Shown: positions 1-64,000 of the stretch, one piece after another | Numbering within the stretch: position 1 is the stretch's first letter | Layout of the letters: each line of letters opens with the position of its first letter | Source: Escherichia coli | GTDB taxonomy: Bacteria > Pseudomonadota > Gammaproteobacteria > Enterobacterales > Enterobacteriaceae | Assembly (NCBI RefSeq): GCF_003790525.1 | Contig: NZ_CP033635.1 | Length of the DNA stretch: 64,000 bases | Reading direction: 5' to 3' (one strand) | Made by a program: the position numbers and the translations under genes | The notes under the pieces: generated by a model | Database searches by the model: none | What the model saw: only the letters and a program-made list of their open reading frames with translations | What the model was told of the DNA's origin: nothing

Positions 1-2894
1 GGATCACGATGGACGGCAAACCCTGGCCGAGCGGAGCATTGACGCTGGCCTGGATACCGGAACAGGACGTTGGCGGCAAAGACAATAAACGCAGTGACGA
101 ACTCCGGATTCGTGCCAGTAATCTGGAGCTGGCAGGCCTGGAGGGCGTACGCCCGTTGGCCGCGAAACTTTCACCTGCACTGGGTGATGTTTGGCGCTCC
201 ACACAACCGAGCGGCAAGATTAACACTCTGGCGCTGGATATCCCGCTTCAGGCGGCAGACAAGACCCGTTTTCAGGCATCGTGGAGCGATCTGGCCTGGA
301 AGCAATGGAAATTATTACCGGGTGCGGAACACTTCTCCGGGACGCTTTCCGGCAGCGTAGAAAATGGTTTGCTTACTGCGTCGATGAAGCAGGCAAAGAT
401 GCCTTACGAAACGGTATTCCGCGCGCCACTGGAAATCGCCGACGGCCAGGCAACGATAAGCTGGCTGAACAATGACAAAGGTTTCCAGCTGGATGGACGT
501 AATATTGACGTTAAAGCCAAAGCCGTCCATGCGCGCGGCGGTTTTCGTTACCTGCAACCTGCTAACGATGAACCCTGGCTGGGGATTCTGGCTGGCATCA
601 GTACCGACGATGGTTCACAAGCCTGGCGCTATTTCCCGGAAAACTTGATGGGTAAAGACCTGGTTGATTACTTAAGTGGCGCGATTCAGGGCGGTGAAGC
701 GGATAACGCGACGCTGGTTTATGGTGGCAATCCGCAACTCTTCCCCTATAAACACAACGAAGGTCAGTTTGAAGTGCTGGTGCCGCTGCGCAACGCGAAG
801 TTTGCCTTCCAGCCGGACTGGCCTGCATTAACTAACCTTGATATTGAACTGGACTTTATTAACGACGGTTTATGGATGAAAACCGATGGCGTTAATCTGG
901 GCGGCGTGCGTGCGAGTAATCTCACCGCAGTGATCCCTGACTACTCAAAAGAAAAACTGCTGATTGACGCTGACATTAAAGGCCCGGGTAAAGCCGTTGG
1001 CCCTTACTTTGATGAGACACCGCTGAAAGATTCTCTGGGGGCGACCCTGCAAGAACTCCAGCTCGACGGCGATGTGAATGCTCGCTTACATCTCGATATT
1101 CCGCTGAACGGCGAACTGGTAACCGCGAAAGGTGAAGTGACGCTGCGTAATAACAGTCTGTTTATCAAACCACTCGACAGCACCCTGAAAAATTTGAGCG
1201 GTAAATTCAGCTTTATCAATGGCGATCTGCAAAGTGAACCACTGACAGCAAGCTGGTTTAATCAGCCGTTGAACGTGGATTTTTCCACCAAAGAAGGGGC
1301 AAAAGCCTACCAGGTCGCGGTGAATCTCAACGGTAACTGGCAACCAGCGAAAACCGGCGTTCTGCCTGAAGCGGTGAACGAAGCATTAAGTGGCAGCGTG
1401 GCGTGGGATGGTAAAGTGGGCATTGAGCTGCCTTATCATGCTGGCGCGACGTATAACGTAGAGCTGAATGGCGATTTGAAGAATGTGAGCAGTCACTTAC
1501 CTTCACCGTTAGCCAAACCTGCGGGTGAACCACTACCGGTAAACGTTAAGGTTGATGGCAATCTCAACAGCTTTGAATTAACCGGACAGGCTGGTGCGGA
1601 TAACCATTTCAATAGCCGCTGGTTGCTCGGTCAAAAGCTGACGCTCGATCGTGCTATATGGGCGGCAGACAGTAAAACGCTCCCGCCGTTGCCGGAACAA
1701 AGTGGCGTTGAACTCAATATGCCGCCGATGAATGGTGCCGAGTGGCTGGCCCTGTTCCAGAAAGGCGCGGCGGAGAGTGTCGGTGGTGCAGCGAGTTTCC
1801 CACAACACATAACGTTACGTACGCCTATGTTGTCGCTGGGAAATCAGCAATGGAATAACCTGAGCATTGTTTCGCAACCGACGGCAAATGGCACCCAGGT
1901 TGAGGCGCAAGGGCGTGAAATCAACGCCACGCTGGCGATGCGTAATAACGCGCCGTGGCTGGCGAATATCAAATATCTTTATTACAACCCAAGCGTGCCG
2001 AAAACTCATGGTGACTCAACGAATTCATCACCTTTCCTGACAACGGAGCGCATTAGCTTCCGTGGCTGGCCGGACGCACAAATACGATGCGCAGAGTGCT
2101 GGTTCTGGGGGCAAAAATTCGGGCGCATTGACAGTGATATCACCATTTCTGGCAATACATTAACGCTGACTAATGGACTGATTGATACTGGTTTTTCGCG
2201 GCTCACTGCCGATGGTGAATGGGTTAACAATCCGGGAAATGAACGCACTTCGCTGAAAGGAAAACTGCGTGGGCAGAAAATTGATGCCGCCGCAGAATTT
2301 TTTGGTGTCACGACGCCCATACGGCAGTCGTCATTTAATGTGGATTACGATTTACACTGGCGCAAAGCACCCTGGCAACCAGATGAGGCGACGTTGAATG
2401 GCATCATTCATACTCAACTGGGCAAAGGCGAAATTACCGAAATCAATACCGGACATGCCGGGCAATTGCTGCGCTTATTGAGCGTTGATGCCCTGATGCG
2501 TAAGCTGCGTTTTGATTTCAGAGACACTTTTGGCGAAGGGTTCTATTTTGACTCCATTCGCAGCACCGCGTGGATTAAAGACGGCGTTATGCACACCGAC
2601 GACACGCTGGTGGATGGCCTGGAAGCGGACATCGCTATGAAAGGGTCGGTAAATCTGGTACGTCGCGACCTGAATATGGAAGCGGTTGTCGCACCAGAGA
2701 TTTCTGCGACGGTGGGTGTGGCTGCGGCCTTTGCGGTTAACCCCATTGTTGGCGCGGCAGTGTTTGCCGCCAGTAAAGTGCTGGGACCGCTGTGGAGCAA
2801 AGTCTCCATTTTGCGCTATCACATTTCGGGTCCGCTGGACGATCCGCAAATCAACGAAGTGTTGCGACAACCGCGTAAAGAAAAAGCGCAATGA
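1..2894 (+). CDS. yhdP: AsmA-family inner membrane protein YhdP, C-terminal ~960 codons (5' end lies outside window)
   Basis: Open frame from window edge to stop at 2892-2894; translated sequence and position upstream of tldD match recalled E. coli YhdP. Confidence 0.85.
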   Translation, partial: ITMDGKPWPSGALTLAWIPEQDVGGKDNKRSDELRIRASNLELAGLEGVRPLAAKLSPALGDVWRSTQPSGKINTLALDIPLQAADKTRFQASWSDLAWKQWKLLPGAEHFSGTLSGSVENGLLTASMKQAKMPYETVFRAPLEIADGQATISWLNNDKGFQLDGRNIDVKAKAVHARGGFRYLQPANDEPWLGILAGISTDDGSQAWRYFPENLMGKDLVDYLSGAIQGGEADNATLVYGGNPQLFPYKHNEGQFEVLVPLRNAKFAFQPDWPALTNLDIELDFINDGLWMKTDGVNLGGVRASNLTAVIPDYSKEKLLIDADIKGPGKAVGPYFDETPLKDSLGATLQELQLDGDVNARLHLDIPLNGELVTAKGEVTLRNNSLFIKPLDSTLKNLSGKFSFINGDLQSEPLTASWFNQPLNVDFSTKEGAKAYQVAVNLNGNWQPAKTGVLPEAVNEALSGSVAWDGKVGIELPYHAGATYNVELNGDLKNVSSHLPSPLAKPAGEPLPVNVKVDGNLNSFELTGQAGADNHFNSRWLLGQKLTLDRAIWAADSKTLPPLPEQSGVELNMPPMNGAEWLALFQKGAAESVGGAASFPQHITLRTPMLSLGNQQWNNLSIVSQPTANGTQVEAQGREINATLAMRNNAPWLANIKYLYYNPSVPKTHGDSTNSSPFLTTERISFRGWPDAQIRCAECWFWGQKFGRIDSDITISGNTLTLTNGLIDTGFSRLTADGEWVNNPGNERTSLKGKLRGQKIDAAAEFFGVTTPIRQSSFNVDYDLHWRKAPWQPDEATLNGIIHTQLGKGEITEINTGHAGQLLRLLSVDALMRKLRFDFRDTFGEGFYFDSIRSTAWIKDGVMHTDDTLVDGLEADIAMKGSVNLVRRDLNMEAVVAPEISATVGVAAAFAVNPIVGAAVFAASKVLGPLWSKVSILRYHISGPLDDPQINEVLRQPRKEKAQ

Positions 2895-2964
2895 TTTGAC
2901 GAGGGCGCGTAATTGCCCCAATCTCATAGGATAATCGTTGCCAAAGGCCAACGAGCCAGAACAT

Positions 2965-3008
2965 AACCGTAGGCCGGATAGGGCGTTCACGCCGCATCCG
3001 GCAGCCGT
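2965..3008. repeat. REP (repetitive extragenic palindrome) element in the yhdP-tldD intergenic region
   Basis: Sequence gtaggccggatagggcgttcacgccgcatccggcag matches the REP consensus (GCCGGATG...CATCCGGC palindrome). Confidence 0.7.
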
Positions 3009-3034
3009 AAAAAATCCTCTACTGCAGTAACTAA

Positions 3035-4495
<1,461 letters not shown>

Positions 4496-4544
4496 TAATT
4501 TCAGTATTTTCAGAAGGATAATTAATCCTTCTCCGTGTACGAAC

Positions 4545-4585
4545 GGTCCCCTCGCCCCTCTGGGGTTAGGGTGAGGGGAACCCGT
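4545..4585. repeat. GC-rich palindromic intergenic repeat (CCCCTCGCCCCT...GGGTGAGGGGAA); second copy at 22396-22430
   Basis: Inverted repeat cccctc/gagggg seen directly; a near-identical motif recurs between nanA and nanT. Confidence 0.5.
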
Positions 4586-4622
4586 TGGCACAGGTTTGTA
4601 CTACGTAACAGTACAATATTAA

Positions 4623-5552
4623 TTACTTCTCTTTCCCGCGCCCGTGCATCTCCTGAAACAATTTACCGACCTCAACAAAATAATCCGTCAGCGAGTTGAT
4701 CACGACCTGTACCTTCAGCGGTAGCTTATCTTTTTCGGTATACAACGCATAAACCGGGCGTGGATCTGACTGGTAACGCGGCAGCAGGATCTCCAGTTCC
4801 CCGCGATTGATCTCGTTGATCACCCACATCAGCGGCACGTAGGCGATCCCGGCACCCGCCGTCAGCCAGCGCACCAGCGTCATCGGATCATTAGTCACAA
4901 ATCTTCCTTGTGGGATCAGGCGAGTCGAGATCCCTTCCGGTGCGATCAGTTCAAATTCATTGTCGGGCCGCACGCTGTATTCAAGCCATGAATGACTACT
5001 CAAATCGGCGGGTTTTTCCGGTATGCCGTATTGTGTGAGATAGCTTTTCGCGGCGCACACCACCATCGGCATCGCGCCCAGACGGCGGGAAAACAGGCTG
5101 GAATCCTGCAACGCGCCGACGCGGATCACCACATCCAGACCATCGGCAATCAGGTCGGGGGCAGGAATTCCGGTAACCAGATTGACGCTCAAACCTGGGT
5201 ATTCTTTCAGCATTTTTGCTGTCAGCCCGGCGAGAACATTTTGTGCCATAGTTGAAGAACAGCCAATGCGCAGCGTCCCGATGGGGGTGTTATTGAAGGC
5301 ATACAGTTGCTCATGAACATCCTGCACTTCATGGAGCATCCGACGGCAGCCCTGGTAGTAAATTCTACCGGCTTCGGTCAGGCCAATGCTGCGTGTGCTA
5401 CGGTTTAACAGCTTTACCTGTAACTCATCTTCCAGTTTTGACACCGTCTGACTGATGGACGAAACGCTCATCTGTAGCTGTCTGGCGGCGGCGGTAAAAG
5501 AGCCAAATTCAACTACTTTGGCAAACACCGACATGCGTTTTAGTCGTTCCAT
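4623..5552 (-). CDS. aaeR: LysR-family transcriptional regulator AaeR (309 aa)
   Basis: ORF with N-terminal HTH typical of LysR regulators; divergent from aaeXAB as in E. coli. Confidence 0.93.
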   Translation of the reverse strand: MERLKRMSVFAKVVEFGSFTAAARQLQMSVSSISQTVSKLEDELQVKLLNRSTRSIGLTEAGRIYYQGCRRMLHEVQDVHEQLYAFNNTPIGTLRIGCSSTMAQNVLAGLTAKMLKEYPGLSVNLVTGIPAPDLIADGLDVVIRVGALQDSSLFSRRLGAMPMVVCAAKSYLTQYGIPEKPADLSSHSWLEYSVRPDNEFELIAPEGISTRLIPQGRFVTNDPMTLVRWLTAGAGIAYVPLMWVINEINRGELEILLPRYQSDPRPVYALYTEKDKLPLKVQVVINSLTDYFVEVGKLFQEMHGRGKEK

Positions 5553-5734
5553 TATTCACTCTGACTTAAAAGTGATTTAGATCACATAATATAGATAACA
5601 GCATAACAGTTACGCTAATATATTAAATATCAATCTACAGCAATGTTGCTCTCGCCCGGCTTTCCATGCCCTTCTCTGCGGCGACAGATGCTGAAAATAA
5701 TAACGCCTGCTCTCTCTATACAACCAAGGTCAAC

Positions 5735-5938
5735 ATGAGTCTGTTTCCCGTTATCGTGGTGTTTGGGCTGTCCTTCCCACCGATATTTTTTGAATTGCTT
5801 TTATCACTGGCGATTTTCTGGCTGGTGCGCCGGGTACTTGTGCCAACAGGTATCTACGACTTTGTCTGGCATCCGGCGTTGTTCAACACCGCGCTCTATT
5901 GCTGCTTGTTTTATTTGATATCGCGACTGTTCGTTTGA
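5735..5938 (+). CDS. aaeX: Small membrane protein AaeX (67 aa)
   Basis: Internal Met of track ORF 5666..5938 gives the 67-aa hydrophobic protein [12 protein letters not shown]..., immediately upstream of aaeA. Confidence 0.85.
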
Positions 5939-5945
5939 GGTTGAA

Positions 5946-6878
5946 GTGAAAACACTAATAAGAAAATTCTCCCGTACGGCCATCACGGTCGTATTAGTCA
6001 TTCTGGCCTTCATCGCAATTTTTAATGCCTGGGTCTATTACACCGAATCCCCGTGGACGCGTGACGCGCGCTTTAGCGCTGACGTCGTTGCGATCGCGCC
6101 GGACGTTTCTGGACTCATTACCCAGGTGAATGTTCATGATAACCAGCTGGTGAAAAAAGGACAGGTACTGTTCACCATCGACCAGCCGCGTTATCAAAAG
6201 GCGCTTGAGGAAGCGCAAGCCGATGTTGCTTATTATCAGGTACTGGCACAGGAGAAACGCCAGGAGGCCGGACGTCGTAACCGTCTCGGTGTGCAGGCGA
6301 TGTCTCGCGAAGAGATCGACCAGGCCAACAACGTACTACAAACAGTTCTGCATCAGTTAGCGAAAGCGCAGGCGACCCGCGATCTGGCAAAACTGGATCT
6401 TGAACGTACAGTCATCCGCGCGCCAGCAGATGGCTGGGTGACCAACCTCAACGTCTATACCGGTGAGTTTATTACCCGTGGATCAACGGCGGTTGCGCTG
6501 GTGAAACAGAACTCCTTCTATGTACTGGCCTATATGGAAGAAACTAAGCTGGAAGGGGTGCGCCCTGGGTATCGTGCGGAGATCACGCCGCTTGGCAGTA
6601 ACAAAGTGCTGAAAGGGACTGTTGATAGTGTTGCCGCTGGGGTCACCAACGCCAGCAGCACGCGTGACGACAAAGGGATGGCGACCATCGACTCTAACCT
6701 TGAATGGGTGCGTTTGGCGCAACGTGTTCCGGTTCGTATTCGTCTCGACAACCAGCAAGAGAACATCTGGCCTGCGGGCACCACTGCTACAGTGGTGGTC
6801 ACTGGCAAACAAGATCGCGACGAAAGCCAGGATTCGTTCTTCCGTAAAATGGCCCATCGCCTGCGTGAGTTTGGTTAA
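5946..6878 (+). CDS. aaeA: p-Hydroxybenzoic acid efflux pump membrane-fusion subunit AaeA (310 aa), GTG start
   Basis: Full ORF; N-terminal TM helix then HlyD-like sequence; recognised as AaeA. Confidence 0.93.
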
Positions 6879-6883
6879 TCACG

Positions 6884-8851
6884 ATGGGTATTTTCTCCAT
6901 TGCTAACCAACATATTCGCTTTGCGGTAAAACTGGCGACCGCCATTGTACTGGCGCTGTTTGTTGGCTTTCACTTCCAGCTGGAAACGCCACGCTGGGCG
7001 GTACTGACAGCGGCGATTGTTGCCGCCGGTCCGGCCTTTGCTGCGGGAGGTGAACCGTATTCTGGCGCTATTCGCTATCGTGGCTTTTTGCGCATCATCG
7101 GCACATTTATTGGCTGTATTGCCGGACTGGTAATCATCATTGCGATGATCCGCGCACCATTATTGATGATTCTGGTGTGCTGTATCTGGGCCGGTTTTTG
7201 TACCTGGATATCCTCGCTGGTACGAATAGAAAACTCGTATGCGTGGGGGCTGGCCGGTTATACCGCGCTGATCATTGTGATCACTATTCAGCCGGAACCA
7301 TTGCTTACGCCGCAGTTTGCCGTCGAACGTTGTAGCGAGATCGTTATCGGTATTGTGTGTGCAATTATGGCGGATTTGCTCTTTTCTCCGCGATCGATCA
7401 AACAAGAAGTGGATCGAGAGCTGGAAAGTTTGCTGGTCGCGCAATATCAATTAATGCAACTCTGTATCAAACATGGCGATGGTGAAGTTGTCGATAAAGC
7501 CTGGGGCGATCTGGTGCGACGTACTACGGCGTTACAAGGTATGCGCAGCAACCTGAATATGGAATCTTCCCGCTGGGCGCGGGCCAATCGACGTTTAAAA
7601 GCGATCAATACGCTATCGCTGACGCTGATTACACAATCCTGCGAAACTTATCTTATTCAGAATACGCGCCCGGAATTGATCACTGATACTTTCCGCGAAT
7701 TTTTTGACACGCCGGTAGAAACCGCGCAGGACGTCCACAAGCAGCTCAAACGCCTGCGGAGAGTGATCGCCTGGACCGGGGAACGGGAAACGCCTGTTAC
7801 CATTTATAGCTGGGTCGCGGCGGCAACGCGTTATCAGCTTCTCAAGCGCGGCGTTATCAGTAACACAAAAATCAACGCCACCGAAGAAGAGATCCTGCAA
7901 GGCGAACCGGAAGTCAAAGTAGAGTCAGCCGAACGTCATCATGCGATGGTTAACTTCTGGCGAACCACACTTTCCTGCATTCTGGGGACGCTTTTCTGGC
8001 TGTGGACGGGCTGGACTTCCGGCAGTGGTGCAATGGTGATGATTGCGGTAGTGACGTCACTGGCAATGCGTTTGCCAAATCCACGCATGGTGGCGATCGA
8101 CTTTATCTACGGGACGCTGGCCGCGCTGCCGTTAGGGCTGCTCTACTTTTTGGTGATTATCCCTAATACTCAACAGAGCATGTTGCTGCTGTGTATTAGC
8201 CTGGCAGTGCTGGGATTTTTCCTCGGTATAGAAGTACAGAAACGGCGACTGGGCTCGATGGGGGCGCTGGCCAGCACCATAAATATTATCGTGCTGGATA
8301 ACCCGATGACTTTCCATTTCAGTCAGTTTCTCGACAGCGCATTAGGGCAAATCGTCGGCTGTGTGCTCGCGTTCACCGTTATTTTGCTGGTGCGGGATAA
8401 ATCGCGCGACAGGACTGGACGTGTACTGCTTAATCAGTTTGTTTCTGCCGCTGTTTCCGCGATGACTACCAATGTGGCACGTCGTAAAGAGAATCACCTC
8501 CCGGCACTTTATCAGCAGCTGTTTTTGCTGATGAATAAGTTCCCAGGGGATTTGCCGAAATTTCGCCTGGCGCTGACGATGATTATCGCGCACCAGCGCC
8601 TGCGTGATGCGCCGATCCCGGTTAACGAGGATTTATCGGCGTTTCACCGACAAATGCGCCGCACAGCAGACCATGTGATATCTGCCCGTAGCGATGATAA
8701 ACGTCGTCGGTACTTTGGCCAGTTGCTGGAAGAACTTGAAATCTACCAGGAAAAGCTACGCATCTGGCAAGCGCCACCGCAGGTGACGGAACCAGTACAT
8801 CGGCTTACGGGTATGCTCCATAAGTATCAACATGCGTTGACCGATAGTTAA
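6884..8851 (+). CDS. aaeB: p-Hydroxybenzoic acid efflux pump subunit AaeB (655 aa)
   Basis: Full ORF, multi-TM, 5 bp downstream of aaeA; recognised as AaeB. Confidence 0.93.
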
Positions 8852-8856
8852 GTCAA

Positions 8857-8885
8857 AACCGACGCCAAAAGCGTCGGTTTTTTCA
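8857..8885 (+). terminator. Rho-independent terminator after aaeB
   Basis: Hairpin aaccgacgc-caaaa-gcgtcggtt followed by a T-run. Confidence 0.8.
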
Positions 8886-8942
8886 TGGCTATACTTAGCA
8901 ATGAACGGCAGAACTCGCCGCGAAACGTGACGGTGGCAACAG

Positions 8943-9215
8943 ATGAATATTTATACCTTTGATTTTGATGAGATTGAGAGTCAGGAGGATTTTTATCGCG
9001 ACTTCAGCCAAGCCTTTGGTCTGGCGAAAGATAAGGTACGCGATCTCGACTCACTATGGGATGTGTTAATGAACGATGTCCTGCCGCTACCACTTGAGAT
9101 TGAATTTGTTCATCTGGGAGAGAAAACGCGTCGCCGTTTTGGCGCGTTAATATTGCTGTTTGATGAGGCAGAGGAAGAGCTGGAAGGGCATTTGCGTTTT
9201 AATGTTCGTCATTAG
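8943..9215 (+). CDS. yhcO: Barstar-like protein YhcO (90 aa)
   Basis: ORF translation [21 protein letters not shown]... recognised as YhcO. Confidence 0.88.
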
Positions 9216-9270
9216 CGCAAAAAAAAGCCCCCGAACCGGGGGCAATATCGTCGGACAAGACGATGAGGGT

Positions 9271-9534
9271 TTATTTGTACAGTTCAGCCGTAGCGTGCCA
9301 GGTGTCACCGCTACGAGCTTCCGTAATCTGGTAGGCCGTTGCGCCTTTCTCTTCTGCTTTTTTGTTCAGCATTTCACGCATATCCATTGGCGAAGACGCC
9401 ACACCACTTACGGATACGGTCCCGATTGCTTCACGATTTTGTGCTTGTGCAGCATCAATGGAGTCGGCAGCGAATGCACCGAAAGAGAGAACAGAAAGTA
9501 CGCTTAATGCAGCAACAGTGGTTTTGATTTTCAT
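9271..9534 (-). CDS. yhcN: Periplasmic stress-induced protein YhcN (87 aa, signal peptide; DUF1471 family)
   Basis: Internal ATG preceded by gaggtaaaaatc RBS; N-terminal signal peptide MKIKTTVAALSVLSVLSFGAFA. Confidence 0.88.
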   Translation of the reverse strand: MKIKTTVAALSVLSVLSFGAFAADSIDAAQAQNREAIGTVSVSGVASSPMDMREMLNKKAEEKGATAYQITEARSGDTWHATAELYK

Positions 9535-9898
9535 GATTTTTACCTCGACATAATCTTTTAGCTGGGCCTTTGTTTCGTGACCCATATCACAAAATCAAGT
9601 ATACACTAATTATTGAACTAATTAATACCACGCTAACTGTTTCAGTTGATACTAAGTGTTAAAAATGTGAATTTTAATAACAAAAAAGTATTAAAAACAC
9701 GGTTATTTATTATAAATACCATATTTTTCAATTAGATAATGGATTTTGCATAATGTGCTTTTTTTACCGTATGTATTCATTGTGTGAATGATATGTCGCA
9801 GTAAAACGCACTATTCGTTAAATTAATCGCAGGGGAAAGCAGGGGGTTGAGAGGGATAAGCAACATTTTCCCCGCCGCCAGAAGCGACGGGGCAGAGA

Positions 9899-10372
<474 letters not shown>

Positions 10373-10397
10373 TCACCCGATATGGTGGTTGATACAA

Positions 10398-10433
10398 CAT
10401 TATTGTGCATACAGATGAATTTTTATGCAAACA
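10398..10433 (-). promoter_or_regulatory. Putative ARG box operator(s) in the argR promoter (autoregulation)
   Basis: tgcatacagaTGAATttttATGCAaa resembles the ARG box consensus TGAAT-N4-ATTCA, immediately upstream of argR. Confidence 0.5.
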
Positions 10434-10728
10434 GTCAGCCCTGAAGAAGGCTGAAATAATGTTATGAAAGAGCGGGATTTTATCAAATTTCGTTATTGAG
10501 AAACATGCCTGCGTCACGGCATGCAAATTCTGCTTAAAAGTAAATTAATTGTTATCAAATTGATGTTGTTTTGGCTGAACGGTAGGGTATATTGTCACCA
10601 CCTGTTGGAATGTTGCGCTAATGCATAAGCGACTGTTAATTACGTAAGTTAGGTTCCTGATTACGGCAATTAAATGCATAAACGCTAAACTTGCGTGACT
10701 ACACATTCTTGAGATGTGGTCATTGTAA

Positions 10729-11742
<1,014 letters not shown>

Positions 11743-11757
11743 TTGATTAGCGGATAA

Positions 11758-11794
11758 TAAAAAACCGGAGCACAGACTCCGGTTTTTTGTTTTG
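11758..11794. terminator. Bidirectional rho-independent terminator between convergent mdh and degS
   Basis: aaaaaaccggagcacagactccggtttttt: hairpin flanked by an A-run and a T-run. Confidence 0.8.
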
Positions 11795-11804
11795 AGCGCA
11801 CGAC

Positions 11805-12872
11805 TTAATTGGTTGCCGGATATTCCTGAATGGTGACCTGCAGCGTTAACTGCTTATCATCACGCATCACTACAACCGGGATCACCGAGCCAGGGCGAAT
11901 TTCCGCCACCTGATCCATCGTCTCCAGAGCAGAGATGGCCGGTTTGTTATCCACCGAAATAATCAAATCATTGACCTGAATACCCGCATTCGCCGCCGGG
12001 CCGTCAGGTGACACTTCATTAACCACGATCCCTTGCAGTTGATCTATACCACCGCCCTGCGCGTGCAGTGGTGCGATCTCACGTCCGCCGATACCAATGT
12101 AGCCGCGGATCACGCGACCATCGCGGATCAGTTTATCCATAATTTTGGTTGCTAACTGGAAAGGAATCGCAAAGCCGATACCTTCCGGCGTTTCGCCATC
12201 GTTACTCTTATCAAACGACAGCGTGTTAATGCCCATCAGTTCGCCCAGCGAGTTCACCAGCGCGCCGCCAGAGTTACCGTGGTTAATGGAAGCATCGGTT
12301 TGCAGGAAGTTTTGCCGCCCGGTCGGGTTCAGACCGATTCGACCCGTGGCACTAATAATCCCCTGGGTAATGGTCTGCCCGAGGTTGTACGGGTTACCGA
12401 TCGCCAGTACCACGTCACCAATGTGCGGTACGCGACGTGCATTAATTGGAATGGTAGGTAAACCGCCAGTGGCATTAATTTTAAGTACCGCCAGATCGGT
12501 TAGAGAGTCAGATCCCACCAGCAATGCTTCAAATACACGTCCATCTTGTAAGGCGACGATGATCTGATCGGCGTCGTTGATGACGTGTTTATTGGTGATG
12601 ATATAACCGCGTTGATCCATGATTACACCGGATCCCAGGGTGCGGATCTCAAGCTGGTTGTGAGAGTTGGTGTTCAAACCACGGTTGTAAACGTTAACCA
12701 CCGCTGGCGCGGCGCGGCGAACCGCCAGATTATAGCTGGCAGGCGTCTCATCGGTACTGTCAAATTGCGGAGTGGAAAGCGGGTTAAGGCTGCGCAGCGA
12801 AGGCATGGCAACCAGCAGAATAGCGCCGACAATTAATCCAATCGCAACGGAACGTAAGAGCTTCACAAACAT
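11805..12872 (-). CDS. degS: Periplasmic serine endoprotease DegS (355 aa)
   Basis: Full ORF; trypsin-like protease plus PDZ domain; recognised as DegS. Confidence 0.95.
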   Translation of the reverse strand: MFVKLLRSVAIGLIVGAILLVAMPSLRSLNPLSTPQFDSTDETPASYNLAVRRAAPAVVNVYNRGLNTNSHNQLEIRTLGSGVIMDQRGYIITNKHVINDADQIIVALQDGRVFEALLVGSDSLTDLAVLKINATGGLPTIPINARRVPHIGDVVLAIGNPYNLGQTITQGIISATGRIGLNPTGRQNFLQTDASINHGNSGGALVNSLGELMGINTLSFDKSNDGETPEGIGFAIPFQLATKIMDKLIRDGRVIRGYIGIGGREIAPLHAQGGGIDQLQGIVVNEVSPDGPAANAGIQVNDLIISVDNKPAISALETMDQVAEIRPGSVIPVVVMRDDKQLTLQVTIQEYPATN

Positions 12873-12961
12873 GATGGAGGCATCGTTAAAAAAGGGAACG
12901 GCAGCAGCATACCACGAGTTAACCGGACATCACACGTCAGCCTGATGCCCGGTTTACGACA

Positions 12962-14329
12962 TTAACGCATCAGCAGATAGATGCTTTCATTGCCGCGTAC
13001 AATTTGCAGGGCGATGATGGCCGGTTTTGCCGCCAGCACTTTACGCATTTCAGCAATCGAGTTCACCCGATCGCGGTTGACGCCAATGATCACATCGTCT
13101 TTTTGCAAGCCAGCCTGAGCAGCTGGGCTTCCTTTGACAACCTCATCGATCTTAATACCTTTGCCGCCATCTTTTAGCTGACCATCGCTCAACGTTGCAC
13201 CTTCCAGCGCTGGCGTGATCATTTCAGCGCTGGCCGACGAAGAGGTGCTGGTATCAAGCGTCACTTCTACTTCCAGTGGTTTGCCGTTACGCAGCAGGCC
13301 AAGTTTCACTTTTGTGCCCGGCTCGGTGGTCGCGATACGAGAGCGCAACTCAGCAAAGCTATTCAGCGGTTTGCCGTTGAGGCTGGTAATAATATCGCCC
13401 GCTTTGATGCCCGCTTTTGCCGAGCCAGAACCTGGCAACACTTCGCTGACAAACGCGCCACGCTGCACGTCAAGGTTGAAGGCTTTGGCGATATCGGCAC
13501 TCATCTCTGTGCCTTTGATGCCTAACAGACCGCGTTTGATTTCACCGAAGTCGATAAGCTGCTGCGCCAGTGTTCGCGCCATATTACTGGGGATGGCAAA
13601 TCCAATCCCGACGCTCCCACCGCCAGGCGCAAGGATTGCAGTGTTGATGCCAATTAACTCACCGTTAAGGTTTAACAGTGCACCGCCGGAGTTACCGCGG
13701 TTAATGGAAGCATCTGTCTGGATAAAGTTTTCAAGACCTTCAAGATTCAACCCGCTGCGGCCTAATGCGGAAACAATGCCAGAGGTGGCGGTTTGCCCAA
13801 GGCCAAATGGGTTACCGACCGCCACGGCAAAATCACCGACGCGCAATTTATCGGAGTCGGCAATAGCGATTTGCGTTAATTTGCTCGGGTTTTGAATTTG
13901 CAACAGGGCGATATCGCTCTGGTCATCGCTACCAATCAGTTTTGCATCAAACTCGCGCCCATCATTGAGCTGAATACTGATTTTCTGTGCCTGATTAATC
14001 ACATGGTTGTTGGTCAGCACATAGCCTTTACTGGCGTTGATGATGACACCGGAGCCTAAACCTTCGAAGGGTTGTGCAGGTTGATCCGGTAAATCATCAC
14101 CAAAAAACTTTTTGAATTCTTCCGGGATTTTCTGTCCCTGACTGGCCGTTCCTTCCACCCGTACGCTCACCACTGCCGGAAGCACTTTTTCCAGCATTGG
14201 GGCCAGACTGGGGAGAGGGGCCTGATCGGCAACCTGGCCTGGAATCGACGCAACGGCCTGAAATGACGCCGAGAGAGTTAACCCGACACTTAACGCTAAT
14301 GCACTCAACAGCTGGGTTTGTTTTTTCAT
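12962..14329 (-). CDS. degQ: Periplasmic serine endoprotease DegQ (455 aa)
   Basis: Internal Met (MKKQTQLLSALALS... signal peptide) of track ORF 12962..14371; recognised as DegQ. Confidence 0.94.
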   Translation of the reverse strand: MKKQTQLLSALALSVGLTLSASFQAVASIPGQVADQAPLPSLAPMLEKVLPAVVSVRVEGTASQGQKIPEEFKKFFGDDLPDQPAQPFEGLGSGVIINASKGYVLTNNHVINQAQKISIQLNDGREFDAKLIGSDDQSDIALLQIQNPSKLTQIAIADSDKLRVGDFAVAVGNPFGLGQTATSGIVSALGRSGLNLEGLENFIQTDASINRGNSGGALLNLNGELIGINTAILAPGGGSVGIGFAIPSNMARTLAQQLIDFGEIKRGLLGIKGTEMSADIAKAFNLDVQRGAFVSEVLPGSGSAKAGIKAGDIITSLNGKPLNSFAELRSRIATTEPGTKVKLGLLRNGKPLEVEVTLDTSTSSSASAEMITPALEGATLSDGQLKDGGKGIKIDEVVKGSPAAQAGLQKDDVIIGVNRDRVNSIAEMRKVLAAKPAIIALQIVRGNESIYLLMR

Positions 14330-14482
14330 TATTCCTGCTCTCGTACCTGAATGATAAGAAAAGAGATTCAAAACAGTTTGATGTTATTGAATTTTCAGAC
14401 GGCTAACAATGAGACACCAGATTAAATGATAGTCGGGGAGGGAGAGAAGAGGAGGGCGCAATGGCTGCGCCCGAAAAATAAA

Positions 14483-14881
14483 TTAGTCGCGCTTCGCGCC
14501 AGTACGCAGCAGGCCGGATGCGCCTTCAGAATAGTCGCGAGGCATTTGCACCGGTGCCTGATCGTTGCTGGCTTCAGACTCTGCCAGACGATTACGGAAC
14601 GGGTTTGCTTCAGCAGACAGTTCCGGCAGCAGGCTGCTGGAGCTTTTCGCCATGTGTTGATACAGCTGGCGATAGTCGTGCGCCATGGTATCCAGTAATT
14701 CCGCGCTGCGGGCAAAGTGGCTAACCAGCTCTTCGCGATACTCGTCCAGTTCAGCTTTATTCTTTTCCAGTTCGTACTGCAACGCCTGTTGCTGGCGTAG
14801 TTTACGATTACCAAAACGCATGGCCACAGCACCAATAATGATGCCGACGACTAACCCAATTAGCGCATATTCCCAGGTCAT
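14483..14881 (-). CDS. zapG: Inner-membrane protein ZapG/YhcB (132 aa)
   Basis: ORF MTWEYALIGLVVGIIIGAV... with N-terminal TM helix; recognised as YhcB. Confidence 0.9.
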   Translation of the reverse strand: MTWEYALIGLVVGIIIGAVAMRFGNRKLRQQQALQYELEKNKAELDEYREELVSHFARSAELLDTMAHDYRQLYQHMAKSSSSLLPELSAEANPFRNRLAESEASNDQAPVQMPRDYSEGASGLLRTGAKRD

Positions 14882-15074
14882 GAACATCTCCCGTTGTCTT
14901 TTGTTTCCGTAGGGTGTTGGCTTCAGGCTCCATGCCTGCGGCTGATTATGCCACTATAACCGTTAATTCCACAGAAGTGGAATCCCGACTGCATATCGCG
15001 TAGTGTAGAACGGCCTTTTTTTCGTCAACCGTGAACAACGGCGCACCGATTATTCAAGGAATAACAATAAGATC

Positions 15075-16202
15075 ATGCAAAGCGTTACCCCAACATCGCA
15101 ATACCTGAAGGCGCTCAATGAAGGCAGCCATCAACCCGACGACGTTCAAAAAGAGGCCGTCAGCCGCCTGGAAATTATTTATCAGGAACTCATCAATAGC
15201 ACGCCTCCAGCCCCTAGGACGAGTGGGCTAATGGCGCGGGTCGGTAAGCTGTGGAGTAAACGCGAAGACACAAAGCATACGCCAGTGCGTGGCTTATATA
15301 TGTGGGGCGGTGTAGGACGCGGGAAAACCTGGCTGATGGACCTTTTCTATCAAAGCCTGCCGGGAGAGCGGAAACAGCGTCTGCACTTTCACCGTTTTAT
15401 GCTGCGGGTGCACGAAGAGCTGACCGAATTACAAGGCCAAAGCGATCCGCTGGAAATTATTGCCGATCGCTTTAAAGCAGAAACTGACGTGCTCTGTTTT
15501 GACGAATTTTTTGTTTCTGATATTACCGATGCCATGCTACTTGGCGGTCTGATGAAAGCCCTGTTCGCCCGAGGTATTACCCTGGTAGCGACGTCAAATA
15601 TTCCGCCGGACGAACTTTATCGAAATGGCCTACAACGTGCGCGTTTTTTGCCTGCAATCGATGCCATTAAACAGCATTGTGATGTAATGAACGTGGACGC
15701 TGGTGTTGATTATCGACTGCGTACACTCACTCAGGCGCATCTGTGGCTTTCGCCCCTCAACGATGAAACCCGGGCGCAAATGGATAAACTATGGTTGGCG
15801 CTGGCGGGGGCGAAACGAGAAAATTCACCGACATTAGAAATCAACCATCGGCCATTGGCGACAATGGGCGTCGAGAACCAGACGCTGGCGGTCTCTTTTA
15901 CTACGCTGTGCGTCGACGCCCGCAGTCAGCATGACTATATTGCGCTCTCACGCCTCTTTCACACGGTCATGTTGTTTGATGTACCAGTTATGACGCGGTT
16001 GATGGAGAGCGAAGCGCGGCGCTTTATTGCGCTGGTGGATGAGTTTTACGAGCGCCATGTCAAATTAGTGGTGAGTGCAGAAGTGCCGCTATATGACATT
16101 TATCAGGGCGAGCGGCTGAAATTTGAGTTCCAGCGTTGCCTGTCACGTCTGCAAGAGATGCAAAGCGAAGAGTATCTGAAGCGCGAGCATTTAGCGGGTT
16201 AA
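15075..16202 (+). CDS. zapE: Cell division ATPase ZapE/YhcM (375 aa)
   Basis: Full ORF; Walker A GGVGRGKT; recognised as ZapE. Confidence 0.93.
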   Translation: MQSVTPTSQYLKALNEGSHQPDDVQKEAVSRLEIIYQELINSTPPAPRTSGLMARVGKLWSKREDTKHTPVRGLYMWGGVGRGKTWLMDLFYQSLPGERKQRLHFHRFMLRVHEELTELQGQSDPLEIIADRFKAETDVLCFDEFFVSDITDAMLLGGLMKALFARGITLVATSNIPPDELYRNGLQRARFLPAIDAIKQHCDVMNVDAGVDYRLRTLTQAHLWLSPLNDETRAQMDKLWLALAGAKRENSPTLEINHRPLATMGVENQTLAVSFTTLCVDARSQHDYIALSRLFHTVMLFDVPVMTRLMESEARRFIALVDEFYERHVKLVVSAEVPLYDIYQGERLKFEFQRCLSRLQEMQSEEYLKREHLAG

Positions 16203-16333
16203 AACCTGCCACAAATCACAAAAAGGGGTCGATCTTTGACCCCGACTTCTCTATAATCCTGCGACCCCACGTTACAAGAAAGTTTTTTTCCCAAAACTTT
16301 TTGTGTGCTGGCATAGGCTATTCGAAGGGGTAG

Positions 16334-16849
<516 letters not shown>

Positions 16850-16861
16850 TCGGGATTATAG

Positions 16862-17257
<396 letters not shown>

Positions 17258-17290
17258 TTGGCTTCTGCTCCGGCAGAAAACAATTTGCGA

Positions 17291-17318
17291 AAAAACCCGC
17301 TTCGGCGGGTTTTTTTAT
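17291..17318 (+). terminator. Rho-independent terminator of the rplM-rpsI operon
   Basis: aaaaacccgcttcggcgggttttttt hairpin plus T-run. Confidence 0.85.
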
Positions 17319-17650
17319 GGCTAAATTCTGAATCAGCGTAAAAAATGGAAAGTTGCTTTTTGCTGCCGTCTGACAACAGGCAAAACAAAAACCACATCGC
17401 CAATAAGGGACTAAGTCAACTATTTCAGACTAAAGCGCATCTCTTTTTCCCCATTTCCGGCATCGACTCACCACAAAGGTCGCAAAATCTGGTAAACTAT
17501 CATCCAATTTTCTGCCCAAATGTCGGGTATTGCTCATTTTTTGTTTGATTTTCGAACAAAGAGAGTCGTTCCTTACTGGGTAACACAACTTCTGACTGGC
17601 CACCTGGTGGCTGGTAGCAGTAAAAATTCTGACTATACCTGGAGGTTTTC

Positions 17651-18289
17651 ATGGCTGTCGCTGCCAACAAACGTTCGGTAATGACGCTGTTTTCCGGTCC
17701 TACTGACATCTATAGCCATCAGGTCCGCATTGTGCTGGCTGAGAAAGGTGTAAGTTTCGAGATCGAACACGTGGAAAAGGACAATCCGCCTCAGGATCTG
17801 ATTGACCTCAACCCGAATCAGAGCGTTCCGACCCTGGTGGATCGTGAGCTGACCCTGTGGGAATCTCGCATCATTATGGAATATCTGGATGAGCGTTTCC
17901 CGCATCCGCCACTGATGCCTGTTTACCCGGTAGCTCGCGGTGAAAGCCGTCTGTACATGCATCGCATCGAAAAAGACTGGTACACGCTGATGAACACCAT
18001 CATCAACGGTTCAGCTTCTGAAGCAGATGCCGCACGTAAGCAACTGCGCGAAGAACTGCTGGCGATTGCGCCGGTCTTCGGTCAGAAGCCGTACTTCCTG
18101 AGCGATGAGTTCAGCCTGGTCGATTGCTACCTTGCTCCGCTGCTGTGGCGTTTGCCGCAACTGGGCATCGAGTTCAGCGGCCCGGGGGCGAAAGAGCTGA
18201 AAGGCTATATGACCCGCGTCTTTGAGCGTGACTCTTTCCTTGCTTCTTTAACTGAAGCTGAACGTGAAATGCGTCTGGGCCGGAGTTAA
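17651..18289 (+). CDS. sspA: Stringent starvation protein A (212 aa)
   Basis: Full ORF; GST-like sequence recognised as SspA. Confidence 0.96.
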   Translation: MAVAANKRSVMTLFSGPTDIYSHQVRIVLAEKGVSFEIEHVEKDNPPQDLIDLNPNQSVPTLVDRELTLWESRIIMEYLDERFPHPPLMPVYPVARGESRLYMHRIEKDWYTLMNTIINGSASEADAARKQLREELLAIAPVFGQKPYFLSDEFSLVDCYLAPLLWRLPQLGIEFSGPGAKELKGYMTRVFERDSFLASLTEAEREMRLGRS

Positions 18290-18294
18290 TCTGT

Positions 18295-18792
18295 ATGGAT
18301 TTGTCACAGCTAACACCACGTCGTCCCTATCTGCTGCGTGCATTCTATGAGTGGTTGCTGGATAACCAGCTCACGCCGCACCTGGTGGTGGATGTGACGC
18401 TCCCTGGCGTGCAGGTTCCTATGGAATATGCGCGTGACGGGCAAATCGTACTCAACATTGCGCCGCGAGCTGTCGGCAATCTGGAACTGTCGAATGATGA
18501 GGTGCGCTTTAACGCGCGCTTTGGTGGCATTCCGCGTCAGGTTTCTGTGCCGCTGGCTGCCGTGCTGGCTATCTACGCCCGTGAAAATGGCGCAGGCACG
18601 ATGTTTGAGCCTGAAGCTGCCTACGATGAAGATGCCAGCATCATGAATGATGAAGAGGCATCGGCAGACAACGAAACCGTTATGTCGGTTATTGATGGCG
18701 ACAAGCCAGATCACGATGATGACACTCATCCTGACGATGAACCACCGCAGCCACCACGCGGTGGTCGACCAGCATTACGCGTTGTGAAGTAA
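18295..18792 (+). CDS. sspB: ClpXP adaptor, stringent starvation protein B (165 aa)
   Basis: Full ORF with acidic C-terminal tail ending ...GGRPALRVVK (ClpX-binding); recognised as SspB. Confidence 0.96.
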   Translation: MDLSQLTPRRPYLLRAFYEWLLDNQLTPHLVVDVTLPGVQVPMEYARDGQIVLNIAPRAVGNLELSNDEVRFNARFGGIPRQVSVPLAAVLAIYARENGAGTMFEPEAAYDEDASIMNDEEASADNETVMSVIDGDKPDHDDDTHPDDEPPQPPRGGRPALRVVK

Positions 18793-18796
18793 TACT

Positions 18797-18830
18797 AAAA
18801 CAGGCCCTGGCGGCCTGTTTTGTCTTTTTA
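18797..18830. terminator. Bidirectional terminator between sspB and convergent dcuD
   Basis: aaaacaggccctggcggcctgttttgtcttttt hairpin flanked by A and T runs. Confidence 0.8.
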
Positions 18831-18835
18831 ATCGC

Positions 18836-20203
18836 TTAATAAAATAGCGTGATAGTGGCAATCATATTCACCACGAAACCGACTGCCATGGGGATCGCTG
18901 TCCGCTTCACTACCGCAAAAGGCGAAACGCCTGCAATTCCTGACGTAACGACCACCACCGCAGTAATCGGCGAAACAGCGCGCGCTAGCGTCGTGGCAAA
19001 ATGCATTGGCATAATCATTACAACCGCTGGTACATGTAGTCCGGCTGCGATATTCGGAATAAGACTGGCAAATGACATAAACGGCGCATTGCCTGAGCCC
19101 ATCACAATGGCACAAATGGCAATGACCAGCGCCATAATAATCATCACGCCAATACCGCCCAGACCAGAATGCTCCGCCCCCCTGATAACCGCATCGACAG
19201 TGCCAATCGTCGTTAAGCCTTTCGCAAATATTTCACCCGCGACCACCAGCGTTACCACGTTGGCAAACTGCGTACCCATGCCGTCAAAAAACGCCTGCAC
19301 ATCGTCCATTGTTTCGCGCAAGTTATGCTTGCGGAAGAACTCAACAAACATCGTCACCGTCAAACTCAGTAACATCACCACCACCAGATGCAGTTCTGAC
19401 TGCATCAGCCCGACGTGGGCAAGGAACAGCGAGCCGAGCATCAGGATTAACGGCATCACCGGTAAAATGGCGTAATAGAGCGGCGGGACATTATCGAGAG
19501 CTTTTTGCTCTGCCTGTTCGTGATTGATATGTTTATCTTTTTTGTCGAAAGCGCGTTGCACGAAAAAGTGGGAGATCGCCACCGAGATAATGACGCAAGA
19601 GGCGACCGGAAGCTGGTAGTGGAAGAAGTAAGTGGCAATTTTCATTCCTGCGACCTGGGCAGCAAAAATGGAGTTCGTTTCCAGAATCCCCCACTCAATG
19701 GACATGGTGGTTGCGATAACCGCCACCGCAGAGAGACGACTTACTCCCAGACTCACCAGCGTCGGAAATAAGGTGACCATCAGCAACATACCCAGACCGG
19801 AGGCGCTGGTAATAAACTGCGCCATGATTTGGCCGATGACGTAAGTTGCCGACAGAATAATATACGGCGAGCGAATGAGTTTTAACGGGCGGCTTAACAA
19901 GCTCACCATCGCGCGACTTGCCCCTATGCGCTCCATATAGCGGGCATAACCGCCCACTGCCATAATCGACAGCCCCAATCCGGCAATGCGGTTGGACAGC
20001 ATGCGCAGGATTTCATTATAAATATCGACGATCAAGTAGCCGCTGCTTTTGGCGGGATCGAGCACACCACCGAACCCTAACCAGACACCGCACATCATCA
20101 GGAAGATACCTGCGGCAGCCAGCACCACCTGAGGTTTGTAGTTTTTCAGGATCAAATAGCCCATCGTAATTAATACGATGACAGATATAATTATGCCGAA
20201 CAT
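18836..20203 (-). CDS. dcuD: Putative C4-dicarboxylate transporter DcuD (455 aa, DcuC family)
   Basis: Polytopic membrane protein; ATG at 20203 ([11 protein letters not shown]...) fits the recalled DcuD N-terminus; the track ORF extends 6 codons further upstream. Confidence 0.88.
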
Positions 20204-20582
20204 TGTTGAACTCCGTGTCAAAAGAAAACGGTCAATCCCATAAACGGCAGATTGAAAACAATGATGTTATATTTTTTGCAAGGCTATTTATGGTGCGGAT
20301 GTCGTGTTTTTAATTGTAGATGAGGTGATTTTTCATTAAAAAATATGCGCTTATGATTATTTTGTAAGAACACATTCATAATATTCATAATACTTGTTAA
20401 TAGTCTTATGAATAATTCAATCGGGATGTTTTTATCTGCGTTACATTAATTTTTCGCAATAGTTAATTATTCAGTTAATTATAGTAATGATGAGGCACAA
20501 AGAGAAAACCCCGCCATTTCCCCCTACTTTCAATCCTGTGATAGGATGTCACTGATGATGTTAATCACACTGACCTTACAGA

Positions 20583-21374
20583 ATGGGCCTTATGAACGCA
20601 TTTGATTCGCAAACCGAAGATTCTTCACCTGTAATTGGCCGCAACTTACGCAGCCGCCCGCTGGCGCGTAAAAAACTCTCCGAAATGGTGGAAGAAGAGC
20701 TGGAACAGATGATCCGCCGTCGTGAATTTGGCGAAGGTGAACAATTACCGTCTGAACGCGAACTGATGGCGTTCTTTAACGTCGGGCGTCCTTCGGTGCG
20801 TGAAGCGCTGGCAGCGTTAAAACGCAAAGGTCTGGTGCAGATAAACAACGGCGAACGCGCTCGCGTCTCACGTCCTTCTGCGGACACCATCATCGGCGAG
20901 CTTTCCGGCATGGCGAAAGATTTCCTTTCTCATCCTGGCGGGATTGCCCATTTCGAACAATTACGTCTGTTCTTTGAATCCAGCCTGGTGCGCTATGCGG
21001 CTGAACACGCTACCGATGAGCAAATCGATTTGCTGGCAAAAGCACTGGAAATCAACAGTCAGTCGCTGGATAACAACGCGGCATTCATTCGTTCAGACGT
21101 TGATTTCCACCGCGTGCTGGCGGAGATCCCCGGTAACCCAATCTTCATGGCGATCCACGTTGCCCTGCTCGACTGGCTGATCGCCGCACGTCCAACCGTG
21201 GCTGATCAGGCTCTGCACGAGCATAACAACGTTAGCTATCAACAGCATATTGCGATCGTTGACGCGATCCGCCGCCACGATCCCGATGAAGCCGATCGCG
21301 CGTTGCAATCGCATCTCAACAGCGTCTCTGCTACCTGGCACGCCTTCGGTCAGACCACCAACAAAAAGAAATAA
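20583..21374 (+). CDS. nanR: GntR/FadR-family sialic acid regulon repressor NanR (263 aa)
   Basis: Full ORF; recognised as NanR; directly upstream of nanATEK. Confidence 0.95.
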
Positions 21375-21437
21375 TGCCACTTTAGTGAAGCAGATCGCAT
21401 TATAAGCTTTCTGTATGGGGTGTTGCTTAATTGATCT

Positions 21438-21460
21438 GGTATAACAGGTATAAAGGTATA
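21438..21460 (+). promoter_or_regulatory. NanR operator: three tandem GGTATA repeats in the nanA promoter
   Basis: GGTATAacaGGTATAaaGGTATA seen directly ~40 bp upstream of nanA; matches the described NanR site. Confidence 0.85.
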
Positions 21461-21495
21461 TCGTTTATCAGACAAGCATCACTTCAGAGGTATTT

Positions 21496-22389
21496 ATGGC
21501 AACGAATTTACGTGGCGTAATGGCCGCACTCCTGACTCCTTTTGATCAACAACAAGCACTGGATAAAGCGAGTCTGCGTCGCCTGGTTCAGTTCAATATT
21601 CAGCAGGGCATCGACGGTTTATACGTGGGTGGTTCTACCGGCGAAGCCTTTGTACAAAGCCTTTCCGAGCGTGAACAGGTACTGGAAATCGTCGCCGAAG
21701 AGGCGAAAGGCAAGATTAAACTCATCGCTCACGTAGGTTGCGTCAGCACCGCCGAAAGCCAACAACTTGCGGCATCGGCTAAACGTTATGGCTTCGATGC
21801 CGTCTCCGCCGTCACACCGTTCTACTATCCTTTCAGCTTTGAAGAACACTGCGATCACTATCGGGCAATTATTGATTCAGCGGATGGTTTGCCGATGGTG
21901 GTGTACAACATTCCGGCGTTAAGTGGCGTTAAACTGAGCCTGGATCAGATCAACACTCTGGTTACGTTGCCAGGTGTTGGCGCGCTGAAACAGACCTCTG
22001 GCGATCTCTATCAGATGGAGCAGATCCGTCGTGAACATCCGGATCTGGTGCTCTATAACGGTTACGACGAAATCTTCGCCTCTGGTCTTCTGGCGGGCGC
22101 TGATGGTGGTATCGGTAGTACCTACAACATCATGGGCTGGCGTTATCAGGGCATTGTTAAGGCGCTGAAAGAAGGCGATATCCAGACCGCGCAGAAGCTG
22201 CAAACCGAATGTAATAAAGTCATTGATTTACTGATCAAAACGGGCGTATTCCGCGGCCTGAAAACGGTCCTCCATTATATGGATGTCGTTTCTGTGCCGC
22301 TGTGCCGCAAACCGTTTGGTCCGGTAGATGAAAAATATCTGCCAGAACTGAAGGCGCTGGCCCAGCAGTTGATGCAAGAGCGCGGGTGA
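21496..22389 (+). CDS. nanA: N-acetylneuraminate lyase (297 aa)
   Basis: Full ORF; recognised as NanA. Confidence 0.97.
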
Positions 22390-22395
22390 GTTTTT

Positions 22396-22430
22396 TCCCC
22401 TCGCTCGCCCCTACCGGGTGAGGGGAAATA
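22396..22430. repeat. Second copy of the GC-rich palindromic repeat (cccctcgctcgcccctaccgggtgaggggaa)
   Basis: Shares the CCCCTCGC...GGGTGAGGGGAA ends with the element at 4545-4585. Confidence 0.5.
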
Positions 22431-22497
22431 AACGCATCTGTACCCTACAATTTTCATACCAAAGCGTGTGGGCATCGCCCACCGCGGGAGACTCACA

Positions 22498-23988
22498 ATG
22501 AGTACTACAACCCAGAATATCCCGTGGTATCGCCATCTTAACCGCGCACAATGGCGGGCATTTTCCGCTGCCTGGTTGGGATATCTGCTTGACGGTTTTG
22601 ATTTCGTTTTAATCGCCCTGGTACTCACCGAAGTACAGGGTGAATTCGGGCTGACGACGGTGCAGGCGGCAAGTCTGATCTCCGCAGCCTTTATCTCTCG
22701 CTGGTTCGGCGGCCTGATGCTCGGCGCTATGGGTGACCGCTACGGGCGTCGTCTGGCAATGGTCACCAGCATCGTTCTCTTCTCGGCCGGGACGCTGGCC
22801 TGCGGCTTTGCGCCAGGCTACATCACCATGTTTATCGCTCGTCTGGTCATCGGCATGGGGATGGCGGGTGAATACGGTTCCAGCGCCACCTATGTCATTG
22901 AAAGCTGGCCAAAGCATCTGCGTAACAAAGCCAGTGGTTTTCTGATTTCCGGCTTCTCAGTGGGGGCCGTCGTTGCCGCTCAGGTCTATAGCCTGGTGGT
23001 TCCGGTCTGGGGCTGGCGTGCGCTGTTCTTTATCGGCATTTTGCCAATCATCTTTGCTCTCTGGCTGCGTAAAAACATCCCGGAAGCGGAAGACTGGAAA
23101 GAGAAACACGGGGGTAAAGCACCGGTACGCACGATGGTAGACATTCTTTACCGTGGTGAACATCGCATTGCCAATATCGTAATGACACTGGCGGCGGCTA
23201 CTGCGCTGTGGTTCTGCTTCGCCGGTAACCTGCAAAATGCCGCGATCGTCGCTGTTCTTGGGCTGTTATGCGCCGCAATCTTTATCAGCTTTATGGTGCA
23301 GAGTACGGGCAAACGCTGGCCAACGGGCGTAATGCTGATGGTGGTCGTGTTGTTTGCTTTCCTCTACTCATGGCCGATTCAGGCGCTGCTGCCAACGTAT
23401 CTGAAAACCGATCTGGCTTATGACCCGCATACTGTCGCCAATGTGCTGTTCTTTAGTGGCTTTGGCGCGGCGGTGGGGTGCTGCGTCGGTGGCTTCCTCG
23501 GTGACTGGCTGGGAACCCGCAAAGCGTACGTTTGTAGTCTGCTGGCCTCGCAGCTGCTGATTATTCCGGTATTTGCGATTGGCGGCGCAAACGTCTGGGT
23601 GCTCGGTCTGTTACTGTTCTTCCAGCAAATGCTTGGACAAGGGATCGCCGGGATCTTACCGAAACTGATTGGCGGTTATTTCGATACCGACCAGCGTGCA
23701 GCGGGCCTGGGCTTTACCTACAACGTTGGCGCATTGGGCGGCGCACTGGCCCCAATCATCGGCGCGTTGATCGCTCAACGTCTGGATCTGGGTACTGCGC
23801 TGGCATCGCTCTCGTTCAGTTTGACGTTTGTGGTGATCCTGCTGATTGGTCTGGATATGCCTTCTCGCGTTCAGCGTTGGCTGCGCCCGGAAGCATTGCG
23901 TACTCATGACGCTATCGACGGCAAACCATTTAGCGGTGCCGTGCCATTTGGCAGCGCCAAAAACGATTTAGTCAAAACCAAAAGTTAA
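22498..23988 (+). CDS. nanT: Sialic acid transporter NanT (MFS, 496 aa)
   Basis: Internal Met [14 protein letters not shown]... of track ORF 22468..23988; recognised as NanT. Confidence 0.95.
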
Positions 23989-24035
23989 TCCTGTTGCCCG
24001 GTCTATGTACCGGGCCTTTCGCTAAGGGAAGATGT

Positions 24036-24721
24036 ATGTCGTTACTTGCACAACTGGATCAAAAAATCGCTGCTAACGGTGGCCTGATTGTCTCCTGCCA
24101 GCCGGTTCCTGACAGCCCGCTCGATAAACCCGAAATCGTCGCAGCCATGGCATTAGCGGCAGAGCAGGCGGGCGCGGTTGCCATTCGCATCGAAGGTGTG
24201 GTAAATCTGCAAGCCACGCGTGCGGTGGTGAGCGTGCCAATTATCGGGATTGTCAAACGCGATCTGGAGGATTCTCCGGTACGTATCACGGCCTATATTG
24301 AAGATGTCGATGCGCTGGCGCAGGCGGGCGCGGACATTATCGCCATTGACGGCACCGACCGCCCGCGTCCGGTGCCTGTTGAAACGCTGCTGGCACGTAT
24401 CCATCATCACGGTTTACTGGCGATGACCGACTGCTCAACGCCGGAAGACGGCCTGGCATGCCAAAAGCTGGGAGCCGAAATTATTGGCACTACGCTTTCT
24501 GGCTATACCACGCCTGAAACGCCAGAAGAGCCGGATCTGGCGCTGGTGAAAACGTTGAGCGACGCCGGATGTCGAGTGATTGCCGAAGGGCGTTACAACA
24601 CGCCTGCTCAGGCGGCGGATGCGATGCGCCACGGCGCGTGGGCGGTGACGGTCGGTTCTGCCATTACGCGTCTTGAACACATTTGTCAGTGGTACAACAC
24701 AGCGATGAAAAAGGCGGTGCT

Positions 24722-24725
<4 letters not shown>
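24036..24725 (+). CDS. nanE: N-acetylmannosamine-6-phosphate 2-epimerase NanE (229 aa)
   Basis: Internal Met [24 protein letters not shown]...; recognised as NanE. Confidence 0.94.
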
Positions 24726-26058
<1,333 letters not shown>

Positions 26059-26204
26059 ACGTATTCGCTCAGGCAGGGGGCGCTGGTTGGGAACTCAACG
26101 TTGGCATGGTTTCGCTGCTCTTGTGTAGATGTGTTGCAGTTATTTGCGACATTCCGCCGGAGTAGCGGAACTATGGAAAACGGCAATTGGCGCTCTTATC
26201 CCTT

Positions 26205-26236
26205 AGCTTTGTAAGGCTTAATTTTGGTAGAATGGG
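26205..26236 (+). promoter_or_regulatory. Candidate sigma70 promoter with extended -10 (TGgTAGAAT) for the AT-rich two-gene module
   Basis: TGGTAGAAT at 26225-26233 seen directly; the -35 is weak (TTGTAA or TTAGCT with non-ideal spacing). Confidence 0.35.
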
Positions 26237-26264
26237 GAATCGTTTAACGGAAAAAAACAATCAG

Positions 26265-26759
26265 ATGATTTCTTTTCTATCCGATGAATTTGAGGAATTT
26301 CCGCAGGGAGATTTTTTAAATCATCTCTATAGGTTTTCGGTAGACCATCATCATTTTATCGTGATATTTAGCCCTATTGATATTAGCGATGCGGAGTACC
26401 ATCAATACCGTAGCGAGGAAGTTGGATTTGAAATCCCAACTAATTGTTTTGATGTGAAATTTGATAGGCAAGAAAACTTTGATAGTGGTAACTTTTACAT
26501 GCCCCCCGCCGCAACTGAATGCTCGAGGCGCAGACGCTTTACTGATGAACTCGCAGAGGCGCTAGCAACGATTATTGAAAAGCATTACATCATTTATCAT
26601 GCCAGGGCTTATCTTGCCATCGCAGAGAATGACAAGTTGAAACGTTACTATGACCGGATTTTACACAATGCCCCGGCTAATGTAGCATATAGAGTAATCA
26701 AAGATGTTGGAGAGGAGGAACGAGGTTATGCCATACAAACCGAATGTTTCCGAACTTAA
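26265..26759 (+). CDS. Hypothetical acidic protein (~164 aa from ATG 26265; alternative starts 26232 or 26187), no recognised domain
   Basis: Single long ORF in an AT-rich (~40% GC by eye) segment; MISFLSDEFEEFPQGDFLNHLYRF...; no motif I recognise; start ambiguous, weak RBS. Confidence 0.6.
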   Translation: MISFLSDEFEEFPQGDFLNHLYRFSVDHHHFIVIFSPIDISDAEYHQYRSEEVGFEIPTNCFDVKFDRQENFDSGNFYMPPAATECSRRRRFTDELAEALATIIEKHYIIYHARAYLAIAENDKLKRYYDRILHNAPANVAYRVIKDVGEEERGYAIQTECFRT

Positions 26760-26874
26760 GAAAATGACTGTTGCAGAGCGCAAGAAAGAAGCCATGCGCC
26801 AGCTTAAAGCATCCTTTGAGCGCGCCAGCATTGAAGGGACTTTGCATAAACGCTCTGCAAAGTCTGTTGCGTAA
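26728..26874 (+). CDS. Hypothetical small basic protein (48 aa), overlaps the 3' end of the preceding ORF by 32 nt in another frame
   Basis: Strong RBS GAGGAGG 7-13 nt upstream of ATG 26728; MPYKPNVSELKKMTVAERKKEAMRQLKASFERASIEGTLHKRSAKSVA; below the ORF-track length cutoff, found by reading. Confidence 0.5.
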   Translation: MPYKPNVSELKKMTVAERKKEAMRQLKASFERASIEGTLHKRSAKSVA

Positions 26875-26888
26875 TGAAAGATTTCAAT

Positions 26889-26914
26889 AACCCGCTGCGG
26901 CGGGCCTTTTTTTG
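26889..26914. terminator. Rho-independent terminator 15 nt after the small ORF (possibly bidirectional, facing the convergent VWA gene)
   Basis: cccgctgcggcgggcctttttttg: GC stem plus T7 run. Confidence 0.75.
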
Positions 26915-27095
26915 CCCTCAGAAAATCCCCTCTGACCTGCCTCAGGGATTATATACAACCTTCAGTTAATTAGCTGCGCACCATACGCGGCCCGAGCCTT
27001 ATCGCCTTGTTCAAATTCGACAATTCGTCGGCCAATTTCCCCGAACGTCGCGGTGCTAAGTACCGTATCCGTCCGGGCGTATCCGGCCAGAATTT

Positions 27096-28265
27096 TCAGG
27101 CGGTTTCTCTTGCTGTCACTACGCCATTTTGCGCAGCCCACAGATTCACATCTTCCTTACGAATGGCGGCGGCCATCATGCCGGGGAATAAATCTGGGGT
27201 ACAGGCAAAGGAGGGAATACCCATGGCGGCGAGTTTTCCTGCCAGTGACCGGTCGTAAAACGGCGCACCTTCATCGCTTAAGGCCAGCAGGGTAACCACC
27301 TGTACGCCGGACTGAATCAACTCACTGGCGCGTTGCAACAGATTGCGTTCCACCCCGCCTTCGTAGAGGTCGGAAATCAGCACCAGAATGGTATTGCGCG
27401 GATCGCGAATCAAAGACTGGCAGTAGCCCACCGCGCGGTTGATGTCGGTGCCGCCACCCAGCTGTACGCCAAACAGCAGCTCTACCGGATCGTCGAGCTT
27501 CTCTGTCATATCAACGACTGCGGTGTCGAAAACCACCAGATGCGTTTTTACCGCCGGGAGCGATGCCATTACTGCGCCAAAAATACTGGAATAGACCACC
27601 GAGGAGGCCATCGACCCACTCTGGTCGATACATAAAATGATCTCCTTTTGCGTGCGTTGAGACTTGCGCCCGTAGCCGATCAGCGTTTCAGGAACAATAC
27701 TTTTATACTCTTCCTGCCAGTGGCGCAGGTTGGCGCGAATGGTGCGCTGCCAGTCAATTTCCGCGTGGCGCGGGCGACGATTACGTACCGCACGATTAAG
27801 AGCGCCGCTTACCGCGCTACGCATTGGCTCTTCAAGCTGTTTCATCAATTGCTCGACAACTTTACGCACCACAAGCCTGGCGGTTTCTTTGGTTTTGGCC
27901 GGAATTACGCCATTCAGCGACATCAGCGTGGAGACCAGATGAACATCAGGCTGGACGTTTGCCAGCATCTCCGGCTCCAGCAACATACTGTGCAAATTAA
28001 GACGTTCAAAGGCGTCTTTTTGCATCACCTGAACCACAGAAGAAGGGAAATACTGGCGAATATCACCCAGCCAGCGAGCGACTTTGGGTGACGATCCACC
28101 CGTGCCGCCGCGTAATCCATGTTTACCCTCTGGCTGATACAGCGCCGCCAGCGCGGCATCAATCGCGGACTCTCTGGCATCCAGCGCCACGTTACAGGCA
28201 TTGTCGGCATCTTCTCCAAGGATCAGACGCCAGCGGCGCAGCCGTTCCATTTCGTTACTCGACAT
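27096..28265 (-). CDS. von Willebrand factor A (VWA) domain protein with complete MIDAS motif (389 aa); fifth gene of novel operon
   Basis: DQSGSM (DxSxS), GGGTD and LISDLYEGG motifs seen in the translation; start overlaps the upstream gene's stop by 11 nt. Confidence 0.85.
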   Translation of the reverse strand: MSSNEMERLRRWRLILGEDADNACNVALDARESAIDAALAALYQPEGKHGLRGGTGGSSPKVARWLGDIRQYFPSSVVQVMQKDAFERLNLHSMLLEPEMLANVQPDVHLVSTLMSLNGVIPAKTKETARLVVRKVVEQLMKQLEEPMRSAVSGALNRAVRNRRPRHAEIDWQRTIRANLRHWQEEYKSIVPETLIGYGRKSQRTQKEIILCIDQSGSMASSVVYSSIFGAVMASLPAVKTHLVVFDTAVVDMTEKLDDPVELLFGVQLGGGTDINRAVGYCQSLIRDPRNTILVLISDLYEGGVERNLLQRASELIQSGVQVVTLLALSDEGAPFYDRSLAGKLAAMGIPSFACTPDLFPGMMAAAIRKEDVNLWAAQNGVVTARETA

Positions 28266-30504
28266 GATTTTCCCTTTCGTGTGGTGGCAAAGCCAGAATG
28301 CGGCGCAGTAGCGGCAGCATTAACGCGGCACGCTGTTCATCCCATATACCGCTGGTCTCTTCTTGCTGCGCGACACGCTCGCCCTGCGCGGCGCGTTCGC
28401 CTAACTGGCGGCGTTCCGGGCTGGAAAAACGGCCGAATGTCCGCCGCAGCATCGGCAGGATCCGGGTGAAGTGATTGTCGTTCAGGCCGCTTAGCCAGGC
28501 ATCGATCAACTGCCATAATTCGCTATTGTGCAGTAGCACCATCGCGCTGTCGTTGAGGAAACCTTCCGCCCATGCGGCACTTTCCGCCGGGGGATTGGCT
28601 GGCGATAGCGCCAGGTTCATCAGCGTGCTGATCCGTTCTGTCGTTAACGTTTGCAGATCAAACAACAGGCGCGTCGCCGTTCCGCGAAGCAGCGCGTGTG
28701 CGGTACTGCCCTCTGCCAGCACCATCAACGCCTGCAACCAGCCCGCCAATAGATCTTCGTTATCCAGCAACCGCAGCGCGGCGTGGGCGTCGATAACTTT
28801 TTCTCTCATACTGGCGGCGCTGTCGTCGTTGAGCGCCGAACAGGCTCCGGGTAGGGCGATGGCGGCGCGCGGGGCGAGGCTCATCAGTACCTGCATTACC
28901 ATACCAGAGTCGGTCTGGCGCACGTTGCCGTAGCGGACAATCGCCACCAGTGGTGCCAGGGCTTCCAGCAACTGTTCGATATTGCCCTGAGTGGCAGCCA
29001 GTGATTCCAGTGTATTGGCGATGGGGGCAATCGCGGTCTGTAAATCGGCCAGTAGCACCTGTTGGATAAGCTTTGCCAGTTCCGGCAGCGTGCTGGCGTA
29101 TTGCGCCCTCACAATGGCATAGCGGGAGCTGGCCTGCTCAATGCTGTTACCCCAACGGCTGGCGGTAATGATGTTGATTGCCAGTGCCGGTTCCCAGCGC
29201 AGCGACCAGACTTCGTGGAACGTCCCTTTGCTGTTATTTCCTTGTCCAGCCAGACGGCCCCAGGAAATGTCGAGTAAGGTCAGGCGATGCAGTAAATGGC
29301 TACGCGCCAGATCGCCGGGTTTGCGCAGATCAAGATCCAGCACTTTTTCGCTGGCTTCTGCCTTCAGGCGCAGCGTTTTTTGCTGTTGCGTAATGTCGCG
29401 TTGGAGCGGCACGACGGGCGTATCATCCGGTACGCTTCCCAGCGCGTCGCCGACAATTAACTTCTGGCGAATCATCTGCATTGGCGCGCTTTCGCCCATA
29501 CACACTACGGTTTGCAGCGCTTCGCAAAGTTCGTCAAGCCCCGGCTGCGGGTGATGGCGCATAATCGCCAGCGTCTGCGCCAGCCGCGCCGCTTCGATAA
29601 TGTGGGCGCTGGAACAGTCGAGATCGGCTTCGCGAAACAGCCTTGCCGCGCGTGACAGCCAGCCGATATCGCGGTGAGAAGCGCCCTGATAACGCCACAG
29701 ATGATCGTACCATTCCGGTGACACCACCCCTGCGCCATAACCGCTGGCGCGGCTTAACGCCTCGTAGCTCCAGGGCGTCCAGGCTGCCGCGACCTTGCAC
29801 TTCGGCAAATTTTTCAGCAGTTCGTTATCATTCTTTGCGGGCGGCAGGTTTTCCAGCGCCGGAACGTGCCACGCACCGCAGACTACCGCGATGCGCGAGA
29901 AGCCCTCTTTTTTCGCCTGACGTAGCGTCTTGCGCATATACGCTTCACGCAGTTGATCTCTGGCTGAGTTTCGGGCTTCGGGAGTTGCCTGGCGTAGGGC
30001 AATCATCGCCTCGCGAATCGCCTCGAACAGAGACAAATCATCTTCGCGTTCCTCTACTCTGTGGCTCCACCAGCTTTCCCCATCGGTGTAACCGGCGGCG
30101 CGGCCCAGCCAGTCCAGCGGATCGCCGTCGGGACTGGCTTCAACGGCATCATCGTCATCGCTCTCTTTTTCGTCATCAAGCGCGAACTGATGACTGATGG
30201 GCAAGTCCATAAAGCGCACGGCGATATTTTGCTCAAAACCATAGCGCAGCGCCTGCCATTCCGGGGAGAACGCCGCAAAGGGGTAAAACGCGGCGTGATG
30301 TGAGTCGTCCGGGGCATAAATCAGTAGCGCGACCGGCGGTTGCATCTGTTCATGCTGCATAAAAGGCAGGATGGATTCGCCGTCGGGCGGCCCTTCCACC
30401 AGCAGGCAGTCGGGCTGTAGCGTCTCCAGCGCCTTTCGCAGGCTGCGCGCGCAGCCAGGGCCATGGTGACGGATGCCAAACAAATGAACGGTTTGTTCAG
30501 TCAT
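28255..30504 (-). CDS. Large hypothetical protein (749 aa), no motif recognised; fourth gene of novel operon
   Basis: Uninterrupted 2.25-kb ORF; AAGG RBS in the 17-nt gap after the AAA+ gene; acidic stretch DDEKESDDDDAVEASPDGD; helical Leu/Ala-rich C-terminal half. Confidence 0.8.
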   Translation of the reverse strand: MTEQTVHLFGIRHHGPGCARSLRKALETLQPDCLLVEGPPDGESILPFMQHEQMQPPVALLIYAPDDSHHAAFYPFAAFSPEWQALRYGFEQNIAVRFMDLPISHQFALDDEKESDDDDAVEASPDGDPLDWLGRAAGYTDGESWWSHRVEEREDDLSLFEAIREAMIALRQATPEARNSARDQLREAYMRKTLRQAKKEGFSRIAVVCGAWHVPALENLPPAKNDNELLKNLPKCKVAAAWTPWSYEALSRASGYGAGVVSPEWYDHLWRYQGASHRDIGWLSRAARLFREADLDCSSAHIIEAARLAQTLAIMRHHPQPGLDELCEALQTVVCMGESAPMQMIRQKLIVGDALGSVPDDTPVVPLQRDITQQQKTLRLKAEASEKVLDLDLRKPGDLARSHLLHRLTLLDISWGRLAGQGNNSKGTFHEVWSLRWEPALAINIITASRWGNSIEQASSRYAIVRAQYASTLPELAKLIQQVLLADLQTAIAPIANTLESLAATQGNIEQLLEALAPLVAIVRYGNVRQTDSGMVMQVLMSLAPRAAIALPGACSALNDDSAASMREKVIDAHAALRLLDNEDLLAGWLQALMVLAEGSTAHALLRGTATRLLFDLQTLTTERISTLMNLALSPANPPAESAAWAEGFLNDSAMVLLHNSELWQLIDAWLSGLNDNHFTRILPMLRRTFGRFSSPERRQLGERAAQGERVAQQEETSGIWDEQRAALMLPLLRRILALPPHERENHVE

Positions 30505-30521
30505 AGTGGTTGCCTTGCTGA

Positions 30522-31616
30522 TTACACAATTTCGCGGCAGGCGCGATAGAGATCGTTCCAGTCGCTGCGCTCTTTGACTATAGTTTCCAGATATTCACGC
30601 CATACCACGTCGTCCTGCACGGGATCTTTTACCACCGCGCCGATAAGGCTTGCGGCGATATCCCGCGGATGTAGCACGCCGTCGCCAAAATGGCCCGCCA
30701 GCGCCATACCGTTGTTGATAACGGAGATCGCCTCCGCGGTGCTGAGAGTACTGGTTGGCGACTTAATTTTCGTTTTGCCGTCAACCGTCAGGCCGTTTCG
30801 CAGTTCGCGGAAGATTTGCACGACTCGCTGGATCTCTTTAAGCGCTGGCGGTTCGGCAGGAAGTGCCAGCGCCTGACCCAGTTCGGCGACGCGGCGAGTG
30901 ACAATGTTAATCTCTTCTTCTTCGCTGGCGGGTACGGGCAAAATGACCGTGTTGAAACGACGTTTAAGTGCGGAAGAAAGCTCGTTAACGCCTTTATCCC
31001 GGTTGTTGGCGGTGGCGATAACGTTAAAGCCGCGCGTCGCCTGGACCTCTTCATTCAGTTCGGGGATAGGCAGCGTTTTTTCCGACAGGATCGTGATCAG
31101 CGTGTCCTGAACATCGGCAGGAATACGCGTCAGCTCTTCTACGCGGGCAATCTGCCCGCGTGCCATCGCCCGCATCAATGGGCTTTCTACCAGCGCCGAA
31201 CGTGACGGACCTTTAGAGAGCAACTCCGCGTAGTTCCAGCCATAACGCATTTGTTCTTCACCGGTGCCTGCGGTGCCCTGAATAATTAACGTTGAGTCGC
31301 CGCTGATGGCAGCCGCCAGATGTTCAGAGACCCAGGATTTCGCAGTGCCGGGTACGCCATACAACAGCAGTGCGCGATCGGTTGCCAGCGTGGCAACGGC
31401 GGTTTCGATAATCCGCCTGTTGCCGATATATTTCGGCGTGACCTCAAAACCATTTTCCAGTTGCCCGCCTAACAGATAAGTAGCAACGGACCACGGAGAA
31501 ATAGCCCAGTTTTCCGGGCGCGGATGAGTATCGTTTTTTTGCAGCTCATCCAGTTCTTCTGCAAATTGTTGTTCGGCATGTCGGCGTAAAACGGCGGCAG
31601 TAGCGGTGGAAGTCAT
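30522..31616 (-). CDS. MoxR-like AAA+ ATPase (364 aa from ATG 31616); third gene of novel operon
   Basis: Walker A LLLYGVPGTAKS (GxPGxAKS, MoxR-type), Walker B-like IARVEELTRIPADVQ, sensor-1 NVIATANN, Arg finger LKRRF; ATG overlaps the upstream stop as ATGA. Confidence 0.85.
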   Translation of the reverse strand: MTSTATAAVLRRHAEQQFAEELDELQKNDTHPRPENWAISPWSVATYLLGGQLENGFEVTPKYIGNRRIIETAVATLATDRALLLYGVPGTAKSWVSEHLAAAISGDSTLIIQGTAGTGEEQMRYGWNYAELLSKGPSRSALVESPLMRAMARGQIARVEELTRIPADVQDTLITILSEKTLPIPELNEEVQATRGFNVIATANNRDKGVNELSSALKRRFNTVILPVPASEEEEINIVTRRVAELGQALALPAEPPALKEIQRVVQIFRELRNGLTVDGKTKIKSPTSTLSTAEAISVINNGMALAGHFGDGVLHPRDIAASLIGAVVKDPVQDDVVWREYLETIVKERSDWNDLYRACREIV

Positions 31617-33217
31617 AAAGTAGTTTCTCCGACAAAAAACGAATGAAGTTGAATTCGGTGCGCCAGCGTGGCGCTCAGGGCAGTAAAGGCTGCCTCGCAA
31701 TAAGGCGTTTGTTGTGCGTCATGCGGCCACTTGTCAATGACATCATTGAGGACTTCGGGGGCCAGCAGGCAGGCGAAATCACTCATCACATGGCGCAGGG
31801 CGTAGTCAAAGCGCGCGGAATCATGTTTCACCCAACGGTGCAGCTCCGTGACCATTTGCTGGCTCAGGCGCAGGCTAAAGAGCGACGCATCCAGCGGTAA
31901 CAGGGCGATGTAGCGTTGTAAATGTTCGCCGCCCATTACCGAGAACAGTAACGTCAACACTGGCTCGTGTTCTTCTACGGGCAGGCATTGCAGAAGCTCA
32001 AAGGCGTTAATCTTCACGCCAGCAGGGGAATGAATGCTTATTCCGACGGGGAGTAGGGCGAGGAATGCCTGCGCCCACTGTGGATTTTTTTCGCGCAGGA
32101 CGGCGTGATACCAGGCGCGCAGTAGCGCCTCCTGCCAGTCGGTTTTCCCGGCCCAGCGCAGCAGTTCAACGGGGGTAGCCTGCAGTTGCGTTTGCCACCA
32201 GTCGAGCGGAACCGCTGCAACTATCTGATACAGCCACCATGCGCGCTGGCCCAACTTTTCGCCTTTGGGCTTAGTTTCTTCCAGCGCATCGGCCTTCCAC
32301 TCTGGTAAGAACGCCTCCGGGGCATCAAGGGCGACGCGCAGCATTTTTTCTTTGCCGGATAAGCCTTTTAGCCTTTCAAGTAAGGTCTCAGGAGCGGGGG
32401 ATGAACTGAGCAACGGCGCTAACCGAGACTTCATGCGCGAGATCCAGGCGCTTTCCGGCAGACAACACAGTAACCGTGCCGCAGTTTGCCGCACCTCTTT
32501 GCTGCGATCGGATAATGTCTGTTCCAGAAAGGCTTCGTCGTGTTGGGAGATCCCCACTTCCAGCACAGCCAGCAGCTGTGCGCGTTCGCGGGCATCCAGC
32601 GAACTCATCTCCTGCGCCAGCCGATCGCGACCCTGTTCCGGGGCGCGAATGCGCATTTGCGTCAGATATTGCAGACGCTGTTCGGACGTGCCGTGCAGCC
32701 ACATTTCTTCATCCAGCGGAGCGTCAGTGGAGGCGAGAACATAGCCCCAATCGGCGTTGATTTGCGCCAGCCAGCACCCGCGAGCGCCCAGAACATTGGA
32801 CAGGATGCCGCGTAGAGATGGCTTTTGCGCTCCATAATTCAGCAATGCTGGTAACAGCAGGGGCGGAGGAAGAAGTTGACGACGGACCAATAGATCAAGC
32901 GCCGACCACAGCAACCGCGGCGGTCCTTCTGACAGCAGCAGATGCAGCAGTCCCGCAAAAGCCGGGTTGTTTATTGGCTCGGCATTTTCTTTATCGATTT
33001 CCGGCAGCGGTGCGGGGTCAATCGCCTGCGGCACCCAGCCAGCCAGATGGCAGAGCGCCAGAACGCCCGCCGAGCGCAGTAGCTGTTGCTCTGCGGATGT
33101 GTTATTCGCCAGTTCAGACAGTAACAGCCCAATCTCACTTTGCGACGCCGACGGTGTAAACGCTTTTTTGTCTGTGCCGAGTAGCGCTGTGCGGGTTAAA
33201 TTTTGCCATTCGTTCAT
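31613..33217 (-). CDS. Hypothetical alpha-helical Leu-rich protein (534 aa from ATG 33217; 541 aa if 33238); second gene of novel operon
   Basis: Long ORF; ATG at 33217 forms an ATGA overlap with the SWIM gene stop; Leu/Ala/Trp-rich repeat-like sequence; no catalytic motif recognised. Confidence 0.8.
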   Translation of the reverse strand: MNEWQNLTRTALLGTDKKAFTPSASQSEIGLLLSELANNTSAEQQLLRSAGVLALCHLAGWVPQAIDPAPLPEIDKENAEPINNPAFAGLLHLLLSEGPPRLLWSALDLLVRRQLLPPPLLLPALLNYGAQKPSLRGILSNVLGARGCWLAQINADWGYVLASTDAPLDEEMWLHGTSEQRLQYLTQMRIRAPEQGRDRLAQEMSSLDARERAQLLAVLEVGISQHDEAFLEQTLSDRSKEVRQTAARLLCCLPESAWISRMKSRLAPLLSSSPAPETLLERLKGLSGKEKMLRVALDAPEAFLPEWKADALEETKPKGEKLGQRAWWLYQIVAAVPLDWWQTQLQATPVELLRWAGKTDWQEALLRAWYHAVLREKNPQWAQAFLALLPVGISIHSPAGVKINAFELLQCLPVEEHEPVLTLLFSVMGGEHLQRYIALLPLDASLFSLRLSQQMVTELHRWVKHDSARFDYALRHVMSDFACLLAPEVLNDVIDKWPHDAQQTPYCEAAFTALSATLAHRIQLHSFFVGETTL

Positions 33218-34536
33218 TGTGCGCCTCCGGTTGCCCAAATGACGCTACCGGCAAGCCAGGCGCTACAGGGCGTCAGCTGCTGACCATCCCATTCCCCCAT
33301 TAGCATAAACGGCGCGCCGCCGCTGGCCGCCAGTAACCGCCAACCCTCGTCCGACGACAGGTGCGTCGGTAAGTGCTGGCCCTGTGTCGAGACGAATCGC
33401 CAGCCGCTCTCGTGCGGGTAAATCAATATTTCGCTTACTCGCAGCGGCAGAGGCCATTGCCAGGGATTCGCGCTAAGCCGCTGCGCCATGTCATGCAGCG
33501 CGTCCGGGAGGGGTAATTCTGCAAGCGGGAATCTTTCACCGCGGGTAAACGGCTCCACAACCCGCGCCCGTAGCGGTGATGCGCCAGGGAAAAAGGCAAG
33601 CGCGCCCTGGCAGACTTGCCCGGTGATAAAGTGCTGGGGAAAGTTTTTACTACCGTGTGAATAGTCCAGCAGTAGCGCGGTGCGGTGGCTCTTTTCTCCG
33701 TACAGCCAGACCCGGCGTCGCCACAGATTATTCCCTTCTTGCGCGCTTTGACCTAAGACCTGCCAGTTATCGAGGCAGGTTAATCCGTCAGTGACGTCGT
33801 GTTTATCCGGGGGTATTCCCAATGCCGCATGGAGATCGCTAAGTTGTGCCGGGGATAACATTTGTTGCTGGCGCCAGGCGTCAATAATCAGCTGTAGCTG
33901 CCCCAGTTCTTTGCACAGGCTCGATGGCCATACCTCGGCGGTAGTAAAATGAGTGGTCAGATTGTTCAGGCGAGCGGCAATTCCCGGTAGTTGGGCGTCG
34001 ACCATGCGGGCGGCGATCCCGGCAAAAGGCAACTGTTGTGCAGAGATCTGCGCCAGACCGTGGCGGATCAGGTCGTGCATCCACTGTTCGAGGAAATCCA
34101 GCCCCGCCGTCATTTTTTGGTTGCGTGCCGCTTCCCGTTTGGCGGCAGCCTGCGGGTCGGCAGCTTTTGCCTCAGCCTGCTCTTTCTTCTCTTCTTTGCG
34201 AACCGCCCGCTGCTGGCGCGAGGTTAGCCACTCGCTTACCCATTCCGGCGGCTCGCCAGCGGTGAAACTTGCGGTGTGTTGCACCTGGAGAAAAAGCAAC
34301 GCAAGGCTATGTTTACAGGGGAATTTACGGCTGGGGCAGGAACATTTACAGGCCAGATCCTGTCTGTCGATTCGTACCTGATAAGGGCGGGAGCCGCTAC
34401 CTTTACACTCTCCCCAGAAGGCAGCCTCGCTATATCCGAGCGTCGGCCATTTTGCGGGAGCAACCAGGCCACGAGCCGCTTTAACCGAGGCGTCATCGGG
34501 CGCCAGGGCTTGCACTGATTCAACGGTCAGTTCCAT
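33214..34536 (-). CDS. SWIM zinc-finger domain protein (440 aa); first gene of novel operon
   Basis: CxCxnCxH signature at residues 63-76 (ACKCSCPSRKFPCKHSLALLF); first ORF downstream of gltD on the same strand. Confidence 0.85.
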   Translation of the reverse strand: MELTVESVQALAPDDASVKAARGLVAPAKWPTLGYSEAAFWGECKGSGSRPYQVRIDRQDLACKCSCPSRKFPCKHSLALLFLQVQHTASFTAGEPPEWVSEWLTSRQQRAVRKEEKKEQAEAKAADPQAAAKREAARNQKMTAGLDFLEQWMHDLIRHGLAQISAQQLPFAGIAARMVDAQLPGIAARLNNLTTHFTTAEVWPSSLCKELGQLQLIIDAWRQQQMLSPAQLSDLHAALGIPPDKHDVTDGLTCLDNWQVLGQSAQEGNNLWRRRVWLYGEKSHRTALLLDYSHGSKNFPQHFITGQVCQGALAFFPGASPLRARVVEPFTRGERFPLAELPLPDALHDMAQRLSANPWQWPLPLRVSEILIYPHESGWRFVSTQGQHLPTHLSSDEGWRLLAASGGAPFMLMGEWDGQQLTPCSAWLAGSVIWATGGAQ

Positions 34537-34649
34537 TACAATTCTCTATTGGCGTGGGGAAATCGATGGGGTCAAGGAGGCGTTAAGCAAAGCAGGAGGA
34601 GACTGTTTTCCGTAACAGCGTATTGCGCGTCCATCGCAAATTTGTAGTG

Positions 34650-34679
34650 AGTATAGCGGGCGGTAAATTCAGGAAACAA
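34650..34679 (-). promoter_or_regulatory. Candidate sigma70 promoter for the five-gene operon (-35 TTGTTT, 18-bp spacer, -10 TATACT on minus strand)
   Basis: Hexamers read on the reverse complement ~115-140 nt upstream of the SWIM start codon; heuristic only. Confidence 0.3.
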
Positions 34680-34721
34680 TGGCGGATAGCGGAAAGTGTA
34701 GTTTTTCGGAAAAAGATAACT

Positions 34722-34760
34722 TTATCCCGTGTAACCCGTTTTAAGCGGGCTACACGGGAG
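34722..34760 (-). terminator. Hairpin downstream of gltD (candidate terminator or attenuator)
   Basis: Inverted repeat cccgtgtaacccg / cgggctacacggg 10-45 nt after the gltD stop; the trailing U-tract on the minus strand is interrupted. Confidence 0.4.
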
Positions 34761-34768
34761 GCTGCAAT

Positions 34769-36199
<1,431 letters not shown>

Positions 36200-39100
36200 T
36201 TACTGCGCCTGCACGCGCAACTCTGCTGCGCTACGACTACGGTGACCCAGCAGTGCTTTTACATCACTGGACTTCGGTTTAACCAGCGCGAATTTCGTGG
36301 CGAAGGTTGACCAGTTCGCCAGAATCTCTTCACCGCGCTGGGAACCGGTATGCTGCACATGCTCGGTGATAAGACCACGCAGATGCTCTTCATGGATCGC
36401 CAAATCGTCAACGCTTAAGACCTCGACCAGTTCCGGGTTAACGCGTTTGCGGAAATCGCCGCTTTCATCGAGAACGTAAGCGAAGCCACCGGTCATGCCC
36501 GCGCCGAAGTTAACGCCGGTTTTACCCAGAATACAGACAATACCGCCCGTCATATATTCACAGCCGTTGTCGCCAATGCCTTCTACCACGGTGATAGCAC
36601 CGGAGTTACGTACGCCGAAACGTTCACCCGCGCGGCCTGCGGCATACAGACGACCTCCGGTCGCGCCATACAGGCAGGTGTTGCCGATAATGCTTGCTTC
36701 ATGGCTGCGGAAGGCTGAGCCAACCGGAGGACGAATGGCAATTAAGCCGCCCGCCATGCCTTTACCGACATAGTCGTTAGCATCGCCGGTCAGATACAGT
36801 TCCACGCCGCCCGCGTTCCACACACCGAAGCTCTGGCCTGCGGTGCCGTTGAAGTATGCTTTGATCGGATCGGCAGCCAGCCCCTGATCGCCGTGCGTCT
36901 GGGCGATATAGCCTGAAAGCGACGCGCCGACAGAACGATCGGTGTTGCGGATATCGAACCAGAAGGTTTTGCTCTGGCGTTCATCGACAAACGGTTTTGC
37001 CTGTTGCAGCAACTGCGCGTTCAGTAGGCCGTTATCAAACGGCGGGTTGTTTTCGGTGCAGTAGAGTGCCTTACCTGCATTTGGCTCGGCAGTTTCCAGC
37101 AGCTTCGACAGCGCCAGTTTCTGCTGTTTGGCGGTGAAACCGTCCAGCTCTTTCAGCAGGTCGGTGCGACCAATCAGATCCACCAGACGCGTTACCCCCA
37201 GCTGTGCCATCAGCTCGCGGGTTTCACGGGCGATAAACTCAAAGTAATTAGTCACTTTGAACGGCAGGCCGTGATAGTGATTCTTACGCAGTTTGTCATC
37301 CTGAGTTGCTACACCCGTGGCGCAGTTGTTCAGGTGGCAAATTCGCAGATATTTACAGCCAAGCGCTACCATCGGGCCAGTGCCGAAGCCGAAGCTTTCT
37401 GCGCCGAGAATCGCCGCTTTGATGATATCAACGCCGGTTTTCAGGCCGCCATCAACCTGCAAACGGATCTTGTGACGCAAGCCGTTGGCAACCAGCGCCT
37501 GTTGGGTTTCAACAAGCCCCAGCTCCCACGGACAGCCTGCGTATTTCACCGATGAAAGCGGACTTGCGCCGGTGCCGCCGTCATAGCCTGCGATGGTGAT
37601 TAAATCGGCATAAGCTTTTGCCACGCCAGTCGCGATGGTGCCTACGCCCGGTTCGGAAACCAGCTTCACGGAGATCATCGCTTTTGGATTGACCTGCTTG
37701 AGGTCGAAAATCAGCTGCGCTAAATCCTCAATAGAGTAGATATCGTGGTGCGGCGGCGGGGAGATCAGCGTCACGCCCGGCACCGAATAGCGCAGTTTGG
37801 CAATGTAAGGAGTGACTTTATCACCCGGTAACTGACCACCTTCACCCGGCTTCGCGCCCTGGGCGACTTTTATCTGAATGACGTCGGCATTGACCAGGTA
37901 CGCCGGAGTAACGCCGAAGCGACCGGACGCCACCTGCTTGATGCGCGACACTTTGTTAGTGCCATAGCGCGCCGGGTCTTCACCGCCTTCGCCGGAGTTT
38001 GAGTTACCGCCGATGCTGTTCATCGCTTCCGCCAGCGCCTCGTGGGCTTCCGGGCTTAACGCGCCGATAGACATCGCGGCGGTATCGAAGCGTTTAAACA
38101 GTTCGCTTGCCGGTTCAACATCGGCAATGTTGACTGCGTTTTCACCCGGCGTAATTGCCAGCAGATCGCGCAGCGTGGTTGCCGGACGCTCATTAACCAG
38201 CTTCGCGTATTCCTGATAGTCGCTATACTCGCCGCTCTGTACCGCCTGTTGCAGCGTGCGCACCACGTCCGGGTTGTAGGCGTGGTATTCGCCGCCGTGC
38301 ACGTATTTCAGCAGGCCGCCCTGGCTGATGGGCTTACGCGCCAGCCAGGCACGTTTCGACAGATTCAGCAGATCCTGCTGGAAGTCTTCAAAGCTAGCCC
38401 CCCCAATGCGGCTAACCGCCCCCTGGAAGCACAGGCCCACGACATCATCGTGCAGACCGACCGCTTCAAACAGTTTCGAGCAGCGGTAAGAGGCGATGGT
38501 GGAGATGCCCATTTTGGACATGATTTTGTACAAGCCTTTGTTGATGCCGTTACGATAGTTGAGCATCACGGTACGATAATCTTTGGCAATCGCGTGGGTG
38601 TCTACCAGACGGCCCAGCGTTTCATAGGCAAGGTACGGATAAATAGCCGTCGCGCCGAAACCCAGCAACACGGCGAAGTGGTGCGGATCACGGGCGCTGG
38701 CGGTTTCGACGATGATGTTGGCATCGCAACGCAGGCTTTGATCGACCAGACGGGTCTGGATCGCGCCAACCGCCATCGGAGCCGGAACCGGCAGGCGATC
38801 TTTAGCGATATTCCGGTCGGAGAGCACCAGCAGTACGGTGCCGCTACGTACCATTTTTTCGGCTTTGTCGCACAGTTCTTTCACCGTCGCTTCGAGCGTG
38901 GTTTTAGTGACGTCAAAGGTGATATCCAGCGTATCTGCGCGGTAGTGATCCTCTTTCATCGTCGTGAGCTGTTTGAAATCGGAATAGAGCAGAATCGGCG
39001 ATTTAAAGCTTAAACGGTGCGCCTGGCCTTCTGCTTCGCAGAAGACGTTCATTTCGCGGCCAATGCTGGTGGCGAGCGACATAACATGCGCTTCACGCAG

Positions 39101-40753
39101 CGGGTCGATTGGCGGGTTAGTCACCTGGGCAAATTGCTGGCGGAAGTAGTCGTAAATAATGCGCGGCTGACTGGAGAGCACGGCGAATGGGGTGTCGTCG
39201 CCCATCGAACCGACCGCTTCCTGACCGTTTTCACCCAGTACGCGGATCACCGAATCCAGCTCTTCCGCGCTGTAGTTAAATTGTTTCTGGTAGCTGGCAA
39301 GCGTGTCGTCGTCCAGTTCGCGGCTACCCACTTCTTCATCGGGCAGATCTTCAAACGGTACCAGACGGCGGACGTTTTTCTCCATCCACTCTTTATAAGG
39401 GTGGCGGCTTTTCAGATCGTCATCGGTTTCTGCCGAGTGCAGAATACGCCCACTGCGGGTGTCGATCACCATCAGTTCGCCTGGCCCCACGCGGCCTTTT
39501 TCGACCACTTCGTCAGGCTGATAATCCCAGATACCGACTTCAGAGGCGCAGGTAATGAGCTTATCTTTGGTGATGACATAGCGTGCCGGACGCAGACCGT
39601 TACGGTCGAGGTTACAGGCGGCAAAACGACCGTCAGACATCACGATGCCTGCCGGGCCATCCCACGGCTCCATATGCATGGAGTTAAAGTCAAAGAAGGC
39701 ACGCAGTTCCGGGTCCATATCCGGGTTGTTCTGCCAGGCGGGTGGCACTAACAGACGCATGGCGCGGATGATATCCATCCCGCCTGCCAGCAGCAGTTCC
39801 AGCATGTTATCCATGGAACTGGAGTCAGAGCCGGTTTCGTTGACGAACGGCGCGGCGTCGTGCAGGTCAGGGATCAGCGGCGTCTGGAATTTATAGGTAC
39901 GCGCACGCGCCCATTGGCGGTTACCAGTGATGGTGTTGATTTCACCGTTATGCGCGAGGTAGCGGAACGGCTGTGCCAGCGGCCAGCGCGGTACGGTGTT
40001 AGTGGAAAAGCGCTGGTGGAACAGGCAAATGGCCGATTCCAGACGCAGGTCCGCAAGATCCAGATAAAAGCGCGGCAGATCCGCCGGCATACACAGACCT
40101 TTATAGATGTTCACCAGATTCGACAGGCTACAGACGTAGAAGTCTTTGTCGGCTTCGAGACGCTTTTCAATGCGGCGGCGGGCGATAAACAGACGGCGCT
40201 CCATATCGCGTGGACGCCAGCCTGCCGGGGCGTTCACAAAAATTTGCTCAATGCGTGGCAGAGAGGAGAGGGCGATTTCACCCAGCACGCCTTCGTTAGT
40301 GGGGACATCACGCCAGCCCACAATCGACAATGTTTCGCGTTGCAGCTCTTCTTCAACGATGCGGCGTGCGGCAGCGGCGAGTTCAGGATCTTTATTCAGG
40401 AAGAGCATCCCGACAGCGTAGTTTTTTGCTAAACGCCAGCCGCGCTCCTGCGCAACGATGCGAAAAAAGCGATCCGGTTTTTGTAACAGCAAGCCGCAAC
40501 CGTCACCGGTTTTACCATCGGCGAGAATCGCGCCACGGTGCTGCATGCGGGCCAGTGCGTGTATTGCAGTACGCACTACCTTGTGGCTAGGTTCGCCTTC
40601 TATGTGGGCGATCAGGCCGAAACCACAGTTATCCCTCTCAAGGGATTTATCGTACAACATATCGTGAACCTCCCCCAGGCTCTGCGGGAACCCCACTTCC
40701 GAACCGCTGCGCACGGGCACAGAAAGAGCGTGGCGACGGGGTTTGCGTGTCAT
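36200..40753 (-). CDS. gltB: Glutamate synthase large subunit GltB (1517 aa including propeptide; mature N-terminal Cys after ...LERDN)
   Basis: 4.5-kb ORF; MTRKPRRHALSVPV... then CGFGLIAHIEG amidotransferase N-terminus; the track ORF starts 5 codons upstream; an alternative start at MLYDK (40660) is possible. Confidence 0.95.
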   Translation of the reverse strand: MTRKPRRHALSVPVRSGSEVGFPQSLGEVHDMLYDKSLERDNCGFGLIAHIEGEPSHKVVRTAIHALARMQHRGAILADGKTGDGCGLLLQKPDRFFRIVAQERGWRLAKNYAVGMLFLNKDPELAAAARRIVEEELQRETLSIVGWRDVPTNEGVLGEIALSSLPRIEQIFVNAPAGWRPRDMERRLFIARRRIEKRLEADKDFYVCSLSNLVNIYKGLCMPADLPRFYLDLADLRLESAICLFHQRFSTNTVPRWPLAQPFRYLAHNGEINTITGNRQWARARTYKFQTPLIPDLHDAAPFVNETGSDSSSMDNMLELLLAGGMDIIRAMRLLVPPAWQNNPDMDPELRAFFDFNSMHMEPWDGPAGIVMSDGRFAACNLDRNGLRPARYVITKDKLITCASEVGIWDYQPDEVVEKGRVGPGELMVIDTRSGRILHSAETDDDLKSRHPYKEWMEKNVRRLVPFEDLPDEEVGSRELDDDTLASYQKQFNYSAEELDSVIRVLGENGQEAVGSMGDDTPFAVLSSQPRIIYDYFRQQFAQVTNPPIDPLREAHVMSLATSIGREMNVFCEAEGQAHRLSFKSPILLYSDFKQLTTMKEDHYRADTLDITFDVTKTTLEATVKELCDKAEKMVRSGTVLLVLSDRNIAKDRLPVPAPMAVGAIQTRLVDQSLRCDANIIVETASARDPHHFAVLLGFGATAIYPYLAYETLGRLVDTHAIAKDYRTVMLNYRNGINKGLYKIMSKMGISTIASYRCSKLFEAVGLHDDVVGLCFQGAVSRIGGASFEDFQQDLLNLSKRAWLARKPISQGGLLKYVHGGEYHAYNPDVVRTLQQAVQSGEYSDYQEYAKLVNERPATTLRDLLAITPGENAVNIADVEPASELFKRFDTAAMSIGALSPEAHEALAEAMNSIGGNSNSGEGGEDPARYGTNKVSRIKQVASGRFGVTPAYLVNADVIQIKVAQGAKPGEGGQLPGDKVTPYIAKLRYSVPGVTLISPPPHHDIYSIEDLAQLIFDLKQVNPKAMISVKLVSEPGVGTIATGVAKAYADLITIAGYDGGTGASPLSSVKYAGCPWELGLVETQQALVANGLRHKIRLQVDGGLKTGVDIIKAAILGAESFGFGTGPMVALGCKYLRICHLNNCATGVATQDDKLRKNHYHGLPFKVTNYFEFIARETRELMAQLGVTRLVDLIGRTDLLKELDGFTAKQQKLALSKLLETAEPNAGKALYCTENNPPFDNGLLNAQLLQQAKPFVDERQSKTFWFDIRNTDRSVGASLSGYIAQTHGDQGLAADPIKAYFNGTAGQSFGVWNAGGVELYLTGDANDYVGKGMAGGLIAIRPPVGSAFRSHEASIIGNTCLYGATGGRLYAAGRAGERFGVRNSGAITVVEGIGDNGCEYMTGGIVCILGKTGVNFGAGMTGGFAYVLDESGDFRKRVNPELVEVLSVDDLAIHEEHLRGLITEHVQHTGSQRGEEILANWSTFATKFALVKPKSSDVKALLGHRSRSAAELRVQAQ

Positions 40754-41333
40754 ACGCGCACCTCGCATTCGCCCCCTTGTTGTCCTTTTCGCATCGGTTA
40801 ATACGGTGAAGAGGGGATCTCAATTACTGCATAAATATGATGAGCAGGCTGCTCATCCAGAAAGCTTCCAGCGGATTTCCAACTTATCGGGAAAGCTGAT
40901 ACAGGTCAAATGGCAAGCTTATTGGTACAGAAATGTGCTTTAGCGCAAAATTCTTTATTAATTGTCTGAAATTAAAGTGGATTTTCTATTTAAGGCTAAA
41001 AGGGCGTCGTTAGAGAAACAGTCAATTCCTGACTGTCATAAAGGCGTGTTAACCCTTATCCTGCCTTGAACTGACGAGAAAACCAGCATTTTATACTGCC
41101 TTAATTGGTAATAACGTTTCATGCTACTGTTTTTGCCTAAAATCCATAAGGAGATAAAAAAATCTGACACAAGATAAGCAAAAGTGATTTATGTGATTGT
41201 GCATGAAATTTCGGTAATTTTGATTGATTATGCAGTTGATAAAAGCAGGCCGGGACGATTGATCCAGGTCATCGCCGAATTGAGCTAAAAATGGCAGGCT
41301 TTGGCCTCTTTTCAAGGCGCGGTCTATCAGATT
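40754..41333. promoter_or_regulatory. AT-rich divergent control region between gltB and yhcC (gltBD promoter region)
   Basis: ~580-bp AT-rich intergenic region upstream of gltB; individual binding sites not resolved. Confidence 0.4.
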
Positions 41334-42263
41334 ATGCAGTTACAGAAATTAGTCAATATGTTTGGTGGTGATCTCACCCGTCGTTATGGGCAAAAGGTGC
41401 ATAAGCTGACGCTGCACGGCGGTTTTAGCTGCCCTAACCGTGACGGTACCATCGGGCGTGGTGGCTGCACATTCTGTAATGTGGCCTCGTTTGCCGATGA
41501 AGCGCAGCAGCATCGTTCCATTGCCGAGCAACTGGCGCACCAGGCGAATTTAGTTAACCGCGCTAAACGCTATCTGGCCTACTTTCAGGCGTATACCAGC
41601 ACCTTTGCGGAAGTTCAGGTGCTGCGTTCTATGTATCAGCAGGCGGTGAGCCAGGCCAATATTGTCGGTTTGTGTGTTGGTACCCGCCCGGACTGCGTGC
41701 CGGATGCGGTGCTGGATCTGCTTTGCGAATATAAGGACCAGGGTTACGAAGTGTGGCTGGAGCTGGGGCTACAAACCGCCCACGACAAAACGCTGCATCG
41801 CATCAATCGCGGTCATGATTTTGCCTGTTATCAGCGCACGACGCAGCTGGCGCGTGAGCGTGGGCTGAAGGTGTGTTCTCACTTAATTGTCGGCCTGCCT
41901 GGCGAAGGGCAGGCTGAATGTTTGCAAACGCTGGAGCGAGTCGTTGAAACTGGCGTGGACGGCATAAAGCTGCATCCGCTGCATATTGTGAAAGGCAGCA
42001 TTATGGCGAAAGCCTGGGAAGCGGGGCGTTTGAACGGTATTGAACTGGAAGATTACACGCTCACTGCCGGAGAAATGATTCGCCATACGCCACCGGAAGT
42101 GATCTACCACCGCATTTCCGCCAGCGCCCGTCGCCCGACGCTGCTTGCTCCTCTGTGGTGCGAAAATCGCTGGACGGGAATGGTCGAGCTGGATCGTTAT
42201 CTGAATGAACATGGCGTACAGGGATCGGCGCTGGGACGTCCGTGGCTACCTCCAACGGCGTAG
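41334..42263 (+). CDS. yhcC: Radical SAM family protein YhcC (309 aa)
   Basis: MQLQKLVNMFGGDL...; cysteine cluster CPNRDGTIGRGGCTFC; recognised as YhcC. Confidence 0.9.
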   Translation: MQLQKLVNMFGGDLTRRYGQKVHKLTLHGGFSCPNRDGTIGRGGCTFCNVASFADEAQQHRSIAEQLAHQANLVNRAKRYLAYFQAYTSTFAEVQVLRSMYQQAVSQANIVGLCVGTRPDCVPDAVLDLLCEYKDQGYEVWLELGLQTAHDKTLHRINRGHDFACYQRTTQLARERGLKVCSHLIVGLPGEGQAECLQTLERVVETGVDGIKLHPLHIVKGSIMAKAWEAGRLNGIELEDYTLTAGEMIRHTPPEVIYHRISASARRPTLLAPLWCENRWTGMVELDRYLNEHGVQGSALGRPWLPPTA

Positions 42264-42358
42264 GCCATTGAGGGGAATTCCGCATTTCTCACACAATTTA
42301 TAACGTAACTGTCAGAATTGGGTATTATTGGGGCAGGTTGTCGTGAAGGAATTCCCTA

Positions 42359-44695
42359 ATGAAGCAAATTCGTCTGCTGGCGCAGTATTATGTTGACCTG
42401 ATGATGAAGTTAGGTCTGGTGCGCTTCTCAATGTTGCTGGCGCTGGCCCTCGTCGTTCTTGCCATTGTGGTACAAATGGCGGTAACCATGGTGCTGCATG
42501 GTCAGGTCGAAAGCATTGATGTTATTCGTTCTATCTTCTTTGGTTTGCTGATTACGCCGTGGGCGGTCTACTTTCTATCGGTGGTCGTCGAGCAACTGGA
42601 GGAGTCACGGCAACGTCTGTCACGACTGGTGCAAAAACTGGAGGAGATGCGCGAGCGCGATTTGAGCCTCAACGTTCAGTTAAAAGATAATATTGCCCAG
42701 CTAAATCAGGAAATCGCCGTTCGTGAAAAAGCGGAAGCAGAACTGCAGGAAACCTTCGGCCAACTGAAAATTGAAATCAAAGAGCGCGAAGAGACACAAA
42801 TTCAGCTCGAGCAGCAATCCTCATTCTTACGTTCCTTCCTTGATGCTTCACCCGACCTGGTTTTTTATCGTAACGAAGATAAAGAGTTTTCCGGCTGTAA
42901 CCGCGCGATGGAGCTGCTGACCGGAAAAAGCGAAAAACAACTGGTTCACCTGAAACCTGCTGATGTTTACTCACCGGAAGCCGCCGCAAAAGTCATTGAA
43001 ACCGATGAAAAAGTGTTCCGTCATAATGTGTCACTGACCTATGAACAGTGGCTGGATTACCCGGACGGGCGCAAAGCCTGCTTTGAAATCCGTAAAGTGC
43101 CGTACTACGACCGCGTGGGTAAACGTCACGGTTTGATGGGCTTTGGTCGCGACATTACCGAGCGTAAGCGGTATCAGGATGCGCTTGAACGGGCCAGCCG
43201 CGACAAAACGACGTTTATCTCCACCATCAGTCACGAATTGCGTACGCCGCTGAATGGTATCGTCGGCCTGAGCCGCATTCTGCTGGATACCGAACTCACC
43301 GCCGAGCAGGAAAAATATCTCAAAACCATCCATGTTTCGGCCGTCACGCTGGGGAATATCTTCAACGATATTATCGACATGGATAAGATGGAACGGCGCA
43401 AGGTCCAGCTTGATAATCAGCCGGTTGATTTCACCAGCTTCCTTGCCGATCTGGAAAATCTCTCCGCCTTGCAGGCGCAACAAAAAGGATTGCGCTTTAA
43501 CCTGGAGCCTACGCTGCCATTACCGCATCAGGTCATTACCGACGGGACGCGTTTACGGCAGATCCTGTGGAACCTCATCAGTAACGCCGTCAAATTCACC
43601 CAGCAAGGCCAGGTTACCGTGCGCGTGCGCTACGATGAAGGCGATATGCTGCATTTTGAAGTGGAAGATTCCGGCATTGGCATTCCGCAGGATGAGCTGG
43701 ATAAAATTTTCGCCATGTATTACCAGGTGAAAGACAGTCATGGCGGTAAACCTGCCACCGGCACCGGTATTGGTCTGGCCGTTTCTCGTCGTCTGGCGAA
43801 AAATATGGGCGGCGATATTACGGTTACCAGCGAACAGGGCAAAGGTTCAACCTTTACGTTGACGATCCACGCACCGTCGGTGGCAGAAGAGGTCGATGAT
43901 GCGTTTGATGAAGACGATATGCCTTTACCGGCGCTGAATGTACTGCTGGTGGAAGACATTGAACTGAACGTGATTGTCGCGCGTTCTGTGCTGGAAAAAT
44001 TAGGTAACAGCGTTGATGTCGCCATGACCGGCAAGGCGGCGCTGGAGATGTTTAAACCGGGCGAATACGACCTGGTATTGCTGGATATTCAGTTGCCAGA
44101 TATGACCGGGCTGGATATCTCTCGTGAACTGACGAAGCGTTATCCGCGCGAGGATTTACCACCGCTGGTGGCCTTAACCGCTAACGTGCTGAAAGACAAA
44201 CAAGAGTACCTCAATGCTGGAATGGATGATGTGCTGAGTAAGCCGCTTTCTGTTCCGGCGCTAACCGCGATGATCAAGAAATTCTGGGATACCCAGGATG
44301 ATGAGGAGAGTACGGTGACGACAGAAGAGAACAGTAAATCAGAAGCATTGCTCGATATTCCCATGCTGGAACAGTATCTCGAACTTGTAGGACCGAAGCT
44401 GATCACCGACGGGTTAGCGGTATTTGAGAAGATGATGCCGGGATATGTTAGCGTGCTGGAGTCGAATCTGACGGCGCAGGATAAAAAAGGCATTGTTGAG
44501 GAAGGACATAAAATTAAAGGTGCGGCGGGGTCAGTGGGGTTACGCCATCTGCAACAGTTGGGTCAGCAAATTCAGTCTCCTGACCTTCCCGCCTGGGAAG
44601 ATAACGTCGGTGAATGGATTGAAGAGATGAAAGAAGAGTGGCGTCACGACGTAGAAGTACTGAAAGCGTGGGTGGCAAAAGCTACTAAAAAATGA
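42359..44695 (+). CDS. arcB: Aerobic respiration control sensor kinase ArcB (778 aa)
   Basis: Full ORF; H-box SHELRTPLN, receiver and HPt domains; recognised as ArcB. Confidence 0.97.
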   Translation: MKQIRLLAQYYVDLMMKLGLVRFSMLLALALVVLAIVVQMAVTMVLHGQVESIDVIRSIFFGLLITPWAVYFLSVVVEQLEESRQRLSRLVQKLEEMRERDLSLNVQLKDNIAQLNQEIAVREKAEAELQETFGQLKIEIKEREETQIQLEQQSSFLRSFLDASPDLVFYRNEDKEFSGCNRAMELLTGKSEKQLVHLKPADVYSPEAAAKVIETDEKVFRHNVSLTYEQWLDYPDGRKACFEIRKVPYYDRVGKRHGLMGFGRDITERKRYQDALERASRDKTTFISTISHELRTPLNGIVGLSRILLDTELTAEQEKYLKTIHVSAVTLGNIFNDIIDMDKMERRKVQLDNQPVDFTSFLADLENLSALQAQQKGLRFNLEPTLPLPHQVITDGTRLRQILWNLISNAVKFTQQGQVTVRVRYDEGDMLHFEVEDSGIGIPQDELDKIFAMYYQVKDSHGGKPATGTGIGLAVSRRLAKNMGGDITVTSEQGKGSTFTLTIHAPSVAEEVDDAFDEDDMPLPALNVLLVEDIELNVIVARSVLEKLGNSVDVAMTGKAALEMFKPGEYDLVLLDIQLPDMTGLDISRELTKRYPREDLPPLVALTANVLKDKQEYLNAGMDDVLSKPLSVPALTAMIKKFWDTQDDEESTVTTEENSKSEALLDIPMLEQYLELVGPKLITDGLAVFEKMMPGYVSVLESNLTAQDKKGIVEEGHKIKGAAGSVGLRHLQQLGQQIQSPDLPAWEDNVGEWIEEMKEEWRHDVEVLKAWVAKATKK

Positions 44696-44805
44696 CCCCG
44701 GCTAGACCGGGGTGCGCGAATACTGCGCCAACACCAGGGAAATCTTGGCTGCGCCGTAAATTATTATGATGAGTTACAAGGGCACAGCACTGTTTTTCAG
44801 GCCGC
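44687..44805 (-). ncRNA. arcZ: Small regulatory RNA ArcZ (SraH/RyhA), convergent with arcB and overlapping its 3' end
   Basis: Reverse complement reads GTGCGGCCTGAAAAACAGTGCTGTGCCC...GGCGCAGTATTCGCGCACCCCGGTCTAGCCGGGGTCATTTTTT, matching the recalled ArcZ sequence and terminator. Confidence 0.8.
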
Positions 44806-44924
44806 ACGCAGTTAAGATAGCAAAACTTAAATGATTTGTTACATGAATCAGTTAAATGTGTGATGCGTAGCATTTTTATTAAAAAAATTAATGTGTTTCA
44901 GTCAATTGCGAAAGGATGATCACA

Positions 44925-45578
44925 ATGAAGAAAATTGGCGTAATTCTGAGCGGATGCGGCGTCTATGACGGTTCTGAAATTCATGAAGCGGTGTTGACGT
45001 TGTTAGCTATTTCACGCAGCGGTGCGCAGGCGGTCTGCTTTGCACCGGATAAGCAGCAGGTTGATGTAATCAATCATTTAACTGGCGAAGCGATGCCGGA
45101 AACGCGCAATGTGCTGATTGAAGCGGCACGAATAACGCGTGGTGAGATCCGCCCTCTGGCCCAGGCCGATGCCGCTGAGCTGGATGCGTTGATTGTGCCG
45201 GGGGGGTTTGGTGCGGCGAAGAATTTAAGCAACTTTGCCCGTCTGGGGAGTGAATGCACCGTTGACCGTGAATTAAAGGCGCTGGCACAAGCGATGCATC
45301 AGGCCGGAAAACCGCTTGGTTTTATGTGTATTGCCCCGGCGATGCTGCCGAAAATTTTCGATTTCCCGCTGCGTTTGACCATCGGTACTGATATTGATAC
45401 CGCAGAAGTGCTGGAAGAGATGGGCGCGGAGCATGTGCCGTGTCCTGTCGATGATATCGTGGTTGATGAAGACAATAAGATTGTCACCACCCCTGCATAT
45501 ATGCTGGCGCAGAACATTGCAGAAGCGGCGAGCGGCATTGATAAGCTGGTTTCCCGCGTGCTGGTCCTGGCGGAATGA
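44925..45578 (+). CDS. elbB: DJ-1/PfpI-family protein ElbB (217 aa)
   Basis: [21 protein letters not shown]...; recognised as ElbB. Confidence 0.92.
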
Positions 45579-46303
45579 GTAAAAGCCGCTTAACGGTGTT
45601 TAGTTTCGTTCGCCGTTTTCTTCTGCGGTTAATGGTTGTCCTCGCCGTTTTCTGGGGCGGGGGCATCGCGTTGTTTAGCGTTGCGCCTGTTCCCTTCTCA
45701 GCGGTAATGGTTGAGCGGCAAGTCAGCGCCTGGCTGCATGGCAATTTTCGTTACGTGGCACATTCTGACTGGGTCAGTATGGATCAAATCTCGCCGTGGA
45801 TGGGACTGGCGGTGATTGCCGCAGAAGATCAGAAATTTCCTGAGCACTGGGGCTTTGATGTCGCTTCCATTGAGCAAGCCCTGGCGCACAACGAACGCAA
45901 TGAAAACCGTATTCGCGGTGCGTCAACGATTTCTCAGCAGACAGCCAAAAATCTCTTTTTATGGGATGGGCGCAGCTGGGTTCGAAAAGGGCTGGAAGCC
46001 GGATTAACGCTGGGGATAGAAACGGTCTGGAGCAAAAAGCGTATCCTGACGGTTTACCTGAATATCGCCGAATTTGGCGACGGTGTGTTTGGCGTCGAAG
46101 CTGCGGCACAACGTTATTTCCACAAACCCGCGAGCAAGCTTACCCGGTCGGAAGCTGCATTACTGGCAGCTGTATTACCTAATCCACTTCGTTTCAAAGT
46201 CTCCGCGCCATCGGGCTACGTGCGTAGCCGTCAGGCGTGGATTTTACGGCAGATGTATCAGTTAGGCGGTGAGCCGTTTATGCAACAACACCAGCTTGAT
46301 TAA
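45575..46303 (+). CDS. mtgA: Monofunctional peptidoglycan glycosyltransferase MtgA (242 aa)
   Basis: Full ORF overlapping the elbB stop; transglycosylase motifs ([13 protein letters not shown]); recognised as MtgA. Confidence 0.95.
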
Positions 46304-46932
46304 GCTTCGCGCGAAGTGAGGGCCAGCGTTTTGCTCTCACGAGGTTGCAGATCTTTCTGCAGGGCAATAGCCAGCGCCGGTTGGGCGATAAATCGTTTCC
46401 ACAACCGCTCTTGCTTACGCAGACAACACCACTTCGACCAGGTCGCCAGTGGAATCAATGTGCTTTCACCAATGTTGTCGCAGACGACGGGGATAACCTC
46501 TGACTCACTGATGCGATGACAAAGGATATTCTGCGGCTTCAGCGACATCGTCACGATACGGTTATCCTGTAAATAACGCTTCAGCTGTTTCAGTAGCTGG
46601 CGCAGTTGTGCAATGTCTTCTTCGTAACGGCATTGTTCAGCAAATTCGGTCAGCGTAATGGAGGGCTTGCCGTCAAAATCTGCAATCACATCGTAGACAT
46701 AACCGGTTCCGCAATCCGTCTCAACGGTACCGTGATAGCGCGGTATTCCACTCCAGTCTTTTAACCGGCGACCAAGATGCGCGTAGTACTTTAACTCACG
46801 GCGGATCTCTTTATCGCCACCATCGCCACGATGGTAGACAATCTTGATACAGCGTTGGGCATCTTCCGGATGCGCATAACATTTCCGATGTCTTCCGGTG
46901 CCCAGGGGACTTTGTTCAGATAAGCGAATCAT
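46300..46932 (-). CDS. yrbL: PhoP-regulated protein YrbL (210 aa)
   Basis: Internal Met [21 protein letters not shown]... of track ORF 46300..46989; recognised as YrbL. Confidence 0.88.
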
Positions 46933-46982
46933 GCCATCTCCTGGAAATATTTTCTGACGATCTCCAGTATGGTCGATTAACT

Positions 46983-46999
46983 TAAACAAAACCTAAACA
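46983..46999 (-). promoter_or_regulatory. PhoP box (direct repeat TGTTTA-N5-TGTTTA) upstream of yrbL
   Basis: Minus strand reads TGTTTAggtttTGTTTA ~50-65 nt upstream of the yrbL start codon. Confidence 0.7.
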
Positions 47000-47145
47000 A
47001 TGCCTCTTAAGGTTTTCTTAAGGTTCTTCTGAAAGTAAAAAGCGCACAAAATGTACAAATGACGTTGATTGAGAACGATTTCAGTACGTGATTTTCTTAT
47101 TGTCGGGGGGAGTTTGAAGGGAGTTGTATGTCAAAGTGATGAAGA

Positions 47146-47418
47146 TTAATCTTCATCAAAACCAGAATTAAAGAGGGCGATAACGGCGGCCAGTGCTTCC
47201 TCTTCCTGTGGACCGGTCGCTTCAACTTCAATCTGCCGTCCTTTGGCAGAATCCAACATCAGCAGCGCAATAACGCTGTTGGCTTCAGCCTCGGTGCCTT
47301 CGTCATTACGTAACAGCACTTCAGCGTCAAAACCTTGCATTAATTCAAACAGCTTCATTGCAGGCCGGGCATGCATGCCCAGCTTGTTTGTGATTTCAAC
47401 AGTTTGCTTGACGGTCAT
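47146..47418 (-). CDS. npr: Nitrogen-PTS phosphocarrier protein NPr (90 aa)
   Basis: Full ORF with HPr-like active-site region; recognised as NPr/PtsO. Confidence 0.95.
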
Positions 47419-48269
47419 GGTTTACGTTTTTCCAGCGTACGATGGCGTGACTGGACGTTTTTACCGCGCGAGCGGAAGTAGTCAGCCAGTTGCTCTGCAA
47501 TATACACCGAACGGTGCTTCCCGCCGGTACAACCAATGGCGACCGTCAGGTAGCTACGGTTGTTGGTTTCCAGCATAGGTAACCATAGCTCAAGATAGCT
47601 TCGCGTCTGGTAGATAAAATTGTGTACTTCTGTGTGGCGGTCGAGGAACGCGGCGACAGGCTTATCCAGACCTGTCATTGGACGCAGTTTCGGATCCCAG
47701 TGCGGGTTCGGCAAGAAGCGCACGTCAAAGACGTAATCTGCATCGATAGGGATACCGTGTTTGAAGCCGAAAGACTCAAAGACCATGGTCAGTTCGCGTT
47801 CACGTTTACCCAGCAGACGGGTACGCAGCATTTCAGCCAGCTCGTGAACGGACATTTCTGAGGTATCGACAATCAGATCCGCTCGCGAACGCAGAGGCTC
47901 CAGCAAATCGCTTTCTTTGTCGATAGCACTTTCCAGCGACAGGTTTTTGCTGGAAAGCGGATGCAGTCGGCGCGTGTCACTGTAACGACGAATTAAGGTA
48001 TTACGGTCGGCATCCAGGAACAGTAGTTGCGGTGAGAAAGCGTCAGGCAGGTTACTCATCGCCTGTTCGAATATTTCTGGTGACTCCGGCATATTACGAA
48101 CATCAATGCTGACGGCGGCAGAAATCTCGCGATCGGCCAGAGTTCGAGCCAGATCGGGTAACAACACTACGGGAAGGTTATCCACGCAGTAAAAACCCAT
48201 ATCTTCCAGCGCACGCAGGGCGACAGATTTACCTGAACCTGAACGTCCGCTGACGATCATCAGTACCAT
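47415..48269 (-). CDS. rapZ: RNase adaptor protein RapZ/YhbJ (284 aa)
   Basis: Walker A GRSGSGKS; recognised as RapZ. Confidence 0.95.
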
Positions 48270-48314
48270 GTACTGTTTCTCCTCACAACGTCTAAAAGAG
48301 ACATTACCGAATAA

Positions 48315-48806
48315 CTACGCTTCATCCGGAGTACCTTCGGTATCCGTAATGATTTGATACAGCTCTTCATCGCTCTGGGCTGCGCGTAAACGGCGGCAGA
48401 TGGTTTTGTCCGCCAGACGTTTCGCCACCAGTGACAGAGTATGCAGGTGCGTTTTAGTTTGGTCTGCCGGCACCAGCAGGGCAAAAAGTAAATCCACCGG
48501 TTGGTTGTCGATGGCATCGAAAGCTATAGGCGTTTCGAGCTGAACGAAAACGCCAACGGCGCGCAGAGTATCTTCTTCCAGTTTGCCATGCGGAATGGCA
48601 ATACCATTGCCGATACCGGTACTGCCCATTTTTTCCCGCGTCAGGATAGCTTCAAAAACCACCTGAGGCGGCAGGCTAAGTTGTTTCGCCGCCAGCTCGC
48701 TGATGATTTCCAGGGCGCGTTTTTTGCTCTGACAGTGGACGCGGCTTCGCGTACATTCCCTGTTAAGAACACTGCTAAGCTGTAGAGTTGTATCATTATT
48801 TGTCAT
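48315..48806 (-). CDS. ptsN: Nitrogen-PTS enzyme IIA PtsN (163 aa)
   Basis: Internal Met MTNNDTTLQLSSVL...; recognised as PtsN. Confidence 0.94.
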   Translation of the reverse strand: MTNNDTTLQLSSVLNRECTRSRVHCQSKKRALEIISELAAKQLSLPPQVVFEAILTREKMGSTGIGNGIAIPHGKLEEDTLRAVGVFVQLETPIAFDAIDNQPVDLLFALLVPADQTKTHLHTLSLVAKRLADKTICRRLRAAQSDEELYQIITDTEGTPDEA

Positions 48807-48923
48807 AATTTCACCTAAGAACCTGCCCACTCAAACAGTGGAACAGGCTCGGAGCATTAACCGTACAAATGGCCCGTTGTGCCGCACAACAGGCCGCCAT
48901 GCACATGCTAATTGCCCGGACAA

Positions 48924-49211
48924 TTAGTGTTGTTTCAGTTTATCTTTATGTTTGGTCAACTGGCGTGCCAGCTTATCAATTAAGCCATCAATGGCAGCGT
49001 ACATGTCCTGACCTTCCGCGCTGGCATGAATTTCACCACCGTTTACATGCAGTGTTGCATCTGAGGTGTGGGTGACTTTCTCCACTTTCAGAACAACATA
49101 GACCTGGTTGATTCGGTCAAAATATTGCTCAAGTTTGGCAAATTTGGCTGTAACAAATTCGCGCAGTGCCTCGGTGATCTCGACGTTATTTCCGGTAATG
49201 TTGAGCTGCAT
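48924..49211 (-). CDS. hpf: Ribosome hibernation promoting factor Hpf (95 aa)
   Basis: Internal Met MQLNITGNNVEITEAL...; recognised as Hpf. Confidence 0.94.
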   Translation of the reverse strand: MQLNITGNNVEITEALREFVTAKFAKLEQYFDRINQVYVVLKVEKVTHTSDATLHVNGGEIHASAEGQDMYAAIDGLIDKLARQLTKHKDKLKQH

Positions 49212-49233
49212 AGTGTCTTCCTTATCGGTTGGG

Positions 49234-50667
49234 TCAAACGAGCTGTTTACGCTGGTTTGACGGCGGAATGGATAAAGACTCTCGGTACTTCGCAACAGTG
49301 CGGCGTGCCACCATGATACCTTGTTCCGACAGCAAAGAGGTTAACTTGCTGTCGCTCAACGGTTTCGCTGGGTTTTCCGCCGCGATTAATTTCTTCACCA
49401 GCGCACGAATCGCCGTGGAGGAAGCTTCGCCGCCGCCCTCGGTATTGACGTGACTGGAAAAGAAATACTTCAGTTCAAAAATGCCTCGTGGACTATGCAG
49501 GTATTTTTGCGTGGTCACGCGAGATATCGTCGATTCATGCATTTCGACAGCCTGGGCGATATCGGCCAGTACCATCGGTTTCATATATTCTTCACCTTGC
49601 TCAAAGAAGGCCTGCTGCTGTTCAACGATACAGCGACTCACGCGCAGTAGCGTATCGTTACGGCTTTCCAGACTCTTGATCAACCATTTGGCATCCTGCA
49701 GATTGCTGCGGATAAACTGGCTGTCACCATCGTTGCGCGCGTTATTGCACATCGAGGCGTAGTGCTGGTTGATTTGCAGACGCGGAATGCTGTCACTGTT
49801 GAGTTCTACCGTCCAGTGACCGTTATGCTTACGCACCAGCACATCTGGAATGACATACTCAGGTTCGCCAGTCTGGATCGACTGCCCGGGGCGCGGATCG
49901 AGCGACTGGATCAGATTGACGGCTTCTTTCAGCACATCTTCTTTCAGACGCGTGACGCGCATTAAAGTGCGGAAGTCGTGATTGGCTAACAGATCGAGAT
50001 GATCGCTAATAATCAGTCTGGCCTCTTCCAGCCACGGCGTGGTTTTATCGAATTGGGAGAGTTGGATCAGCAGACAGTCACGCAGATCTTTTGCCGCCAC
50101 ACCGACTGGATCAAACCGTTGGATCCGCTTAAGGACGGCTTCAACTTCGTCGATGTCAATCTCTTCATCGCCCATACTTTCGAGAATATCTTCCAGCGGG
50201 ACAGTCAGATAACCGGTGTCATCAACGGCATCGACGATAGAGGTAGCAATAGCGCGGTCAGTGTCGGAAAACGGTGTCAGCTCGACCTGCCACATCAGGT
50301 AATCCTGCAAGGTCTGCGTCGTTTCGCCCTGATAGACCGGCAGCTCGTCGTCAATGTAGTCACCGCTGGTGCCGGATGGTGTACCAGCGGTGTAAATGGT
50401 GTCCCAACTGGCATCGAGCGGCAGCTCTTCCGGCATCTCTTTTTGTTCGAGCGCGTCGGCGGTGTCCAGCGTTTCACTGTCTTGCGTTTCGCGGGTGTCG
50501 ATTTCTTCATGAGTGTCGATTTGCTCAAGCAGCGGATTACTCTCCAGCGCCTGCTGTAGCTCCTGCTGAAGTTCCAGCGTCGACAACTGCAACAGACGAA
50601 TTGCCTGTTGGAGCTGTGGCGTCATCGCCAGTTGTTGGCTAAGCCTGAGTTGCAAACCTTGCTTCAT
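49234..50667 (-). CDS. rpoN: RNA polymerase sigma-54 factor RpoN (477 aa)
   Basis: Full ORF; RpoN box [10 protein letters not shown] near the C-terminus. Confidence 0.97.
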
Positions 50668-50714
50668 GTTCAGAATCGTACTCTCCTGCTAAAACGTCGC
50701 AAACTTCTACCCTA

Positions 50715-51440
50715 TCAGAGTCTGAAGTCTTCCCCAAGGTATACACGCTTAACGTGTTCGTCTTGTAAGATTTCTGTAGGCGTGCCGTGGGCGATCAAAT
50801 GCCCCTGACTGACGATATAAGCGCGTTCACAAACCGCCAGTGTTTCACGCACGTTGTGGTCAGTGATCAGTACGCCCAGGCCGCTGTCGCGCAGGTGTTC
50901 AATGATGCGTTTAATGTCGATAACCGAGATCGGGTCAACCCCGGCAAACGGTTCGTCGAGCAGAATAAATTTCGGATTCGCAGCCAGTGCGCGGGCAATT
51001 TCTACACGGCGACGTTCACCCCCGGAGAGTGACTGCCCCATGCTGTCACGCAGGTGCTCAATGTGAAACTCTTCCATCAGCTCGTTCGCGCGGTCTTCAC
51101 GTTGTTCAGCAGACAAGTCGTCACGAATTTGCAGTACCGCCATCAGGTTATCGTAAACGCTGAGGCGACGGAAAATGGAGGCTTCCTGTGGCAGATAGCC
51201 GATACCGCGGCGCGCGCGTGCATGCAGAGGCAGCAGACTGATATCGTCATCATCAATAATGATGTTGCCCGCATCGCGCGGCACAATGCCTACAACCATG
51301 TAGAAAGTGGTGGTCTTACCGGCACCGTTTGGCCCCAGCAGACCGACAATTTCCCCGGAGTTGACGGTCAGGCTGACGTCTTCTACCACGCGACGGCCTT
51401 TATAGGCTTTTGCAAGGTTCTTTGCAGTTAATGTTGCCAT
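50715..51440 (-). CDS. lptB: LPS export ABC transporter ATPase LptB (241 aa)
   Basis: Walker [13 protein letters not shown] signature LSGGERRR. Confidence 0.97.
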
Positions 51441-51446
51441 AACGAA

Positions 51447-52004
51447 TTAATTACCCTTCTTCTGTGCCGGGGTCTGGCCTTTGTTGTTTTTGTCCTGCAG
51501 CTGCGACGGCACCAGAACGGTGGTTACGCGCTTACCTTTGTCGCTGAAAGCCTGCATTTTCTGCTCTTTCACCAGGTAAGTGATCTTATCGCCCTTAATG
51601 TTGCTATCGACCTGCTGCAGATAAGCATTACCCGTCAGAACGACAAAATCTTTTGCCAGTTCGTAGTGCATCTGGGAAGCGTGACCTTCAACGGGTTTAC
51701 CATTGTCCTGCATCTGGTAGAACGTTGCCGGTTTACCGTAGCCGTCAATCACTTCTTTACCTTGTTCGCCGCCCGGACGGGTAACGACCACTTTGTCGGC
51801 ATTAATTTTGATGGTGCCCTGGGTGACGATGACATTACCGGTAAAGGTAACCACGTTGCCTTGCATATCAAGAGATTGCTGGTCCGATTCAATGTGGATC
51901 GGCTGATCAGTGTCTCCGGTTACAGCAAATGCCGGAATGCTGGCGGCCAGAAGTGAGCTGGCAAGCACAAGATTAAGGCTGAGTTTGTTTGTTTTGAATT
52001 TCAT
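51447..52004 (-). CDS. lptA: LPS transport periplasmic protein LptA (185 aa)
   Basis: Internal Met MKFKTNKLSLNLVLASSLLAASIPAFA (signal peptide); overlaps the lptC 3' end. Confidence 0.94.
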   Translation of the reverse strand: MKFKTNKLSLNLVLASSLLAASIPAFAVTGDTDQPIHIESDQQSLDMQGNVVTFTGNVIVTQGTIKINADKVVVTRPGGEQGKEVIDGYGKPATFYQMQDNGKPVEGHASQMHYELAKDFVVLTGNAYLQQVDSNIKGDKITYLVKEQKMQAFSDKGKRVTTVLVPSQLQDKNNKGQTPAQKKGN

Positions 52005-52548
52005 AGGATGTTCTAACCTTTTCAATCAGCTCGGCGTTCTTGCTGCGTAAGTTGCCGCGCATTTTCAGACCGCTGGAGTTAAATGTTGTTCCGTATAACG
52101 TGACGAGGTCTTCAGAGGTAACATCCTGCGTCACCAGATTGATCTGCGCGTTATCCGTCGTGATTCTGCGAAGTTGAGAGTCCGGCACAAGTGCGTTGAC
52201 TTCAACGTGTCCATATAAATAGAGCATCCGGTCATTGGTCAGCTTGGCTTTATCTGCTTTTACTGACCATGTCGGGATTTTATCCTTATCAAACGTGGTA
52301 AGTACCGGCTGCGTAAACCACGAAACGGCCTGATCGGAATAATATTCAACATGTTGAGCAATCAATCGATAGCTTAGTGCCCCTTCTGGGTTATAGACGA
52401 GCGTGTCCGTATGCTCGCTTTTATAGGTGGGATCATTGTTGTTGACGACCACCTGGGCGGTATCGTCTTTTTCGGCCATATTAATGCCGATCATCACCAG
52501 AACCGCCAGTGATAGCACAATGATAACCCAACGTCTGGCTTTACTCAT
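51973..52548 (-). CDS. lptC: LPS export protein LptC (191 aa)
   Basis: Full ORF with N-terminal TM anchor; recognised as LptC. Confidence 0.94.
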   Translation of the reverse strand: MSKARRWVIIVLSLAVLVMIGINMAEKDDTAQVVVNNNDPTYKSEHTDTLVYNPEGALSYRLIAQHVEYYSDQAVSWFTQPVLTTFDKDKIPTWSVKADKAKLTNDRMLYLYGHVEVNALVPDSQLRRITTDNAQINLVTQDVTSEDLVTLYGTTFNSSGLKMRGNLRSKNAELIEKVRTSYEIQNKQTQP

Positions 52549-53111
52549 ATCGATTGCCCTTTGGCTTCATCCAGTTTGCCCTGCGCCAGGAGTAATAAGT
52601 CGCAAACTTCTCGCACTGCGCCACGACCGCCAGCAATGCGCGTCACGTAATCGGCGCGCGGGATCAACAGTGGATGCGCATCGGCCACGGCGACGCTTAA
52701 CCCCACTTTTTCCATTACCGGCCAGTCGATGAGATCATCGCCGACATAAGCCACATTTTCCGGGGCAATCGCCAGTTTTTCCAGCAGATCGCTAAAGGCG
52801 ATCAGTTTGTTTGACTGCCCCTGATACAAGTGAGTGATCCCCAATGTGGCACAACGATCTTCTACCAGTTTAGCCTTTCGCCCGGTAATGATAGCGACTT
52901 CAATATCAGAGGTGAGCGCACAACGAATGCCATAACCGTCACGAACATTGAACGCTTTCAGCTCTTCGCCATTATTGCCCATATAAATCAGGCCATCTGA
53001 CAGTACGCCATCGACATCGAGGATCAGCAGACGAATATTCTCTGCTTTTGCCATAACGTCGGCGCTGACAGGGCCGTAACAGGTCGCAAGCGACGCACCT
53101 GCTTTGCTCAT
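52545..53111 (-). CDS. kdsC: KDO-8-phosphate phosphatase KdsC (188 aa)
   Basis: HAD motif LLILDVDGVL; recognised as KdsC. Confidence 0.95.
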   Translation of the reverse strand: MSKAGASLATCYGPVSADVMAKAENIRLLILDVDGVLSDGLIYMGNNGEELKAFNVRDGYGIRCALTSDIEVAIITGRKAKLVEDRCATLGITHLYQGQSNKLIAFSDLLEKLAIAPENVAYVGDDLIDWPVMEKVGLSVAVADAHPLLIPRADYVTRIAGGRGAVREVCDLLLLAQGKLDEAKGQSI

Positions 53112-53131
53112 TGTTGTTTATCCTTGAATCT

Positions 53132-54118
53132 TTACACTACGCCTGCACGCAGTAAATCATGCATATGTAACACACCGAGTAAATGGTCGCCATCGGCAAC
53201 CATCACGGAGGTGATATGGCGGGACTGCATTAAGTTCAGTGCCTCAACGGCCAGAATGCCAGGGCGCACACGTATTCCCCCCGGCGTCATCACATCGGCA
53301 ATACTTAACTGACGAACATCCACGCCCATATCGAAGACACGGCGTAAATCACCGTCGGTAAAGATGCCTTCAATCATCATATTGTCATCGCAAATGACAG
53401 TCATACCAAGATTTTTGCGGGTAACTTCCAGCAACGCGTCACGCAGACTGGCCGTTTTCTTAACATGCGGGATCTCATCGCCCGTATGCATAATATCGTT
53501 TACGCGCAGCAGAAGTTTACGACCCAGTGCGCCGCCTGGGTGTGAGAGCGCAAAATCTTCAGCAGTAAAGCCGCGTGCTTTTAACAGCGCGACAGCGAGG
53601 GCATCGCCCATAACCAGCGTGGCGGTGGTGCTGCTGGTCGGTGCCAGCCCTAACGGACAGGCTTCTTTCGCTACTTTAACACACAGATGCACATCTGCGG
53701 CGCGCGCCATGCTGCTCTCCGGGCGACCGGTGATGCAGATTAACGGTACGTGAAGACGCTTAAGCACTGGAATTAAGGCCGTGATTTCGCTGGATTCACC
53801 TGAGTTAGAGATAGCAATCACCACATCCTGTGGGGTGACCATGCCTAAATCACCATGCGCGGCTTCACCAGGATGGACGAAAAATGAAGGTGTACCGGTG
53901 CTGGCAAACGTTGCCGCCATTTTGCGCCCGATGTGCCCCGATTTCCCCATCCCCATGACGACAACTTTCCCTTTACACCAGAACATCTTTTCACAGGCAA
54001 GCGTGAAATTCTGATTGATGTATTGATCAAGCTCCGCCAGGCATTCACGTTCAATCGCCAGGACTTCTTTACCTGCTTGCTGAAAGTCAAAACCCGGTTG
54101 TAACTCTACGTGCGACAT
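53132..54118 (-). CDS. kdsD: D-arabinose 5-phosphate isomerase KdsD (328 aa)
   Basis: Internal Met MSHVELQPGFDF...; SIS plus CBS domains; recognised as KdsD. Confidence 0.94.
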   Translation of the reverse strand: MSHVELQPGFDFQQAGKEVLAIERECLAELDQYINQNFTLACEKMFWCKGKVVVMGMGKSGHIGRKMAATFASTGTPSFFVHPGEAAHGDLGMVTPQDVVIAISNSGESSEITALIPVLKRLHVPLICITGRPESSMARAADVHLCVKVAKEACPLGLAPTSSTTATLVMGDALAVALLKARGFTAEDFALSHPGGALGRKLLLRVNDIMHTGDEIPHVKKTASLRDALLEVTRKNLGMTVICDDNMMIEGIFTDGDLRRVFDMGVDVRQLSIADVMTPGGIRVRPGILAVEALNLMQSRHITSVMVADGDHLLGVLHMHDLLRAGVV

Positions 54119-54131
54119 AATGCGTTTCCAG

Positions 54132-55109
54132 TTATTCAACGAGTATTGGCGATAACCAGTACAACATCGCCAGCCATACGATAAATCCGCCAGTTAATAA
54201 TACCCCTACACCACGGCCCGATTGCGGGGAGCGCCGCCAGCACAGCAACGCAAAAATAATGCTCACCAGCAACATCACGCTGTAGTCACGACTGTACGCC
54301 AGTGGATCAATCTCTCCTGGCGTTATCAGCGCGGGTAAACCCAACACGATGACAATATTAAAGATGTTTGCGCCAATAATATTTCCGACCGCAATGTCGT
54401 TTTCACCTTTGCGAACCCCCGCTATTGCGGTTGCCAGTTCCGGCAGGCTGGTTCCGATAGCAATTGCCGTCAGACCCATCGTCAACTCGCTGATGGCAAA
54501 GTAATTCGCCAGCACCGTGGCGTTATCAACCACCATCCGCGTGGCCACTGGCATGATGATAAGCGCAATGCCGAGCCATAAAAACGCGACGGGCAATCCG
54601 CCGTCACGCGGCAGCTCTGCAAGCTGCTCTCTGGTCAGGCTGTCAGTCCCCTGACGTTCAGCCTGACGTGCAAGTTTAACAATGAACAGCAGCCATAGCA
54701 CAGCCAGAAAGAGGAGAAAGATACCATCGCTGCGACTAAGTTGTCCGTCATAGAGTACGGAACCGGCCACCACGCTGACCAACAACATTAAGGGTAATTC
54801 ACGGCGTAGAACATCGGAATGGACGGTAAAAGGACGAACCAGCGCAGCCAGACCGAGGATCAGCAATATATTGATAATGTTTGAGCCGAGGGCTGTACCA
54901 ACGGCTAAATCGCGTTGTTCGTGCAGAGACGCGGCAAGCGAGACGATGATTTCTGGTAACGATGTACCAATACTGACCACCGTCATGCCGATGATTAGCG
55001 GCGGGATGCCAAAGGTTCGGCAAAGAATAGACGCGGCAAAAACCAGGCGGTCGGCACTGTAAACGACCAAAAGTAAACCAACAATTAACAGTGCCGTAGC
55101 TAAAAGCAT
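54132..55109 (-). CDS. yrbG: Ca2+/Na+ antiporter-family membrane protein YrbG (325 aa)
   Basis: Polytopic membrane ORF; recognised as YrbG. Confidence 0.93.
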   Translation of the reverse strand: MLLATALLIVGLLLVVYSADRLVFAASILCRTFGIPPLIIGMTVVSIGTSLPEIIVSLAASLHEQRDLAVGTALGSNIINILLILGLAALVRPFTVHSDVLRRELPLMLLVSVVAGSVLYDGQLSRSDGIFLLFLAVLWLLFIVKLARQAERQGTDSLTREQLAELPRDGGLPVAFLWLGIALIIMPVATRMVVDNATVLANYFAISELTMGLTAIAIGTSLPELATAIAGVRKGENDIAVGNIIGANIFNIVIVLGLPALITPGEIDPLAYSRDYSVMLLVSIIFALLCWRRSPQSGRGVGVLLTGGFIVWLAMLYWLSPILVE

Positions 55110-55318
55110 CTAACGTCCTTTCTTCAGGTATACTCGCCGGTCCGCTGAAGATTTTCAGAAAGCCGTAACGGATTCTTAATTTTGACTTTATGCGGCTAAA
55201 AAGTAAAACAAATGCCAGCTTTCGCTAACCACGGCGGGTAATATTCTGTAAATATGTTGGGTTCAAGGTTAAATTGAGCGCCATGCTTAGAAAATCAACG
55301 CAAGACGAAGGGTGAATT

Positions 55319-56918
<1,600 letters not shown>

Positions 56919-56922
56919 GTTC

Positions 56923-57474
56923 ATGCAAACGAAAAAAAATGAAATTTGGGTGGGTATCTTTTTATTAGCAGCACTGCTTGCGGCGCTTTTTGTTTGCCTG
57001 AAGGCAGCGAACGTGACGTCTATACGTACTGAACCGACCTATACGCTTTATGCGACGTTCGATAACATTGGCGGCCTGAAAGCGCGCTCTCCGGTCAGCA
57101 TTGGTGGCGTTGTTGTGGGCCGGGTGGCGGATATTACGCTGGACCCGAAAACCTATCTGCCACGCGTAACGCTGGAAATTGAACAACGTTATAACCACAT
57201 TCCTGATACCAGTTCGCTGAGCATTCGTACTTCCGGCCTGCTGGGGGAACAATATCTGGCATTAAACGTCGGTTTTGAAGACCCGGAACTGGGGACTGCT
57301 ATCCTGAAGGATGGCGATACAATTCAGGACACCAAGTCTGCGATGGTGCTGGAAGATCTCATTGGTCAGTTCCTTTACGGTAGTAAAGGCGATGACAATA
57401 AGAATAGTGGCGATGCGCCTGCTGCTGCGCCAGGTAATAATGAAACCACTGAACCTGTGGGTACAACGAAATAA
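56923..57474 (+). CDS. mlaD: MCE-domain phospholipid transport protein MlaD (183 aa)
   Basis: Internal Met MQTKKNEIWVGIFLLAALLAALF...; recognised as MlaD. Confidence 0.94.
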   Translation: MQTKKNEIWVGIFLLAALLAALFVCLKAANVTSIRTEPTYTLYATFDNIGGLKARSPVSIGGVVVGRVADITLDPKTYLPRVTLEIEQRYNHIPDTSSLSIRTSGLLGEQYLALNVGFEDPELGTAILKDGDTIQDTKSAMVLEDLIGQFLYGSKGDDNKNSGDAPAAAPGNNETTEPVGTTK

Positions 57475-58127
<653 letters not shown>

Positions 58128-58128
<1 letters not shown>

Positions 58129-58421
58129 TGAGCGAGTCACTGAGCTGGATGCAGACGGGTGACACGCTGGCGCTATCCGGAGAGCTGGATCAGGACGTTC
58201 TGCTACCGCTTTGGGAAATGCGTGAGGAAGCGGTGAAGGGGATTACCTGCATCGATCTTAGCCGTGTGTCCCGCGTGGATACGGGTGGACTGGCACTGCT
58301 GCTCCATCTTATCGATCTGGCGAAAAAGCAGGGCAACAATGTGACGCTTCAGGGGGTAAACGACAAAGTGTATACCCTCGCGAAATTGTATAATTTGCCT
58401 GCTGATGTTCTGCCTCGTTAA
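58128..58421 (+). CDS. mlaB: STAS-domain protein MlaB (97 aa)
   Basis: MSESLSWMQTGDTLALSGELD...; ATG overlaps the mlaC stop (TAATG). Confidence 0.92.
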
Positions 58422-58580
58422 ATTTTTTCAGGCCGGATATGGCGTTAACCGCCTGTCCGGCAAACCTGCCTGCAAGTCGAGCCTTGTCTGATTTATCAGC
58501 GAGGCTTTTTGCTTATTTATGCCAGCGCAACTTTGCTCTAAGATGTTTCGCTGATTTATTAACTGATGATTGAAGATCCC

Positions 58581-58835
58581 ATGGAAAATAATGAAATTCA
58601 GAGCGTGTTGATGAACGCTCTCTCCCTCCAGGAAGTCCACGTTTCCGGCGATGGCAGCCACTTTCAGGTTATTGCCGTGGGTGAGTTGTTTGACGGCATG
58701 AGTCGGGTTAAAAAACAGCAGACGGTCTATGGCCCGCTGATGGAATATATTGCGGATAACCGCATTCATGCTGTGTCGATCAAAGCGTATACCCCTGCGG
58801 AGTGGGCGCGCGATCGCAAACTGAACGGCTTTTGA
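58581..58835 (+). CDS. ibaG: BolA-family acid stress protein IbaG/YrbA (84 aa)
   Basis: [33 protein letters not shown]...; recognised as IbaG. Confidence 0.92.
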
Positions 58836-58889
58836 GCTATGGGCGATTCGCCGGTAGCGGATATGAATTGTTAACTGAGAACAAACTAA

Positions 58890-60149
<1,260 letters not shown>

Positions 60150-60196
60150 TTGTCTGAGAGCTGGCAGCCCCGTTCGCGGGGCTACCGCCAGACCAC

Positions 60197-60475
60197 TCAT
60201 TTTTTCGGTTTAGTGTAGCTACGCATCAACTGCGTTCTGTCGATAAACTCATGGGTCTGCGGATCATGGTAGCGAGATGGCCAGATAATCCAGGGGTCAG
60301 TTCCCAGGGCTTTCGCAATAATCATCTCTCCTTTCGGCCAGGGGCGCGATAATGCGTTCGCCAGCGTTGAGGAACTCAAACCATTTCTGCGAGATTCCGC
60401 CGCCATTGACGTTCCCTTCTTGCGCAAACCCGCAATGATGTCAGCGGGATGCCAGTCAATGAAATTACTTTCCAT
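60197..60475 (-). CDS. sfsB: Ner-like DNA-binding regulator SfsB/Nlp (92 aa)
   Basis: Full ORF; recognised as Nlp/SfsB. Confidence 0.92.
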   Translation of the reverse strand: MESNFIDWHPADIIAGLRKKGTSMAAESRRNGLSSSTLANALSRPWPKGEMIIAKALGTDPWIIWPSRYHDPQTHEFIDRTQLMRSYTKPKK

Positions 60476-60703
60476 CTTTCCTCACTCCTTAAGTTAGTCG
60501 CTTTCATTCAGAACACTTCTTCTGTCGAGCATCACTATACTCCTGATGGCCTATTGCTCTAAAAAGTTCCTGTAAAGAGTGTGAATATTCAGAATATATA
60601 AAGATACATACACTGGTTTTTCAGGCGTTATTGCGCTGAATAAGTGTTTTTATGGAACTTATTGGAATCATCCCGCGCACTGCGCGGGATGAGGGGGAGG
60701 GGA

Positions 60704-61675
60704 TTAACGATCGCGTTGAACAGCGATGTGCGCGAGGCCGATGAGTGCTTCTCGCCACGGGGTGTCCGGGAGCACCTGTAACGCTGCGATGGCTTTGTCT
60801 GCTTCTTCCTCGGCACGCTGACGCGTCCATTCAAGAGATCCACAAGCGTTCATTGCTTCCAGAACCGGTTCCAGAAGATGGCGACCGTTACCCTGTTCGA
60901 TGGCGGTACGAATCATCTGTGCCTGTTCTGGTGTGCCATGATGCATTGCATGCAGCAGCGGCAGCGTCGGTTTACCTTCGTTCAGATCGTCGCCGATGTT
61001 TTTACCTAACTGTTCGCCATCGGCATTGTAATCGAGTAAATCGTCGATCAACTGGAAAGCAGTGCCGAGATAGCGCCCATAATCCTGCAGGCCTTTCTCC
61101 TCCTCCGGCGTACAGCCAGCCAGAATCCCGGAACACTGCGCGGCAGCCTCAAACAGACGCGCGGTTTTGCTATAGATAACGCGCATGTAGTTTTCTTCAG
61201 TGATGTCCGGATCGTTAACGTTCATCAGTTGCAGAACTTCACCTTCTGCGATGACGTTTACGGCTTCTGACATGACTTCCAGCACTTTGAGCGAGCCGAG
61301 GCTGGTCATCATCTGGAACGCGCGGGTATAAATAAAATCGCCTACCAGCACGCTGGCGGCATTGCCAAATGCGGCGTTGGCGGTAGCTTTACCCCTGCGC
61401 ATATCTGATTCATCCACAACGTCGTCGTGCAGCAGAGTCGCCGTGTGGATAAACTCGATCAGGGCAGCAATGGTGACATGCGCATTTCCCTCATAGCCAA
61501 CAGCTCGTGCAGCCAGTACAGCAATCATCGGACGAATACGTTTACCGCCGCCGCTGACGATGTAATAGCCTAACTGATTGATCAGTTGGACGTCGGAATT
61601 AAGCTGCTCAAGGATTGCCGCATTAACACCCGCCATATCTTGCGCGGTTAACTCATTGATTTTTTCTAAATTCAT
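60704..61675 (-). CDS. ispB: Octaprenyl diphosphate synthase IspB (323 aa)
   Basis: DDxxD motifs (LHDDVVDESD, DDLLD); recognised as IspB. Confidence 0.96.
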   Translation of the reverse strand: MNLEKINELTAQDMAGVNAAILEQLNSDVQLINQLGYYIVSGGGKRIRPMIAVLAARAVGYEGNAHVTIAALIEFIHTATLLHDDVVDESDMRRGKATANAAFGNAASVLVGDFIYTRAFQMMTSLGSLKVLEVMSEAVNVIAEGEVLQLMNVNDPDITEENYMRVIYSKTARLFEAAAQCSGILAGCTPEEEKGLQDYGRYLGTAFQLIDDLLDYNADGEQLGKNIGDDLNEGKPTLPLLHAMHHGTPEQAQMIRTAIEQGNGRHLLEPVLEAMNACGSLEWTRQRAEEEADKAIAALQVLPDTPWREALIGLAHIAVQRDR

Positions 61676-61897
61676 CGCAAAAGCCGGGCTTTTCGCCCCG
61701 ATTACCTTACTGTGAACAAAGGCAACTTAGGGTTTATGGTTAGGAATATAGGGTGATTGTACTGAAAAAATGGCACAGATAAACGTTACCGTACAAGTTG
61801 TGTTTTTTTTCTTCGTGTATTGACTGTAGCACTTGTCAAAGGCGTGCGTTTTGCGTAATATTCGCGCCCTATTGTGAATATTTATAGCGCACTCTGA

Positions 61898-62523
<626 letters not shown>

Positions 62524-62549
62524 GTTTTTCGCGTCCCGGTAACGGATGA

Positions 62550-62580
62550 AAGCCCCGCAACACGTTGCGGGGCTTTTTAC
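62550..62580 (+). terminator. Rho-independent terminator after rpmA
   Basis: aaagccccgcaacacgttgcggggcttttt hairpin plus T-run. Confidence 0.85.
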
Positions 62581-62649
62581 ATTCGATAACCGGTAAAAAT
62601 GCGCATGGTGCGACGTTAATCCGCAAATGCGCTTTGCAGGGAATACGGT

Positions 62650-63615
62650 ATGAAGCAGCAGGCAGGCATTGGCATTCTTTTGGCGCTCACCACAGCAATT
62701 TGCTGGGGGGCGTTGCCAATCGCAATGAAGCAGGTGCTGGAGGTGATGGAACCTCCGACAATCGTGTTTTACCGTTTCTTGATGGCGAGTATTGGCCTTG
62801 GTGCCATTCTTGCGGTGAAGAAGAGGTTGCCGCCATTACGCGTGTTTCGTAAGCCACGCTGGTTGATTTTGTTGGCAGTGGCGACCGCCGGGCTGTTTGG
62901 GAACTTCATCCTGTTCAGCTCATCCTTGCAATACCTGAGTCCGACCGCTTCGCAGGTGATTGGGCAACTCTCGCCAGTTGGCATGATGGTTGCCAGCGTA
63001 TTTATCCTGAAAGAGAAAATGCGCAGCACTCAGGTTGTAGGGGCATTGATGCTCCTGAGCGGCCTGGTGATGTTTTTTAACACCAGTCTGGTCGAGATAT
63101 TTACCAAGCTCACCGATTACACCTGGGGAGTAATCTTTGGGGTCGGTGCGGCGACGGTGTGGGTGAGTTATGGCGTGGCGCAAAAGGTTTTATTGCGTCG
63201 GCTGGCCTCACCGCAGATCCTGTTTTTACTGTACACTTTATGTACAATTGCGCTCTTCCCTCTGGCAAAGCCTGGAGTGATAGCGCAGCTTAGCCACTGG
63301 CAGCTCGCATGTTTAATTTTTTGCGGACTGAATACATTGGTAGGATATGGCGCCCTGGCGGAAGCGATGGCTCGCTGGCAGGCAGCGCAGGTGAGCGCGA
63401 TCATCACGCTCACCCCACTGTTTACGCTGTTTTTTTCAGATCTTTTATCACTGGCCTGGCCCGATTTCTTCGCCAGACCGATGTTAAACCTTTTAGGTTA
63501 TCTCGGTGCGTTTGTCGTGGTTGCGGGCGCGATGTATTCCGCCATTGGTCATCGTATTTGGGGCGGATTACGTAAGCATACAACGGTGGTATCGCAACCC
63601 CGCGCAGGCGAATGA
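62650..63615 (+). CDS. yhbE: EamA/DMT-family inner membrane transporter YhbE (321 aa)
   Basis: Polytopic membrane ORF; recognised as YhbE. Confidence 0.92.
   Translation: MKQQAGIGILLALTTAICWGALPIAMKQVLEVMEPPTIVFYRFLMASIGLGAILAVKKRLPPLRVFRKPRWLILLAVATAGLFGNFILFSSSLQYLSPTASQVIGQLSPVGMMVASVFILKEKMRSTQVVGALMLLSGLVMFFNTSLVEIFTKLTDYTWGVIFGVGAATVWVSYGVAQKVLLRRLASPQILFLLYTLCTIALFPLAKPGVIAQLSHWQLACLIFCGLNTLVGYGALAEAMARWQAAQVSAIITLTPLFTLFFSDLLSLAWPDFFARPMLNLLGYLGAFVVVAGAMYSAIGHRIWGGLRKHTTVVSQPRAGE

Positions 63616-64000
<385 letters not shown>

Follow-up and report, generated by a model that had tools for sequence, protein, structure and literature searches.

A five-gene MoxR/VWA operon of Escherichia coli related in sequence to the yehLMPQ system

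AAA+ ATPases of the MoxR class (AAA_5) are paired with CoxE-type VWA/MIDAS proteins in NorQ/NorD, CbbQ/CbbO and CoxD/CoxE, which adjoin the gene of their client enzyme. The MoxR/VWA pairs of known role mostly insert cofactors or activate enzymes rather than gate a hydrolase. Midasin (Rea1), which acts on pre-60S ribosomes, combines AAA_5 modules and a ring-docking MIDAS domain in one giant polypeptide, and the finger-in-pore and twisting mechanism of NorQD has been proposed to hold for AAA+/VWA pairs in general (PMC13036017). In the vWA-MoxR-VMAP ternary systems, a MoxR-vWA couple is likewise associated with further conserved proteins in mobile, patchy cassettes (Kaur, Burroughs et al. 2020; PMC7159879). 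YehL has been a named MoxR subfamily since 2006 (subfamily list in PMC3893208), and the literature naming yehL, yehM, yehP and yehQ mentions them almost always incidentally.

Operon layout and comparison with the yeh system

We analysed a stretch of E. coli DNA of 64,000 nucleotides (the window), which is 100% matched in E. coli SMS-3-5, and found in it an intact five-gene operon on the minus strand, at positions 27096-34536, with all five ORFs present:

33214-34536, minus strand: gene 1, SWIM zinc-finger protein, 440 aa (Pfam SWIM PF04434, E=2.4e-6)
31613-33217, minus strand: gene 2, DUF5691 protein, 534 aa (Pfam DUF5691, E=1.3e-122)
30522-31616, minus strand: gene 3, MoxR-class AAA+ ATPase (AAA_5) of the YehL subfamily, 364 aa (Pfam, E=1.8e-38)
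28255-30504, minus strand: gene 4, DUF5682 protein, 749 aa (Pfam DUF5682, E=2e-268)
27096-28265, minus strand: gene 5, CoxE-type VWA protein with a full MIDAS, 389 aa (Pfam VWA_CoxE, E=3.6e-52)

The initial annotation had described five long co-directional ORFs with overlapping or near-overlapping junctions, encoding a SWIM protein together with a MoxR-type AAA+/VWA-MIDAS module. The coordinates, the RefSeq annotation of SMS-3-5, which has the same five genes, and the Pfam domains of the gene products agree with this description. From gene 1 to gene 5, the junctions are a 4-nt overlap (the DUF5691 gene start with the SWIM gene stop), a second 4-nt overlap, a 17-nt gap and an 11-nt overlap, and the five genes are translationally coupled. 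The mechanical ORFs of the DUF5691 protein and of the ATPase extend to 33238 and 31700, beyond the gene coordinates 33217 and 31616, respectively. The two large proteins, described initially as devoid of recognisable catalytic motifs, both turned out to be catalogued Pfam DUF families, and DUF5682 has an invariant His/Glu/Arg constellation.

The core trio of the operon is homologous to that of the yehI-(yehK)-yehLMPQ system of E. coli K-12, with identities of 41% for YehL (over 350 aa), 27% for YehM and 38% for YehP and with the same AAA-DUF5682-VWA order. The ATPase, with the VWA gene two genes downstream, belongs to the YehL subfamily of MoxR. Both systems have five components, among them a SWIM-finger protein and a large helical one. 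The gene order is however permuted, the SWIM and helical genes both lying upstream in the operon, whereas in yeh the helical gene is upstream and the SWIM gene downstream. The SWIM protein has 440 aa compared to 614 aa for YehQ and is unalignable with it beyond the finger: BLASTP was not significant, and hhalign covered only the N-terminal finger region with a probability of 3%, so that we rejected the SWIM protein as a short YehQ. YehQ or annotated relatives were also sought in AFDB50 with the SWIM model, and the best 50 matches were all orthologues of the SWIM protein itself. In the same way, the helical partner is DUF5691 in the operon and DUF4132 in yeh, with undetectable homology, since neither BLASTP nor hhalign of DUF5691 against YehI and DUF4132 was significant. 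The resemblance to yehL/yehM/yehP/yehQ proposed at the outset was borne out for the core trio and not for the SWIM protein beyond its finger, nor for DUF5691 against DUF4132.

The ATPases of this cassette share at least 68% identity across phyla and only 41% with YehL, which indicates an ancient split. Together with the identities of the trio to YehL, YehM and YehP, this makes the operon, as judged by sequence comparison, a rare, accessory and anciently diverged paralogue of the yeh system; we refer to the cassette as type A and to yehI/yehLMPQ as type B. The suggestion that the arrangement may be undescribed was right insofar as DUF5682 and DUF5691 are absent from the searchable literature, but the proteins are Pfam families annotated in RefSeq and the YehL subfamily has had its name since 2006. 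The co-occurrence of SWIM and MoxR terms in a CRISPR clustering paper was followed up and refers to unrelated associations.

Motor, TIKI-like domain and SWIM protein

The motifs named in the initial annotation (SWIM finger, Walker A and MIDAS) were all backed by Pfam profile searches and, together with the predicted domain of DUF5682, are located as follows:

31335-31358, minus strand: Walker A of the ATPase, G87-V-P-G-T-A-K93-S94, at least 90% conserved in 60 orthologues
27612-27626, minus strand: MIDAS of the VWA protein, D214-Q-S216-G-S218, the site being completed by T273 and D299, at least 90% conserved in 60 orthologues
29725-30504, minus strand: predicted TIKI/TraB-like domain, residues ~1-260 of DUF5682, from the fold match of the predicted structure
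34309-34344, minus strand: SWIM finger C65-x-C67-x6-C74-x-H76 (CSCPSRKFPCKH), at least 90% conserved in 60 orthologues

The ATPase has its Walker A, Walker B, sensor 1 (N204) and Arg finger (R219R220) intact, and the Walker-B-like R158xE160E161, N204 and R219R220 are also at least 90% conserved in the 60 orthologues. As in YehL, the Walker B motif carries EE instead of DE. At this threshold and in the same number of orthologues, 192 of the 364 positions of the ATPase are conserved, compared to 158 of 389 in the VWA protein, which has a conserved 200-aa N-terminal region, and to only 20 positions in DUF5691. The nearest solved relatives of the ATPase are midasin (E=1e-15) and NorQ (E=5e-6); the operon encodes separate proteins, and its likeness to midasin is one of parts only.

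The structure predicted for the DUF5682 protein showed an N-terminal TraB/TIKI/ChaN/EreA fold followed by a helical-repeat scaffold of ~480 aa. [quoted passage not shown] In an alignment of 47 sequences, YehM and a homologue from Bacillus among them, the invariant residues of the N-terminal domain are R12 H13 H14, E37, E82, D100, E151, R186 E187 and H213. H13/H14, E37, E82, R186/E187 and H213 lie in the expected order, at the ends of strands or on a helix, and may correspond to the signature of the TIKI superfamily, which consists of 2His/2Glu and a conserved basic residue; ChaN and PMT are TIKI-fold proteins that are no hydrolases (PMC6254334). Kinship of DUF5682 with TraB/TIKI or with any solved structure was sought also at the level of sequence: none of the 47 members matched Pfam TraB, Tiki or ChaN, and the profile search against PDB sequences gave no match, so that the likeness to the TIKI/TraB/PrgY/ChaN/EreA superfamily is one of predicted fold. 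DUF5682 is a family of 4,447 clusters at 50% identity, and literature searches returned no association of a TIKI-type domain, fused to a helical scaffold, with a MoxR-VWA operon.

The SWIM protein is predicted to have an N-terminal SWIM domain, in which C65, C67, C74 and H76 are invariant in 50 orthologues, followed by a helical bundle (~98-250) and two OB-like beta-barrels (~253-435). Fold comparison showed that the model resembles ZSWIM8 and that the C-terminal barrels resemble the OB folds of SSB, RPA, PriB and AIM2-HIN. ZSWIM8 is a cullin-3 substrate receptor, the likeness being again one of parts, and its SWIM domain organises a multi-protein assembly (PMC13083262). The DUF5691 protein gave a weak HEAT match besides Pfam DUF5691 and is, from its sequence, apparently helical.

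The reading that we favour, with about even confidence, is that the operon encodes a self-contained five-subunit, ATP-driven MoxR-VWA remodelling complex, in which the motor gates a TIKI-like subunit, acting as a hydrolase or in metal binding, on a client that the SWIM/DUF5691 pair selects. The AAA_5 ATPase would form a hexameric ring, on which the CoxE-type VWA protein would dock by analogy with NorQ/NorD, CbbQ/CbbO and midasin, with a VWA finger in the pore. Through the metal site of its MIDAS, the VWA protein may grip a partner at an acidic residue, and ATP hydrolysis would twist and stretch this partner, for which DUF5682, or a client that it holds, is the likeliest candidate. If the modelled fold is a guide, the TraB/TIKI-like domain of DUF5682 could serve as a metal-binding site or as a gated hydrolase of peptidase or esterase type, with the C-terminal helical repeats as a scaffold. 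The fast-evolving SWIM-OB protein and the translationally coupled DUF5691 would constitute the recognition/assembly module selecting the client.

The same motor could instead belong to a metal/cofactor-insertion or enzyme-activation chaperone, comparable to CoxD/CoxE, NorQ/NorD, CbbQ/CbbO and the chelatases, serving an enzyme encoded elsewhere, with a metal or a tetrapyrrole held by the ChaN/TIKI-like domain of DUF5682; we consider this rather improbable. In its favour, the VWA protein belongs specifically to the CoxE type, and NorQ, GvpN and a phage 'porphyrin biosynthesis' PHROG are among the matches of the ATPase, but the characterised MoxR/VWA chaperones adjoin their client gene and none is conserved here in 80 loci. 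The many invariant His, Glu and Asp residues of DUF5682 would suit metal ligation; against this, no CobN/BchH-type large subunit or chelatase family of the Mg/Co chelatase systems was matched by any of the five proteins in Pfam. Compared with the NorQ/NorD-type pairs, the cassette has three extra dedicated subunits (DUF5682, the SWIM-OB protein and DUF5691), and SWIM-OB and DUF5691 are without counterpart in known insertion systems. A housekeeping-like chaperone would agree with how strongly the motor is conserved, whereas an occurrence in 0.6% of E. coli argues against the servicing of a core enzyme.

Genomic site, distribution and alternative roles

The operon is flanked by gltD on one side and by nanQ (yhcH) on the other, with a remnant of yhcG (DUF1016) beside it, in accordance with the location in the gltD-yhc region assigned at first; an intact yhcG is retained in other lineages. 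Among 5,426 complete E. coli genomes, the operon was present between gltD and nanQ in 33 (0.6%), in contrast with the yeh system, which is core (5,209 genomes, 96%). In Klebsiella huaxiensis, the operon occupies the same site with an ATPase divergence comparable to that of GltD, which suggests a long vertical residence. All five genes are intact among E. coli lineages, with dN/dS values of 0.06-0.31 (0.06-0.08 for the ATPase and the VWA protein), and the operon is under purifying selection.

The upstream region was searched on the operon strand:

34537-34768, minus strand: gltD-to-operon intergenic region, 232 bp, presumed location of the promoter
34603-34618: LexA-core-like element CTGT-N8-ACAG, 67 nt upstream of the SWIM start

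No strong sigma-70 match was found in 34537-34768. The LexA-like element speaks for a reading of the operon as a DNA-damage or nucleic-acid maintenance machine, possibly under SOS control, in which the MoxR-VWA pair would remodel or remove DNA-bound protein and SWIM-OB would be the subunit binding damaged DNA or ssDNA. The modelled resemblance of the barrels to OB folds is consistent with such a role, but the spacer of the box is poor and GC-rich, and the element is not conserved elsewhere, with a box in front of the operon in only 2 of 74 loci, so SOS regulation was rejected. Moreover, 2 CTGT-N8-ACAG boxes were observed in the window compared to 0.63 expected, a count reached by 16 of 100 shuffles. 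The partners in the sister yeh-type system are linked to damage: E. coli molR (WGR and DUF4132) was reported in the LexA regulon, and the Deinococcus proteins with DUF4132 and WGR are induced by mitomycin C via DdrO/IrrE (PMC8533742). This link concerns DUF4132/WGR proteins, which are absent from the operon and to which DUF5691 has no detectable homology, and we regard a maintenance machine as very unlikely.

Across bacteria, the cassette was found in at least nine phyla. The order SWIM-DUF5691-AAA-DUF5682-VWA is exact in 64 of the 80 loci of the genome scan and in ~70 of 80 with variants. Median identities across phyla are 73% for the AAA protein, 62% for VWA, 46% for DUF5682, 35% for SWIM and 24% for DUF5691. 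A sixth conserved gene was not found beside the cassette in the 80 loci, and the clustering of 1,385 flanking ORFs from ~85 loci, carried out for such a gene or a linked client enzyme, gave only generic families, such as ABC ATPases and histidine kinases, at variable positions, and no neighbour recurred. The cassette moves as a self-contained unit into unrelated neighbourhoods. Carriage by phages or plasmids was discarded, with one contig in a phage collection and 44 'plasmid' records that are mostly megaplasmids, chromids and mislabelled chromosomes; the cassette is almost absent from phages.

The initial annotation had suggested phage defence. A novel anti-phage or anti-mobile-element system would use SWIM-OB/DUF5691 to sense an invader (nucleic acid or protein), the MoxR-VWA pair as a thresholding switch and the TIKI-like domain of DUF5682 as a toxic protease effector. 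The patchy distribution, in 33 of 5,426 E. coli genomes and yet in many phyla, the mobility of the cassette as a unit and the GC content of the operon (55-60%, against ~44% in the neighbouring stretch) fit such a system, but the single phage-collection match, the few true plasmids and the residence of the operon at the same site in K. huaxiensis do not, and the yeh paralogue belongs to the E. coli core. The sensor-like components (SWIM and DUF5691) diverge fastest and the modelled OB/HIN-like folds of the SWIM protein would suit nucleic-acid sensing; the identities of ATPase and VWA across phyla and their dN/dS are, for their part, unusual for arms-race genes. TIKI-fold proteins include the toxins/effectors RRSP and HopBA1, and MoxR-vWA pairs serve as switches in predicted conflict systems (PMC7159879). 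However, the VMAP, iSTAND, FtsH, beta-propeller and effector-associated domains of the vWA-MoxR-VMAP systems were not found in the operon proteins by Pfam scans, save for a weak bpMoxR match of 49 residues in the ATPase (E=3e-4), and the architecture of the cassette is absent from the ternary-system paper (PMC7159879) and from PADLOC.

Searches for a known defence system were likewise negative. PADLOC (PADLOC-DB v2) gave no match for four of the proteins and, for the ATPase, only the IetA P-loop (E~1e-3, 28-30 residues); PHROGs gave nothing specific, and in NCBIfam the ATPase matched only MadB and GvpN, both below threshold. Recognisable defence genes were present in none of eight annotated neighbourhoods, whose genes are metabolic or signalling, a small sample that is weak evidence. 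A defence role thus gained no support, and we judge the anti-phage reading unlikely.

Meaning for the YehL subfamily

A more speculative proposal, to which we would give only a small chance, is that the cassette may be an undescribed and widespread conflict or stress-response system, in which a MoxR-VWA switch would license a TIKI-family protease via a client recognised by SWIM-OB, the sensor resembling a bacterial counterpart of ZSWIM8. If true, this would be the first TIKI-family enzyme tied to an AAA+ motor, and both the YehL subfamily and E. coli yehLMPQ, uncharacterised since 2006, would gain a function.

For the annotation of this island, the message is that it is a paralogue of yehLMPQ and not a catalogued defence system. 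The cassette, present in at least nine phyla, is unaddressed in the searchable literature, and its motor is far more conserved than its adaptors. The structural inferences turn 'five hypothetical proteins' into targets for point mutants, namely the TIKI/TraB-like domain, the ZSWIM8-like SWIM module with its OB barrels, and the motor. E. coli has two versions of the system, the core yeh type in K-12 and the rare type A, found in SMS-3-5 and in 32 further genomes, and this provides a tractable genetic system for YehL, one of the seven MoxR subfamilies and one without an assigned function.

A five-gene operon between gltD and nanQ

The five long co-directional open reading frames described in the initial annotation were all present on the minus strand, and every domain assignment below was backed by a Pfam match:

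33214-34536, minus strand: SWIM protein gene (Pfam SWIM, 2.4e-6)
31613-33217, minus strand: DUF5691 gene (Pfam DUF5691, 1e-122)
30522-31616, minus strand: AAA+ ATPase gene (Pfam AAA_5, 2e-38)
28255-30504, minus strand: DUF5682 gene (Pfam DUF5682, 2e-268)
27096-28265, minus strand: VWA protein gene (Pfam VWA_CoxE, 4e-52)

The window matches the chromosome of E. coli SMS-3-5 exactly, and the RefSeq entries of that chromosome name the products SWIM zinc finger family, DUF5691, ATP-binding, DUF5682 and VWA proteins. In gene order, neighbouring genes overlap by 4 nt at each of the first two junctions, lie 17 nt apart at the third and overlap by 11 nt at the fourth, a spacing that suggests translational coupling. 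The operon is flanked by gltD and nanQ (yhcH), a site occupied in K-12 by gltF-yhcADEF. Only a fragment of yhcG is found in SMS-3-5, and the gene is intact beside the operon in other lineages. There, intact yhcG (PDDEXK nuclease) replaces a low-GC (~44%) insert that lies in the nanQ-operon interval of SMS-3-5 (window 26187-26874, plus strand). This insert contains two overlapping small ORFs of 190 and 48 aa, followed by a terminator-like hairpin (26891-26904) and the DUF1016 (yhcG) fragment (~26968-27090). The 190-aa protein had no match in NCBIfam, PADLOC or PHROGs, and the two-ORF insert may represent a small element of defence or of toxin-antitoxin-like type.

Relationship with the yeh system

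The K-12 yeh region was retrieved and its proteins were compared one by one with those of the operon. The ATPase shares 41% identity with YehL, the DUF5682 protein 27% with YehM and the VWA protein 38% with YehP, whereas BLASTP and profile-profile alignment gave nothing significant for the SWIM and DUF5691 proteins against YehQ and YehI. Seven MoxR subfamilies have been named; YehL is one of them and is uncharacterised (PMC3893208). The operon is the type A form (SWIM-DUF5691-AAA-DUF5682-VWA) among the known but uncharacterised YehL-subfamily MoxR-VWA systems. The type B order, DUF4132-AAA-DUF5682-VWA-SWIM, is found in K-12 and on a Bacillus mycoides plasmid, and Streptomyces carries a further variant architecture. 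Three type A loci from Chitinophaga and Cytophaga (L049, L053, L072) have an extra DUF4132 (YehI-like) gene of ~900-990 aa directly after the VWA gene, so that DUF5691 and DUF4132 partners are able to coexist in one locus.

The DUF4132 protein of K-12 is YehI (1,210 aa), encoded upstream of yehL together with the WGR-domain gene yehF and the molR/yehH pseudogene (K-12 locus L002, 1475-8912). In Deinococcus, DUF4132 and WGR proteins are DNA-damage-induced through DdrO/IrrE (PMC8533742), which suggests a damage link for the yeh-type system. A DNA-damage-linked machine would agree with LexA/DdrO regulation of the sister system's DUF4132 and WGR relatives and with the OB folds, but we consider such a role very improbable for the operon, whose upstream LexA-like box is weak and not conserved. 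This box, CTGTTTTCCGTAACAG at 34603-34618, is a CTGT-N8-ACAG LexA-core-like palindrome that precedes the SWIM start codon by 67 nt and is probably due to chance. The window holds just one more CTGT-N8-ACAG match, CTGTTCAACGATACAG at 49618-49633. Among 74 loci, one other (L045) had an upstream box, the much better CTGTATAAATAAACAG.

Distribution of the cassette

The operon was found in 33 of 5,426 complete E. coli genomes (97.3-100% identity), where it is chromosomal and single-copy, compared with 5,209 of them for yehLMPQ. Klebsiella huaxiensis has the same five-gene order at the same gltD/nanQ site; its ATPase (~94%) and the flanking GltD (94%) have diverged to a similar extent, which is compatible with a long vertical residence at this site and later loss in most lineages. 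The order is also conserved in Bilophila wadsworthia, a soil metagenome, Deinococcus and Rhizobium. The DUF5682 family is very large, with at least 8,000 matches in a word-indexed search and 4,447 clusters at 50% identity in an exhaustive one.

Scanning one genome per species yielded at least 600 candidate stretches, at least 585 of which encode a relative, and the best 80 loci were analysed. They come from Gamma-, Beta- and Deltaproteobacteria, Cyanobacteria, Chloroflexi, Bacteroidota, Verrucomicrobia, Planctomycetes, Armatimonadetes and Deinococcales. The exact five-gene order was present in 64 of these 80 loci, and in ~70 when minor variants are included, the exceptions being mostly truncated contigs. 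Split or rearranged versions are also seen: in three long loci (L027 from Acaryochloris marina, L059 and L075) the DUF5682 gene stands alone with the other four genes not nearby, and in L015 and L035 the SWIM gene and DUF5691 are set apart by ~5-6 kb of intervening DNA. Two scaffolds of the Desertivirga brevis representative (L037 and L038) carry components of identical lengths, which could reflect a true duplication or assembly redundancy. The cassette is rare on true plasmids and matched one phage record; this sole 'phage' DUF5682 homologue (MT835988.1, 10644-12758, 30% identity) lies on a 14-kb human faecal virome contig that carries no annotation and may be a mis-binned bacterial fragment.

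No sixth conserved gene was found beside the cassette among the analysed loci. The relationship to CoxE and NorQ and a ChaN-like fold would speak for a cofactor-insertion chaperone serving an unlinked enzyme, but with no linked client gene this role appears quite improbable.

A constrained motor and a putative DUF5682 site

Over the 27 loci in which all five proteins were aligned, the median identities to their E. coli counterparts were 73% for the ATPase, 62% for VWA, 46% for DUF5682, 35% for SWIM and 24% for DUF5691. Positions conserved at ≥90% amounted to 192 of 364 in the ATPase, including Walker A, RxEE (the Walker-B equivalent), N204 and R219R220, and to 158 of 389 in the VWA protein, including the full MIDAS; the CxCx6CxH motif of the SWIM protein was equally conserved. 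In four E. coli lineages, all operon genes are intact and under purifying selection, with dN/dS of 0.06 for the ATPase, 0.08 for VWA, 0.18 for SWIM and 0.31 for both DUF5682 and DUF5691. In strain EC17CM2 (L095, 4927-5724), the ATPase gene has lost an internal 297-bp segment in frame (265 aa versus 364), likely a loss-of-function allele, and the remaining four genes are identical to those of SMS-3-5. Strain e1-39 (H79) shows the same two-piece 96% match.

The closest solved relatives of the ATPase are midasin and NorQ. Recent NorQ/NorD structures favour a VWA finger-in-pore, twisting mechanism proposed to be general for AAA+/VWA pairs (PMC13036017). In DUF5682, residues R12 H13 H14, E37, E82, D100, E151, R186 E187 and H213 are invariant across 47 homologues including YehM, and their order along strands and helices agrees with the 2His/2Glu plus basic-residue signature of the TIKI/TraB superfamily (PMC6254334). 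No sequence-profile link between DUF5682 and this superfamily was found.

The best-supported reading, to which we give about even credence, is a self-contained five-subunit MoxR-VWA remodelling complex. In this complex the motor and the MIDAS adaptor, both highly constrained, would work on, or through, DUF5682, whose TIKI-like site may be a gated hydrolase or may bind metal, and the client may be chosen by the fast-evolving SWIM-OB/DUF5691 pair. What the analysis shows are the homologies, the motifs, the folds, the conserved cassette and purifying selection, and from these the assembly, the catalysis and the identity of the client are inferred. The initial annotation had raised a new defence or conflict system, for which the patchy distribution, the mobile self-contained cassette, the toxin-like fold and the fast evolution of the putative sensors speak; the operon has no specific PADLOC match and no defence-island context in eight annotated neighbourhoods, its motor is unusually conserved, and we regard this role as unlikely. 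The annotation was accurate in its description of the operon. Its hint of defence or novelty holds only in part. No description of DUF5682, DUF5691 or the architecture turned up in searchable papers, but the components are in existing catalogues and the name of the ATPase subfamily dates from 2006. The operon is valuable not as a categorically new system but for the specific structural hypotheses, open to testing, that it offers on a very widespread 'known unknown'.

Follow-up and report, generated by a model that had tools for sequence, protein, structure and literature searches.

A five-gene operon between gltBD and nan genes

The window, a 64,000-nucleotide stretch of Escherichia coli contig NZ_CP033635.1 (assembly GCF_003790525.1), carries a minus-strand operon of five genes inserted in place of gltF-yhcA..G, with gltBD and nan genes as its flanking genes (Table 1). 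The genes follow one another in the order SWIM, DUF5691, AAA_5/MoxR ATPase, DUF5682 and VWA, and by both ORF and RefSeq boundaries the junctions comprise overlaps of 4, 4 and 11 nt and one gap of 17 nt. Scanning for an operon promoter or terminator gave no signal above shuffled expectation.

Table 1 Features of the five-gene operon and of its VWA protein
Feature	Coordinates	Strand	Basis or remark
SWIM zinc-finger protein, 440 aa, first operon gene	33214..34536	-	Pfam SWIM; RefSeq
DUF5691 protein, 534 aa	31613..33217	-	Pfam DUF5691, E = 1.2e-122; RefSeq
AAA+ ATPase, 364 aa, YehL subfamily of MoxR (AAA_5)	30522..31616	-	Pfam; YehL identity
DUF5682 protein, 749 aa, YehM paralogue	28255..30504	-	N-terminal alpha/beta domain, then alpha-solenoid
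DUF5682 stop/VWA start overlap, 11 nt	28255..28265	-	ORFs and RefSeq boundaries; translational-coupling arrangement
VWA protein, YehP-like	27096..28265	-	ORF; RefSeq WP_000097506.1; Pfam; YehP homology; AF2
N-terminal all-helical region, residues 1-157	27795..28265	-	DSSP of AF2 model
Pre-VWA segment, residues 158-206	27648..27794	-	Inside Pfam VWA_CoxE model
VWA alpha/beta core, residues 207-370	27156..27647	-	
MIDAS motif 1 DQSGS, residues 214-218 (D214, S216, S218)	27612..27626	-	Codons and alignments
MIDAS T273, inside GGGTD (270-274)	27447..27449	-	Codons and alignments
MIDAS D299, inside SDLYEGG (298-304)	27369..27371	-	Codons and alignments

The last gene, an ORF of 389 aa, has exactly the same coordinates in RefSeq, where its product is named 'VWA domain-containing protein'. 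It starts with an ATG at 28265-28263, preceded at a spacing of 5 nt by a Shine-Dalgarno-like AAGGGA (28276-28271), and the upstream DUF5682 ORF stops with a TAA at 28257-28255, which bears out the first-pass annotation's remark that the start overlaps the upstream stop. An alternative in-frame ATG at 28250 would sit 4 nt past that stop, so that coupling is tight with either start. Orthologous loci and K-12 yehM/yehP also overlap at this junction, by 4-16 nt.

Upstream, the ATPase matches Pfam AAA_5 (E = 1.6e-38) and, weakly, bpMoxR (E = 2.9e-4). Its motifs are a Walker A GVPGTAKS (87-94), a variant Walker B EELTR (160-164), ATAN (201) and ALKRRF (216); the level of its ATPase activity is uncertain, since the Walker B reads EE instead of DE. 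Its best phmmer matches among PDB sequences are Midasin AAA modules (1e-15) and NorQ (5.5e-6), and the same search with the VWA and DUF5682 proteins gave no meaningful match. A MoxR ATPase had been anticipated as the usual partner of such a VWA protein, and one is indeed encoded in the operon, although not next to the VWA gene: it lies two genes upstream, with DUF5682 between. The SWIM protein matches Pfam SWIM at residues 59-81 (E = 2.4e-6), with a CxCx(n)CxH pattern visible in the translation, and the DUF5691 protein is helical with a weak HEAT-like Pfam match. When the five proteins were scanned against NCBIfam and PADLOC, only weak matches came back, all of them for the ATPase.

The VWA protein carries a complete MIDAS

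Pfam VWA_CoxE matches residues 149-359 of the VWA protein (E = 3.6e-52) and VWA_2 is a second match (E = 1.4e-6); the AF2 model (pLDDT 91.2, pTM 0.85) has the Rossmann-like alpha/beta fold of a VWA domain. [quoted passage not shown] All five residues are invariant among 114 close orthologues; in a wider alignment of 77 sequences (33-85% identity), T273 is invariant and D214, S216, S218 and D299 are each at least 90% conserved. Profile matches and conservation together argue that the motif is not a chance match, and at the level of sequence we consider it confirmed that this is a genuine VWA protein with the residues of a complete metal-binding site. The first-pass annotation had called a VWA protein with an intact MIDAS and named profile searches and structure prediction as checks; both support its call. 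That call is routine, the RefSeq product name already referring to a VWA domain, and the interest lies in the genomic setting.

The same annotation had described the roughly 200 residues before the VWA domain as free of recognisable motifs. This holds for residues 1-148, which have no Pfam or PDB sequence match, but not for residues 149-208, which lie inside the VWA_CoxE model. Neither PDB nor Pfam yielded a homologue when searched with a profile of residues 1-160 built from 30 sequences. The further suggestion that this region could be a substrate-recognition or effector part is not supported: the region is all-helical, occurs throughout the VWA protein family and is nearly as conserved as the VWA core (0.81-0.83 for residues 61-208 versus 0.86 for the core in the orthologue alignment), too conserved for a variable recognition module. 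It contains a near-invariant RWRLILG motif (residues 11-17) and near-invariant hydrophobic or aromatic residues (W12, L14, L16, G17, Y43, W65 and F73), and in natural DUF5682::VWA fusions it follows DUF5682 directly. These features are consistent with a fixed structural or docking module in a conserved machine. Better candidates for specificity are the fast-evolving SWIM and DUF5691 proteins.

Relationship to K-12 yehLMPQ

The VWA protein is 38% identical to K-12 YehP over residues 9-365 (E = 4e-80), and an HMM built from its family scores YehP at 300 bits over the full length, so the homology includes the N-terminal helical region. The ATPase and DUF5682 proteins are also paralogous to K-12 proteins, with 41% identity to YehL, the type member of one of seven MoxR subfamilies, and 27% identity to YehM, respectively. 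Full-length homology to YehP, together with an adjacent YehM-type DUF5682 gene and a YehL-type ATPase gene, places the VWA gene in the YehP family and in a YehL-M-P core. Both operons also share the DUF5682 stop/VWA start overlap and a SWIM-containing protein.

Beyond this core the two diverge. The K-12 order is L-M-P-Q with the SWIM gene last, whereas SWIM and DUF5691 come first in the window; the window SWIM protein shares only the zinc finger with YehQ, and DUF5691 lacks a K-12 counterpart. BLASTP and HMM comparisons ruled out YehQ and YehI as counterparts of the SWIM and DUF5691 proteins, whose HMMs matched none of YehQ, YehI, YehF or yehH. With its SWIM gene upstream and unlike yehQ, the operon is not of the K-12 yehLMPQ subtype proper. 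The +1 frameshift cassette reported for yehP is absent from the window gene. Of 5,426 E. coli genomes, 5,209 carry yehLMPQ, which is near-core, whereas the window cassette is rare, occurring in 33.

In our literature search, mentions of YehL, YehM, YehP and YehQ were limited to lists, one study of frameshifting and one of the H-NS regulon, the latter reporting yehL and yehM as silenced by H-NS/StpA; no functional study was found, and no paper mentioned DUF5682 or DUF5691. A full-text search combining MoxR, vWA and SWIM also returned no functional study. The paper on MoxR-vWA ternary conflict systems discussed below (PMC7159879) was not among its results.

A widespread cassette with a conserved ATPase and VWA protein

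The cassette is found in at least ten phyla with unrelated flanks. All five genes are present in 53 of the 59 species-representative loci that have sufficient flanking sequence, so that linkage of the VWA gene to a MoxR-family ATPase within an operon is kept, and in four of the 59 the VWA gene stands without nearby partners. Thiobaca, Niveibacterium, Superficieibacter, Deinococcus, Methylosinus, Rhizobium and Hymenobacter all have the same gene order, and among 80 loci there is no recurrent sixth gene family in the flanks. For the locus scan we used a 17-sequence alignment, the 77-sequence alignment offering no sufficiently conserved stretch.

Across complete loci, median identity is 75% for the ATPase, 65% for the VWA protein, 47% for DUF5682, 38% for SWIM and 31% for DUF5691, the fastest-evolving component, and this ranking is the same in 45 of 45 loci; ATPase and VWA proteins retain 59-82% identity across phyla. 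Identity does not follow taxonomy, being 75-79% to Verrucomicrobia and Cyanobacteria but 61% to Rhizobium, and this points to horizontal transfer. Some loci have recombinase, IS or toxin-antitoxin genes close to the cassette, and 36 of 49 plasmid matches are on non-mobilizable replicons. There were only two 'phage' matches; one proved to be an unannotated contig of faecal origin and the other chromosomal yehP DNA with which a prophage record ends, and a phage-borne cassette was rejected on that basis.

A proposed remodelling machine

We propose, with a probability of roughly 0.6, that the product of the VWA ORF serves as the VWA/MIDAS adaptor in a remodelling machine of the YehL/YehM/YehP type, which would be self-contained, driven by ATP and built from five proteins. 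By analogy with characterised MoxR-VWA pairs, the VWA protein would most likely be the adaptor through which the ATPase ring grips its client. Following NorQ/NorD, CbbQ/CbbO and Rea1, its VWA domain would dock on or in the pore of the ATPase hexamer, a divalent cation bound at the MIDAS would complete its coordination through an acidic side chain of the client, and ATP hydrolysis would then pull or twist that client. With less weight, DUF5682, made alongside the VWA protein, may supply an alpha-solenoid scaffold and a putative TraB/TIKI-like His-Glu-Arg domain, and the faster-evolving SWIM and DUF5691 proteins may set specificity or regulation. The natural DUF5682::VWA fusions predict contact between those two subunits.

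Structural matches of the VWA model include NorD, among the three best, and the MIDAS domain of Rea1. NorD and NorQ are a VWA and AAA_5 MoxR pair acting as an iron-insertion chaperone of nitric oxide reductase; a finger of NorD enters the NorQ pore, and NorD MIDAS mutants retain NorQ binding and lose activation of the target (PMC9976466; PMC13036017). Residues 158-206 of the window protein may, by analogy, correspond to this pore-binding finger. Midasin/Rea1 (MDN1) differs in being one chain of about 5,000 residues that contains six AAA modules fused together and works on pre-60S ribosomes, whereas the window encodes separate bacterial proteins; the VWA domains of the two are only 14-15% identical, and a UBL-type client was not identified in the window system.

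RavA-ViaA and CbbQ-CbbO likewise pair a hexameric MoxR ATPase with a protein bearing a C-terminal VWA/MIDAS domain in a single operon. [quoted passage not shown] Most of the characterised MoxR-VWA pairs are maturation factors, and the VWA protein could itself be a metal- or cofactor-insertion chaperone, like CoxE/CoxD, NorD/NorQ or CbbO/CbbQ, for an enzyme encoded elsewhere. Its top Pfam family is indeed 'VWA domain containing CoxE-like protein' (PF05762), including a pre-VWA segment of about 60 residues, its partner is a MoxR-class ATPase as in CoxE/CoxD, and NorD and NorQ are among the structural and ATPase matches given above. We nevertheless think this role improbable: no client enzyme is linked, the flanks differing at every locus with no gene family recurrent in 80; the window neighbours are gltBD and nan genes; SWIM, DUF5691 and DUF5682 are without counterparts in CoxDE, NorQD and CbbQO; and no NCBIfam equivalog model was matched. 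CoxE proper is ruled out by the same context, as no cox structural genes lie near the cassette, its accessory genes are different and no enzyme genes recur.

The MIDAS may instead bind an acidic residue of one of the machine's own subunits (DUF5682, SWIM or DUF5691), making the VWA protein an assembly factor or internal latch that the ATPase would release to switch the complex on. The MIDAS domain of Rea1 docks back onto its own AAA ring, translation of VWA is coupled to that of DUF5682 and the two are fused in some bacteria, and the VWA protein is highly conserved, as would suit co-evolution with fixed partners inside the complex. Set against this are the NorD MIDAS mutations, which spare ATPase binding and abolish action on the target (PMC9976466), and the failure to identify a specific conserved acidic partner residue. 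Our data do not separate a latch of this kind from client binding, and we rate it as quite unlikely relative to the adaptor reading.

DUF5682 as a candidate hydrolase

The N-terminal domain of DUF5682 is alpha/beta and tentatively TraB/TIKI-like in fold, which would place it in the TIKI/TraB/ChaN/erythromycin-esterase superfamily. Residues H13, H14, E37, E151, R186, E187 and H213 are invariant across 25 sequences of 22-77% identity, and the spacing of H13/H14, E37, R186/E187 and H213 resembles that of H3902, E3930, R4001 and H4030 in RRSP, whose catalytic set consists of two His and two Glu with a nearby conserved basic residue (PMC6254334). Neither a Foldseek search of the DUF5682 model against the PDB, which gave no match with E < 0.05, nor a profile of residues 1-275, which found no TraB/TIKI match in the PDB, supports that fold, and for this reason we treat the hydrolase as hypothetical. 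From its conserved residues, the putative TraB/TIKI-like domain may cleave a peptide or ester linkage of a client by hydrolysis, a weaker proposal than that of the adaptor.

A possible conflict role

A separate matter is the biological role of the cassette, which could be an anti-phage or anti-plasmid conflict system with SWIM and DUF5691 as sensors, the MoxR-VWA couple as an ATP-dependent threshold or switch, and DUF5682 as a TIKI/TraB-like proteolytic effector. Such a role is compatible with the adaptor mechanism. Its patchy presence in E. coli, where it replaces gltF-yhcA..G, the signs of horizontal transfer and the recombinase, IS and toxin-antitoxin genes near some loci all point this way, as do two putative sensors with roughly double the evolutionary rate of the motor and the H-NS/StpA silencing of yehL and yehM, which is often seen for horizontally acquired genes. 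MoxR-vWA couples have been proposed as thresholding modules in conflict systems, and the ternary conflict systems of Kaur et al. (2020) resemble the window cassette in placing such a couple within a larger, patchily distributed cassette and in the weak match of its ATPase to bpMoxR (PMC7159879).

The window cassette differs from those systems in that its components are highly conserved, not diversifying, and in that no VMAP-type or hypervariable effector was seen, as judged without VMAP profiles. The VWA, DUF5682, DUF5691 and SWIM proteins match no PADLOC-DB v2 model, and the ATPase matches only IetA, marginally (E = 1.4e-3). The flanks of the 80 loci show no recurrent defence gene family; the near-core status of the paralogous yehLMPQ is unusual for defence; the family is essentially absent from phages and its plasmid matches are mostly non-mobilizable; and the identity of the ATPase and VWA proteins across phyla is unlike that of arms-race proteins. 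On balance a conflict role appears rather doubtful.

Speculatively, the SWIM-DUF5691-AAA_5-DUF5682-VWA cassette and yehLMPQ could together represent an undescribed class of machine in which a split, Midasin-like AAA_5/MIDAS motor is joined to a TIKI/TraB-type hydrolase. Gripping an acidic residue through the MIDAS, the motor would pull out a specific client for the hydrolase to cleave, in a new kind of conflict or immune system or in quality control of a conserved cellular complex.

Implications for the YehL subfamily

The YehL subfamily is one of seven MoxR subfamilies, has no function assigned in the literature available to us and is represented in K-12 by four 'y-genes'. Our analysis shows that its YehL/YehM/YehP core belongs to a self-contained, horizontally spread cassette, in which the motor and adaptor are unusually conserved. 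Experimental handles are provided by the five MIDAS residues, the candidate site of DUF5682 (H13/H14, E37, R186 and H213), the natural fusions and the two rapidly evolving subunits that are candidates for specificity. If the proposals for the hydrolase and the adaptor are both true, the cassette would represent a new way to couple a MoxR motor to an enzymatic step.

VWA gene and MIDAS

The window matches the SMS-3-5 chromosome (E. coli, NC_010498.1) at 100% identity, and RefSeq names the product of the VWA gene WP_000097506.1, 'VWA domain-containing protein'. [quoted passage not shown] Pfam identifies VWA_CoxE (PF05762) at residues 149-359 (E 3.6e-52) and VWA_2 at residues 209-299, and an AlphaFold2 model built on a 77-sequence alignment (mean pLDDT 91.2, pTM 0.85) shows the classical VWA core, so that both profile and structure prediction agree with the fold. 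The ATG (28265-28263) of this minus-strand gene follows AAGGGA by 5 nt, and its start overlaps the upstream gene's end at TAA (28257-28255) by 11 nt. All five MIDAS residues are invariant among 114 orthologues (at least 77% identity); in the 77-sequence alignment, whose lowest identity is 33%, T273 never varies and D214, S216, S218 and D299 are at least 90% conserved. Judged by sequence, the site is functional-looking.

Features of the cassette, the VWA protein and the adjoining island.
Feature	Position	Strand	Details
Cassette	27096-34536	minus	Five genes
SWIM zinc-finger protein	33214-34536	minus	Pfam SWIM, E 2.4e-6
DUF5691	31613-33217	minus	Pfam, E 1.2e-122; weak HEAT signal besides
AAA+ ATPase	30522-31616	minus	AAA_5, E 1.6e-38
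DUF5682	28255-30504	minus	E 2.4e-268
VWA ORF	27096..28265	minus	389 codons; same boundaries in RefSeq
All-helical region	VWA residues 2-157		AlphaFold2 model
Short segment and small hairpin	VWA residues 158-206		AlphaFold2 model; inside Pfam CoxE-type domain
VWA core	VWA residues 207-370		AlphaFold2 model; alternating beta/alpha
MIDAS	D214, S216, S218; T273; D299		In DQSGS, GGGTD and SDLYEGG; canonical set
yhcG remnant	~26968-27090		DUF1016/PDDEXK nuclease
Hypothetical ORF	26187-26759	plus	190 aa
Inserted island	~26060-27095		Seems to include the 190-aa ORF and a 48-aa ORF

The ~200 residues ahead of the VWA domain had been described as lacking any motif, which holds for residues 1-148 (no match in Pfam) but not from residue 149 onward, which lies in VWA_CoxE. 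A 30-sequence profile of residues 1-160 found nothing among PDB sequences and Pfam. The suggestion that this region is a substrate-recognition or effector part is not supported: residues 61-208 come close to the VWA core in conservation (0.81-0.83 versus 0.86 fraction identical), the alignment with K-12 YehP starts at residue 9, and of 2,525 relatives found among 1.84 billion representatives, most of the 150 best align from end to end. By these comparisons the N-terminal region appears conserved family-wide and is not variable.

The operon and its ATPase

Four genes precede the VWA gene in the same direction, with junctions of -4, -4, +17 and -11 nt. The expected MoxR partner is among them, a YehL-type AAA_5 ATPase with Walker A GVPGTAKS, a variant Walker B EELTR, ATAN and ALKRRF, whose top PDB sequence matches are to AAA modules of Midasin (E 1e-15) and to NorQ (E 5.5e-6). 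Its Walker B stretch (residues 160-164, V-E-E-L-T-R) has EE where DE is usual, a form also found in K-12 YehL (EEITR) and Niveibacterium.

Scanning one genome from each GTDB species gave at least 547 loci. Where 7.5 kb or more of upstream sequence is available (59 loci), 53 have all five genes. Among the variants are SWIM::DUF5691 fusions, a divergent SWIM-DUF5691 pair (Streptomyces) and one circular permutation; the fusions are ~930-aa ORFs in Paractinoplanes (L053, L087) and a 1,009-aa gene on a Hymenobacter plasmid (L007). In four loci (L055, L057, L058, L077) the VWA gene, ~60% identical to that of the window, is found by itself, all four partners being absent within 10 kb. No further gene family recurs in the flanks of 80 loci, so the cassette is self-contained. 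Median identity to the window proteins across 45 complete loci is 75% for the ATPase, 65% for VWA, 47% for DUF5682, 38% for SWIM and 31% for DUF5691, an order constant in 45/45. Motor and adaptor thus appear strongly constrained, and SWIM and DUF5691 are, on these identities, faster-evolving accessory proteins.

In Thiobaca trueperi the ATPase gene is separated from that of DUF5682 by a BrnA-type antitoxin gene plus two small ORFs (L003 6379-7518), and a small extra ORF occupies the same junction in Deinococcus and Hymenobacter. In Superficieibacter electus (L006 1-2684), the cassette's immediate upstream neighbour is a DUF2201_N/DUF2201 gene (VWA-like, putative metallopeptidase), and one for a HEAT/LRV repeat protein comes next; this may be part of a second MoxR-VWA-type system beside the cassette.

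DUF5682

Natural DUF5682::VWA fusions (P0237, 1,342 aa; P0246, 1,227 aa) join an N-terminal DUF5682 to an entire YehP-like protein, helical N-terminal region included. Together with the conserved start/stop overlap they argue for direct DUF5682-VWA contact, and with the SWIM::DUF5691 fusions they suggest two physical sub-complexes. The AlphaFold2 model of DUF5682 (pLDDT 84.8) has an alpha/beta domain (~residues 1-270) and then a long helical repeat region. Invariant across 25 sequences at 22-77% identity, YehM and the fusions among them, are R12, H13, H14, E37, D100, E151, R186, E187, G210 and H213; the intervals from H13/14 to E37 and from R186 to H213 are similar to those in RRSP (H3902-E3930 and R4001-H4030), which has a 2His/2Glu site. 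Foldseek with the full-length model returned nothing significant and a domain sequence profile retrieved no TraB/TIKI protein from the PDB, so a TIKI/TraB-like hydrolase is a reasonable but unproven label.

Relation to K-12 yehLMPQ

Identity to the K-12 paralogues is 41% for ATPase-YehL, 27% for DUF5682-YehM and 38% for VWA-YehP. In K-12, YehL is a second MoxR ATPase alongside RavA, and one of the seven MoxR subfamilies has it as its type member (PMC3893208). The SWIM protein resembles YehQ in the zinc-finger motif alone, and neither BLASTP nor our own HMMs, built from eight loci, found a DUF5691 counterpart in K-12; a second YehL/M/P module, organized differently, is therefore present in the window. 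Gene-context tests rejected CoxE proper for the VWA protein and a K-12-type yehLMPQ arrangement for the cassette.

A search of the available literature gave no paper naming DUF5682 or DUF5691. For YehP it yielded an undescribed function, a reported change in swarming on knockout and, in K-12 yehP (L002 11968-13104), a site of +1 ribosomal frameshifting at codon 291, just past the MIDAS threonine, whose 303-aa product would be without the final MIDAS aspartate (PMC2790909), and nothing beyond these. The 16-nt frameshift cassette is absent from the window with up to 3 mismatches allowed. Because every test run placed our protein in known groups (VWA with MIDAS, MoxR-associated VWA partner and YehP family, with metal and ATPase binding predicted) and the function of YehP is itself undescribed, its identification is a correct but ordinary domain call in a known, uncharacterized family.

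Distribution and probable horizontal transfer

The cassette is rare in E. coli (33/5,426 complete genomes), lying between gltD and a 123-bp yhcG remnant where K-12 has gltF-yhcA..G. The adjoining 190-aa ORF has the same distribution, and the island DNA reaches at least 80% coverage in only 28 E. coli genomes, approximately the cassette-carrying set. The yhcG remnant abuts the VWA gene, and an intact, convergent PDDEXK nuclease gene lies directly downstream of it in Hymenobacter (L007 10168-11220), which may reflect chance or a preferred site of insertion.

The same five-gene order recurs with unrelated flanks in Thiobaca, Niveibacterium and Superficieibacter, and on large non-mobilizable plasmids of Deinococcus, Methylosinus, Rhizobium and Hymenobacter. 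The best 80 of the at least 547 loci (VWA 58-79% identical) span Pseudomonadota, Verrucomicrobiota, Cyanobacteria, Acidobacteriota, Chloroflexota, Bacteroidota, Actinomycetota, Deinococcota, Planctomycetota, Armatimonadota and Desulfobacterota. VWA identity does not track taxonomy, which points to horizontal transfer. The G+C content of the cassette (57.7%, versus 52.4% for the window) is consistent with foreign origin.

Patchy distribution, transfer, fast-evolving accessory proteins and the silencing of yehLM by H-NS would fit a conflict or defence system, which we consider unlikely given the absence of PADLOC matches other than marginal IetA hits for the ATPase, the lack of recurring defence neighbours in the flanks of 80 loci, the very strong conservation of the core and the near-core status of yehLMPQ (5,209/5,426 complete E. 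coli genomes).

Proposed mechanism

We favour the VWA protein as adaptor of the YehL-type ATPase (probability roughly 0.6), by analogy with NorQ/NorD; its nearest structural kin, judged from the model, are Rea1-MIDAS and NorD. In NorQ/NorD, the VWA domain occupies the hexamer's concave opening and a finger reaches into the pore; the adaptor is twisted and stretched as ATP is hydrolysed, and NorD MIDAS mutants keep ATPase binding and lose target activation (PMC9976466; PMC13036017). The cassette VWA domain would likewise be seated in its hexamer, finger in pore, and be twisted and stretched on hydrolysis, with the MIDAS needed for target activation rather than ATPase binding. That the MIDAS instead binds a cassette subunit as an internal latch seems improbable. 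The Pfam name (VWA_CoxE) and the NorD similarity also recall a CoxE/NorD-type chaperone inserting a cofactor into a distant enzyme, a reading we hold equally doubtful, as no locus has a linked client and three extra subunits are conserved. In the adaptor model, DUF5682 would contribute a scaffold and perhaps a hydrolytic step, and SWIM and DUF5691 would provide specificity or control. As a well-defined 'known unknown' that is unusually conserved, the cassette merits experimental attention.

Follow-up and report, generated by a model that had tools for sequence, protein, structure and literature searches.

Five genes of Escherichia coli SMS-3-5 follow one another so closely on the minus strand, from 34536 down to 27096 of the 64,000-nt stretch of DNA analysed here (the window), that the question arises as to what their junctions secure. 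An earlier note had read the spacing as translational coupling throughout a single polycistronic unit, with an enforced stoichiometry of the kind expected of a multi-subunit machine. Lying as an island between gltD and nanQ, the genes encode, in order, a SWIM protein, a HEAT-like DUF5691 protein, a MoxR-type AAA+ ATPase (AAA_5), a DUF5682 protein and a CoxE-type VWA protein:

33214..34536, minus strand: gene 1 (RefSeq CDS), SWIM zinc-finger protein, 440 aa, motif CKCSCPSRKFPCKH (Pfam SWIM, E 1.2e-6)
31613..33217, minus strand: gene 2, DUF5691, 534 aa, helical with HEAT repeats (Pfam DUF5691, E 1e-122)
30522..31616, minus strand: gene 3, MoxR-type AAA+ ATPase (AAA_5), 364 aa (Pfam AAA_5, E 1e-38)
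28255..30504, minus strand: gene 4, DUF5682 protein, 749 aa, N-terminal TraB/ChaN/erythromycin-esterase-like domain followed by a C-terminal alpha-solenoid
27096..28265, minus strand: gene 5, CoxE-type VWA protein, 389 aa (Pfam VWA_CoxE, E 2.7e-52)

The Pfam domain matches agree with the protein labels given previously (SWIM, helical, AAA+, VWA). The SWIM domain is present in all 30 of 30 relatives of gene 1, and HEAT_2 matches 11 of 24 DUF5691 relatives (best E 2e-4). The AAA+ protein carries a Walker A motif (GVPGTAKS), a sensor-1 motif (ATAN) and an RR motif, with a Walker B-like segment, VEELTR, in which E replaces the usual D; it shares 41% identity with E. coli YehL over 350 aa (blastp, E 2e-77), its nearest solved sequences are the midasin AAA modules (E 1e-15) and NorQ (E 5.5e-6), and NCBIfam returned just sub-threshold MadB and GvpN matches for it. 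The VWA protein, 38% identical to YehP (blastp), has an intact MIDAS motif (DQSGS...GGGTD...SD). Sequence searches for solved structures found none for the SWIM, DUF5691, DUF5682 or VWA proteins.

Read directly on the minus strand, the four junctions measure -4, -4, +17 and -11 nt in gene order:

33217..33214, minus strand: SWIM/DUF5691 ATGA overlap (stop TGA plus start ATG); Shine-Dalgarno (SD) GGAGG at 33228..33224, inside the SWIM coding sequence
31616..31613, minus strand: DUF5691/AAA+ ATGA stop/start overlap; SD GGAGA at 31630..31626
30521..30505, minus strand: AAA+/DUF5682 spacer of 17 nt, the sole non-overlapping junction; TAA at 30524..30522, AAGG at 30516..30513, ATG at 30504
28265..28255, minus strand: DUF5682/VWA overlap of 11 nt; SD AAGGGA at 28276..28271, VWA ATG at 28265, DUF5682 TAA at 28257..28255

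The three overlaps claimed in the earlier note are thus borne out to the nucleotide, as is the 17-nt gap with its AAGG. The standing of that AAGG as a ribosome-binding site is less secure, since its pairing energy is a weak -3.0 kcal/mol, no better than that found at 34% of operon positions. SD strengths within the operon range widely, from -9.5 kcal/mol ahead of DUF5691 (top 0.5% of operon positions) through -6.6 kcal/mol ahead of AAA+ (top 2.5%) to a weak -2.9 kcal/mol ahead of the SWIM gene.

The start codons on which this geometry depends are identical to those called by RefSeq/PGAP in E. coli SMS-3-5. Independent gene calls yield -4, -4, +16 and -11 in Klebsiella huaxiensis, where the DUF5682/VWA geometry is identical, and -4, -4, +19 and -16 on a metagenomic enterobacterial contig. 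The alternative in-frame starts (TTG 33238, TTG 31700 and ATG 28250) have an anti-SD pairing weaker than that of the annotated starts; for VWA, the values are -5.3 kcal/mol at ATG 28265 versus -2.5 kcal/mol at ATG 28250. Mis-called starts were consequently rejected as an explanation, with PGAP, the calls made independently in relatives, N-terminal conservation, homology and SD energies all concurring. ATG 28250 stays as a weaker alternative start for VWA, from which the junction would be a +4 gap instead of a -11 overlap. Between E. coli and K. huaxiensis, the cassette genes have reached a dS of 1.0-1.4, and junction geometry is nevertheless preserved; dN/dS values of 0.035-0.27 place all five genes under purifying selection.

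An A preceding a TGA stop is, in itself, not rare. The overlaps nonetheless go beyond chance, given that their ATGs open long conserved reading frames, that the geometry is kept at high dS, and that overlaps recur at the same three junctions across phyla. They are genuine yet ordinary, ATGA being the default bacterial operon junction, and the RefSeq annotation already implies them. In the rest of the window, a hand count from the annotation gives 43 co-directional gene pairs, 8 of them overlapping and 21 at ≤20 nt; 4-nt overlaps account for 5 of the 43 (kdsC-lptC, rapZ-npr, mtgA-elbB, nanQ-nanK and nanK-nanE). A published E. coli census also finds -4 to be the commonest configuration (PMC10666635).

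The complete five-gene island occurs in 33 of 5,426 complete E. coli genomes, and homology to K-12 stops at 34769 on the gltD side; the E. coli operon is rare and horizontally acquired. Among 100,044 species-representative genomes, relatives of the cassette turned up in at least 591 sequence stretches. Of 80 loci fetched, 51 keep the five-gene order across very diverse phyla (Proteobacteria, Cyanobacteria, Chloroflexota, Acidobacteriota, Bacteroidota, Verrucomicrobiota and Planctomycetota), the remainder being mostly broken by contig ends. The flanks of the cassette loci hold no sixth conserved gene, and no gene fusions among the five proteins occur in the 80 loci. The spread is patchy and island-like, with high GC and with neighbours that differ between loci. 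A known anti-phage defence system was rejected as an identity for the cassette, the PADLOC-DB v2 models being negative for all five proteins: AAA+ gave only sub-threshold matches to the IetA P-loop (E 1e-3), and the other four proteins gave none. The literature searched made no mention of DUF5682, DUF5691, PF18934, PF18944 or yehLMPQ.

Across these 80 loci, in which starts were called under homology guidance and are approximate, overlaps cluster at three of the four junctions. SWIM/DUF5691 overlaps in 27/56 loci, DUF5691/AAA+ in 24/61 and DUF5682/VWA in 36/61 (pooled, 87/178), whereas AAA+/DUF5682 does so in 4/62 (Fisher p 3e-10 against the other three, without phylogenetic correction), with a median gap of about +20. 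The modal value is -4 both at SWIM/DUF5691 (20 of 59 relatives) and at DUF5691/AAA+ (23 of 61), while DUF5682/VWA stands at -4 in 25 loci, at -8 in 6 and at -11 in 3. Not every member of the cassette family has tight junctions. Bilophila has junctions of +9, +364 and +126, the 364 nt lying between AAA+ and DUF5682; the latter gap measures 141-228 nt in many loci, with other DNA inserted there in some genomes, and insertions of >500 nt interrupt junctions in some loci. From this pattern, we infer that the AAA+/DUF5682 junction would constitute a conserved uncoupled point.

How far such junctions couple translation can be gauged against the termination-reinitiation pairs of Huber et al. (2019, 2023; PMC6728339, PMC10666635), whose cassette counterparts likewise plausibly encode interacting proteins; coupling is read here from geometry alone. 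Strict coupling, i.e., dependence of downstream on upstream translation, was found for 13 of the 14 overlapping pairs examined, with an SD contribution that varied gene by gene (PMC6728339). The range predictive of reinitiation extends from -8 to +10 nt; distances of +11 to +20 were set aside since coupling there is gene-specific, and a distance of 38 nt lowered reinitiation by 80-100%, in keeping with a steep distance dependence (PMC10666635). SWIM/DUF5691 and DUF5691/AAA+ fall squarely in the ATGA / TGATG class (-4 / -1) and are canonical, with the SD inside the upstream gene. The -11 overlap of DUF5682/VWA is of the same kind, though longer, lying outside the -8 to +6 core class and just beyond -8, and the +17 AAA+/DUF5682 spacer falls in the gene-specific range. 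The claim of coupling throughout is therefore overstated: coupling is likely at the two ATGA junctions, which belong to the class found strictly coupled in 13/14 cases, and the claim falters at the +17 junction, given its distance, its weak SD and its rarity of overlap. As overlaps recur at three junctions and almost never at AAA+/DUF5682, the evidence points to one operon that would comprise two tightly coupled blocks, SWIM-DUF5691-AAA+ and DUF5682-VWA.

The most serious alternative is that genome compaction or stop-codon drift gave rise to the overlaps incidentally, each cistron of a common mRNA being initiated from its own SD without regard to the others, and coupling playing a minor part. 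The strong SDs ahead of DUF5691 and AAA+, embedded at -9.5 and -6.6 kcal/mol, could allow independent initiation. Neither are the starts obviously occluded: RNA folds at the four junctions are no more stable than shuffles (z -0.45, -0.75, -0.33 and +1.29), which gives no sign of a sequestered ribosome-binding site forcing coupling, and RNA structure hiding the downstream starts was rejected on these grounds. Independent initiation would also sit well with the gaps, from tens to hundreds of nucleotides, that relatives tolerate at each of the junctions and with the gene-to-gene differences in the role of the SD (PMC6728339). However, 13 of the 14 overlapping pairs tested in that study depended strictly on upstream translation, neutral drift would not predict overlaps that cluster at three junctions and are scarce at the fourth, and E. 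coli and K. huaxiensis still share the exact geometry even though synonymous divergence is saturated. We thus regard independent initiation as unlikely.

Still less probable is the proposal of serial coupling through all five cistrons, by which a multi-subunit machine would be kept at a fixed (equimolar) stoichiometry. The three overlaps and the short spacer speak for it, tight E. coli pairs are enriched 4.5-fold for heteromeric complexes (PMC10666635), and MoxR AAA+ and VWA partners are known to interact, as in RavA-ViaA (PMC3893208). Yet for 69.6% of tight pairs no complex is known, and a +17 spacer with a weak SD lies beyond the reliable reinitiation range (PMC10666635). The AAA+/DUF5682 junction is, moreover, non-overlapping family-wide, and the SD strengths within the operon are far from uniform. 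The ravA-viaA genes themselves overlap by 7 nt, and approximately 350 RavA and 90 ViaA molecules per cell are nevertheless reported (PMC3893208); on this showing, enforced stoichiometry is unsupported, and the earlier claim to that effect is not upheld.

In related systems, e.g., CbbQ-CbbO, the AAA+ ring is a hexamer to which adaptors bind in sub-stoichiometric amounts, which again counts against an equimolar product. The evidence indicates instead that operon overlaps such as these would mark co-expression, not fixed protein ratios.

Whether the genes share a single transcript was approached through their flanks and interior. Two elements lie upstream of the SWIM gene:

34650..34679, minus strand: candidate operon promoter predicted from the sequence, with TTGTTT at 34679..34674, an 18-nt spacer and TATACT at 34655..34650
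34725..34759, minus strand: 14-bp hairpin directly after the gltD stop (dG -26.7 kcal/mol, z -5.2, 0/200 shuffles as stable)

The candidate promoter lies approximately 114 nt upstream of the SWIM ATG and was missed by the consensus scan; its TATACT and the adjoining sequence of E. coli are conserved in K. huaxiensis. The gltD-end hairpin, which is without an adjacent U-tract, may be a transcript-end or stabiliser element dividing gltBD from the island. Inside the operon, the consensus scan of the coding strand found no sigma-70-like site except one at the 3' end, and the terminator scan found one weak terminator-like site only, both results being at chance level and neither of them decisive. 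A single polycistronic unit, as previously proposed, draws good, if indirect, support from the common strand, the three overlaps, a largest E. coli junction of 17 nt, these scans, the order conserved in 51 of 80 loci, the absence of a sixth conserved gene from the flanks and purifying selection on all five genes. That the cluster might instead comprise two or more transcription units (e.g., SWIM-DUF5691-AAA+ and DUF5682-VWA, with an internal promoter), as the family-wide weak link at AAA+/DUF5682 would allow (141-228 nt in many loci, 364 nt in Bilophila, insertions), or be transcribed by read-through from gltBD, made possible by the missing U-tract, is improbable, since the 17-nt spacer in E. 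coli leaves insufficient room for a terminator and a promoter, the AAA+ gene has no sigma-70-like site on its coding strand, the TATACT box shared with K. huaxiensis lies upstream of SWIM, and, of 201 E. coli pairs with mapped transcripts and a spacing of +9 to +12 nt, 194 are transcribed polycistronically (PMC10666635).

As to what the single operon encodes, the least familiar product is DUF5682. Its model was built from a 54-sequence alignment (12 close homologues alone gave a pLDDT of 51), and its N-terminal domain has the fold common to the TraB/PrgY/GumN-ChaN-erythromycin esterase (TIKI) superfamily. Paired GxxH motifs are the defining mark of the TraB/TIKI family. The invariant residues of DUF5682 comprise G10xxH13, E37, R186-E187 and G210xxH213, and its paired GxxH motifs align in register with those of YbaP (hhalign E 0.2). 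A sequence-level link to the TraB family is not significant by that comparison, by Pfam TraB (2 of 54 DUF5682 members matched, best E 0.015) or by a DUF5682 profile search of PDB sequences, which gave no match. Compared to TraB, ChaN and erythromycin esterase, the DUF5682 domain carries a fused solenoid of ~450 aa and sits in a MoxR-VWA operon. This is the first structural assignment for DUF5682, as TraB/ChaN/erythromycin-esterase-like with invariant His and Glu, and, at 27% identity to DUF5682, YehM probably shares it.

The closest relative of the cassette in K-12 is yehL-yehM-yehP-yehQ, with which it has in common the core AAA_5 - DUF5682 - VWA_CoxE in the same order (identities of 41%, 27% and 38%) and matching junction types (yehL-yehM +10, yehM-yehP -8). 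Complement and order are not identical: (i) the SWIM zinc-finger protein present in both is encoded first in the cassette and last in yeh, and it shares only the SWIM motif with YehQ; (ii) the additional DUF5691/HEAT gene of the cassette is absent from yeh (hhalign probability <1%); and (iii) no DUF4132 (YehI-like) gene adjoins the cassette. Homology of the SWIM or DUF5691 proteins to YehQ or YehI was rejected, blastp and hhalign both being negative. With an AAA_5 ATPase related to YehL and an adjoining VWA protein with intact MIDAS, the cassette belongs with the YehL-type MoxR/VWA systems; YehL is a listed subfamily of MoxR AAA+ ATPases in PMC3893208. The same pairing of an AAA_5 ATPase with a MIDAS-intact VWA is seen in RavA-ViaA (whose genes overlap too), NorQ-NorD, CbbQ-CbbO, CoxD-CoxE and midasin/Rea1. 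In contrast to these systems, the cassette has SWIM, DUF5691 and DUF5682 proteins without counterpart there, and no client enzyme (NOR, Rubisco or CODH) is encoded near it.

Taken jointly, these findings are probably best explained by one acquired five-gene operon with two coupled blocks, co-expression without fixed ratios and, by analogy, AAA+/VWA remodelling. DUF5691, AAA+ and VWA would, we infer, probably be translated largely by ribosomes passed on from the upstream cistron, the hand-over taking the form of termination-reinitiation at ATGA or short overlaps, aided by SDs embedded in the upstream coding sequence. DUF5682, with its family-wide non-overlapping junction and weak SD, would be initiated de novo or be partly coupled only. 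Coupling would thus secure co-expression, and probably co-translational assembly, as opposed to fixed ratios. If the analogy to RavA-ViaA, NorQ-NorD, CbbQ-CbbO and midasin holds, the VWA MIDAS domain would let the AAA+ ring take hold of a partner and remodel it. The best candidate for this partner would be DUF5682, which is encoded in cis and joins a TraB/TIKI-like putative hydrolase to a helical solenoid, while the HEAT-like and SWIM proteins would serve as scaffold or sensor subunits.

Ultimately, the coupling observation itself adds little, and the follow-up replaces fixed stoichiometry with co-expression. More tentatively, the cassette might represent a distinct, widespread and uncharacterised ATP-driven machine, in which a midasin-like AAA_5 ring and its MIDAS adaptor control a TraB/TIKI-like hydrolase, encoded as two separately tuned modules. 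Were this possibility true, the break in coupling between AAA+ and DUF5682 would separate a sensor/motor module from an effector/adaptor module. A role in conflict or stress response would be in keeping with the patchy, island-like distribution (33/5,426 E. coli genomes, high GC, varied neighbours), and the invariant His and Glu residues of DUF5682 provide concrete targets for mutagenesis. The five genes thereby emerge as a self-contained mobile cassette, kin to the long-unexplained yehLMPQ genes of E. coli.

Direct reading of the minus strand yields the same four junctions as the earlier note described, and RefSeq places the starts of all five genes exactly where we read them. The window aligns to the chromosome of E. 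coli SMS-3-5 with 100% identity. The domain labels also agree with Pfam: SWIM, DUF5691, AAA_5, DUF5682 (E 2e-268), and VWA_CoxE. Alternative in-frame starts at TTG 33238, TTG 31700, and ATG 28250 each show weaker anti-Shine-Dalgarno (anti-SD) pairing than that at the annotated starts.

Junctions of the five-gene operon
33217..33214, minus strand: SWIM/DUF5691, common ATGA, SD-like GGAGG 6 nt upstream
31616..31613, minus strand: DUF5691/AAA+, common ATGA, SD-like GGAGA 9 nt upstream
30524..30522 (TAA) and 30504 (ATG), minus strand: AAA+/DUF5682, 17-nt gap, AAGG within the spacer
28265 (ATG) and 28257..28255 (TAA), minus strand: DUF5682/VWA, 11-nt overlap, AAGGGA at 28276..28271

Strict coupling was found in 13 of 14 overlapping pairs tested (PMC6728339). 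Reinitiation drops steeply with distance, with 80-100% loss at +38 nt; results at +2 and +14 nt were described as varying more and depending on the gene pair, and distances from +11 to +20 were left out as not predictable (PMC10666635). The +17 AAA+/DUF5682 spacer falls within that range, and the anti-SD pairing energy of its AAGG is only -3.0 kcal/mol, a value equalled or bettered at 34% of operon positions; the corresponding energies are -9.5 (DUF5691), -6.6 (AAA+), and -5.3 kcal/mol (VWA). At none of the four junctions does the RNA fold exceed shuffled sequences in stability, and the folds thus give no sign of an occluded start needing an upstream ribosome. Taken together, these data make coupling likely at the three overlapping junctions and doubtful at AAA+/DUF5682, such that "coupling throughout", as first proposed, claims too much. 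The proposal of enforced stoichiometry likewise goes too far. In ravA-viaA, a related MoxR-VWA pair with a 7-nt overlap, PMC3893208 reports ~350 and ~90 molecules per cell for the two proteins despite the gene overlap; tight E. coli pairs are 4.5-fold enriched for heteromeric complexes, but 69.6% of such pairs correspond to no known complex; and SD strengths across the operon span nearly 7 kcal/mol, so equal protein output is not expected.

As a background, 43 co-directional gene pairs in the remainder of the window were counted by hand from annotation tables. Five have 4-nt overlaps (kdsC-lptC, rapZ-npr, mtgA-elbB, nanQ-nanK, and nanK-nanE), 8/43 overlap at all, and 21/43 are spaced by ≤20 nt. 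Against the 8/43 rate, the operon's three overlaps in four junctions (binomial p ~0.02) are thus merely mildly enriched over all co-directional pairs, and are typical, not unusual, for within-operon pairs. In an E. coli census, ATGA (-4) is the most frequent configuration, and 707 of 2,987 co-directional pairs are spaced -8 to +6 (PMC10666635). Overlapping junctions of this kind are routine.

The arrangement of the junctions is a property of the family. DUF5682 relatives are encoded on at least 591 stretches in a scan of species-representative genomes; among 80 loci fetched, the order SWIM-DUF5691-AAA+-DUF5682-VWA is found in 51, with contig ends cutting most others, and a search of the 5-kb flanks for an additional conserved gene returned no family common to >5 loci.

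Junction distances in the fetched loci (approximate, as starts were assigned by homology; minus, overlap; plus, gap)
SWIM/DUF5691: commonest value -4 (20/59); overlap in 27/56 loci
DUF5691/AAA+: commonest value -4 (23/61); overlap in 24/61 loci
AAA+/DUF5682: no value stands out, median gap ~+20; overlap in 4/62 loci
DUF5682/VWA: commonest value -4 (25/65), with -8 in 6 loci and -11 in 3; overlap in 36/61 loci

Overlap at AAA+/DUF5682 (4/62) differs from that at the other three junctions (87/178) with a Fisher p of 3e-10, computed without phylogeny correction. In the distant E. coli paralogue yehL-yehM-yehP, junctions of +10 then -8 match the pattern. From these distances, the E. coli junction pattern is that of the family: two tight blocks with a spacer between them. 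In nine loci (L010, L015, L031, L048, L065, L068, L069, L077, and L079), 0.5-4.3 kb separate DUF5682 from AAA+ or from VWA.

Outside E. coli, the closest DUF5682 (76% identity) comes from Klebsiella huaxiensis, whose cassette (74.5% nucleotide identity) occupies the same site, gltD to the nan genes, with junctions of -4, -4, +16, and -11. With dS of 1.0-1.4 and dN/dS of 0.035-0.27 across all five genes, the junctions have been kept through saturating synonymous change. An enterobacterial metagenomic contig carries the cassette at a different locus (-4, -4, +19, -16). The Bilophila cassette reads -4, +9, +364, and +126. These Bilophila wadsworthia-like contigs (L086/L087) represent an abundant gut version with relaxed junctions (+9, +364, +126), with 600 indexed blocks of the contig collection containing its DUF5682 protein; a regulatory element could fit in the 364-nt AAA+/DUF5682 spacer.

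That the genes form one polycistronic unit, as originally suggested, is a sound reading. A consensus scan inside the operon detected no sigma-70-like site on the coding strand except one at the 3' end, as well as one weak terminator-like site, each a chance-level count.

Features upstream of the operon
34759..34725, minus strand: 14-bp hairpin starting 10 nt past the gltD stop (dG -26.7 kcal/mol, z -5.2)
34650-34679, minus strand: candidate promoter, TATACT 34655..34650 with TTGTTT 18 nt upstream, conserved with K. huaxiensis

Judged by its sequence, the TATACT/TTGTTT site is a candidate operon promoter. The hairpin, whose U-run starts only ~10 nt beyond the stem, is specific to the island and not in K-12 homology. 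A conserved inverted repeat, CTGTTACGGAAAACAG, lies at ~34616-34601 (minus strand) in the putative 5'UTR.

K-12 homology breaks off precisely with the gltD stop (34769) and restarts at nanQ (26059); the island (26060-34768) stands in place of K-12 gltF-yhcA-yhcD-yhcE-yhcF-yhcG. Directly downstream of the VWA gene, a 126-nt yhcG (DUF1016) remnant (26966-27091; 78% identity to K-12; a partial pseudogene in RefSeq) resembles a scar left by the replacement. GC content is 0.56-0.59 in the island versus ~0.51 in the flanks, and the island is strain-variable: of 5,426 complete E. coli genomes, just 33 carry all of it. Between island and nanQ, a 190-aa hypothetical ORF with a small overlapping ORF (26187-26759, plus strand) gave no Pfam match for the 190-aa product, and a terminator-like hairpin lies at 26891-26904 (plus strand).

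PADLOC and NCBIfam searches returned no functional name for the operon proteins, and our literature search found no paper mentioning DUF5682 or DUF5691. The AAA+ protein is 41% identical to E. coli YehL, which names one of seven MoxR subfamilies (PMC3893208); among solved sequences, midasin and NorQ come closest to it. Its Walker B-like segment, ARVEELTR (gene at 30525-31616), has Glu-Glu where Asp-Glu is usual in MoxR ATPases. VWA, with an intact MIDAS motif, is 38% identical to YehP. Similarity of SWIM and DUF5691 to YehQ or YehI is limited to the zinc-finger motif; HEAT repeats are present in DUF5691 relatives. DUF5682 (28255-30504), a family of unknown function in Pfam, is modelled as an N-terminal ~260-aa TraB/ChaN/erythromycin-esterase-like fold followed by an alpha-solenoid. 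Its invariant residues (G10, R12, H13, H14, E37, R186, E187, G210, W212, and H213) align in the same order with E. coli YbaP's GxxH, E, R, and GxxH, though this alignment is not significant (E 0.2). Because YehM is 27% identical to DUF5682, it probably shares this layout of TraB/ChaN/erythromycin-esterase-like N-terminal domain and alpha-solenoid. The cassette is an uncharacterised variant of YehL-type MoxR-VWA systems. If it works like its analogues RavA-ViaA, NorQ-NorD, and midasin, its likely logic would be an AAA+ ring that acts, via a MIDAS adaptor, on the TraB/TIKI-like protein encoded in cis.

Follow-up and report, generated by a model that had tools for sequence, protein, structure and literature searches.

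The Walker B aspartate of P-loop NTPases holds Mg2+-bound waters. It is also hydrogen-bonded to the Walker A Ser/Thr and takes part in proton handling, and a survey covering over 3000 catalytic sites of P-loop NTPases described it as 'almost strictly conserved', with a glutamate performing its role 'only in several cases', the VirB/PilT-like ATPases being an example (PMC9599734). NorQ, a MoxR ATPase, has a canonical Walker B, its Walker B mutant being E109Q, and in the structures of NorQ with NorD a finger of the VWA protein is inserted in the MoxR pore, with the MIDAS proposed to bind the target (PMC13036017). YehL gives its name to one of the seven MoxR subfamilies (PMC3893208). In Escherichia coli K-12 yehL and yehM are silenced by H-NS (PMC3686432). 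Our literature search returned no functional or biochemical study of YehL-subfamily proteins, yehM, yehP, DUF5682 or DUF5691. Here we describe an ATPase related to YehL, and the operon that encodes it, within a 64,000-nucleotide stretch of E. coli DNA (the window).

The ATPase and the position of its Walker B

The open reading frame of the ATPase is intact at 364 codons and the RefSeq CDS has identical coordinates (E. coli SMS-3-5, NC_010498.1, 100% identity to the window). Its start codon shares an ATGA with the stop codon of the gene upstream, the two codons overlapping. An earlier note, made from the sequence without database searches, had described the product as a MoxR-like AAA+ ATPase with the motifs GVPGTAKS, IARVEELTR, NVIATANN and LKRRF. 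All four are in the translation (Table 1), and the description is borne out by Pfam, by the folds most similar to the model and by the VWA/MIDAS gene in the same operon. The Pfam match is to AAA_5 at 1.6e-38, with AAA_3 weak and bpMoxR weak and partial (E 2.9e-4, 49 residues); NCBIfam gave only matches to MadB and GvpN, far below cutoff, and none for the four neighbouring proteins. An AlphaFold2 model was built from a 28-sequence alignment (mean pLDDT 92.6, pTM 0.89). The solved folds ranked highest by Foldseek for this model are NorQ (9qh4, 9qh6, 9qhd) and CbbQ (6l1q, 5c3c), with E-values of 1e-12 to 1e-9 and TM scores, normalised on the target, of 0.75-0.82; the NorQ match has an E-value of 1e-12 and a TM of 0.8 on the target, and MCM and dynein rank lower. 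Two strand pairs in the model, 111-113/125-127 and 181-184/189-192, are the predicted helix-2 and pre-sensor-1 beta-hairpins. By sequence profile the nearest solved relative is Midasin (2.5e-31), followed by the MoxR protein 2r44 (7e-9).

K-12 YehL (b2119) aligns with the ATPase over its full length, with 41% identity over 350 residues (E 2e-78), and on the strength of this alignment we assign the protein to the YehL subfamily of the MoxR class. A place outside the MoxR clade, which the earlier note had allowed for, does not agree with the YehL homology, the AAA_5 match or the NorQ/CbbQ folds.

Table 1. Coordinates in the window of the ATPase gene, its motifs, the other genes of the operon and the surrounding variable segment.
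Feature	Coordinates	Strand	Remarks
MoxR AAA+ ATPase CDS, YehL subfamily (assigned by homology), 364 aa	30522..31616	-	RefSeq WP_000204707.1, labelled 'ATP-binding protein'
Walker A / P-loop GVPGTAKS, residues 87-94	31335..31358	-	G87, P89, G90, K93 invariant
Walker B strand I156-A-R-V-E160-E161	31134..31151	-	Alignments, AlphaFold model, conservation
Sensor-1 region NVIATANN, residues 198-205, on strand 198-204	31002..31025	-	I200, A201, T202, N204 invariant
Arginine-finger region LKRRF, residues 217-221	30954..30968	-	R219, R220 invariant; aligns with Midasin LRNRF
SWIM zinc-finger protein, 440 aa, operon gene 1	33214..34536	-	C-x-C...C-x-H at about residues 63-76
DUF5691 protein, 534 aa from RefSeq start	31613..33217	-	Fastest-evolving module member
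DUF5682 protein, 749 aa, YehM homologue	28255..30504	-	Invariant residues include R12-H13-H14, E37, R186-E187, H213
VWA_CoxE-type VWA protein, 389 aa, YehP homologue (38% identity)	27096..28265	-	MIDAS D214-x-S-x-S
Strain-variable 8.7-kb segment, nanQ to gltD	26068..34768	.	Comparison with K-12
yhcG remnant, 86 bp	26969-27054

The P-loop fits G-x-x-G-x-[GA]-K-[ST] and its aligned counterpart in RavA is GPPGIAKS. The Walker B segment, IARVEELTR, corresponds to residues 156-164, with E160 encoded by GAA (31137-31139) and E161 by GAG (31134-31136). As BLASTP of the ATPase against RavA was too distant to align this region, a profile alignment was needed, and hhalign of the family profile with E. 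coli RavA paired IARVEEL with IVFLDEI. A phmmer search against the PDB sequences matched five AAA modules of Midasin around the same site, with VEE opposite LDE in four of the five and opposite IED in the first. In RavA and these four modules E160 is matched to the customary Walker B Asp, and E161 to the catalytic Glu. Strand beta3 of the AlphaFold2 model spans residues 156-160, with E161 next, so that E160 is the final residue of the strand, the usual place of the Walker B Asp. Compared with hhhhDE, the strand has Glu160 for the Asp and an arginine at -2 for a hydrophobic residue and keeps Glu161, a variant form of the motif and not its loss. No alternative hydrophobic strand followed by D-E was found within the AAA core. 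The reading of the acidic pair as Glu-Glu in the earlier note thus holds, and its proviso, that the true Walker B might lie elsewhere with a standard D-E, is ruled out by the RavA and Midasin alignments together with the structure model.

The arginine at -2, Arg158, is invariant and lies two residues before Glu160 within a strand that is normally hydrophobic. On a strand its side chain should be on the same face as Glu160, and it could signal a site that works differently from the canonical one.

Conservation of the Glu-Glu pair

K-12 YehL also has the pair, in the Walker B sequence GKIVRFEEITR. The site was located by motif search in 119 of the 120 nearest cluster representatives (78-100% identity), and all 119 read x-E-E-L-T-R; named sources of these close homologues include Enterobacteriaceae, Pseudomonas, Roseateles, Bilophila, Verrucomicrobium and Contendobacter. 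A wider search, of 1.84 billion 50%-identity cluster representatives, gave 2444 matches at E <= 0.001, 329 of them at E <= 1e-30. The best 150 of the 2444 matches are all YehL-like; the site is covered in 124 of these and is Glu-Glu in 116. Four of the eight exceptions are frameshifted gene calls and two are fragments, leaving P0137 and P0187. In P0137 E161, sensor-1 and the Arg pair are lost together, and from its sequence the protein looks genuinely decayed. P0187, an intact-looking singleton on a 1.3-kb contig, has D-E and is the sole Asp among the 124 representatives; it keeps R158 and all other motifs, and no covariation with its D-E is visible.

E160 and E161 are invariant in the 28-sequence alignment, which extends down to 38% identity, as are K93, R158, R164, Q170, D171, N204, R219 and R220. 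The Walker B consensus of the YehL type is h-h-R-h-E-E-h-[TS]-R. This invariance down to 38% identity, taken with the 116 of 124 representatives, puts the conservation of the pair far beyond chance. A single third-position change in GAA would give Asp at position 160 and, since Asp is one nucleotide away yet occurs once in 124, glutamate appears to be specifically selected there. As far as the sequences can tell, the pair is a fixed and selected signature of the YehL subfamily, rather than a mutated or decayed site or a motif placed wrongly. The alignment with YehL-type ATPases that the earlier note had proposed finds the pair to be family-typical, and its suggestion of a natural variant is not borne out for a single protein, as Glu-Glu is typical of the entire subfamily, K-12 YehL included.

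The pair is rare overall and the norm in the YehL subfamily; the other MoxR-class proteins checked, RavA, NorQ and four of the five matched Midasin modules, have D-E. None of the papers found in our literature search remarks on the pair in the YehL subfamily, though it may have been noticed earlier, as the original subfamily paper was not covered by the search. The pair is a subfamily signature and no discovery about this gene, and it provides a clean natural example of Glu for Asp. The YehL subfamily offers a natural test case for the role of the Walker B Asp, and the pair can be used as a sequence signature to recognise YehL-type ATPases.

The operon and possible roles of the glutamate

The ATPase gene is the third of a tightly packed five-gene operon on the minus strand, in the order SWIM, DUF5691, ATPase, DUF5682, VWA, with junctions that are overlaps of 4 or 11 nt or a gap of 17 nt. 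A scan of the operon for promoters and terminators gave nothing above the shuffled background, and searches of the PDB sequences with the four neighbouring proteins gave no match. The VWA protein matches Pfam VWA_CoxE at 3.6e-52 and its MIDAS motif is intact; by analogy with other MoxR systems it is presumed to be the partner of the ATPase. The linkage between the two genes is kept in all examined loci that extend far enough.

The N-terminal domain of the DUF5682 protein is predicted to have the parallel beta-sheet core fold seen in TraB, ChaN, HopBA1 and Ere-like proteins, and the C-terminal two-thirds of the predicted structure has many matches to alpha-solenoid proteins. ChaN, HopBA1 and the Ere-family protein Bcr135 are members of the TIKI superfamily with a common 2His/2Glu catalytic set (PMC6254334). 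H13, H14, E37, E187 and H213 of the DUF5682 protein are invariant. Alignment with E. coli YbaP, of the TraB family, by hhalign placed the GxxH and VE motifs opposite one another at a level that is not significant (E 0.038, probability 1.4%), and Pfam gave no TraB match for the DUF5682 protein. Based on the predicted fold, the N-terminal domain of DUF5682/YehM is plausibly a TIKI/TraB-like hydrolase, which gives this family a testable hydrolase prediction.

The operon lies in an island that stands in place of the K-12 genes gltF-yhcA-yhcD-yhcE-yhcF-yhcG, and the ATPase gene is present in 33 of 5426 complete E. coli genomes. Bilophila and Verrucomicrobium spinosum share the five-gene order; the first gene of V. 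spinosum encodes a homologue of the SWIM protein (43% identity) with no SWIM Pfam match on record. Between E. coli and V. spinosum the identity is 81% for the ATPase, 68% for the VWA protein, 48% for DUF5682, 43% for the SWIM protein and 31% for DUF5691. More distant relatives on two metagenomic contigs retain an ATPase-DUF5682-VWA core, and in one metagenomic lineage DUF5682 and VWA are fused, with a DUF4132 protein upstream (compare K-12 yehI). Homologues of 60-71% identity are found on large plasmid or chromid records from Deinococcus, Hymenobacter, Rhizobium, Methylosinus, Nonomuraea and Nocardia. The distribution of the module is horizontal and sporadic. No conserved client gene was found beside it at the loci examined (Bilophila, V. 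spinosum and the metagenomic contigs). PHROG profiles match the VWA and DUF5682 proteins; a phage origin was rejected, the only 'phage' record carrying the ATPase being 14 kb long and unannotated.

It would seem probable that the protein is a catalytically competent MoxR ATPase of the YehL subfamily in which the Glu-Glu pair is a signature of the lineage. Glu160 would replace the Walker B Asp in function, with Glu161 acting as the catalytic base. The Walker A Lys, the catalytic Glu, the sensor-1 Asn and both residues of the Arg pair never vary in the alignment, which favours a working active site. NorQ-NorD, CbbQ-CbbO and Rea1/Midasin serve as models: like them, the ATPase would form a hexameric ring and engage the VWA/MIDAS protein encoded in the same operon, and ATP hydrolysis would drive the remodelling of a partner held at the MIDAS. 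The likeliest clients or co-factors are the DUF5682, DUF5691 and SWIM proteins of the operon. The MIDAS-bound partner is probably DUF5682, because a natural DUF5682-VWA fusion exists, and the fast-evolving SWIM and DUF5691 proteins may be specificity or scaffold subunits. The position and family-wide invariance of the motif, the fold, the conservation of the operon and its distribution are what the data show; ATPase activity, the hexamer, the interaction with VWA and the client are inferred, as would be any influence of Glu160 on kinetics.

A second reading, which we put forward tentatively, is that Glu160 gates the enzyme: its longer side chain may loosen the geometry around Mg2+ and Ser94, leaving basal hydrolysis slow until the VWA protein, DUF5682 or a client closes the site. 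YehL-type ATPases might then be gated switches and not constitutive motors, a doubtful proposal that would extend to the whole subfamily the idea in the earlier note of a regulated or attenuated ATPase. Glu is strictly selected over an Asp one nucleotide away and the subfamily-specific neighbours R158, T163 and R164 are co-invariant with it, as might be expected of such a gate, but the exchange of Asp for Glu is chemically conservative, and the D-E member P0187 retains R158 and the other motifs and so shows no compensatory pattern. The near-universal Walker B Asp elsewhere (PMC9599734) would also fit, as would the behaviour of MoxR ATPases, which as a rule work slowly and under the influence of their partners, NorQ turning over at ~13 per min per hexamer, a rate altered by NorD (PMC13036017). 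Gating by Glu160 with Arg158 is compatible with all of the data and is the main rival to the catalytically competent enzyme, if a somewhat unlikely one. The picture of the AAA+ mechanism is unchanged unless Glu160 proves to gate activity.

It is very improbable that the protein is a pseudo-ATPase with a degenerate site, binding nucleotide without hydrolysis and serving only as a scaffold. Other P-loop NTPases usually lose activity when the Walker B Asp is replaced (PMC9599734), and the one Midasin module that has Glu there reads IED, hence also lacks the catalytic Glu. The ATPase, in contrast, belongs to a family in which all the other catalytic residues are invariant (the Walker A Lys, Glu161, the sensor-1 Asn and both Arg residues), and P0137, where E161, sensor-1 and the Arg pair have gone together, shows what inactivation looks like; these two points make a pseudo-enzyme unlikely. 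Identity is also high across distant copies, the E. coli ATPase sharing 80-85% with those of Verrucomicrobium and Bilophila and 68-71% with the actinobacterial, Deinococcus and Hymenobacter ones.

That the Walker B lies elsewhere, or that the pair is a sequencing error or a strain-specific mutation, is scarcely credible: two independent alignments and the structure model concur on its position, and a private mutation or error is excluded by the identical gene in other complete E. coli genomes (100% DNA identity in at least eight, and at least 99% in 28 of the 33 carriers) and by the family-wide motif.

Comparison with known systems

The systems closest in fold are NorQ/NorD and CbbQ/CbbO (CGN subfamily), which, like the ATPase here, have a single AAA+ module with hairpins and a VWA partner with a MIDAS. 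Their ATPases differ in having a canonical Walker B, and their identity to the ATPase is only 16-20%; the latter has ~65 additional residues at the N-terminal end, and its lid is longer. NorQD and CbbQO are also tied to a client enzyme (cNOR and Rubisco, respectively), whereas the YehL-type module is without a conserved client gene. Midasin/Rea1 likewise belongs to the AAA_5 family and has a MIDAS/VWA domain that is inserted at the ring, and the IED of its first module is again Glu for Asp. It is, however, a giant eukaryotic protein of six concatenated modules, with the pre-60S ribosome as its client.

The MoxR-vWA ternary conflict systems resemble the operon in combining a MoxR ATPase with a CoxE-type vWA protein and extra components in mobile, sporadic operons, and some of them have the TAKS variant of the P-loop that is found in the ATPase here (PMC7159879). 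The operon differs from them in being without a VMAP, iSTAND, FtsH or beta-propeller component, and the paper describing these systems makes no mention of YehL or SWIM (Kaur et al, 2020; PMC7159879). A search of PADLOC-DB 2.0 with the five operon proteins gave only a marginal match of the ATPase to the IetA P-loop (E 1e-3) and none for the other four. The module is outside both the MoxR-vWA ternary conflict systems and the PADLOC defence systems. It might still be a mobile, self-contained machine for conflict or stress, in which the ATPase and VWA protein gate the TIKI/TraB-like N-terminal domain of DUF5682, with Glu160 and Arg158 holding the motor off until a trigger arrives; this is a speculative and rather improbable proposal. 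If true, this would be a conflict or stress-response system of a new kind, standing alongside the MoxR-vWA ternary ones, with SWIM/DUF5691 or DUF4132 as accessories.

The most similar system is yehLMPQ of K-12. YehL has the same R-x-E-E-x-T-R Walker B, YehM corresponds to the DUF5682 protein (27% identity) and YehP to the VWA_CoxE protein (38% identity), and each operon has a SWIM-domain gene. The gene order differs, being SWIM-DUF5691-ATPase-DUF5682-VWA here and yehL-M-P-Q in K-12, and the module here is at another chromosomal site and represents a divergent, paralogous lineage. K-12 YehQ has no BLASTP similarity to either the SWIM or the DUF5691 protein, the SWIM domain being what YehQ and the SWIM protein have in common. 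Judged by these sequence comparisons, the module is a second, divergent YehLMPQ-like system adjoining gltD, of a type distinct from the K-12 operon, and what is annotated as an 'ATP-binding protein' with DUF neighbours can be named as such.

Genomic setting of the module

The five-gene module encoding SWIM, DUF5691, the YehL-subfamily MoxR ATPase, DUF5682 and VWA proteins lies in a strain-variable segment that takes the place of gltF-yhcA-yhcD-yhcE-yhcF-yhcG of K-12. Of 5426 complete E. coli genomes, no more than 33 have the ATPase gene. Two ORFs annotated by RefSeq as hypothetical proteins are also part of the segment, and no NCBIfam match was found for either.

Features of the strain-variable segment (window coordinates)
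Feature	Position	Strand	Size	Remark
Strain-variable segment	26068-34768		8.7 kb	between gltD and nanQ
Hypothetical protein (RefSeq)	26187-26759	+	190 aa	between nanQ and yhcG remnant
Hypothetical protein (RefSeq)	26728-26874	+	48 aa	between nanQ and yhcG remnant
yhcG (DUF1016) remnant	26969-27054		86 bp	
Arg158 codon of the ATPase	31143-31145	-		two residues ahead of the Walker B Glu

The VWA and DUF5682 proteins (window 27096-30504) match the PHROG profiles phrog_31592 (3e-71) and phrog_30700 (5e-35). An ATPase homologue is encoded in only one 'phage' record, MT835988.1, which is 14 kb and unannotated; the phage link probably arises from the way prophages or contigs are classified and is an artefact.

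Distribution and divergence of the module

Verrucomicrobium spinosum and Bilophila carry the five-gene module as in E. coli (L004 5954-13751 and L005 6003-14163), with conservation relative to the E. coli proteins that is steeply graded: 81-85% identity for the ATPase, 68-82% for VWA, 48-59% for DUF5682, 43-50% for SWIM and 31-37% for DUF5691. Such high identity of the ATPase across phyla points to strong constraint, and probably to horizontal transfer.

In a distant lineage known from metagenomic contigs (L006 3204-15436 and L007), DUF5682 and VWA form a single fused protein of 1037 aa. Upstream lie genes for two further proteins, one with DUF4132 and one of 1614 aa. This placement resembles that of K-12 yehI (DUF4132), upstream of yehL. 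One possibility is that DUF4132 proteins act as alternative accessory subunits.

One family member, P0137 (L012 2200-6610), has a degenerate Walker B, Glu-Ala, together with degenerate sensor-1 and arginine-finger motifs. Its gene adjoins that of a 1097-aa DUF5682 protein and a TLC-type ATP/ADP translocase is encoded on the same contig; the bacterium may be intracellular and P0137 a copy undergoing decay.

The Walker B strand compared with RavA and Midasin

Arg158 is kept in 122 of 125 representatives, and is also present in P0187, the sole relative with Asp-Glu at Walker B. It lies within a strand that in RavA and Midasin is hydrophobic. Midasin is the closest solved sequence relative of the ATPase. 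The Walker B of its first AAA module (PDB 6i27_A, residues ~325-418) reads Ile-Glu-Asp, placing a glutamate at the position equivalent to Glu160, while the remaining four matched modules have Leu-Asp-Glu.

Follow-up and report, generated by a model that had tools for sequence, protein, structure and literature searches.

What is a 534-residue, leucine-rich helical protein doing between the genes for a SWIM zinc-finger protein and an AAA+ ATPase, and is it an addition to a known MoxR–VWA cluster or a regular part of a different one? MoxR–VWA pairs are among the most widespread, and still poorly understood, ATP-driven machines in bacteria. The question is raised by a 64,000-nucleotide stretch of Escherichia coli DNA (contig NZ_CP033635.1 of RefSeq assembly GCF_003790525.1), which we refer to as the window. 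The initial annotation of this stretch, made from the letters alone, read the gene as an extra one inserted into the operon and proposed that its product resembles the helical-repeat proteins that often act as adaptors or sensors.

The gene lies on the minus strand at 31613..33217. Its start is the ATG at 33217, a choice backed by RefSeq and by homolog alignments; an upstream TTG at 33238 opens the mechanical open reading frame, which gives 541 residues instead of 534. The description of the product as leucine-rich and helical holds, with leucine accounting for 17.6% of residues and an AlphaFold model that is all-helical and confident (pLDDT 92.5), and the protein is acidic (pI 5.7). It matches the Pfam family DUF5691 (PF18944) with E=1.2e-122, residues 7-526 aligning to positions 2-489 of the 491-position model, and 3,942 relatives are found among representatives of 50%-identity clusters. 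Six E. coli alleles all have the same length, carry no stops or indels, and show dN/dS values of 0.25-0.56. Together, the full-length Pfam match, the relatives and the constrained, equal-length alleles place the open reading frame far beyond chance, and its 534-residue product is genuine, intact and part of a catalogued family. Within that family it is an ordinary, already annotated member, as RefSeq annotates all five genes of the operon and names this product "DUF5691 domain-containing protein". Scans against NCBIfam, PADLOC and PHROGs returned nothing specific for either the DUF5691 or the SWIM protein. The literature searched makes no mention of DUF5691 or DUF5682, and no functional study of either family, of yehLMPQ, or of the combination of SWIM, MoxR and vWA proteins was found in it.

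The gene order reported initially (SWIM, helical protein, AAA+, large protein, VWA) agrees with both the Pfam and the RefSeq labels, and the DUF5691 gene is joined to its neighbors on both sides, the SWIM and AAA+ genes, by 4-bp ATGA start/stop overlaps. A search seeded with a 12-sequence DUF5691 alignment recovered 86 related loci in Proteobacteria, Cyanobacteria, Verrucomicrobia and Acidobacteria, of which about 80 are collinear for SWIM > DUF5691 > AAA_5 > DUF5682 > VWA_CoxE. The exact five-gene order is present in 68, and most of the others are interrupted by a contig end or a frameshift; another enterobacterium, Pelomonas and a cyanobacterium share the identical order with agreeing Pfam labels. 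No conserved sixth gene or client gene was detected beside the operon, the commonest flanking family being present at no more than 9 of some 74 loci. DUF5691 thus occupies the canonical second place in a self-contained, widespread five-gene operon found across phyla, and because it is the standard second gene in so many phyla it is not an insertion, so the reading of the gene as extra has to be given up. The initial annotation had named, as the result that would speak against its proposal, homologs showing that the gene belongs, as a standard and well-characterized component, to a known operon with this arrangement; the gene is indeed standard and in the same order, yet it is not well characterized, so only half of that description applies.

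The four partner proteins are all encoded on the minus strand. The first gene (33214..34536) encodes a 440-residue protein, named "SWIM zinc finger family protein" by RefSeq, in which the Pfam SWIM match (E=2.4e-6, residues 59-81) covers C65-x-C67...C74-x-H76, ahead of a charged linker and, at the C terminus, a domain without an assigned fold. Directly downstream of the DUF5691 gene, the third gene (30522..31616) encodes a 364-residue MoxR-class AAA+ ATPase (Pfam AAA_5, E=1.6e-38) with a Walker A motif GVPGTAKS and a Walker B motif R-V-E160-E161, whose closest solved structures are the AAA domains of Midasin and NorQ. The AAA_5 domain, the alignment to YehL (41% identity across 350 residues) and the VWA_CoxE gene in the same operon suggest that this ATPase belongs to the YehL subfamily; in the NCBIfam, PADLOC and PHROGs scans it returned generic P-loop matches only. 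To our knowledge, no function has been assigned to the YehL subfamily. The fourth gene (28255..30504) encodes a 749-residue DUF5682 protein with an N-terminal alpha/beta domain and a C-terminal helical region, and overlaps the fifth by 11 nt. The latter (27096..28265) encodes a 389-residue VWA_CoxE protein (Pfam E=3.6e-52) with an intact MIDAS site (D214-x-S216-x-S218, T273, D299). Both the DUF5682 and the VWA protein match PHROGs that lack functional labels.

The N-terminal domain of the DUF5682 protein (approximately residues 1-250) has a TIKI/TraB/ChaN-like fold, with the parallel beta-sheet core of the TIKI alpha/beta fold, and resembles TraB, ChaN, Ere-like proteins and HopBA1, which belong to the TIKI superfamily and share a 2His/2Glu catalytic motif (PMC6254334). 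The invariant residues H13, H14, E37, E82 and H213, together with R12, are compatible with this motif and an accompanying basic residue, although the Pfam TraB/ChaN models do not match the protein. We consider DUF5682 a probable TIKI-type hydrolase. The Walker A and B motifs, the MIDAS site, the SWIM CxC..CxH motif and the DUF5682 His/Glu residues are all present in the proteins of the window and invariant across 67 operons.

The model of the DUF5691 protein contains neither a catalytic fold nor membrane segments, and sequence and profile searches found no relatives in the PDB for either DUF5691 or DUF5682. A HEAT-like segment spans approximately residues 178-270 (motif D237-R-S-K-E-V-R...A..LL), and HEAT or PBS-lyase-type alpha-solenoids, including alphaRep designs, PP2A-A, AP-1 beta, CpcE/F and E. 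coli YibA, superpose on 94-215 of the 534 residues; the Pfam HEAT match (E=0.56) is below significance, and for the remainder of the fold the only matches are to other members of DUF5691. Conservation is concentrated in a core of residues 120-390, while the C-terminal third (391-534) is the least conserved part. An adaptor or sensor role, as proposed at the outset, is reasonable for a helical protein with a HEAT-like repeat segment. In its core, however, the homolog alignment shows numerous invariant Trp, Arg and Asp residues, and D227, E228 and D237 are invariant in the protein; such positions could mean that DUF5691 binds a ligand or nucleic acid, or is an enzyme, instead of serving as a passive scaffold.

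Evolutionary rates differ strongly across the operon. Median identity to the E. coli proteins across 73 loci is 78% for the AAA protein and 72% for the VWA protein, and falls to 51% for DUF5682, 44% for SWIM and 34.5% for DUF5691. Within E. coli, DUF5691 likewise has the highest dN, and its dN/dS range given above compares with 0-0.06 for the AAA gene. No other protein of the operon evolves as fast as DUF5691, a speed that may be due just to a solenoid being weakly constrained. The distance matrices of all five proteins correlate pairwise (r=0.85-0.95), and these mirror-tree correlations, being high for all pairs, show at the level of sequence distances an operon that evolves as a unit, without singling out the proteins in contact. 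A more specific pointer comes from two metagenomic contigs that encode SWIM–DUF5691 fusions (P0172, 970 aa; P0180, 1048 aa), in each of which a full-length SWIM protein (37-41% identity) is followed by DUF5691, in the genomic context fusion > AAA_5 > DUF5682 > VWA. These two fusions, each from a single contig, and the adjacency of the separate genes suggest that the SWIM and DUF5691 proteins bind one another.

Our preferred interpretation, to which we assign a probability of roughly 55%, is that of a non-enzymatic helical adaptor: DUF5691 and the SWIM protein would jointly constitute a variable module for recognition within a MoxR–VWA machine that includes DUF5682. In this mechanism, DUF5691 would act as an adaptor or scaffold that binds the SWIM protein encoded directly upstream, the two making up a fast-evolving recognition or regulatory module, while ATP-driven remodeling would come from the slowly evolving MoxR hexamer acting with the MIDAS-bearing VWA protein. 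DUF5682, with its TIKI/TraB-type fold and invariant His and Glu residues, would be the probable catalytic (hydrolase) output, or else the client. A bolder version, which we put forward tentatively and regard as rather unlikely, is that the operon represents an undescribed class of MoxR-vWA conflict system, anti-invader or stress-triggered, in which SWIM and DUF5691 would sense a protein or nucleic acid that is foreign or abnormal and license MoxR/VWA to activate DUF5682. If so, DUF5691 would represent a novel type of solenoid for pattern recognition in bacteria. In a scan of the five proteins against PADLOC-DB 2.0, the ATPase gave weak hits to IetA through its P-loop region (E~1e-3), and the other four gave none.

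The same components could also be assembled into a maturation or assembly chaperone akin to NorQ/NorD, CoxD/CoxE, CbbQ/CbbO or RavA/ViaA, with DUF5691 as a scaffold or holding factor instead of a sensor; the client enzyme might be DUF5682 or be encoded at another locus. The literature portrays MoxR proteins in general as chaperone-like factors that act in maturation (PMC3893208), and this explanation also draws on the MoxR-class ATPase with NorQ among its closest solved relatives, the CoxE-type VWA protein, and the presence of CpcE/F lyases and MMS19 among the DUF5691 fold matches. The distribution in E. coli cuts both ways: the related gene yehM is near-universal (5332 of 5426 genomes), which is more housekeeping-like than defense-like, but the DUF5691 cluster is rare and patchy, occurring in 33 of the same 5426 genomes. 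NorQD, CoxDE and CbbQO, moreover, adjoin their clients, whereas no conserved client gene adjoins this operon, and the strong rate gradient across the components is unexpected for a fixed housekeeping client. We judge a chaperone to be a serious possibility, though an unlikely one. DUF5691 might alternatively be the substrate rather than the adaptor, a latent protein that is unfolded or released by MoxR–VWA or cleaved by DUF5682. Its acidity would suit a VWA protein, since client proteins are usually held by the MIDAS site through an acidic residue, and its gene is directly upstream of, and translationally coupled to, that of the ATPase. The model, however, is devoid of effector-like features, having no catalytic fold and no membrane segments, and the fusion partner is the SWIM protein rather than the ATPase or VWA protein, leaving a client role improbable in our estimation.

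The genomic setting bears on whether the gene has a function at all, as opposed to being carried as a passenger, in decay or devoid of function, on an island gained by horizontal transfer. The cluster has a G+C content of 56-59%, compared to ~51% in its flanks, and its rarity in E. coli would also fit such an origin. At the distal edge lies a minus-strand remnant of yhcG (26968..27090; DUF1016/PDDEXK nuclease), annotated by RefSeq as a pseudogene, where K-12 carries gltF-yhcA-yhcD-yhcE-yhcF-yhcG; the remnant marks the replaced gltF-yhcADEFG segment, and in strains N96 and 2017-02-2CC an intact yhcG follows the cluster. At the other end, the operon's own promoter presumably lies in the 232-bp spacer that separates the SWIM start codon from the stop of gltD (34537..34768, minus strand), where a scan for the sigma-70 consensus did not find a minus-strand promoter, a result that a passenger would also explain. 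Against this stand the six intact alleles and their dN/dS values, the full-length Pfam match, the confident model and a position kept across phyla, such that we consider the passenger explanation close to refuted. The idea of a phage- or plasmid-borne cluster was likewise rejected: a search of the phage collection with the DUF5682 query yielded one unannotated "Bacteriophage sp." metagenome contig, and the DUF5691 query matched five large non-mobilizable replicons.

Our findings thus describe the DUF5691 operon as a compact, cross-phylum unit with intact enzyme-like motifs, a probable TIKI-type hydrolase and a faster-evolving SWIM/DUF5691 module. As a 7.7-kb cassette in genetically tractable E. 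coli, it provides a practical entry point to YehL-type systems. YehL is one of seven recognized MoxR subfamilies (PMC3893208), and the obvious comparison is with its namesake. The initial annotation gave the order of the yeh cluster as AAA, large, VWA, SWIM, which is correct for yehL-yehM-yehP-yehQ of K-12 (AAA, DUF5682, VWA, SWIM); the SWIM gene is thus last there and first here, where DUF5691 comes second, and in K-12 the DUF4132/WGR genes yehF, yehH and yehI precede the cluster. YehL, YehM and YehP are homologous to the AAA, DUF5682 and VWA proteins of the window (41, 27 and 38% identity by BLASTP, full-length for YehL), and RefSeq names YehM a DUF5682 family protein as well. Both clusters include a SWIM zinc-finger protein, but the two are alike only in the CxC..CxH motif. 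The DUF5691 profile does not match the products of yehF, H, I, K, L, M, P or Q in a search that took in three frames of the yehH pseudogene, and BLASTP likewise found no match among them. The notion that DUF5691 is a diverged version of YehI/MolR (DUF4132), or of the C-terminal part of YehQ, was rejected, being unsupported by BLASTP, by the profile search of the yeh products and by Foldseek against AFDB50. Judged from these comparisons, the five-gene operon is a paralog of, yet distinct from, the E. coli core yehLMPQ, and the distinct architecture proposed initially therefore stands. As the yeh paralog works without DUF5691, this protein is not a general requirement of the ATPase/VWA/DUF5682 core.

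Beyond the yeh cluster, NorQ/NorD, CbbQ/CbbO, CoxD/CoxE, RavA/ViaA and Midasin (Rea1) all combine an AAA_5/MoxR ATPase with a MIDAS VWA partner, as the operon does. The characterized MoxR/VWA pairs, however, consist of two components encoded beside a known client, whereas the operon adds three further conserved proteins and lacks a conserved client gene. A different parallel is provided by systems that combine MoxR and vWA proteins with a fast-evolving sensor and an effector peptidase (PMC12839542), the ternary "counter-invader" systems predicted by comparative genomics, in which MoxR and a vWA protein fused to peptidase effectors are accompanied by an iSTAND/VMAP sensor. The Pfam bpMoxR match of the ATPase described here is weak (E=3e-4). 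What these systems and the operon have in common is a MoxR/vWA core, a putative hydrolase and a fast-evolving, non-catalytic candidate sensor (PMC12839542; PMC10910872). They differ in that the putative hydrolase is a separate TIKI-like DUF5682 protein here and is fused to the vWA protein there, and in that the candidate sensor would be a SWIM protein with a HEAT-like solenoid in the operon, as opposed to an inactive STAND NTPase in the counter-invader systems.

Our analysis places the 534-aa leucine-rich protein in a catalogued family, as an ordinary member that had already been annotated, and its gene in that family's canonical operon. The open reading frame lies on the minus strand, from an ATG at 33217 to 31613, within a segment (27000-34800) that is 100% identical to Escherichia coli SMS-3-5 (NC_010498.1). 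A mechanical reading of the frame starts at a TTG 21 nt upstream; the ATG is the RefSeq start, and alignments with homologues begin at residues 1-7. The protein (17.6% Leu, pI 5.7) is matched along its entire length by Pfam DUF5691 (E=1.2e-122), already bears that name in RefSeq, and corresponds to UniProt B1LGI1. It is preceded by a gene for a SWIM zinc-finger protein (33214-34536, E=2.4e-6) and followed by genes for an AAA_5 ATPase (30522-31616, E=1.6e-38), a DUF5682 protein (28255-30504, E=2.4e-268) and a VWA_CoxE protein (27096-28265, E=3.6e-52), all on the minus strand. The DUF5691 gene shares an ATGA overlap with the SWIM gene on one side and with the AAA gene on the other, and the DUF5682 and VWA genes overlap by 11 nt, consistent with one operon whose genes are translationally coupled. 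The frame, neighbors and gene order described in the initial annotation thus proved correct in every particular.

The DUF5691 family is large and widespread, with 3,942 relatives among 50%-identity cluster representatives at E<=1e-3 (2,948 at E<=1e-10) from Beta- and Gammaproteobacteria, Desulfovibrionia, Cyanobacteria, Bacteroidota, Actinobacteria, Verrucomicrobia, Acidobacteria, Chloroflexota and others. Sequence and profile searches returned no related solved structure, and the literature searched contains no mention of DUF5691 or DUF5682. Among five relatives looked up, the identical five-gene order occurs in another enterobacterium, Pelomonas and the cyanobacterium Trichocoleus. In Streptomyces noursei (locus L006, 3131-11674) the five genes are adjacent but form two divergently transcribed units, one comprising a 493-aa SWIM-like protein and DUF5691 and the other AAA_5, an 880-aa DUF5682-like protein and VWA_CoxE, so that DUF5691 is again paired with the SWIM protein and not with the ATPase. 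A scan taking one genome per species added 80 loci, and searching all 86 with the five window proteins newly put operon conservation in numbers: 68 have the exact one-strand order SWIM, DUF5691, AAA, DUF5682, VWA, and nearly all others reflect contig-end truncation, frameshift splits or sorting artefacts of overlapping open frames. Distance matrices compared between all pairs of the five proteins correlate at r=0.85-0.95, so the operon is passed on, vertically and by transfer, as one block. The earlier interpretation therefore holds in part: its distinct architecture stands, while the proposal that the gene had been inserted between its neighbors gives way to a canonical order found in 68 of 86 loci across several phyla.

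Within this conserved frame the five proteins evolve at different rates. Measured against the E. coli proteins across 73 complete loci, median identities are 78% for AAA, 72% for VWA, 51% for DUF5682, 44% for SWIM and 34.5% for DUF5691; this gradient, newly described here, marks SWIM and DUF5691 as the variable module. Six E. coli cluster alleles contain no indels, and DUF5691 has the highest non-synonymous divergence of the five genes (dN 0.02-0.05, dN/dS 0.25-0.56), compared with dN/dS of 0-0.06 for the AAA gene and 0.03-0.16 for the VWA gene; DUF5691 is under purifying selection and is the least constrained of the five. Synonymous divergence along the cluster (27096-34536 against loci L092-L096) is a mosaic among E. 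coli strains, which suggests recombination breakpoints inside the operon. Between SMS-3-5 and CFIAFB20140388, DUF5691 has dS=0.16 against 0.03 in neighboring genes (92.9% identity against 98.5-99.3% for its four neighbors), and in the comparison of SMS-3-5 with 18KM2445, dS is 0.20 for the AAA gene and 0.01 for DUF5682 and VWA.

The analysis also revealed two fusions, P0172 (970 aa) and P0180 (1048 aa), in which DUF5691 is attached through a linker behind a full-length SWIM protein (37-41% identity to that of the window), both upstream of AAA_5, DUF5682 and VWA genes. Each comes from one contig only, leaving a small residual chance of assembly artefact, though linkers of ~18 and ~38 residues speak against a simple frameshift at the ATGA overlap. 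Across 67 operons the Walker A (GVPGTAKS) and Walker B (R-V-E-E) motifs, the MIDAS residues D214, S216, S218, T273 and D299, and the SWIM Cys/His residues are invariant, and judged from these motifs the partners of DUF5691 look active. A TIKI-like domain was newly recognized at the N-terminus of the DUF5682 protein.

The cluster is flanked by gltD and nanQ, where K-12 carries gltF-yhcA-yhcD-yhcE-yhcF-yhcG. Between the cluster and nanQ, SMS-3-5 retains only a 123-bp fragment of yhcG, a DUF1016/PDDEXK nuclease gene (26968-27090, minus strand), and two plus-strand hypothetical frames of 190 aa (26187-26759; no match in PHROG) and 48 aa (26728-26874); strains N96 and 2017-02-2CC have an intact yhcG after the cluster. 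The enterobacterium GCA_048266505.1 has the cluster at the same site (L003, 8598-16152) with 74.6% DNA identity to 27000-34800, compared with 73-78% for the flanking nan genes and 85% for gltBD. Since the cluster has diverged about as much as the nan genes, it may be not a recent acquisition but an old resident, since lost from most E. coli or exchanged there for gltF-yhcADEFG. The raised G+C of the cluster (56-59%, versus ~51% around it) is at odds with this reading. The cluster is chromosomal in all 33 E. coli genomes carrying DUF5691, and DUF5691 relatives are nearly absent among plasmid records. The DUF5682 query matched a single phage-labelled contig, MT835988.1, an unannotated 14-kb 'Bacteriophage sp.' sequence from human faeces whose 30% identical protein probably belongs to a yeh-like bacterial fragment, and the DUF5682 and VWA proteins match uncharacterized PHROG families (phrog_30700 at 5e-35, phrog_31592 at 3e-71). 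The ArcZ small RNA downstream of arcB (44700-44807, minus strand; Rfam RF00081, 120.8 bits) is expected for the region.

In several genomes small unrelated modules lie within the operon, mostly between the AAA and DUF5682 genes (L010 11692-12358; L027 11773-12439; L024 13198-13817; L022 11954-13971; L030 9409-11080; L008 13072-15459). They read as AbrB/PIN-type toxin-antitoxin pairs, an AbiEi/AbiEii-like pair, and a cytosine methyltransferase accompanied by a putative restriction enzyme; in a Hymenobacter locus, small genes labelled SMI1_KNR4/SUKH and DUF6985 by Pfam lie between the AAA and DUF5682 genes. Mobile defence-type cassettes seem to be tolerated at this slot or drawn to it, and the toxin-antitoxin, restriction-modification and AbiE pairs are faintly suggestive of a defence-island-like neighborhood.

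We propose that DUF5691 is a non-catalytic solenoid that would pair with the SWIM protein; together they would make up the variable part of a YehL-type MoxR-VWA machine, serving recognition or regulation. In this machine the conserved ATPase and MIDAS protein would supply remodelling, and catalysis would probably fall to DUF5682. The chief alternative is a maturation chaperone in the style of NorQD/CoxDE. The CoxE-type VWA protein speaks for it, as does the fact that the yeh paralogue is core in E. coli, though a patchy distribution and the lack of a conserved client gene weigh against it; no additional family of genes is conserved on either side of the operon, the top candidate occurring in 9 of ~74 loci.

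Among published concepts, the MoxR-vWA-centric counter-invader system comes nearest to this recognition-module machine; its parts are a MoxR ATPase, a vWA-peptidase fusion and an iSTAND sensor that evolves rapidly (PMC12839542; PMC10910872). The DUF5691 operon falls outside that class because it has no STAND protein, fused peptidase or specific PADLOC match. YehL gives its name to one of seven MoxR subfamilies (PMC3893208), and in K-12 the order is yehL (AAA), yehM, yehP (VWA), yehQ (SWIM), preceded by yehF, yehH, yehI and yehK. A DUF5691 profile of 60 sequences matched none of the yeh products, including three frames of the yehH pseudogene, and a SWIM-family profile aligned with YehQ at the CxC..CxH motif only, without significance. 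With order and content both differing, the initial annotation was right to set this architecture apart from the yeh type. The window proteins are 41% (AAA/YehL), 27% (DUF5682/YehM) and 38% (VWA/YehP) identical to their counterparts, and yehM occurs in 5332 of 5426 complete E. coli genomes, compared with 33 for DUF5691. The two are paralogous operon types built on a common three-gene core.

Follow-up and report, generated by a model that had tools for sequence, protein, structure and literature searches.

The occurrence of a SWIM zinc-finger gene directly downstream of gltD raises the question of whether this gene belongs to nitrogen metabolism or to a separate system that occupies the site. 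Within the 64,000-nucleotide stretch of Escherichia coli DNA analysed (contig NZ_CP033635.1, hereafter the window), the gene is an ATG-initiated open reading frame of 440 aa (33214..34536; this and all features below lie on the minus strand) with a Pfam SWIM match; gltD (34769-36187) and gltB share its strand. As the preliminary description had stated, it directly follows gltD and is the first cistron of an operon. The gap to gltD is 232 nt, and the operon has five genes. This SWIM-domain subunit opens a self-contained operon (hereafter the cassette), and we consider it moderately probable that the SWIM protein, together with DUF5691, is the recognition or adaptor module of a MoxR-VWA remodelling machine that has DUF5682 as its likely catalytic partner and is transcribed from its own promoter.

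The genes of the cassette are ordered SWIM, DUF5691, AAA_5 MoxR ATPase, DUF5682 and CoxE-type VWA and are translationally coupled, successive genes overlapping by 4, 4 and 11 nt or lying 17 nt apart. The second cistron shares 4 nt with the SWIM gene at its stop codon and encodes a helical 534-aa DUF5691 protein (31613..33217; Pfam DUF5691 E=1.2e-122, with a weak HEAT match). The third encodes a 364-aa YehL-type MoxR AAA+ ATPase (30522..31616; Pfam AAA_5 E=1.6e-38) that retains the Walker A, Walker B (EE), IATANnRD and ALkRRFNTV motifs, matches midasin and NorQ among PDB sequences and cobaltochelatase-type ATPases in PHROG, and has a weak Pfam match (E=2.9e-4) to bpMoxR, as the MoxR domain found in ternary conflict systems is called. 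The remaining genes encode a 749-aa DUF5682/YehM-like protein (28255..30504; Pfam DUF5682 E=2.4e-268) and a 389-aa YehP-like CoxE-type VWA protein (27096..28265; Pfam VWA_CoxE E=3.6e-52) with an intact MIDAS, in which DQSGS...GGGTD...SDLYEGG is conserved. When the SWIM profile, DUF5682, VWA and DUF5691 were compared with PDB sequences, nothing useful was returned, no family for the SWIM or DUF5691 proteins was present in NCBIfam, PADLOC or PHROGs, and no mention of DUF5682 or DUF5691 was found in the literature searched.

The SWIM signature was recovered by the Pfam model (PF04434, E=2.4e-6 by hmmscan) at residues 59-81 (34294..34362). Three of the four ligands initially proposed (C65, C74 and H76) were upheld by an alignment of 79 homologues; the fourth, C63, is replaced by Phe in 64 of the 79 and is therefore no ligand, its place being taken by C67. 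The conserved CxCxnCxH is thus C65-x-C67-x6-C74-x-H76, invariant in all 79 homologues, and C65, C67, C74 and H76 are the predicted zinc ligands; C44 is likewise invariant. The remaining ~360 residues, in which no motif had been recognised, are not without features in the AF2 model (mean pLDDT 92.3), forming a predicted helical bundle at residues 98-250 (33787..34245) followed by two OB-like beta-barrels at residues 253-435 (33232..33780). A calculated pI of 9.3 makes the first barrel basic; the full-length protein is near neutral. The modelled SWIM module is ZSWIM8-like, its fold resembling that of a solved SWIM domain. The SWIM family as a whole comprises 1843 clusters at 50% identity (E<=1e-30).

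The gene order of the cassette is ancient and nearly invariant across phyla, recurring in at least 586 species and more than 10 phyla (Proteobacteria, Desulfobacterota, Verrucomicrobia, Cyanobacteria, Chloroflexi, Planctomycetes, Actinobacteria, Bacteroidetes, Acidobacteria and others), with examples including Rheinheimera and Mailhella. Of 80 loci with enough sequence to display it, nearly all keep it. Neighbour enrichment across 82 loci revealed no recurrent flanking gene, only generic signalling and ABC families. Within E. coli, the cassette is present in 33 of 5426 complete genomes (0.6%). Recent island insertion was considered and rejected, as in loci L007 and L008 the cassette has diverged in parallel with gltBD and the nan genes; this divergence in step with flanking housekeeping genes indicates vertical descent. 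A phage origin was likewise rejected, the cassette not being found in phage genomes, as was carriage on mobile plasmids, all 18 of the 18 plasmid matches being to non-mobilisable replicons. The locus itself is variable; pseudogene remnants and an orphan stretch of low GC adjoin the cassette.

Rates of evolution divide the cassette into two parts. Median identities across phyla are 43% for SWIM, 34% for DUF5691, 77% for the ATPase and 70% for the VWA protein, and dN/dS is 0.25 for SWIM, 0.22 for DUF5691 and 0.02-0.03 for the motor genes, such that SWIM and DUF5691 are the fastest-evolving parts, at approximately ten times the motor rate. The same two genes are fused in several lineages, Nocardia and Hydrogenophaga among them, and the fusion is seen in L056, L070, L085 and P0174. 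Of the best 150 representative clusters, 13 have lengths of 950-1120 aa, and one of these was confirmed to be a fusion. The earlier suggestion that the first cistron may be a sensor or specificity component is consistent with this rapid evolution and with the fusions.

The motor half of the cassette is paralogous to the core genes yehL, yehM and yehP of E. coli K-12, with the ATPase 41% identical to YehL over 350 residues (E=2e-78), the DUF5682 protein 27% identical to YehM (E=6e-42) and the VWA protein 38% identical to YehP (E=4e-80). YehL also gives its name to a subfamily of MoxR (PMC3893208). Both operons also encode a SWIM-finger protein, but SWIM and DUF5691 stand at the front of the cassette whereas yehQ stands at the end of the yeh cluster, which has no DUF5691 counterpart. 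Homology of SWIM or DUF5691 to YehQ, YehI or YehK was sought and rejected: in the comparison of the SWIM protein with YehQ, BLASTP gave E>1 with the finger alone aligning and hhalign a probability of 0.3%, and no homologues of YehI, YehK or YehQ occurred in the 82 cassette loci. The SWIM/DUF5691 half stands in place of YehQ. The yehLMPQ cluster is near-core, being present in at least 5209 of the 5426 E. coli genomes, and no functional paper on it was found in the literature searched. Together, the cassette and yehLMPQ are one of the larger conserved bacterial multi-gene systems without an assigned function, and the near-core yeh version and the rare second version in one species make E. coli a natural genetic system, with the zinc ligands, the SWIM-DUF5691 unit, the candidate DUF5682 His/Glu site and the conserved promoter-like box as testable handles.

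The possible catalytic role lies with DUF5682. The AF2 model of this protein (pLDDT 89.4) consists of a TraB/ChaN-like domain followed by a HEAT-like solenoid. The N-terminal domain, at approximately residues 1-270 (29695..30504), was identified by fold search as similar to the TIKI superfamily, its core being a parallel-sheet alpha/beta structure similar to solved TIKI/TraB/ChaN members. Six residues, namely H13, E37 and H213 together with E82, E151 and E187, are invariant and come after predicted strands, those before the first three being strands 6-11, 33-36 and 205-210, respectively; they are a candidate counterpart of the 2His/2Glu core of active TIKI enzymes (PMC6254334). None of 52 DUF5682 members matched the Pfam family TraB_PrgY_gumN, and comparison by hhalign with the K-12 TraB-family protein YbaP was not significant (E=0.38), such that the TraB/TIKI assignment is a predicted one based on fold and motif. 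DUF5682 also differs from the TIKI/TraB/PrgY/ChaN/erythromycin-esterase superfamily in having approximately 480 extra residues of helical solenoid. The candidate His/Glu site is probably that of a peptidase or esterase or, alternatively, may bind a metal or ligand.

Under the favoured reading of a remodelling machine with a SWIM/DUF5691 recognition module, and by analogy with NorQ/NorD and other MoxR-VWA pairs, the ATPase would assemble as a hexamer and the VWA protein would engage its pore, with the MIDAS gripping an acidic residue of the target, as in the working model in which the VWA protein plugs the hexamer pore and the MIDAS binds the target (PMC9976466). DUF5682 would provide a TraB/TIKI-like His/Glu site on its HEAT-like scaffold, and the SWIM protein and DUF5691 would work as a single, fast-evolving unit that selects or tethers the target. 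The zinc finger may have a structural role, organising contacts between proteins much as the SWIM domain of ZSWIM8 organises a protein superdomain (PMC13083262), and the two OB-like barrels may present a binding surface for nucleic acid or peptide. Operon structure, gene fusion and analogy are the grounds for the contacts proposed between the five proteins. A further and more tentative proposal, which is possible though hardly probable, is that the cassette encodes a new kind of ATP-driven processing machine composed of a SWIM/OB/HEAT receptor, a MoxR-VWA motor and DUF5682 as a TIKI/TraB-type hydrolase, in which the receptor formed by SWIM and DUF5691 would take hold of a specific target, protein or nucleic-acid-bound, and the motor would pass it to DUF5682. 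If true, this would be a bacterial analogue of substrate-receptor-guided degradation in logic, not in ancestry, with K-12 yehLMPQ as another version of the same machine.

The cassette resembles several known systems in part. The MoxR-VWA pairs NorQ/NorD, CbbQ/CbbO, RavA/ViaA and CoxD/CoxE likewise combine an AAA_5 ATPase with a VWA protein bearing an intact MIDAS, and by analogy a common working principle, of a VWA plug with target binding by the MIDAS, is likely. Unlike these pairs, the cassette has no adjacent client enzyme and carries SWIM, DUF5691 and DUF5682 as additional dedicated components. The SWIM protein is 10-18% identical to ZSWIM8, which serves a cullin-3 ubiquitin ligase as substrate receptor (PDB 9rwz), but it has no counterpart of the BC-box or cullin box and stands in a bacterial setting with an AAA+ motor in place of the ubiquitin ligase, so that the likeness, which comes from modelled structure, is a fold resemblance with no evidence for shared function. 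The vWA-MoxR-VMAP ternary conflict systems (Kaur et al. 2020, PMC7159879) also bring together a MoxR ATPase, a VWA protein and further dedicated subunits within a single operon; the domains assigned to the five cassette proteins include no VMAP or effector-associated one.

A rival reading is that of an NTP-dependent conflict or anti-phage system, in which SWIM and DUF5691 would sense an invader molecule, MoxR-VWA would transduce and DUF5682 would act as a TIKI-like effector protease. The patchy presence of the cassette in E. coli, the debris and low-GC stretch at its variable locus, the roughly tenfold faster evolution of SWIM and DUF5691 and the weak bpMoxR match of the ATPase could all be read in this way, vWA-MoxR ternary systems are an established theme in conflict (PMC7159879), and K-12 yehL and yehM are raised in hns/stpA mutants. 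However, PADLOC-DB v2 contained no match for SWIM, DUF5691, DUF5682 or VWA, and the ATPase matched only PADLOC IetA, weakly and over the P-loop (E~1e-3). Absence from phage genomes and mobilisable plasmids, vertical descent alongside the flanking genes and the near-core status of the paralogous yehLMPQ also argue against immunity, as do the conservation of the ATPase and VWA protein across phyla and the low dN/dS of the motor, which would be unusual for immunity genes. Defence genes do not recur as neighbours in the 82 loci, and the paper on ternary systems makes no mention of SWIM or Yeh proteins (PMC7159879). A conflict function is regarded as unlikely.

MoxR-VWA pairs, NorQ/NorD and CbbQ/CbbO among them, classically mature a specific client enzyme or insert metal into it, and the client here could be the neighbouring glutamate synthase GltBD, with DUF5682 as a ChaN-like carrier of a metal or cofactor and SWIM and DUF5691 as client adaptors. 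The CoxE family membership of the VWA protein, the ChaN-like fold of DUF5682, the NorQ-like and cobaltochelatase-like matches of the ATPase and the retention of gltD beside the cassette in three enterobacterial lineages are compatible with such a chaperone, which nevertheless appears quite improbable. Chaperones of this type usually adjoin their client, whereas no client-like neighbour recurs in the 82 loci. Adjacency to gltD is confined to Enterobacteriaceae, namely Escherichia and one other enterobacterial genus, and was found in none of the 80 loci from other taxa, and more than 99% of E. coli genomes have gltBD without the cassette. A functional connection to gltBD is not borne out by this distribution or by the promoter-like box described below; the site after gltD looks like a lineage-specific accident of location, and the link of the SWIM gene to nitrogen metabolism is probably positional only. 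A last rival, in which the SWIM protein would be no structural subunit but a free-standing regulator that binds DNA and controls, for example, its own operon or nitrogen genes, is highly improbable. In its favour, SWIM fingers were reportedly implicated in DNA binding by Makarova, Aravind and Koonin in 2002, the two OB-like barrels in tandem are similar to proteins that bind ssDNA and dsDNA, and the first barrel is basic. Against it, the whole protein is near neutral and has no HTH or other regulator domain by Pfam, its gene accompanies a constant set of four partners in a constant order in nearly all loci and is translationally coupled or fused to DUF5691, and in ZSWIM8, the structural relative that is best characterised, the SWIM domain organises protein-protein contacts.

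The spacer between gltD and SWIM bears on how the cassette is transcribed. Homology to K-12 stops exactly at the gltD stop codon. Directly 3' of this codon is a stem-loop (34725..34759) that had been described as weak but is strong, with a 14-bp stem and a predicted energy of -27 kcal/mol (z=-4.0 against shuffles). It is absent from the terminator-scan list and its U-run begins 10 nt past the stem, so it is no canonical intrinsic terminator; it is likely the 3'-end hairpin of the gltBD transcript, and transcripts may still read through it into the cassette. No Rfam family matched the spacer and no sigma-54 promoter was seen in it by eye. A TATACT box resembling a -10 element (34650..34655), the candidate cassette promoter, is conserved in E. 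coli, L007 and L008, the latter from another genus. The best -35 candidate by eye, TTGTTT at an 18-nt spacing, gives with TATACT approximately 8/12 matches, and a sigma-70 scan with a threshold of 9/12 accordingly reported no minus-strand site in the spacer, this pair falling below it. Between the box and the SWIM start codon is a conserved leader (34537..34649) with blocks in common with L008, and the box and this ~110-nt leader are kept between the genera even where 550 extra bases follow gltD. Their conservation points to a promoter belonging to the cassette itself, which is most likely how it is transcribed, as judged from these sequences. The whole intergenic region is 97.8% identical to that of L007, compared with 92-94% for the flanking genes.

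The SWIM gene (33214-34536, minus strand; RefSeq 'SWIM zinc finger family protein') is a 440-codon ORF with an ATG start, and gene coordinates and RefSeq annotation agree with the preliminary description in placing it first in an operon downstream of gltD on the same strand, with gltD (34769-36187) and gltB (36200-40768) upstream. It is followed, likewise on the minus strand, by a DUF5691 gene in second position (31613-33217; Pfam DUF5691, E=1.2e-122), an ATPase gene annotated in RefSeq as 'ATP-binding protein' (30522-31616; AAA_5, E=1.6e-38), a DUF5682 gene in fourth position (28255-30504; DUF5682, E=2.4e-268) and a VWA gene (27096-28265; VWA_CoxE, E=3.6e-52). The junctions within this cassette are overlaps of 4, 4 and 11 nt and one gap of 17 nt, indicating one translationally coupled operon; the SWIM/DUF5691 overlap is ATGA.

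The SWIM motif proposed from sequence at C63, C65, C74 and H76 was essentially right as to the finger, which the Pfam SWIM profile recovered at residues 59-81 (E=2.4e-6), and wrong as to C63. C65, C67, C74 and H76 are invariant in all 79 full-length homologues aligned, while the position of C63 is Phe in 64, so the finger is C65-x-C67-x6-C74-x-H76. An AlphaFold2 model built from the 79-sequence alignment was confident (mean pLDDT 92.3, pTM 0.75) and predicted an N-terminal beta/alpha SWIM module (residues 1-96), a helical bundle (98-250) and two beta-barrels (253-335 and 363-435), the second with an inter-strand helix as in OB folds. Foldseek returned no match to the model at E<=0.001; the top matches were tandem-OB nucleic-acid binders (LEF-3, RPA70, HIN), along with ZSWIM8 at probability 1.0. 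Given these matches the predicted SWIM module is well supported, and the C-terminal half of the model is at most suggestive of OB folds. The SWIM domain of ZSWIM8 has been described as organising a protein-protein superdomain in which it is central (PMC13083262), and by analogy the finger would be no less likely to serve in structure or assembly than to bind DNA.

As first written, the finding was a correct but ordinary domain call, and the gene and the Pfam families of the cassette are already catalogued; the system behind the gene is large, well conserved and experimentally tractable. The cassette belongs to the MoxR-VWA systems, in the YehL subfamily, one of seven MoxR subfamilies and named after YehL (PMC3893208). 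Three of its proteins have paralogues in K-12: the ATPase is 41% identical to YehL, DUF5682 27% to YehM and the VWA protein 38% to YehP. The SWIM protein has no similarity to YehQ outside the finger, and DUF5691 has no counterpart in the K-12 yeh cluster. This combination of a shared motor, an unrelated SWIM protein and an extra DUF5691 is that of a second, differently equipped yeh-type system. In the literature searched there was no mention of DUF5682 or DUF5691, nor any description of the five-gene unit, its kinship to yehLMPQ, the SWIM-DUF5691 coupling or a candidate TraB/TIKI-like domain predicted within DUF5682. Just upstream of yehLMPQ in K-12 lie the gene for YehI, a 1210-aa DUF4132 protein (5280-8912 of locus L002), and the yehH pseudogene; none of 82 SWIM-first cassette loci has a YehI homologue.

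The ATPase retains Walker A (GVPGTAKS), Walker B (EE), and sensor-1-like and Arg-finger-like motifs, and the VWA protein a full MIDAS motif (DQSGS...GGGTD...SDLYEGG), both sets being conserved over 49-60 loci. By analogy with NorQ/NorD, the source of the working model (PMC9976466), the ATPase would act as a hexameric motor engaged by the VWA domain, whose MIDAS site would grip an acidic residue of a target. Over 59 loci, median identity to the E. coli protein is 77% for the ATPase, 70% for VWA, 51% for DUF5682, 43% for SWIM and 34% for DUF5691, and dN/dS between SMS-3-5 (the strain of the window sequence) and a sister Escherichia lineage (L007) is 0.02, 0.03, 0.25 and 0.22 for the ATPase, VWA, SWIM and DUF5691, respectively, making the last two the fast-evolving parts. 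Such conservation of the ATPase (30522-31616, minus strand), with a minimum identity of 67% besides the median of 77% across these loci, from >10 phyla, is exceptional for an accessory gene. SWIM and DUF5691 act like a single unit, and are fused into one polypeptide in two Nocardia species, in a Hydrogenophaga MAG and in a dozen or so representative clusters, with the fusion verified in one of these. A hyper-conserved motor alongside two adaptor proteins that are variable and fused is in keeping with the earlier idea of a specificity component.

Homology to K-12 stops exactly at the gltD stop codon, and in K-12 gltF-yhcADEF-yhcG fill the space up to nanQ in place of the cassette. The gltD-cassette-nanQ layout recurs in L007 (nucleotide identity to the window 93-94% in gltBD, 90-95% in the cassette) and in another enterobacterial genus (L008/L009; 85% and 67-84%); in both lineages the cassette has diverged about as far as the genes next to it, so it is old at this locus, and most E. 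coli have lost or replaced it. Among the best 80 loci, gltD is never adjacent outside Enterobacteriaceae, so the suggested link to nitrogen regulation is probably spurious. The hairpin after gltD, previously called weak, is in fact strong (z=-4.0, -27 kcal/mol, with a stem of 14 bp), but no U-tract adjoins it and the terminator scan did not call it. Read-through from gltBD may occur; in K-12, gltF is reportedly transcribed together with gltBD past a similar hairpin. L008 has 550 extra bases with yhcG remnants between gltD and the cassette, yet the ~200 nt directly ahead of its SWIM start can be aligned with E. coli, and the aligned part takes in a TATACT box (34650-34655) and a conserved leader. 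The gltD-SWIM spacer (34537-34768, minus strand) is 97.8% identical between SMS-3-5 and L007, with flanking coding regions at 92-94%, a difference that points to either constraint on a non-coding element or recombination at this spot; no Rfam family matches it. Because box and leader are kept in L008 and the spacer in L007, we infer that the cassette may have its own promoter and regulatory leader upstream of SWIM; the box has a poor -35 element and the promoter scan made no call there.

The SWIM family comprises 1843 clusters at 50% identity (E<=1e-30), and, with one genome scanned per species, matches occurred in at least 586 species. Given a long enough contig, the gene order is nearly invariant among the best 80 loci (>10 phyla). 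A defence or conflict system, with much the same mechanism, would be favoured by the rates at which the adaptors evolve, the variability of the locus, a weak bpMoxR match and the patchy presence in E. coli (33 of 5426 complete genomes, chromosomal and single copy every time). However, the cassette has no PADLOC matches, its descent is vertical, its motor conservation is extreme, the paralogous yehLMPQ is near-core (at least 5209 of the 5426), and it is absent from mobile elements, not being found in phage genomes and being carried among plasmids by only 18 large replicons, all non-mobilisable. A classical maturation or metal-insertion system for a specific client would suit the protein families, but there is no conserved client gene, and the distribution contradicts a version specific to GltBD; when all flanking ORFs of 82 loci were clustered, only generic signalling and transport families recurred beside the cassette, which is self-contained, without an adjacent client. 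That the SWIM protein is a free-standing DNA-binding regulator is unlikely because operon membership is obligate and SWIM-DUF5691 fusions occur.

Insertions of ~5 kb lie inside the cassettes of Diaphorobacter (L038, about 14200-18900) and a gammaproteobacterial MAG (L055, about 11300-16100). In two of the 33 positive E. coli genomes (NZ_CP190349.1 and NZ_AP040954.1; H68 and H69) the match is split in two and spans only 96% of the cassette, a sign that ~300 bp have been deleted or inserted inside it. Between nanQ and the cassette, a low-GC stretch (26000-26900, plus strand; 40.6% at 26000-26499) holds two orphan ORFs (26187-26759 and 26728-26874), both hypothetical proteins in RefSeq, the 190-aa one without an NCBIfam or PADLOC match. 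Pseudogene remnants of yhcG (DUF1016) encode YhcG residues 22-68 downstream of the VWA gene in SMS-3-5 (26968-27090, minus strand) and residues 164-240 and 326-369 in the gltD-SWIM interval of L008 (9382-9719, plus strand); their position on opposite sides of the cassette in the two genera is hard to reconcile with a simple insertion into yhcG.
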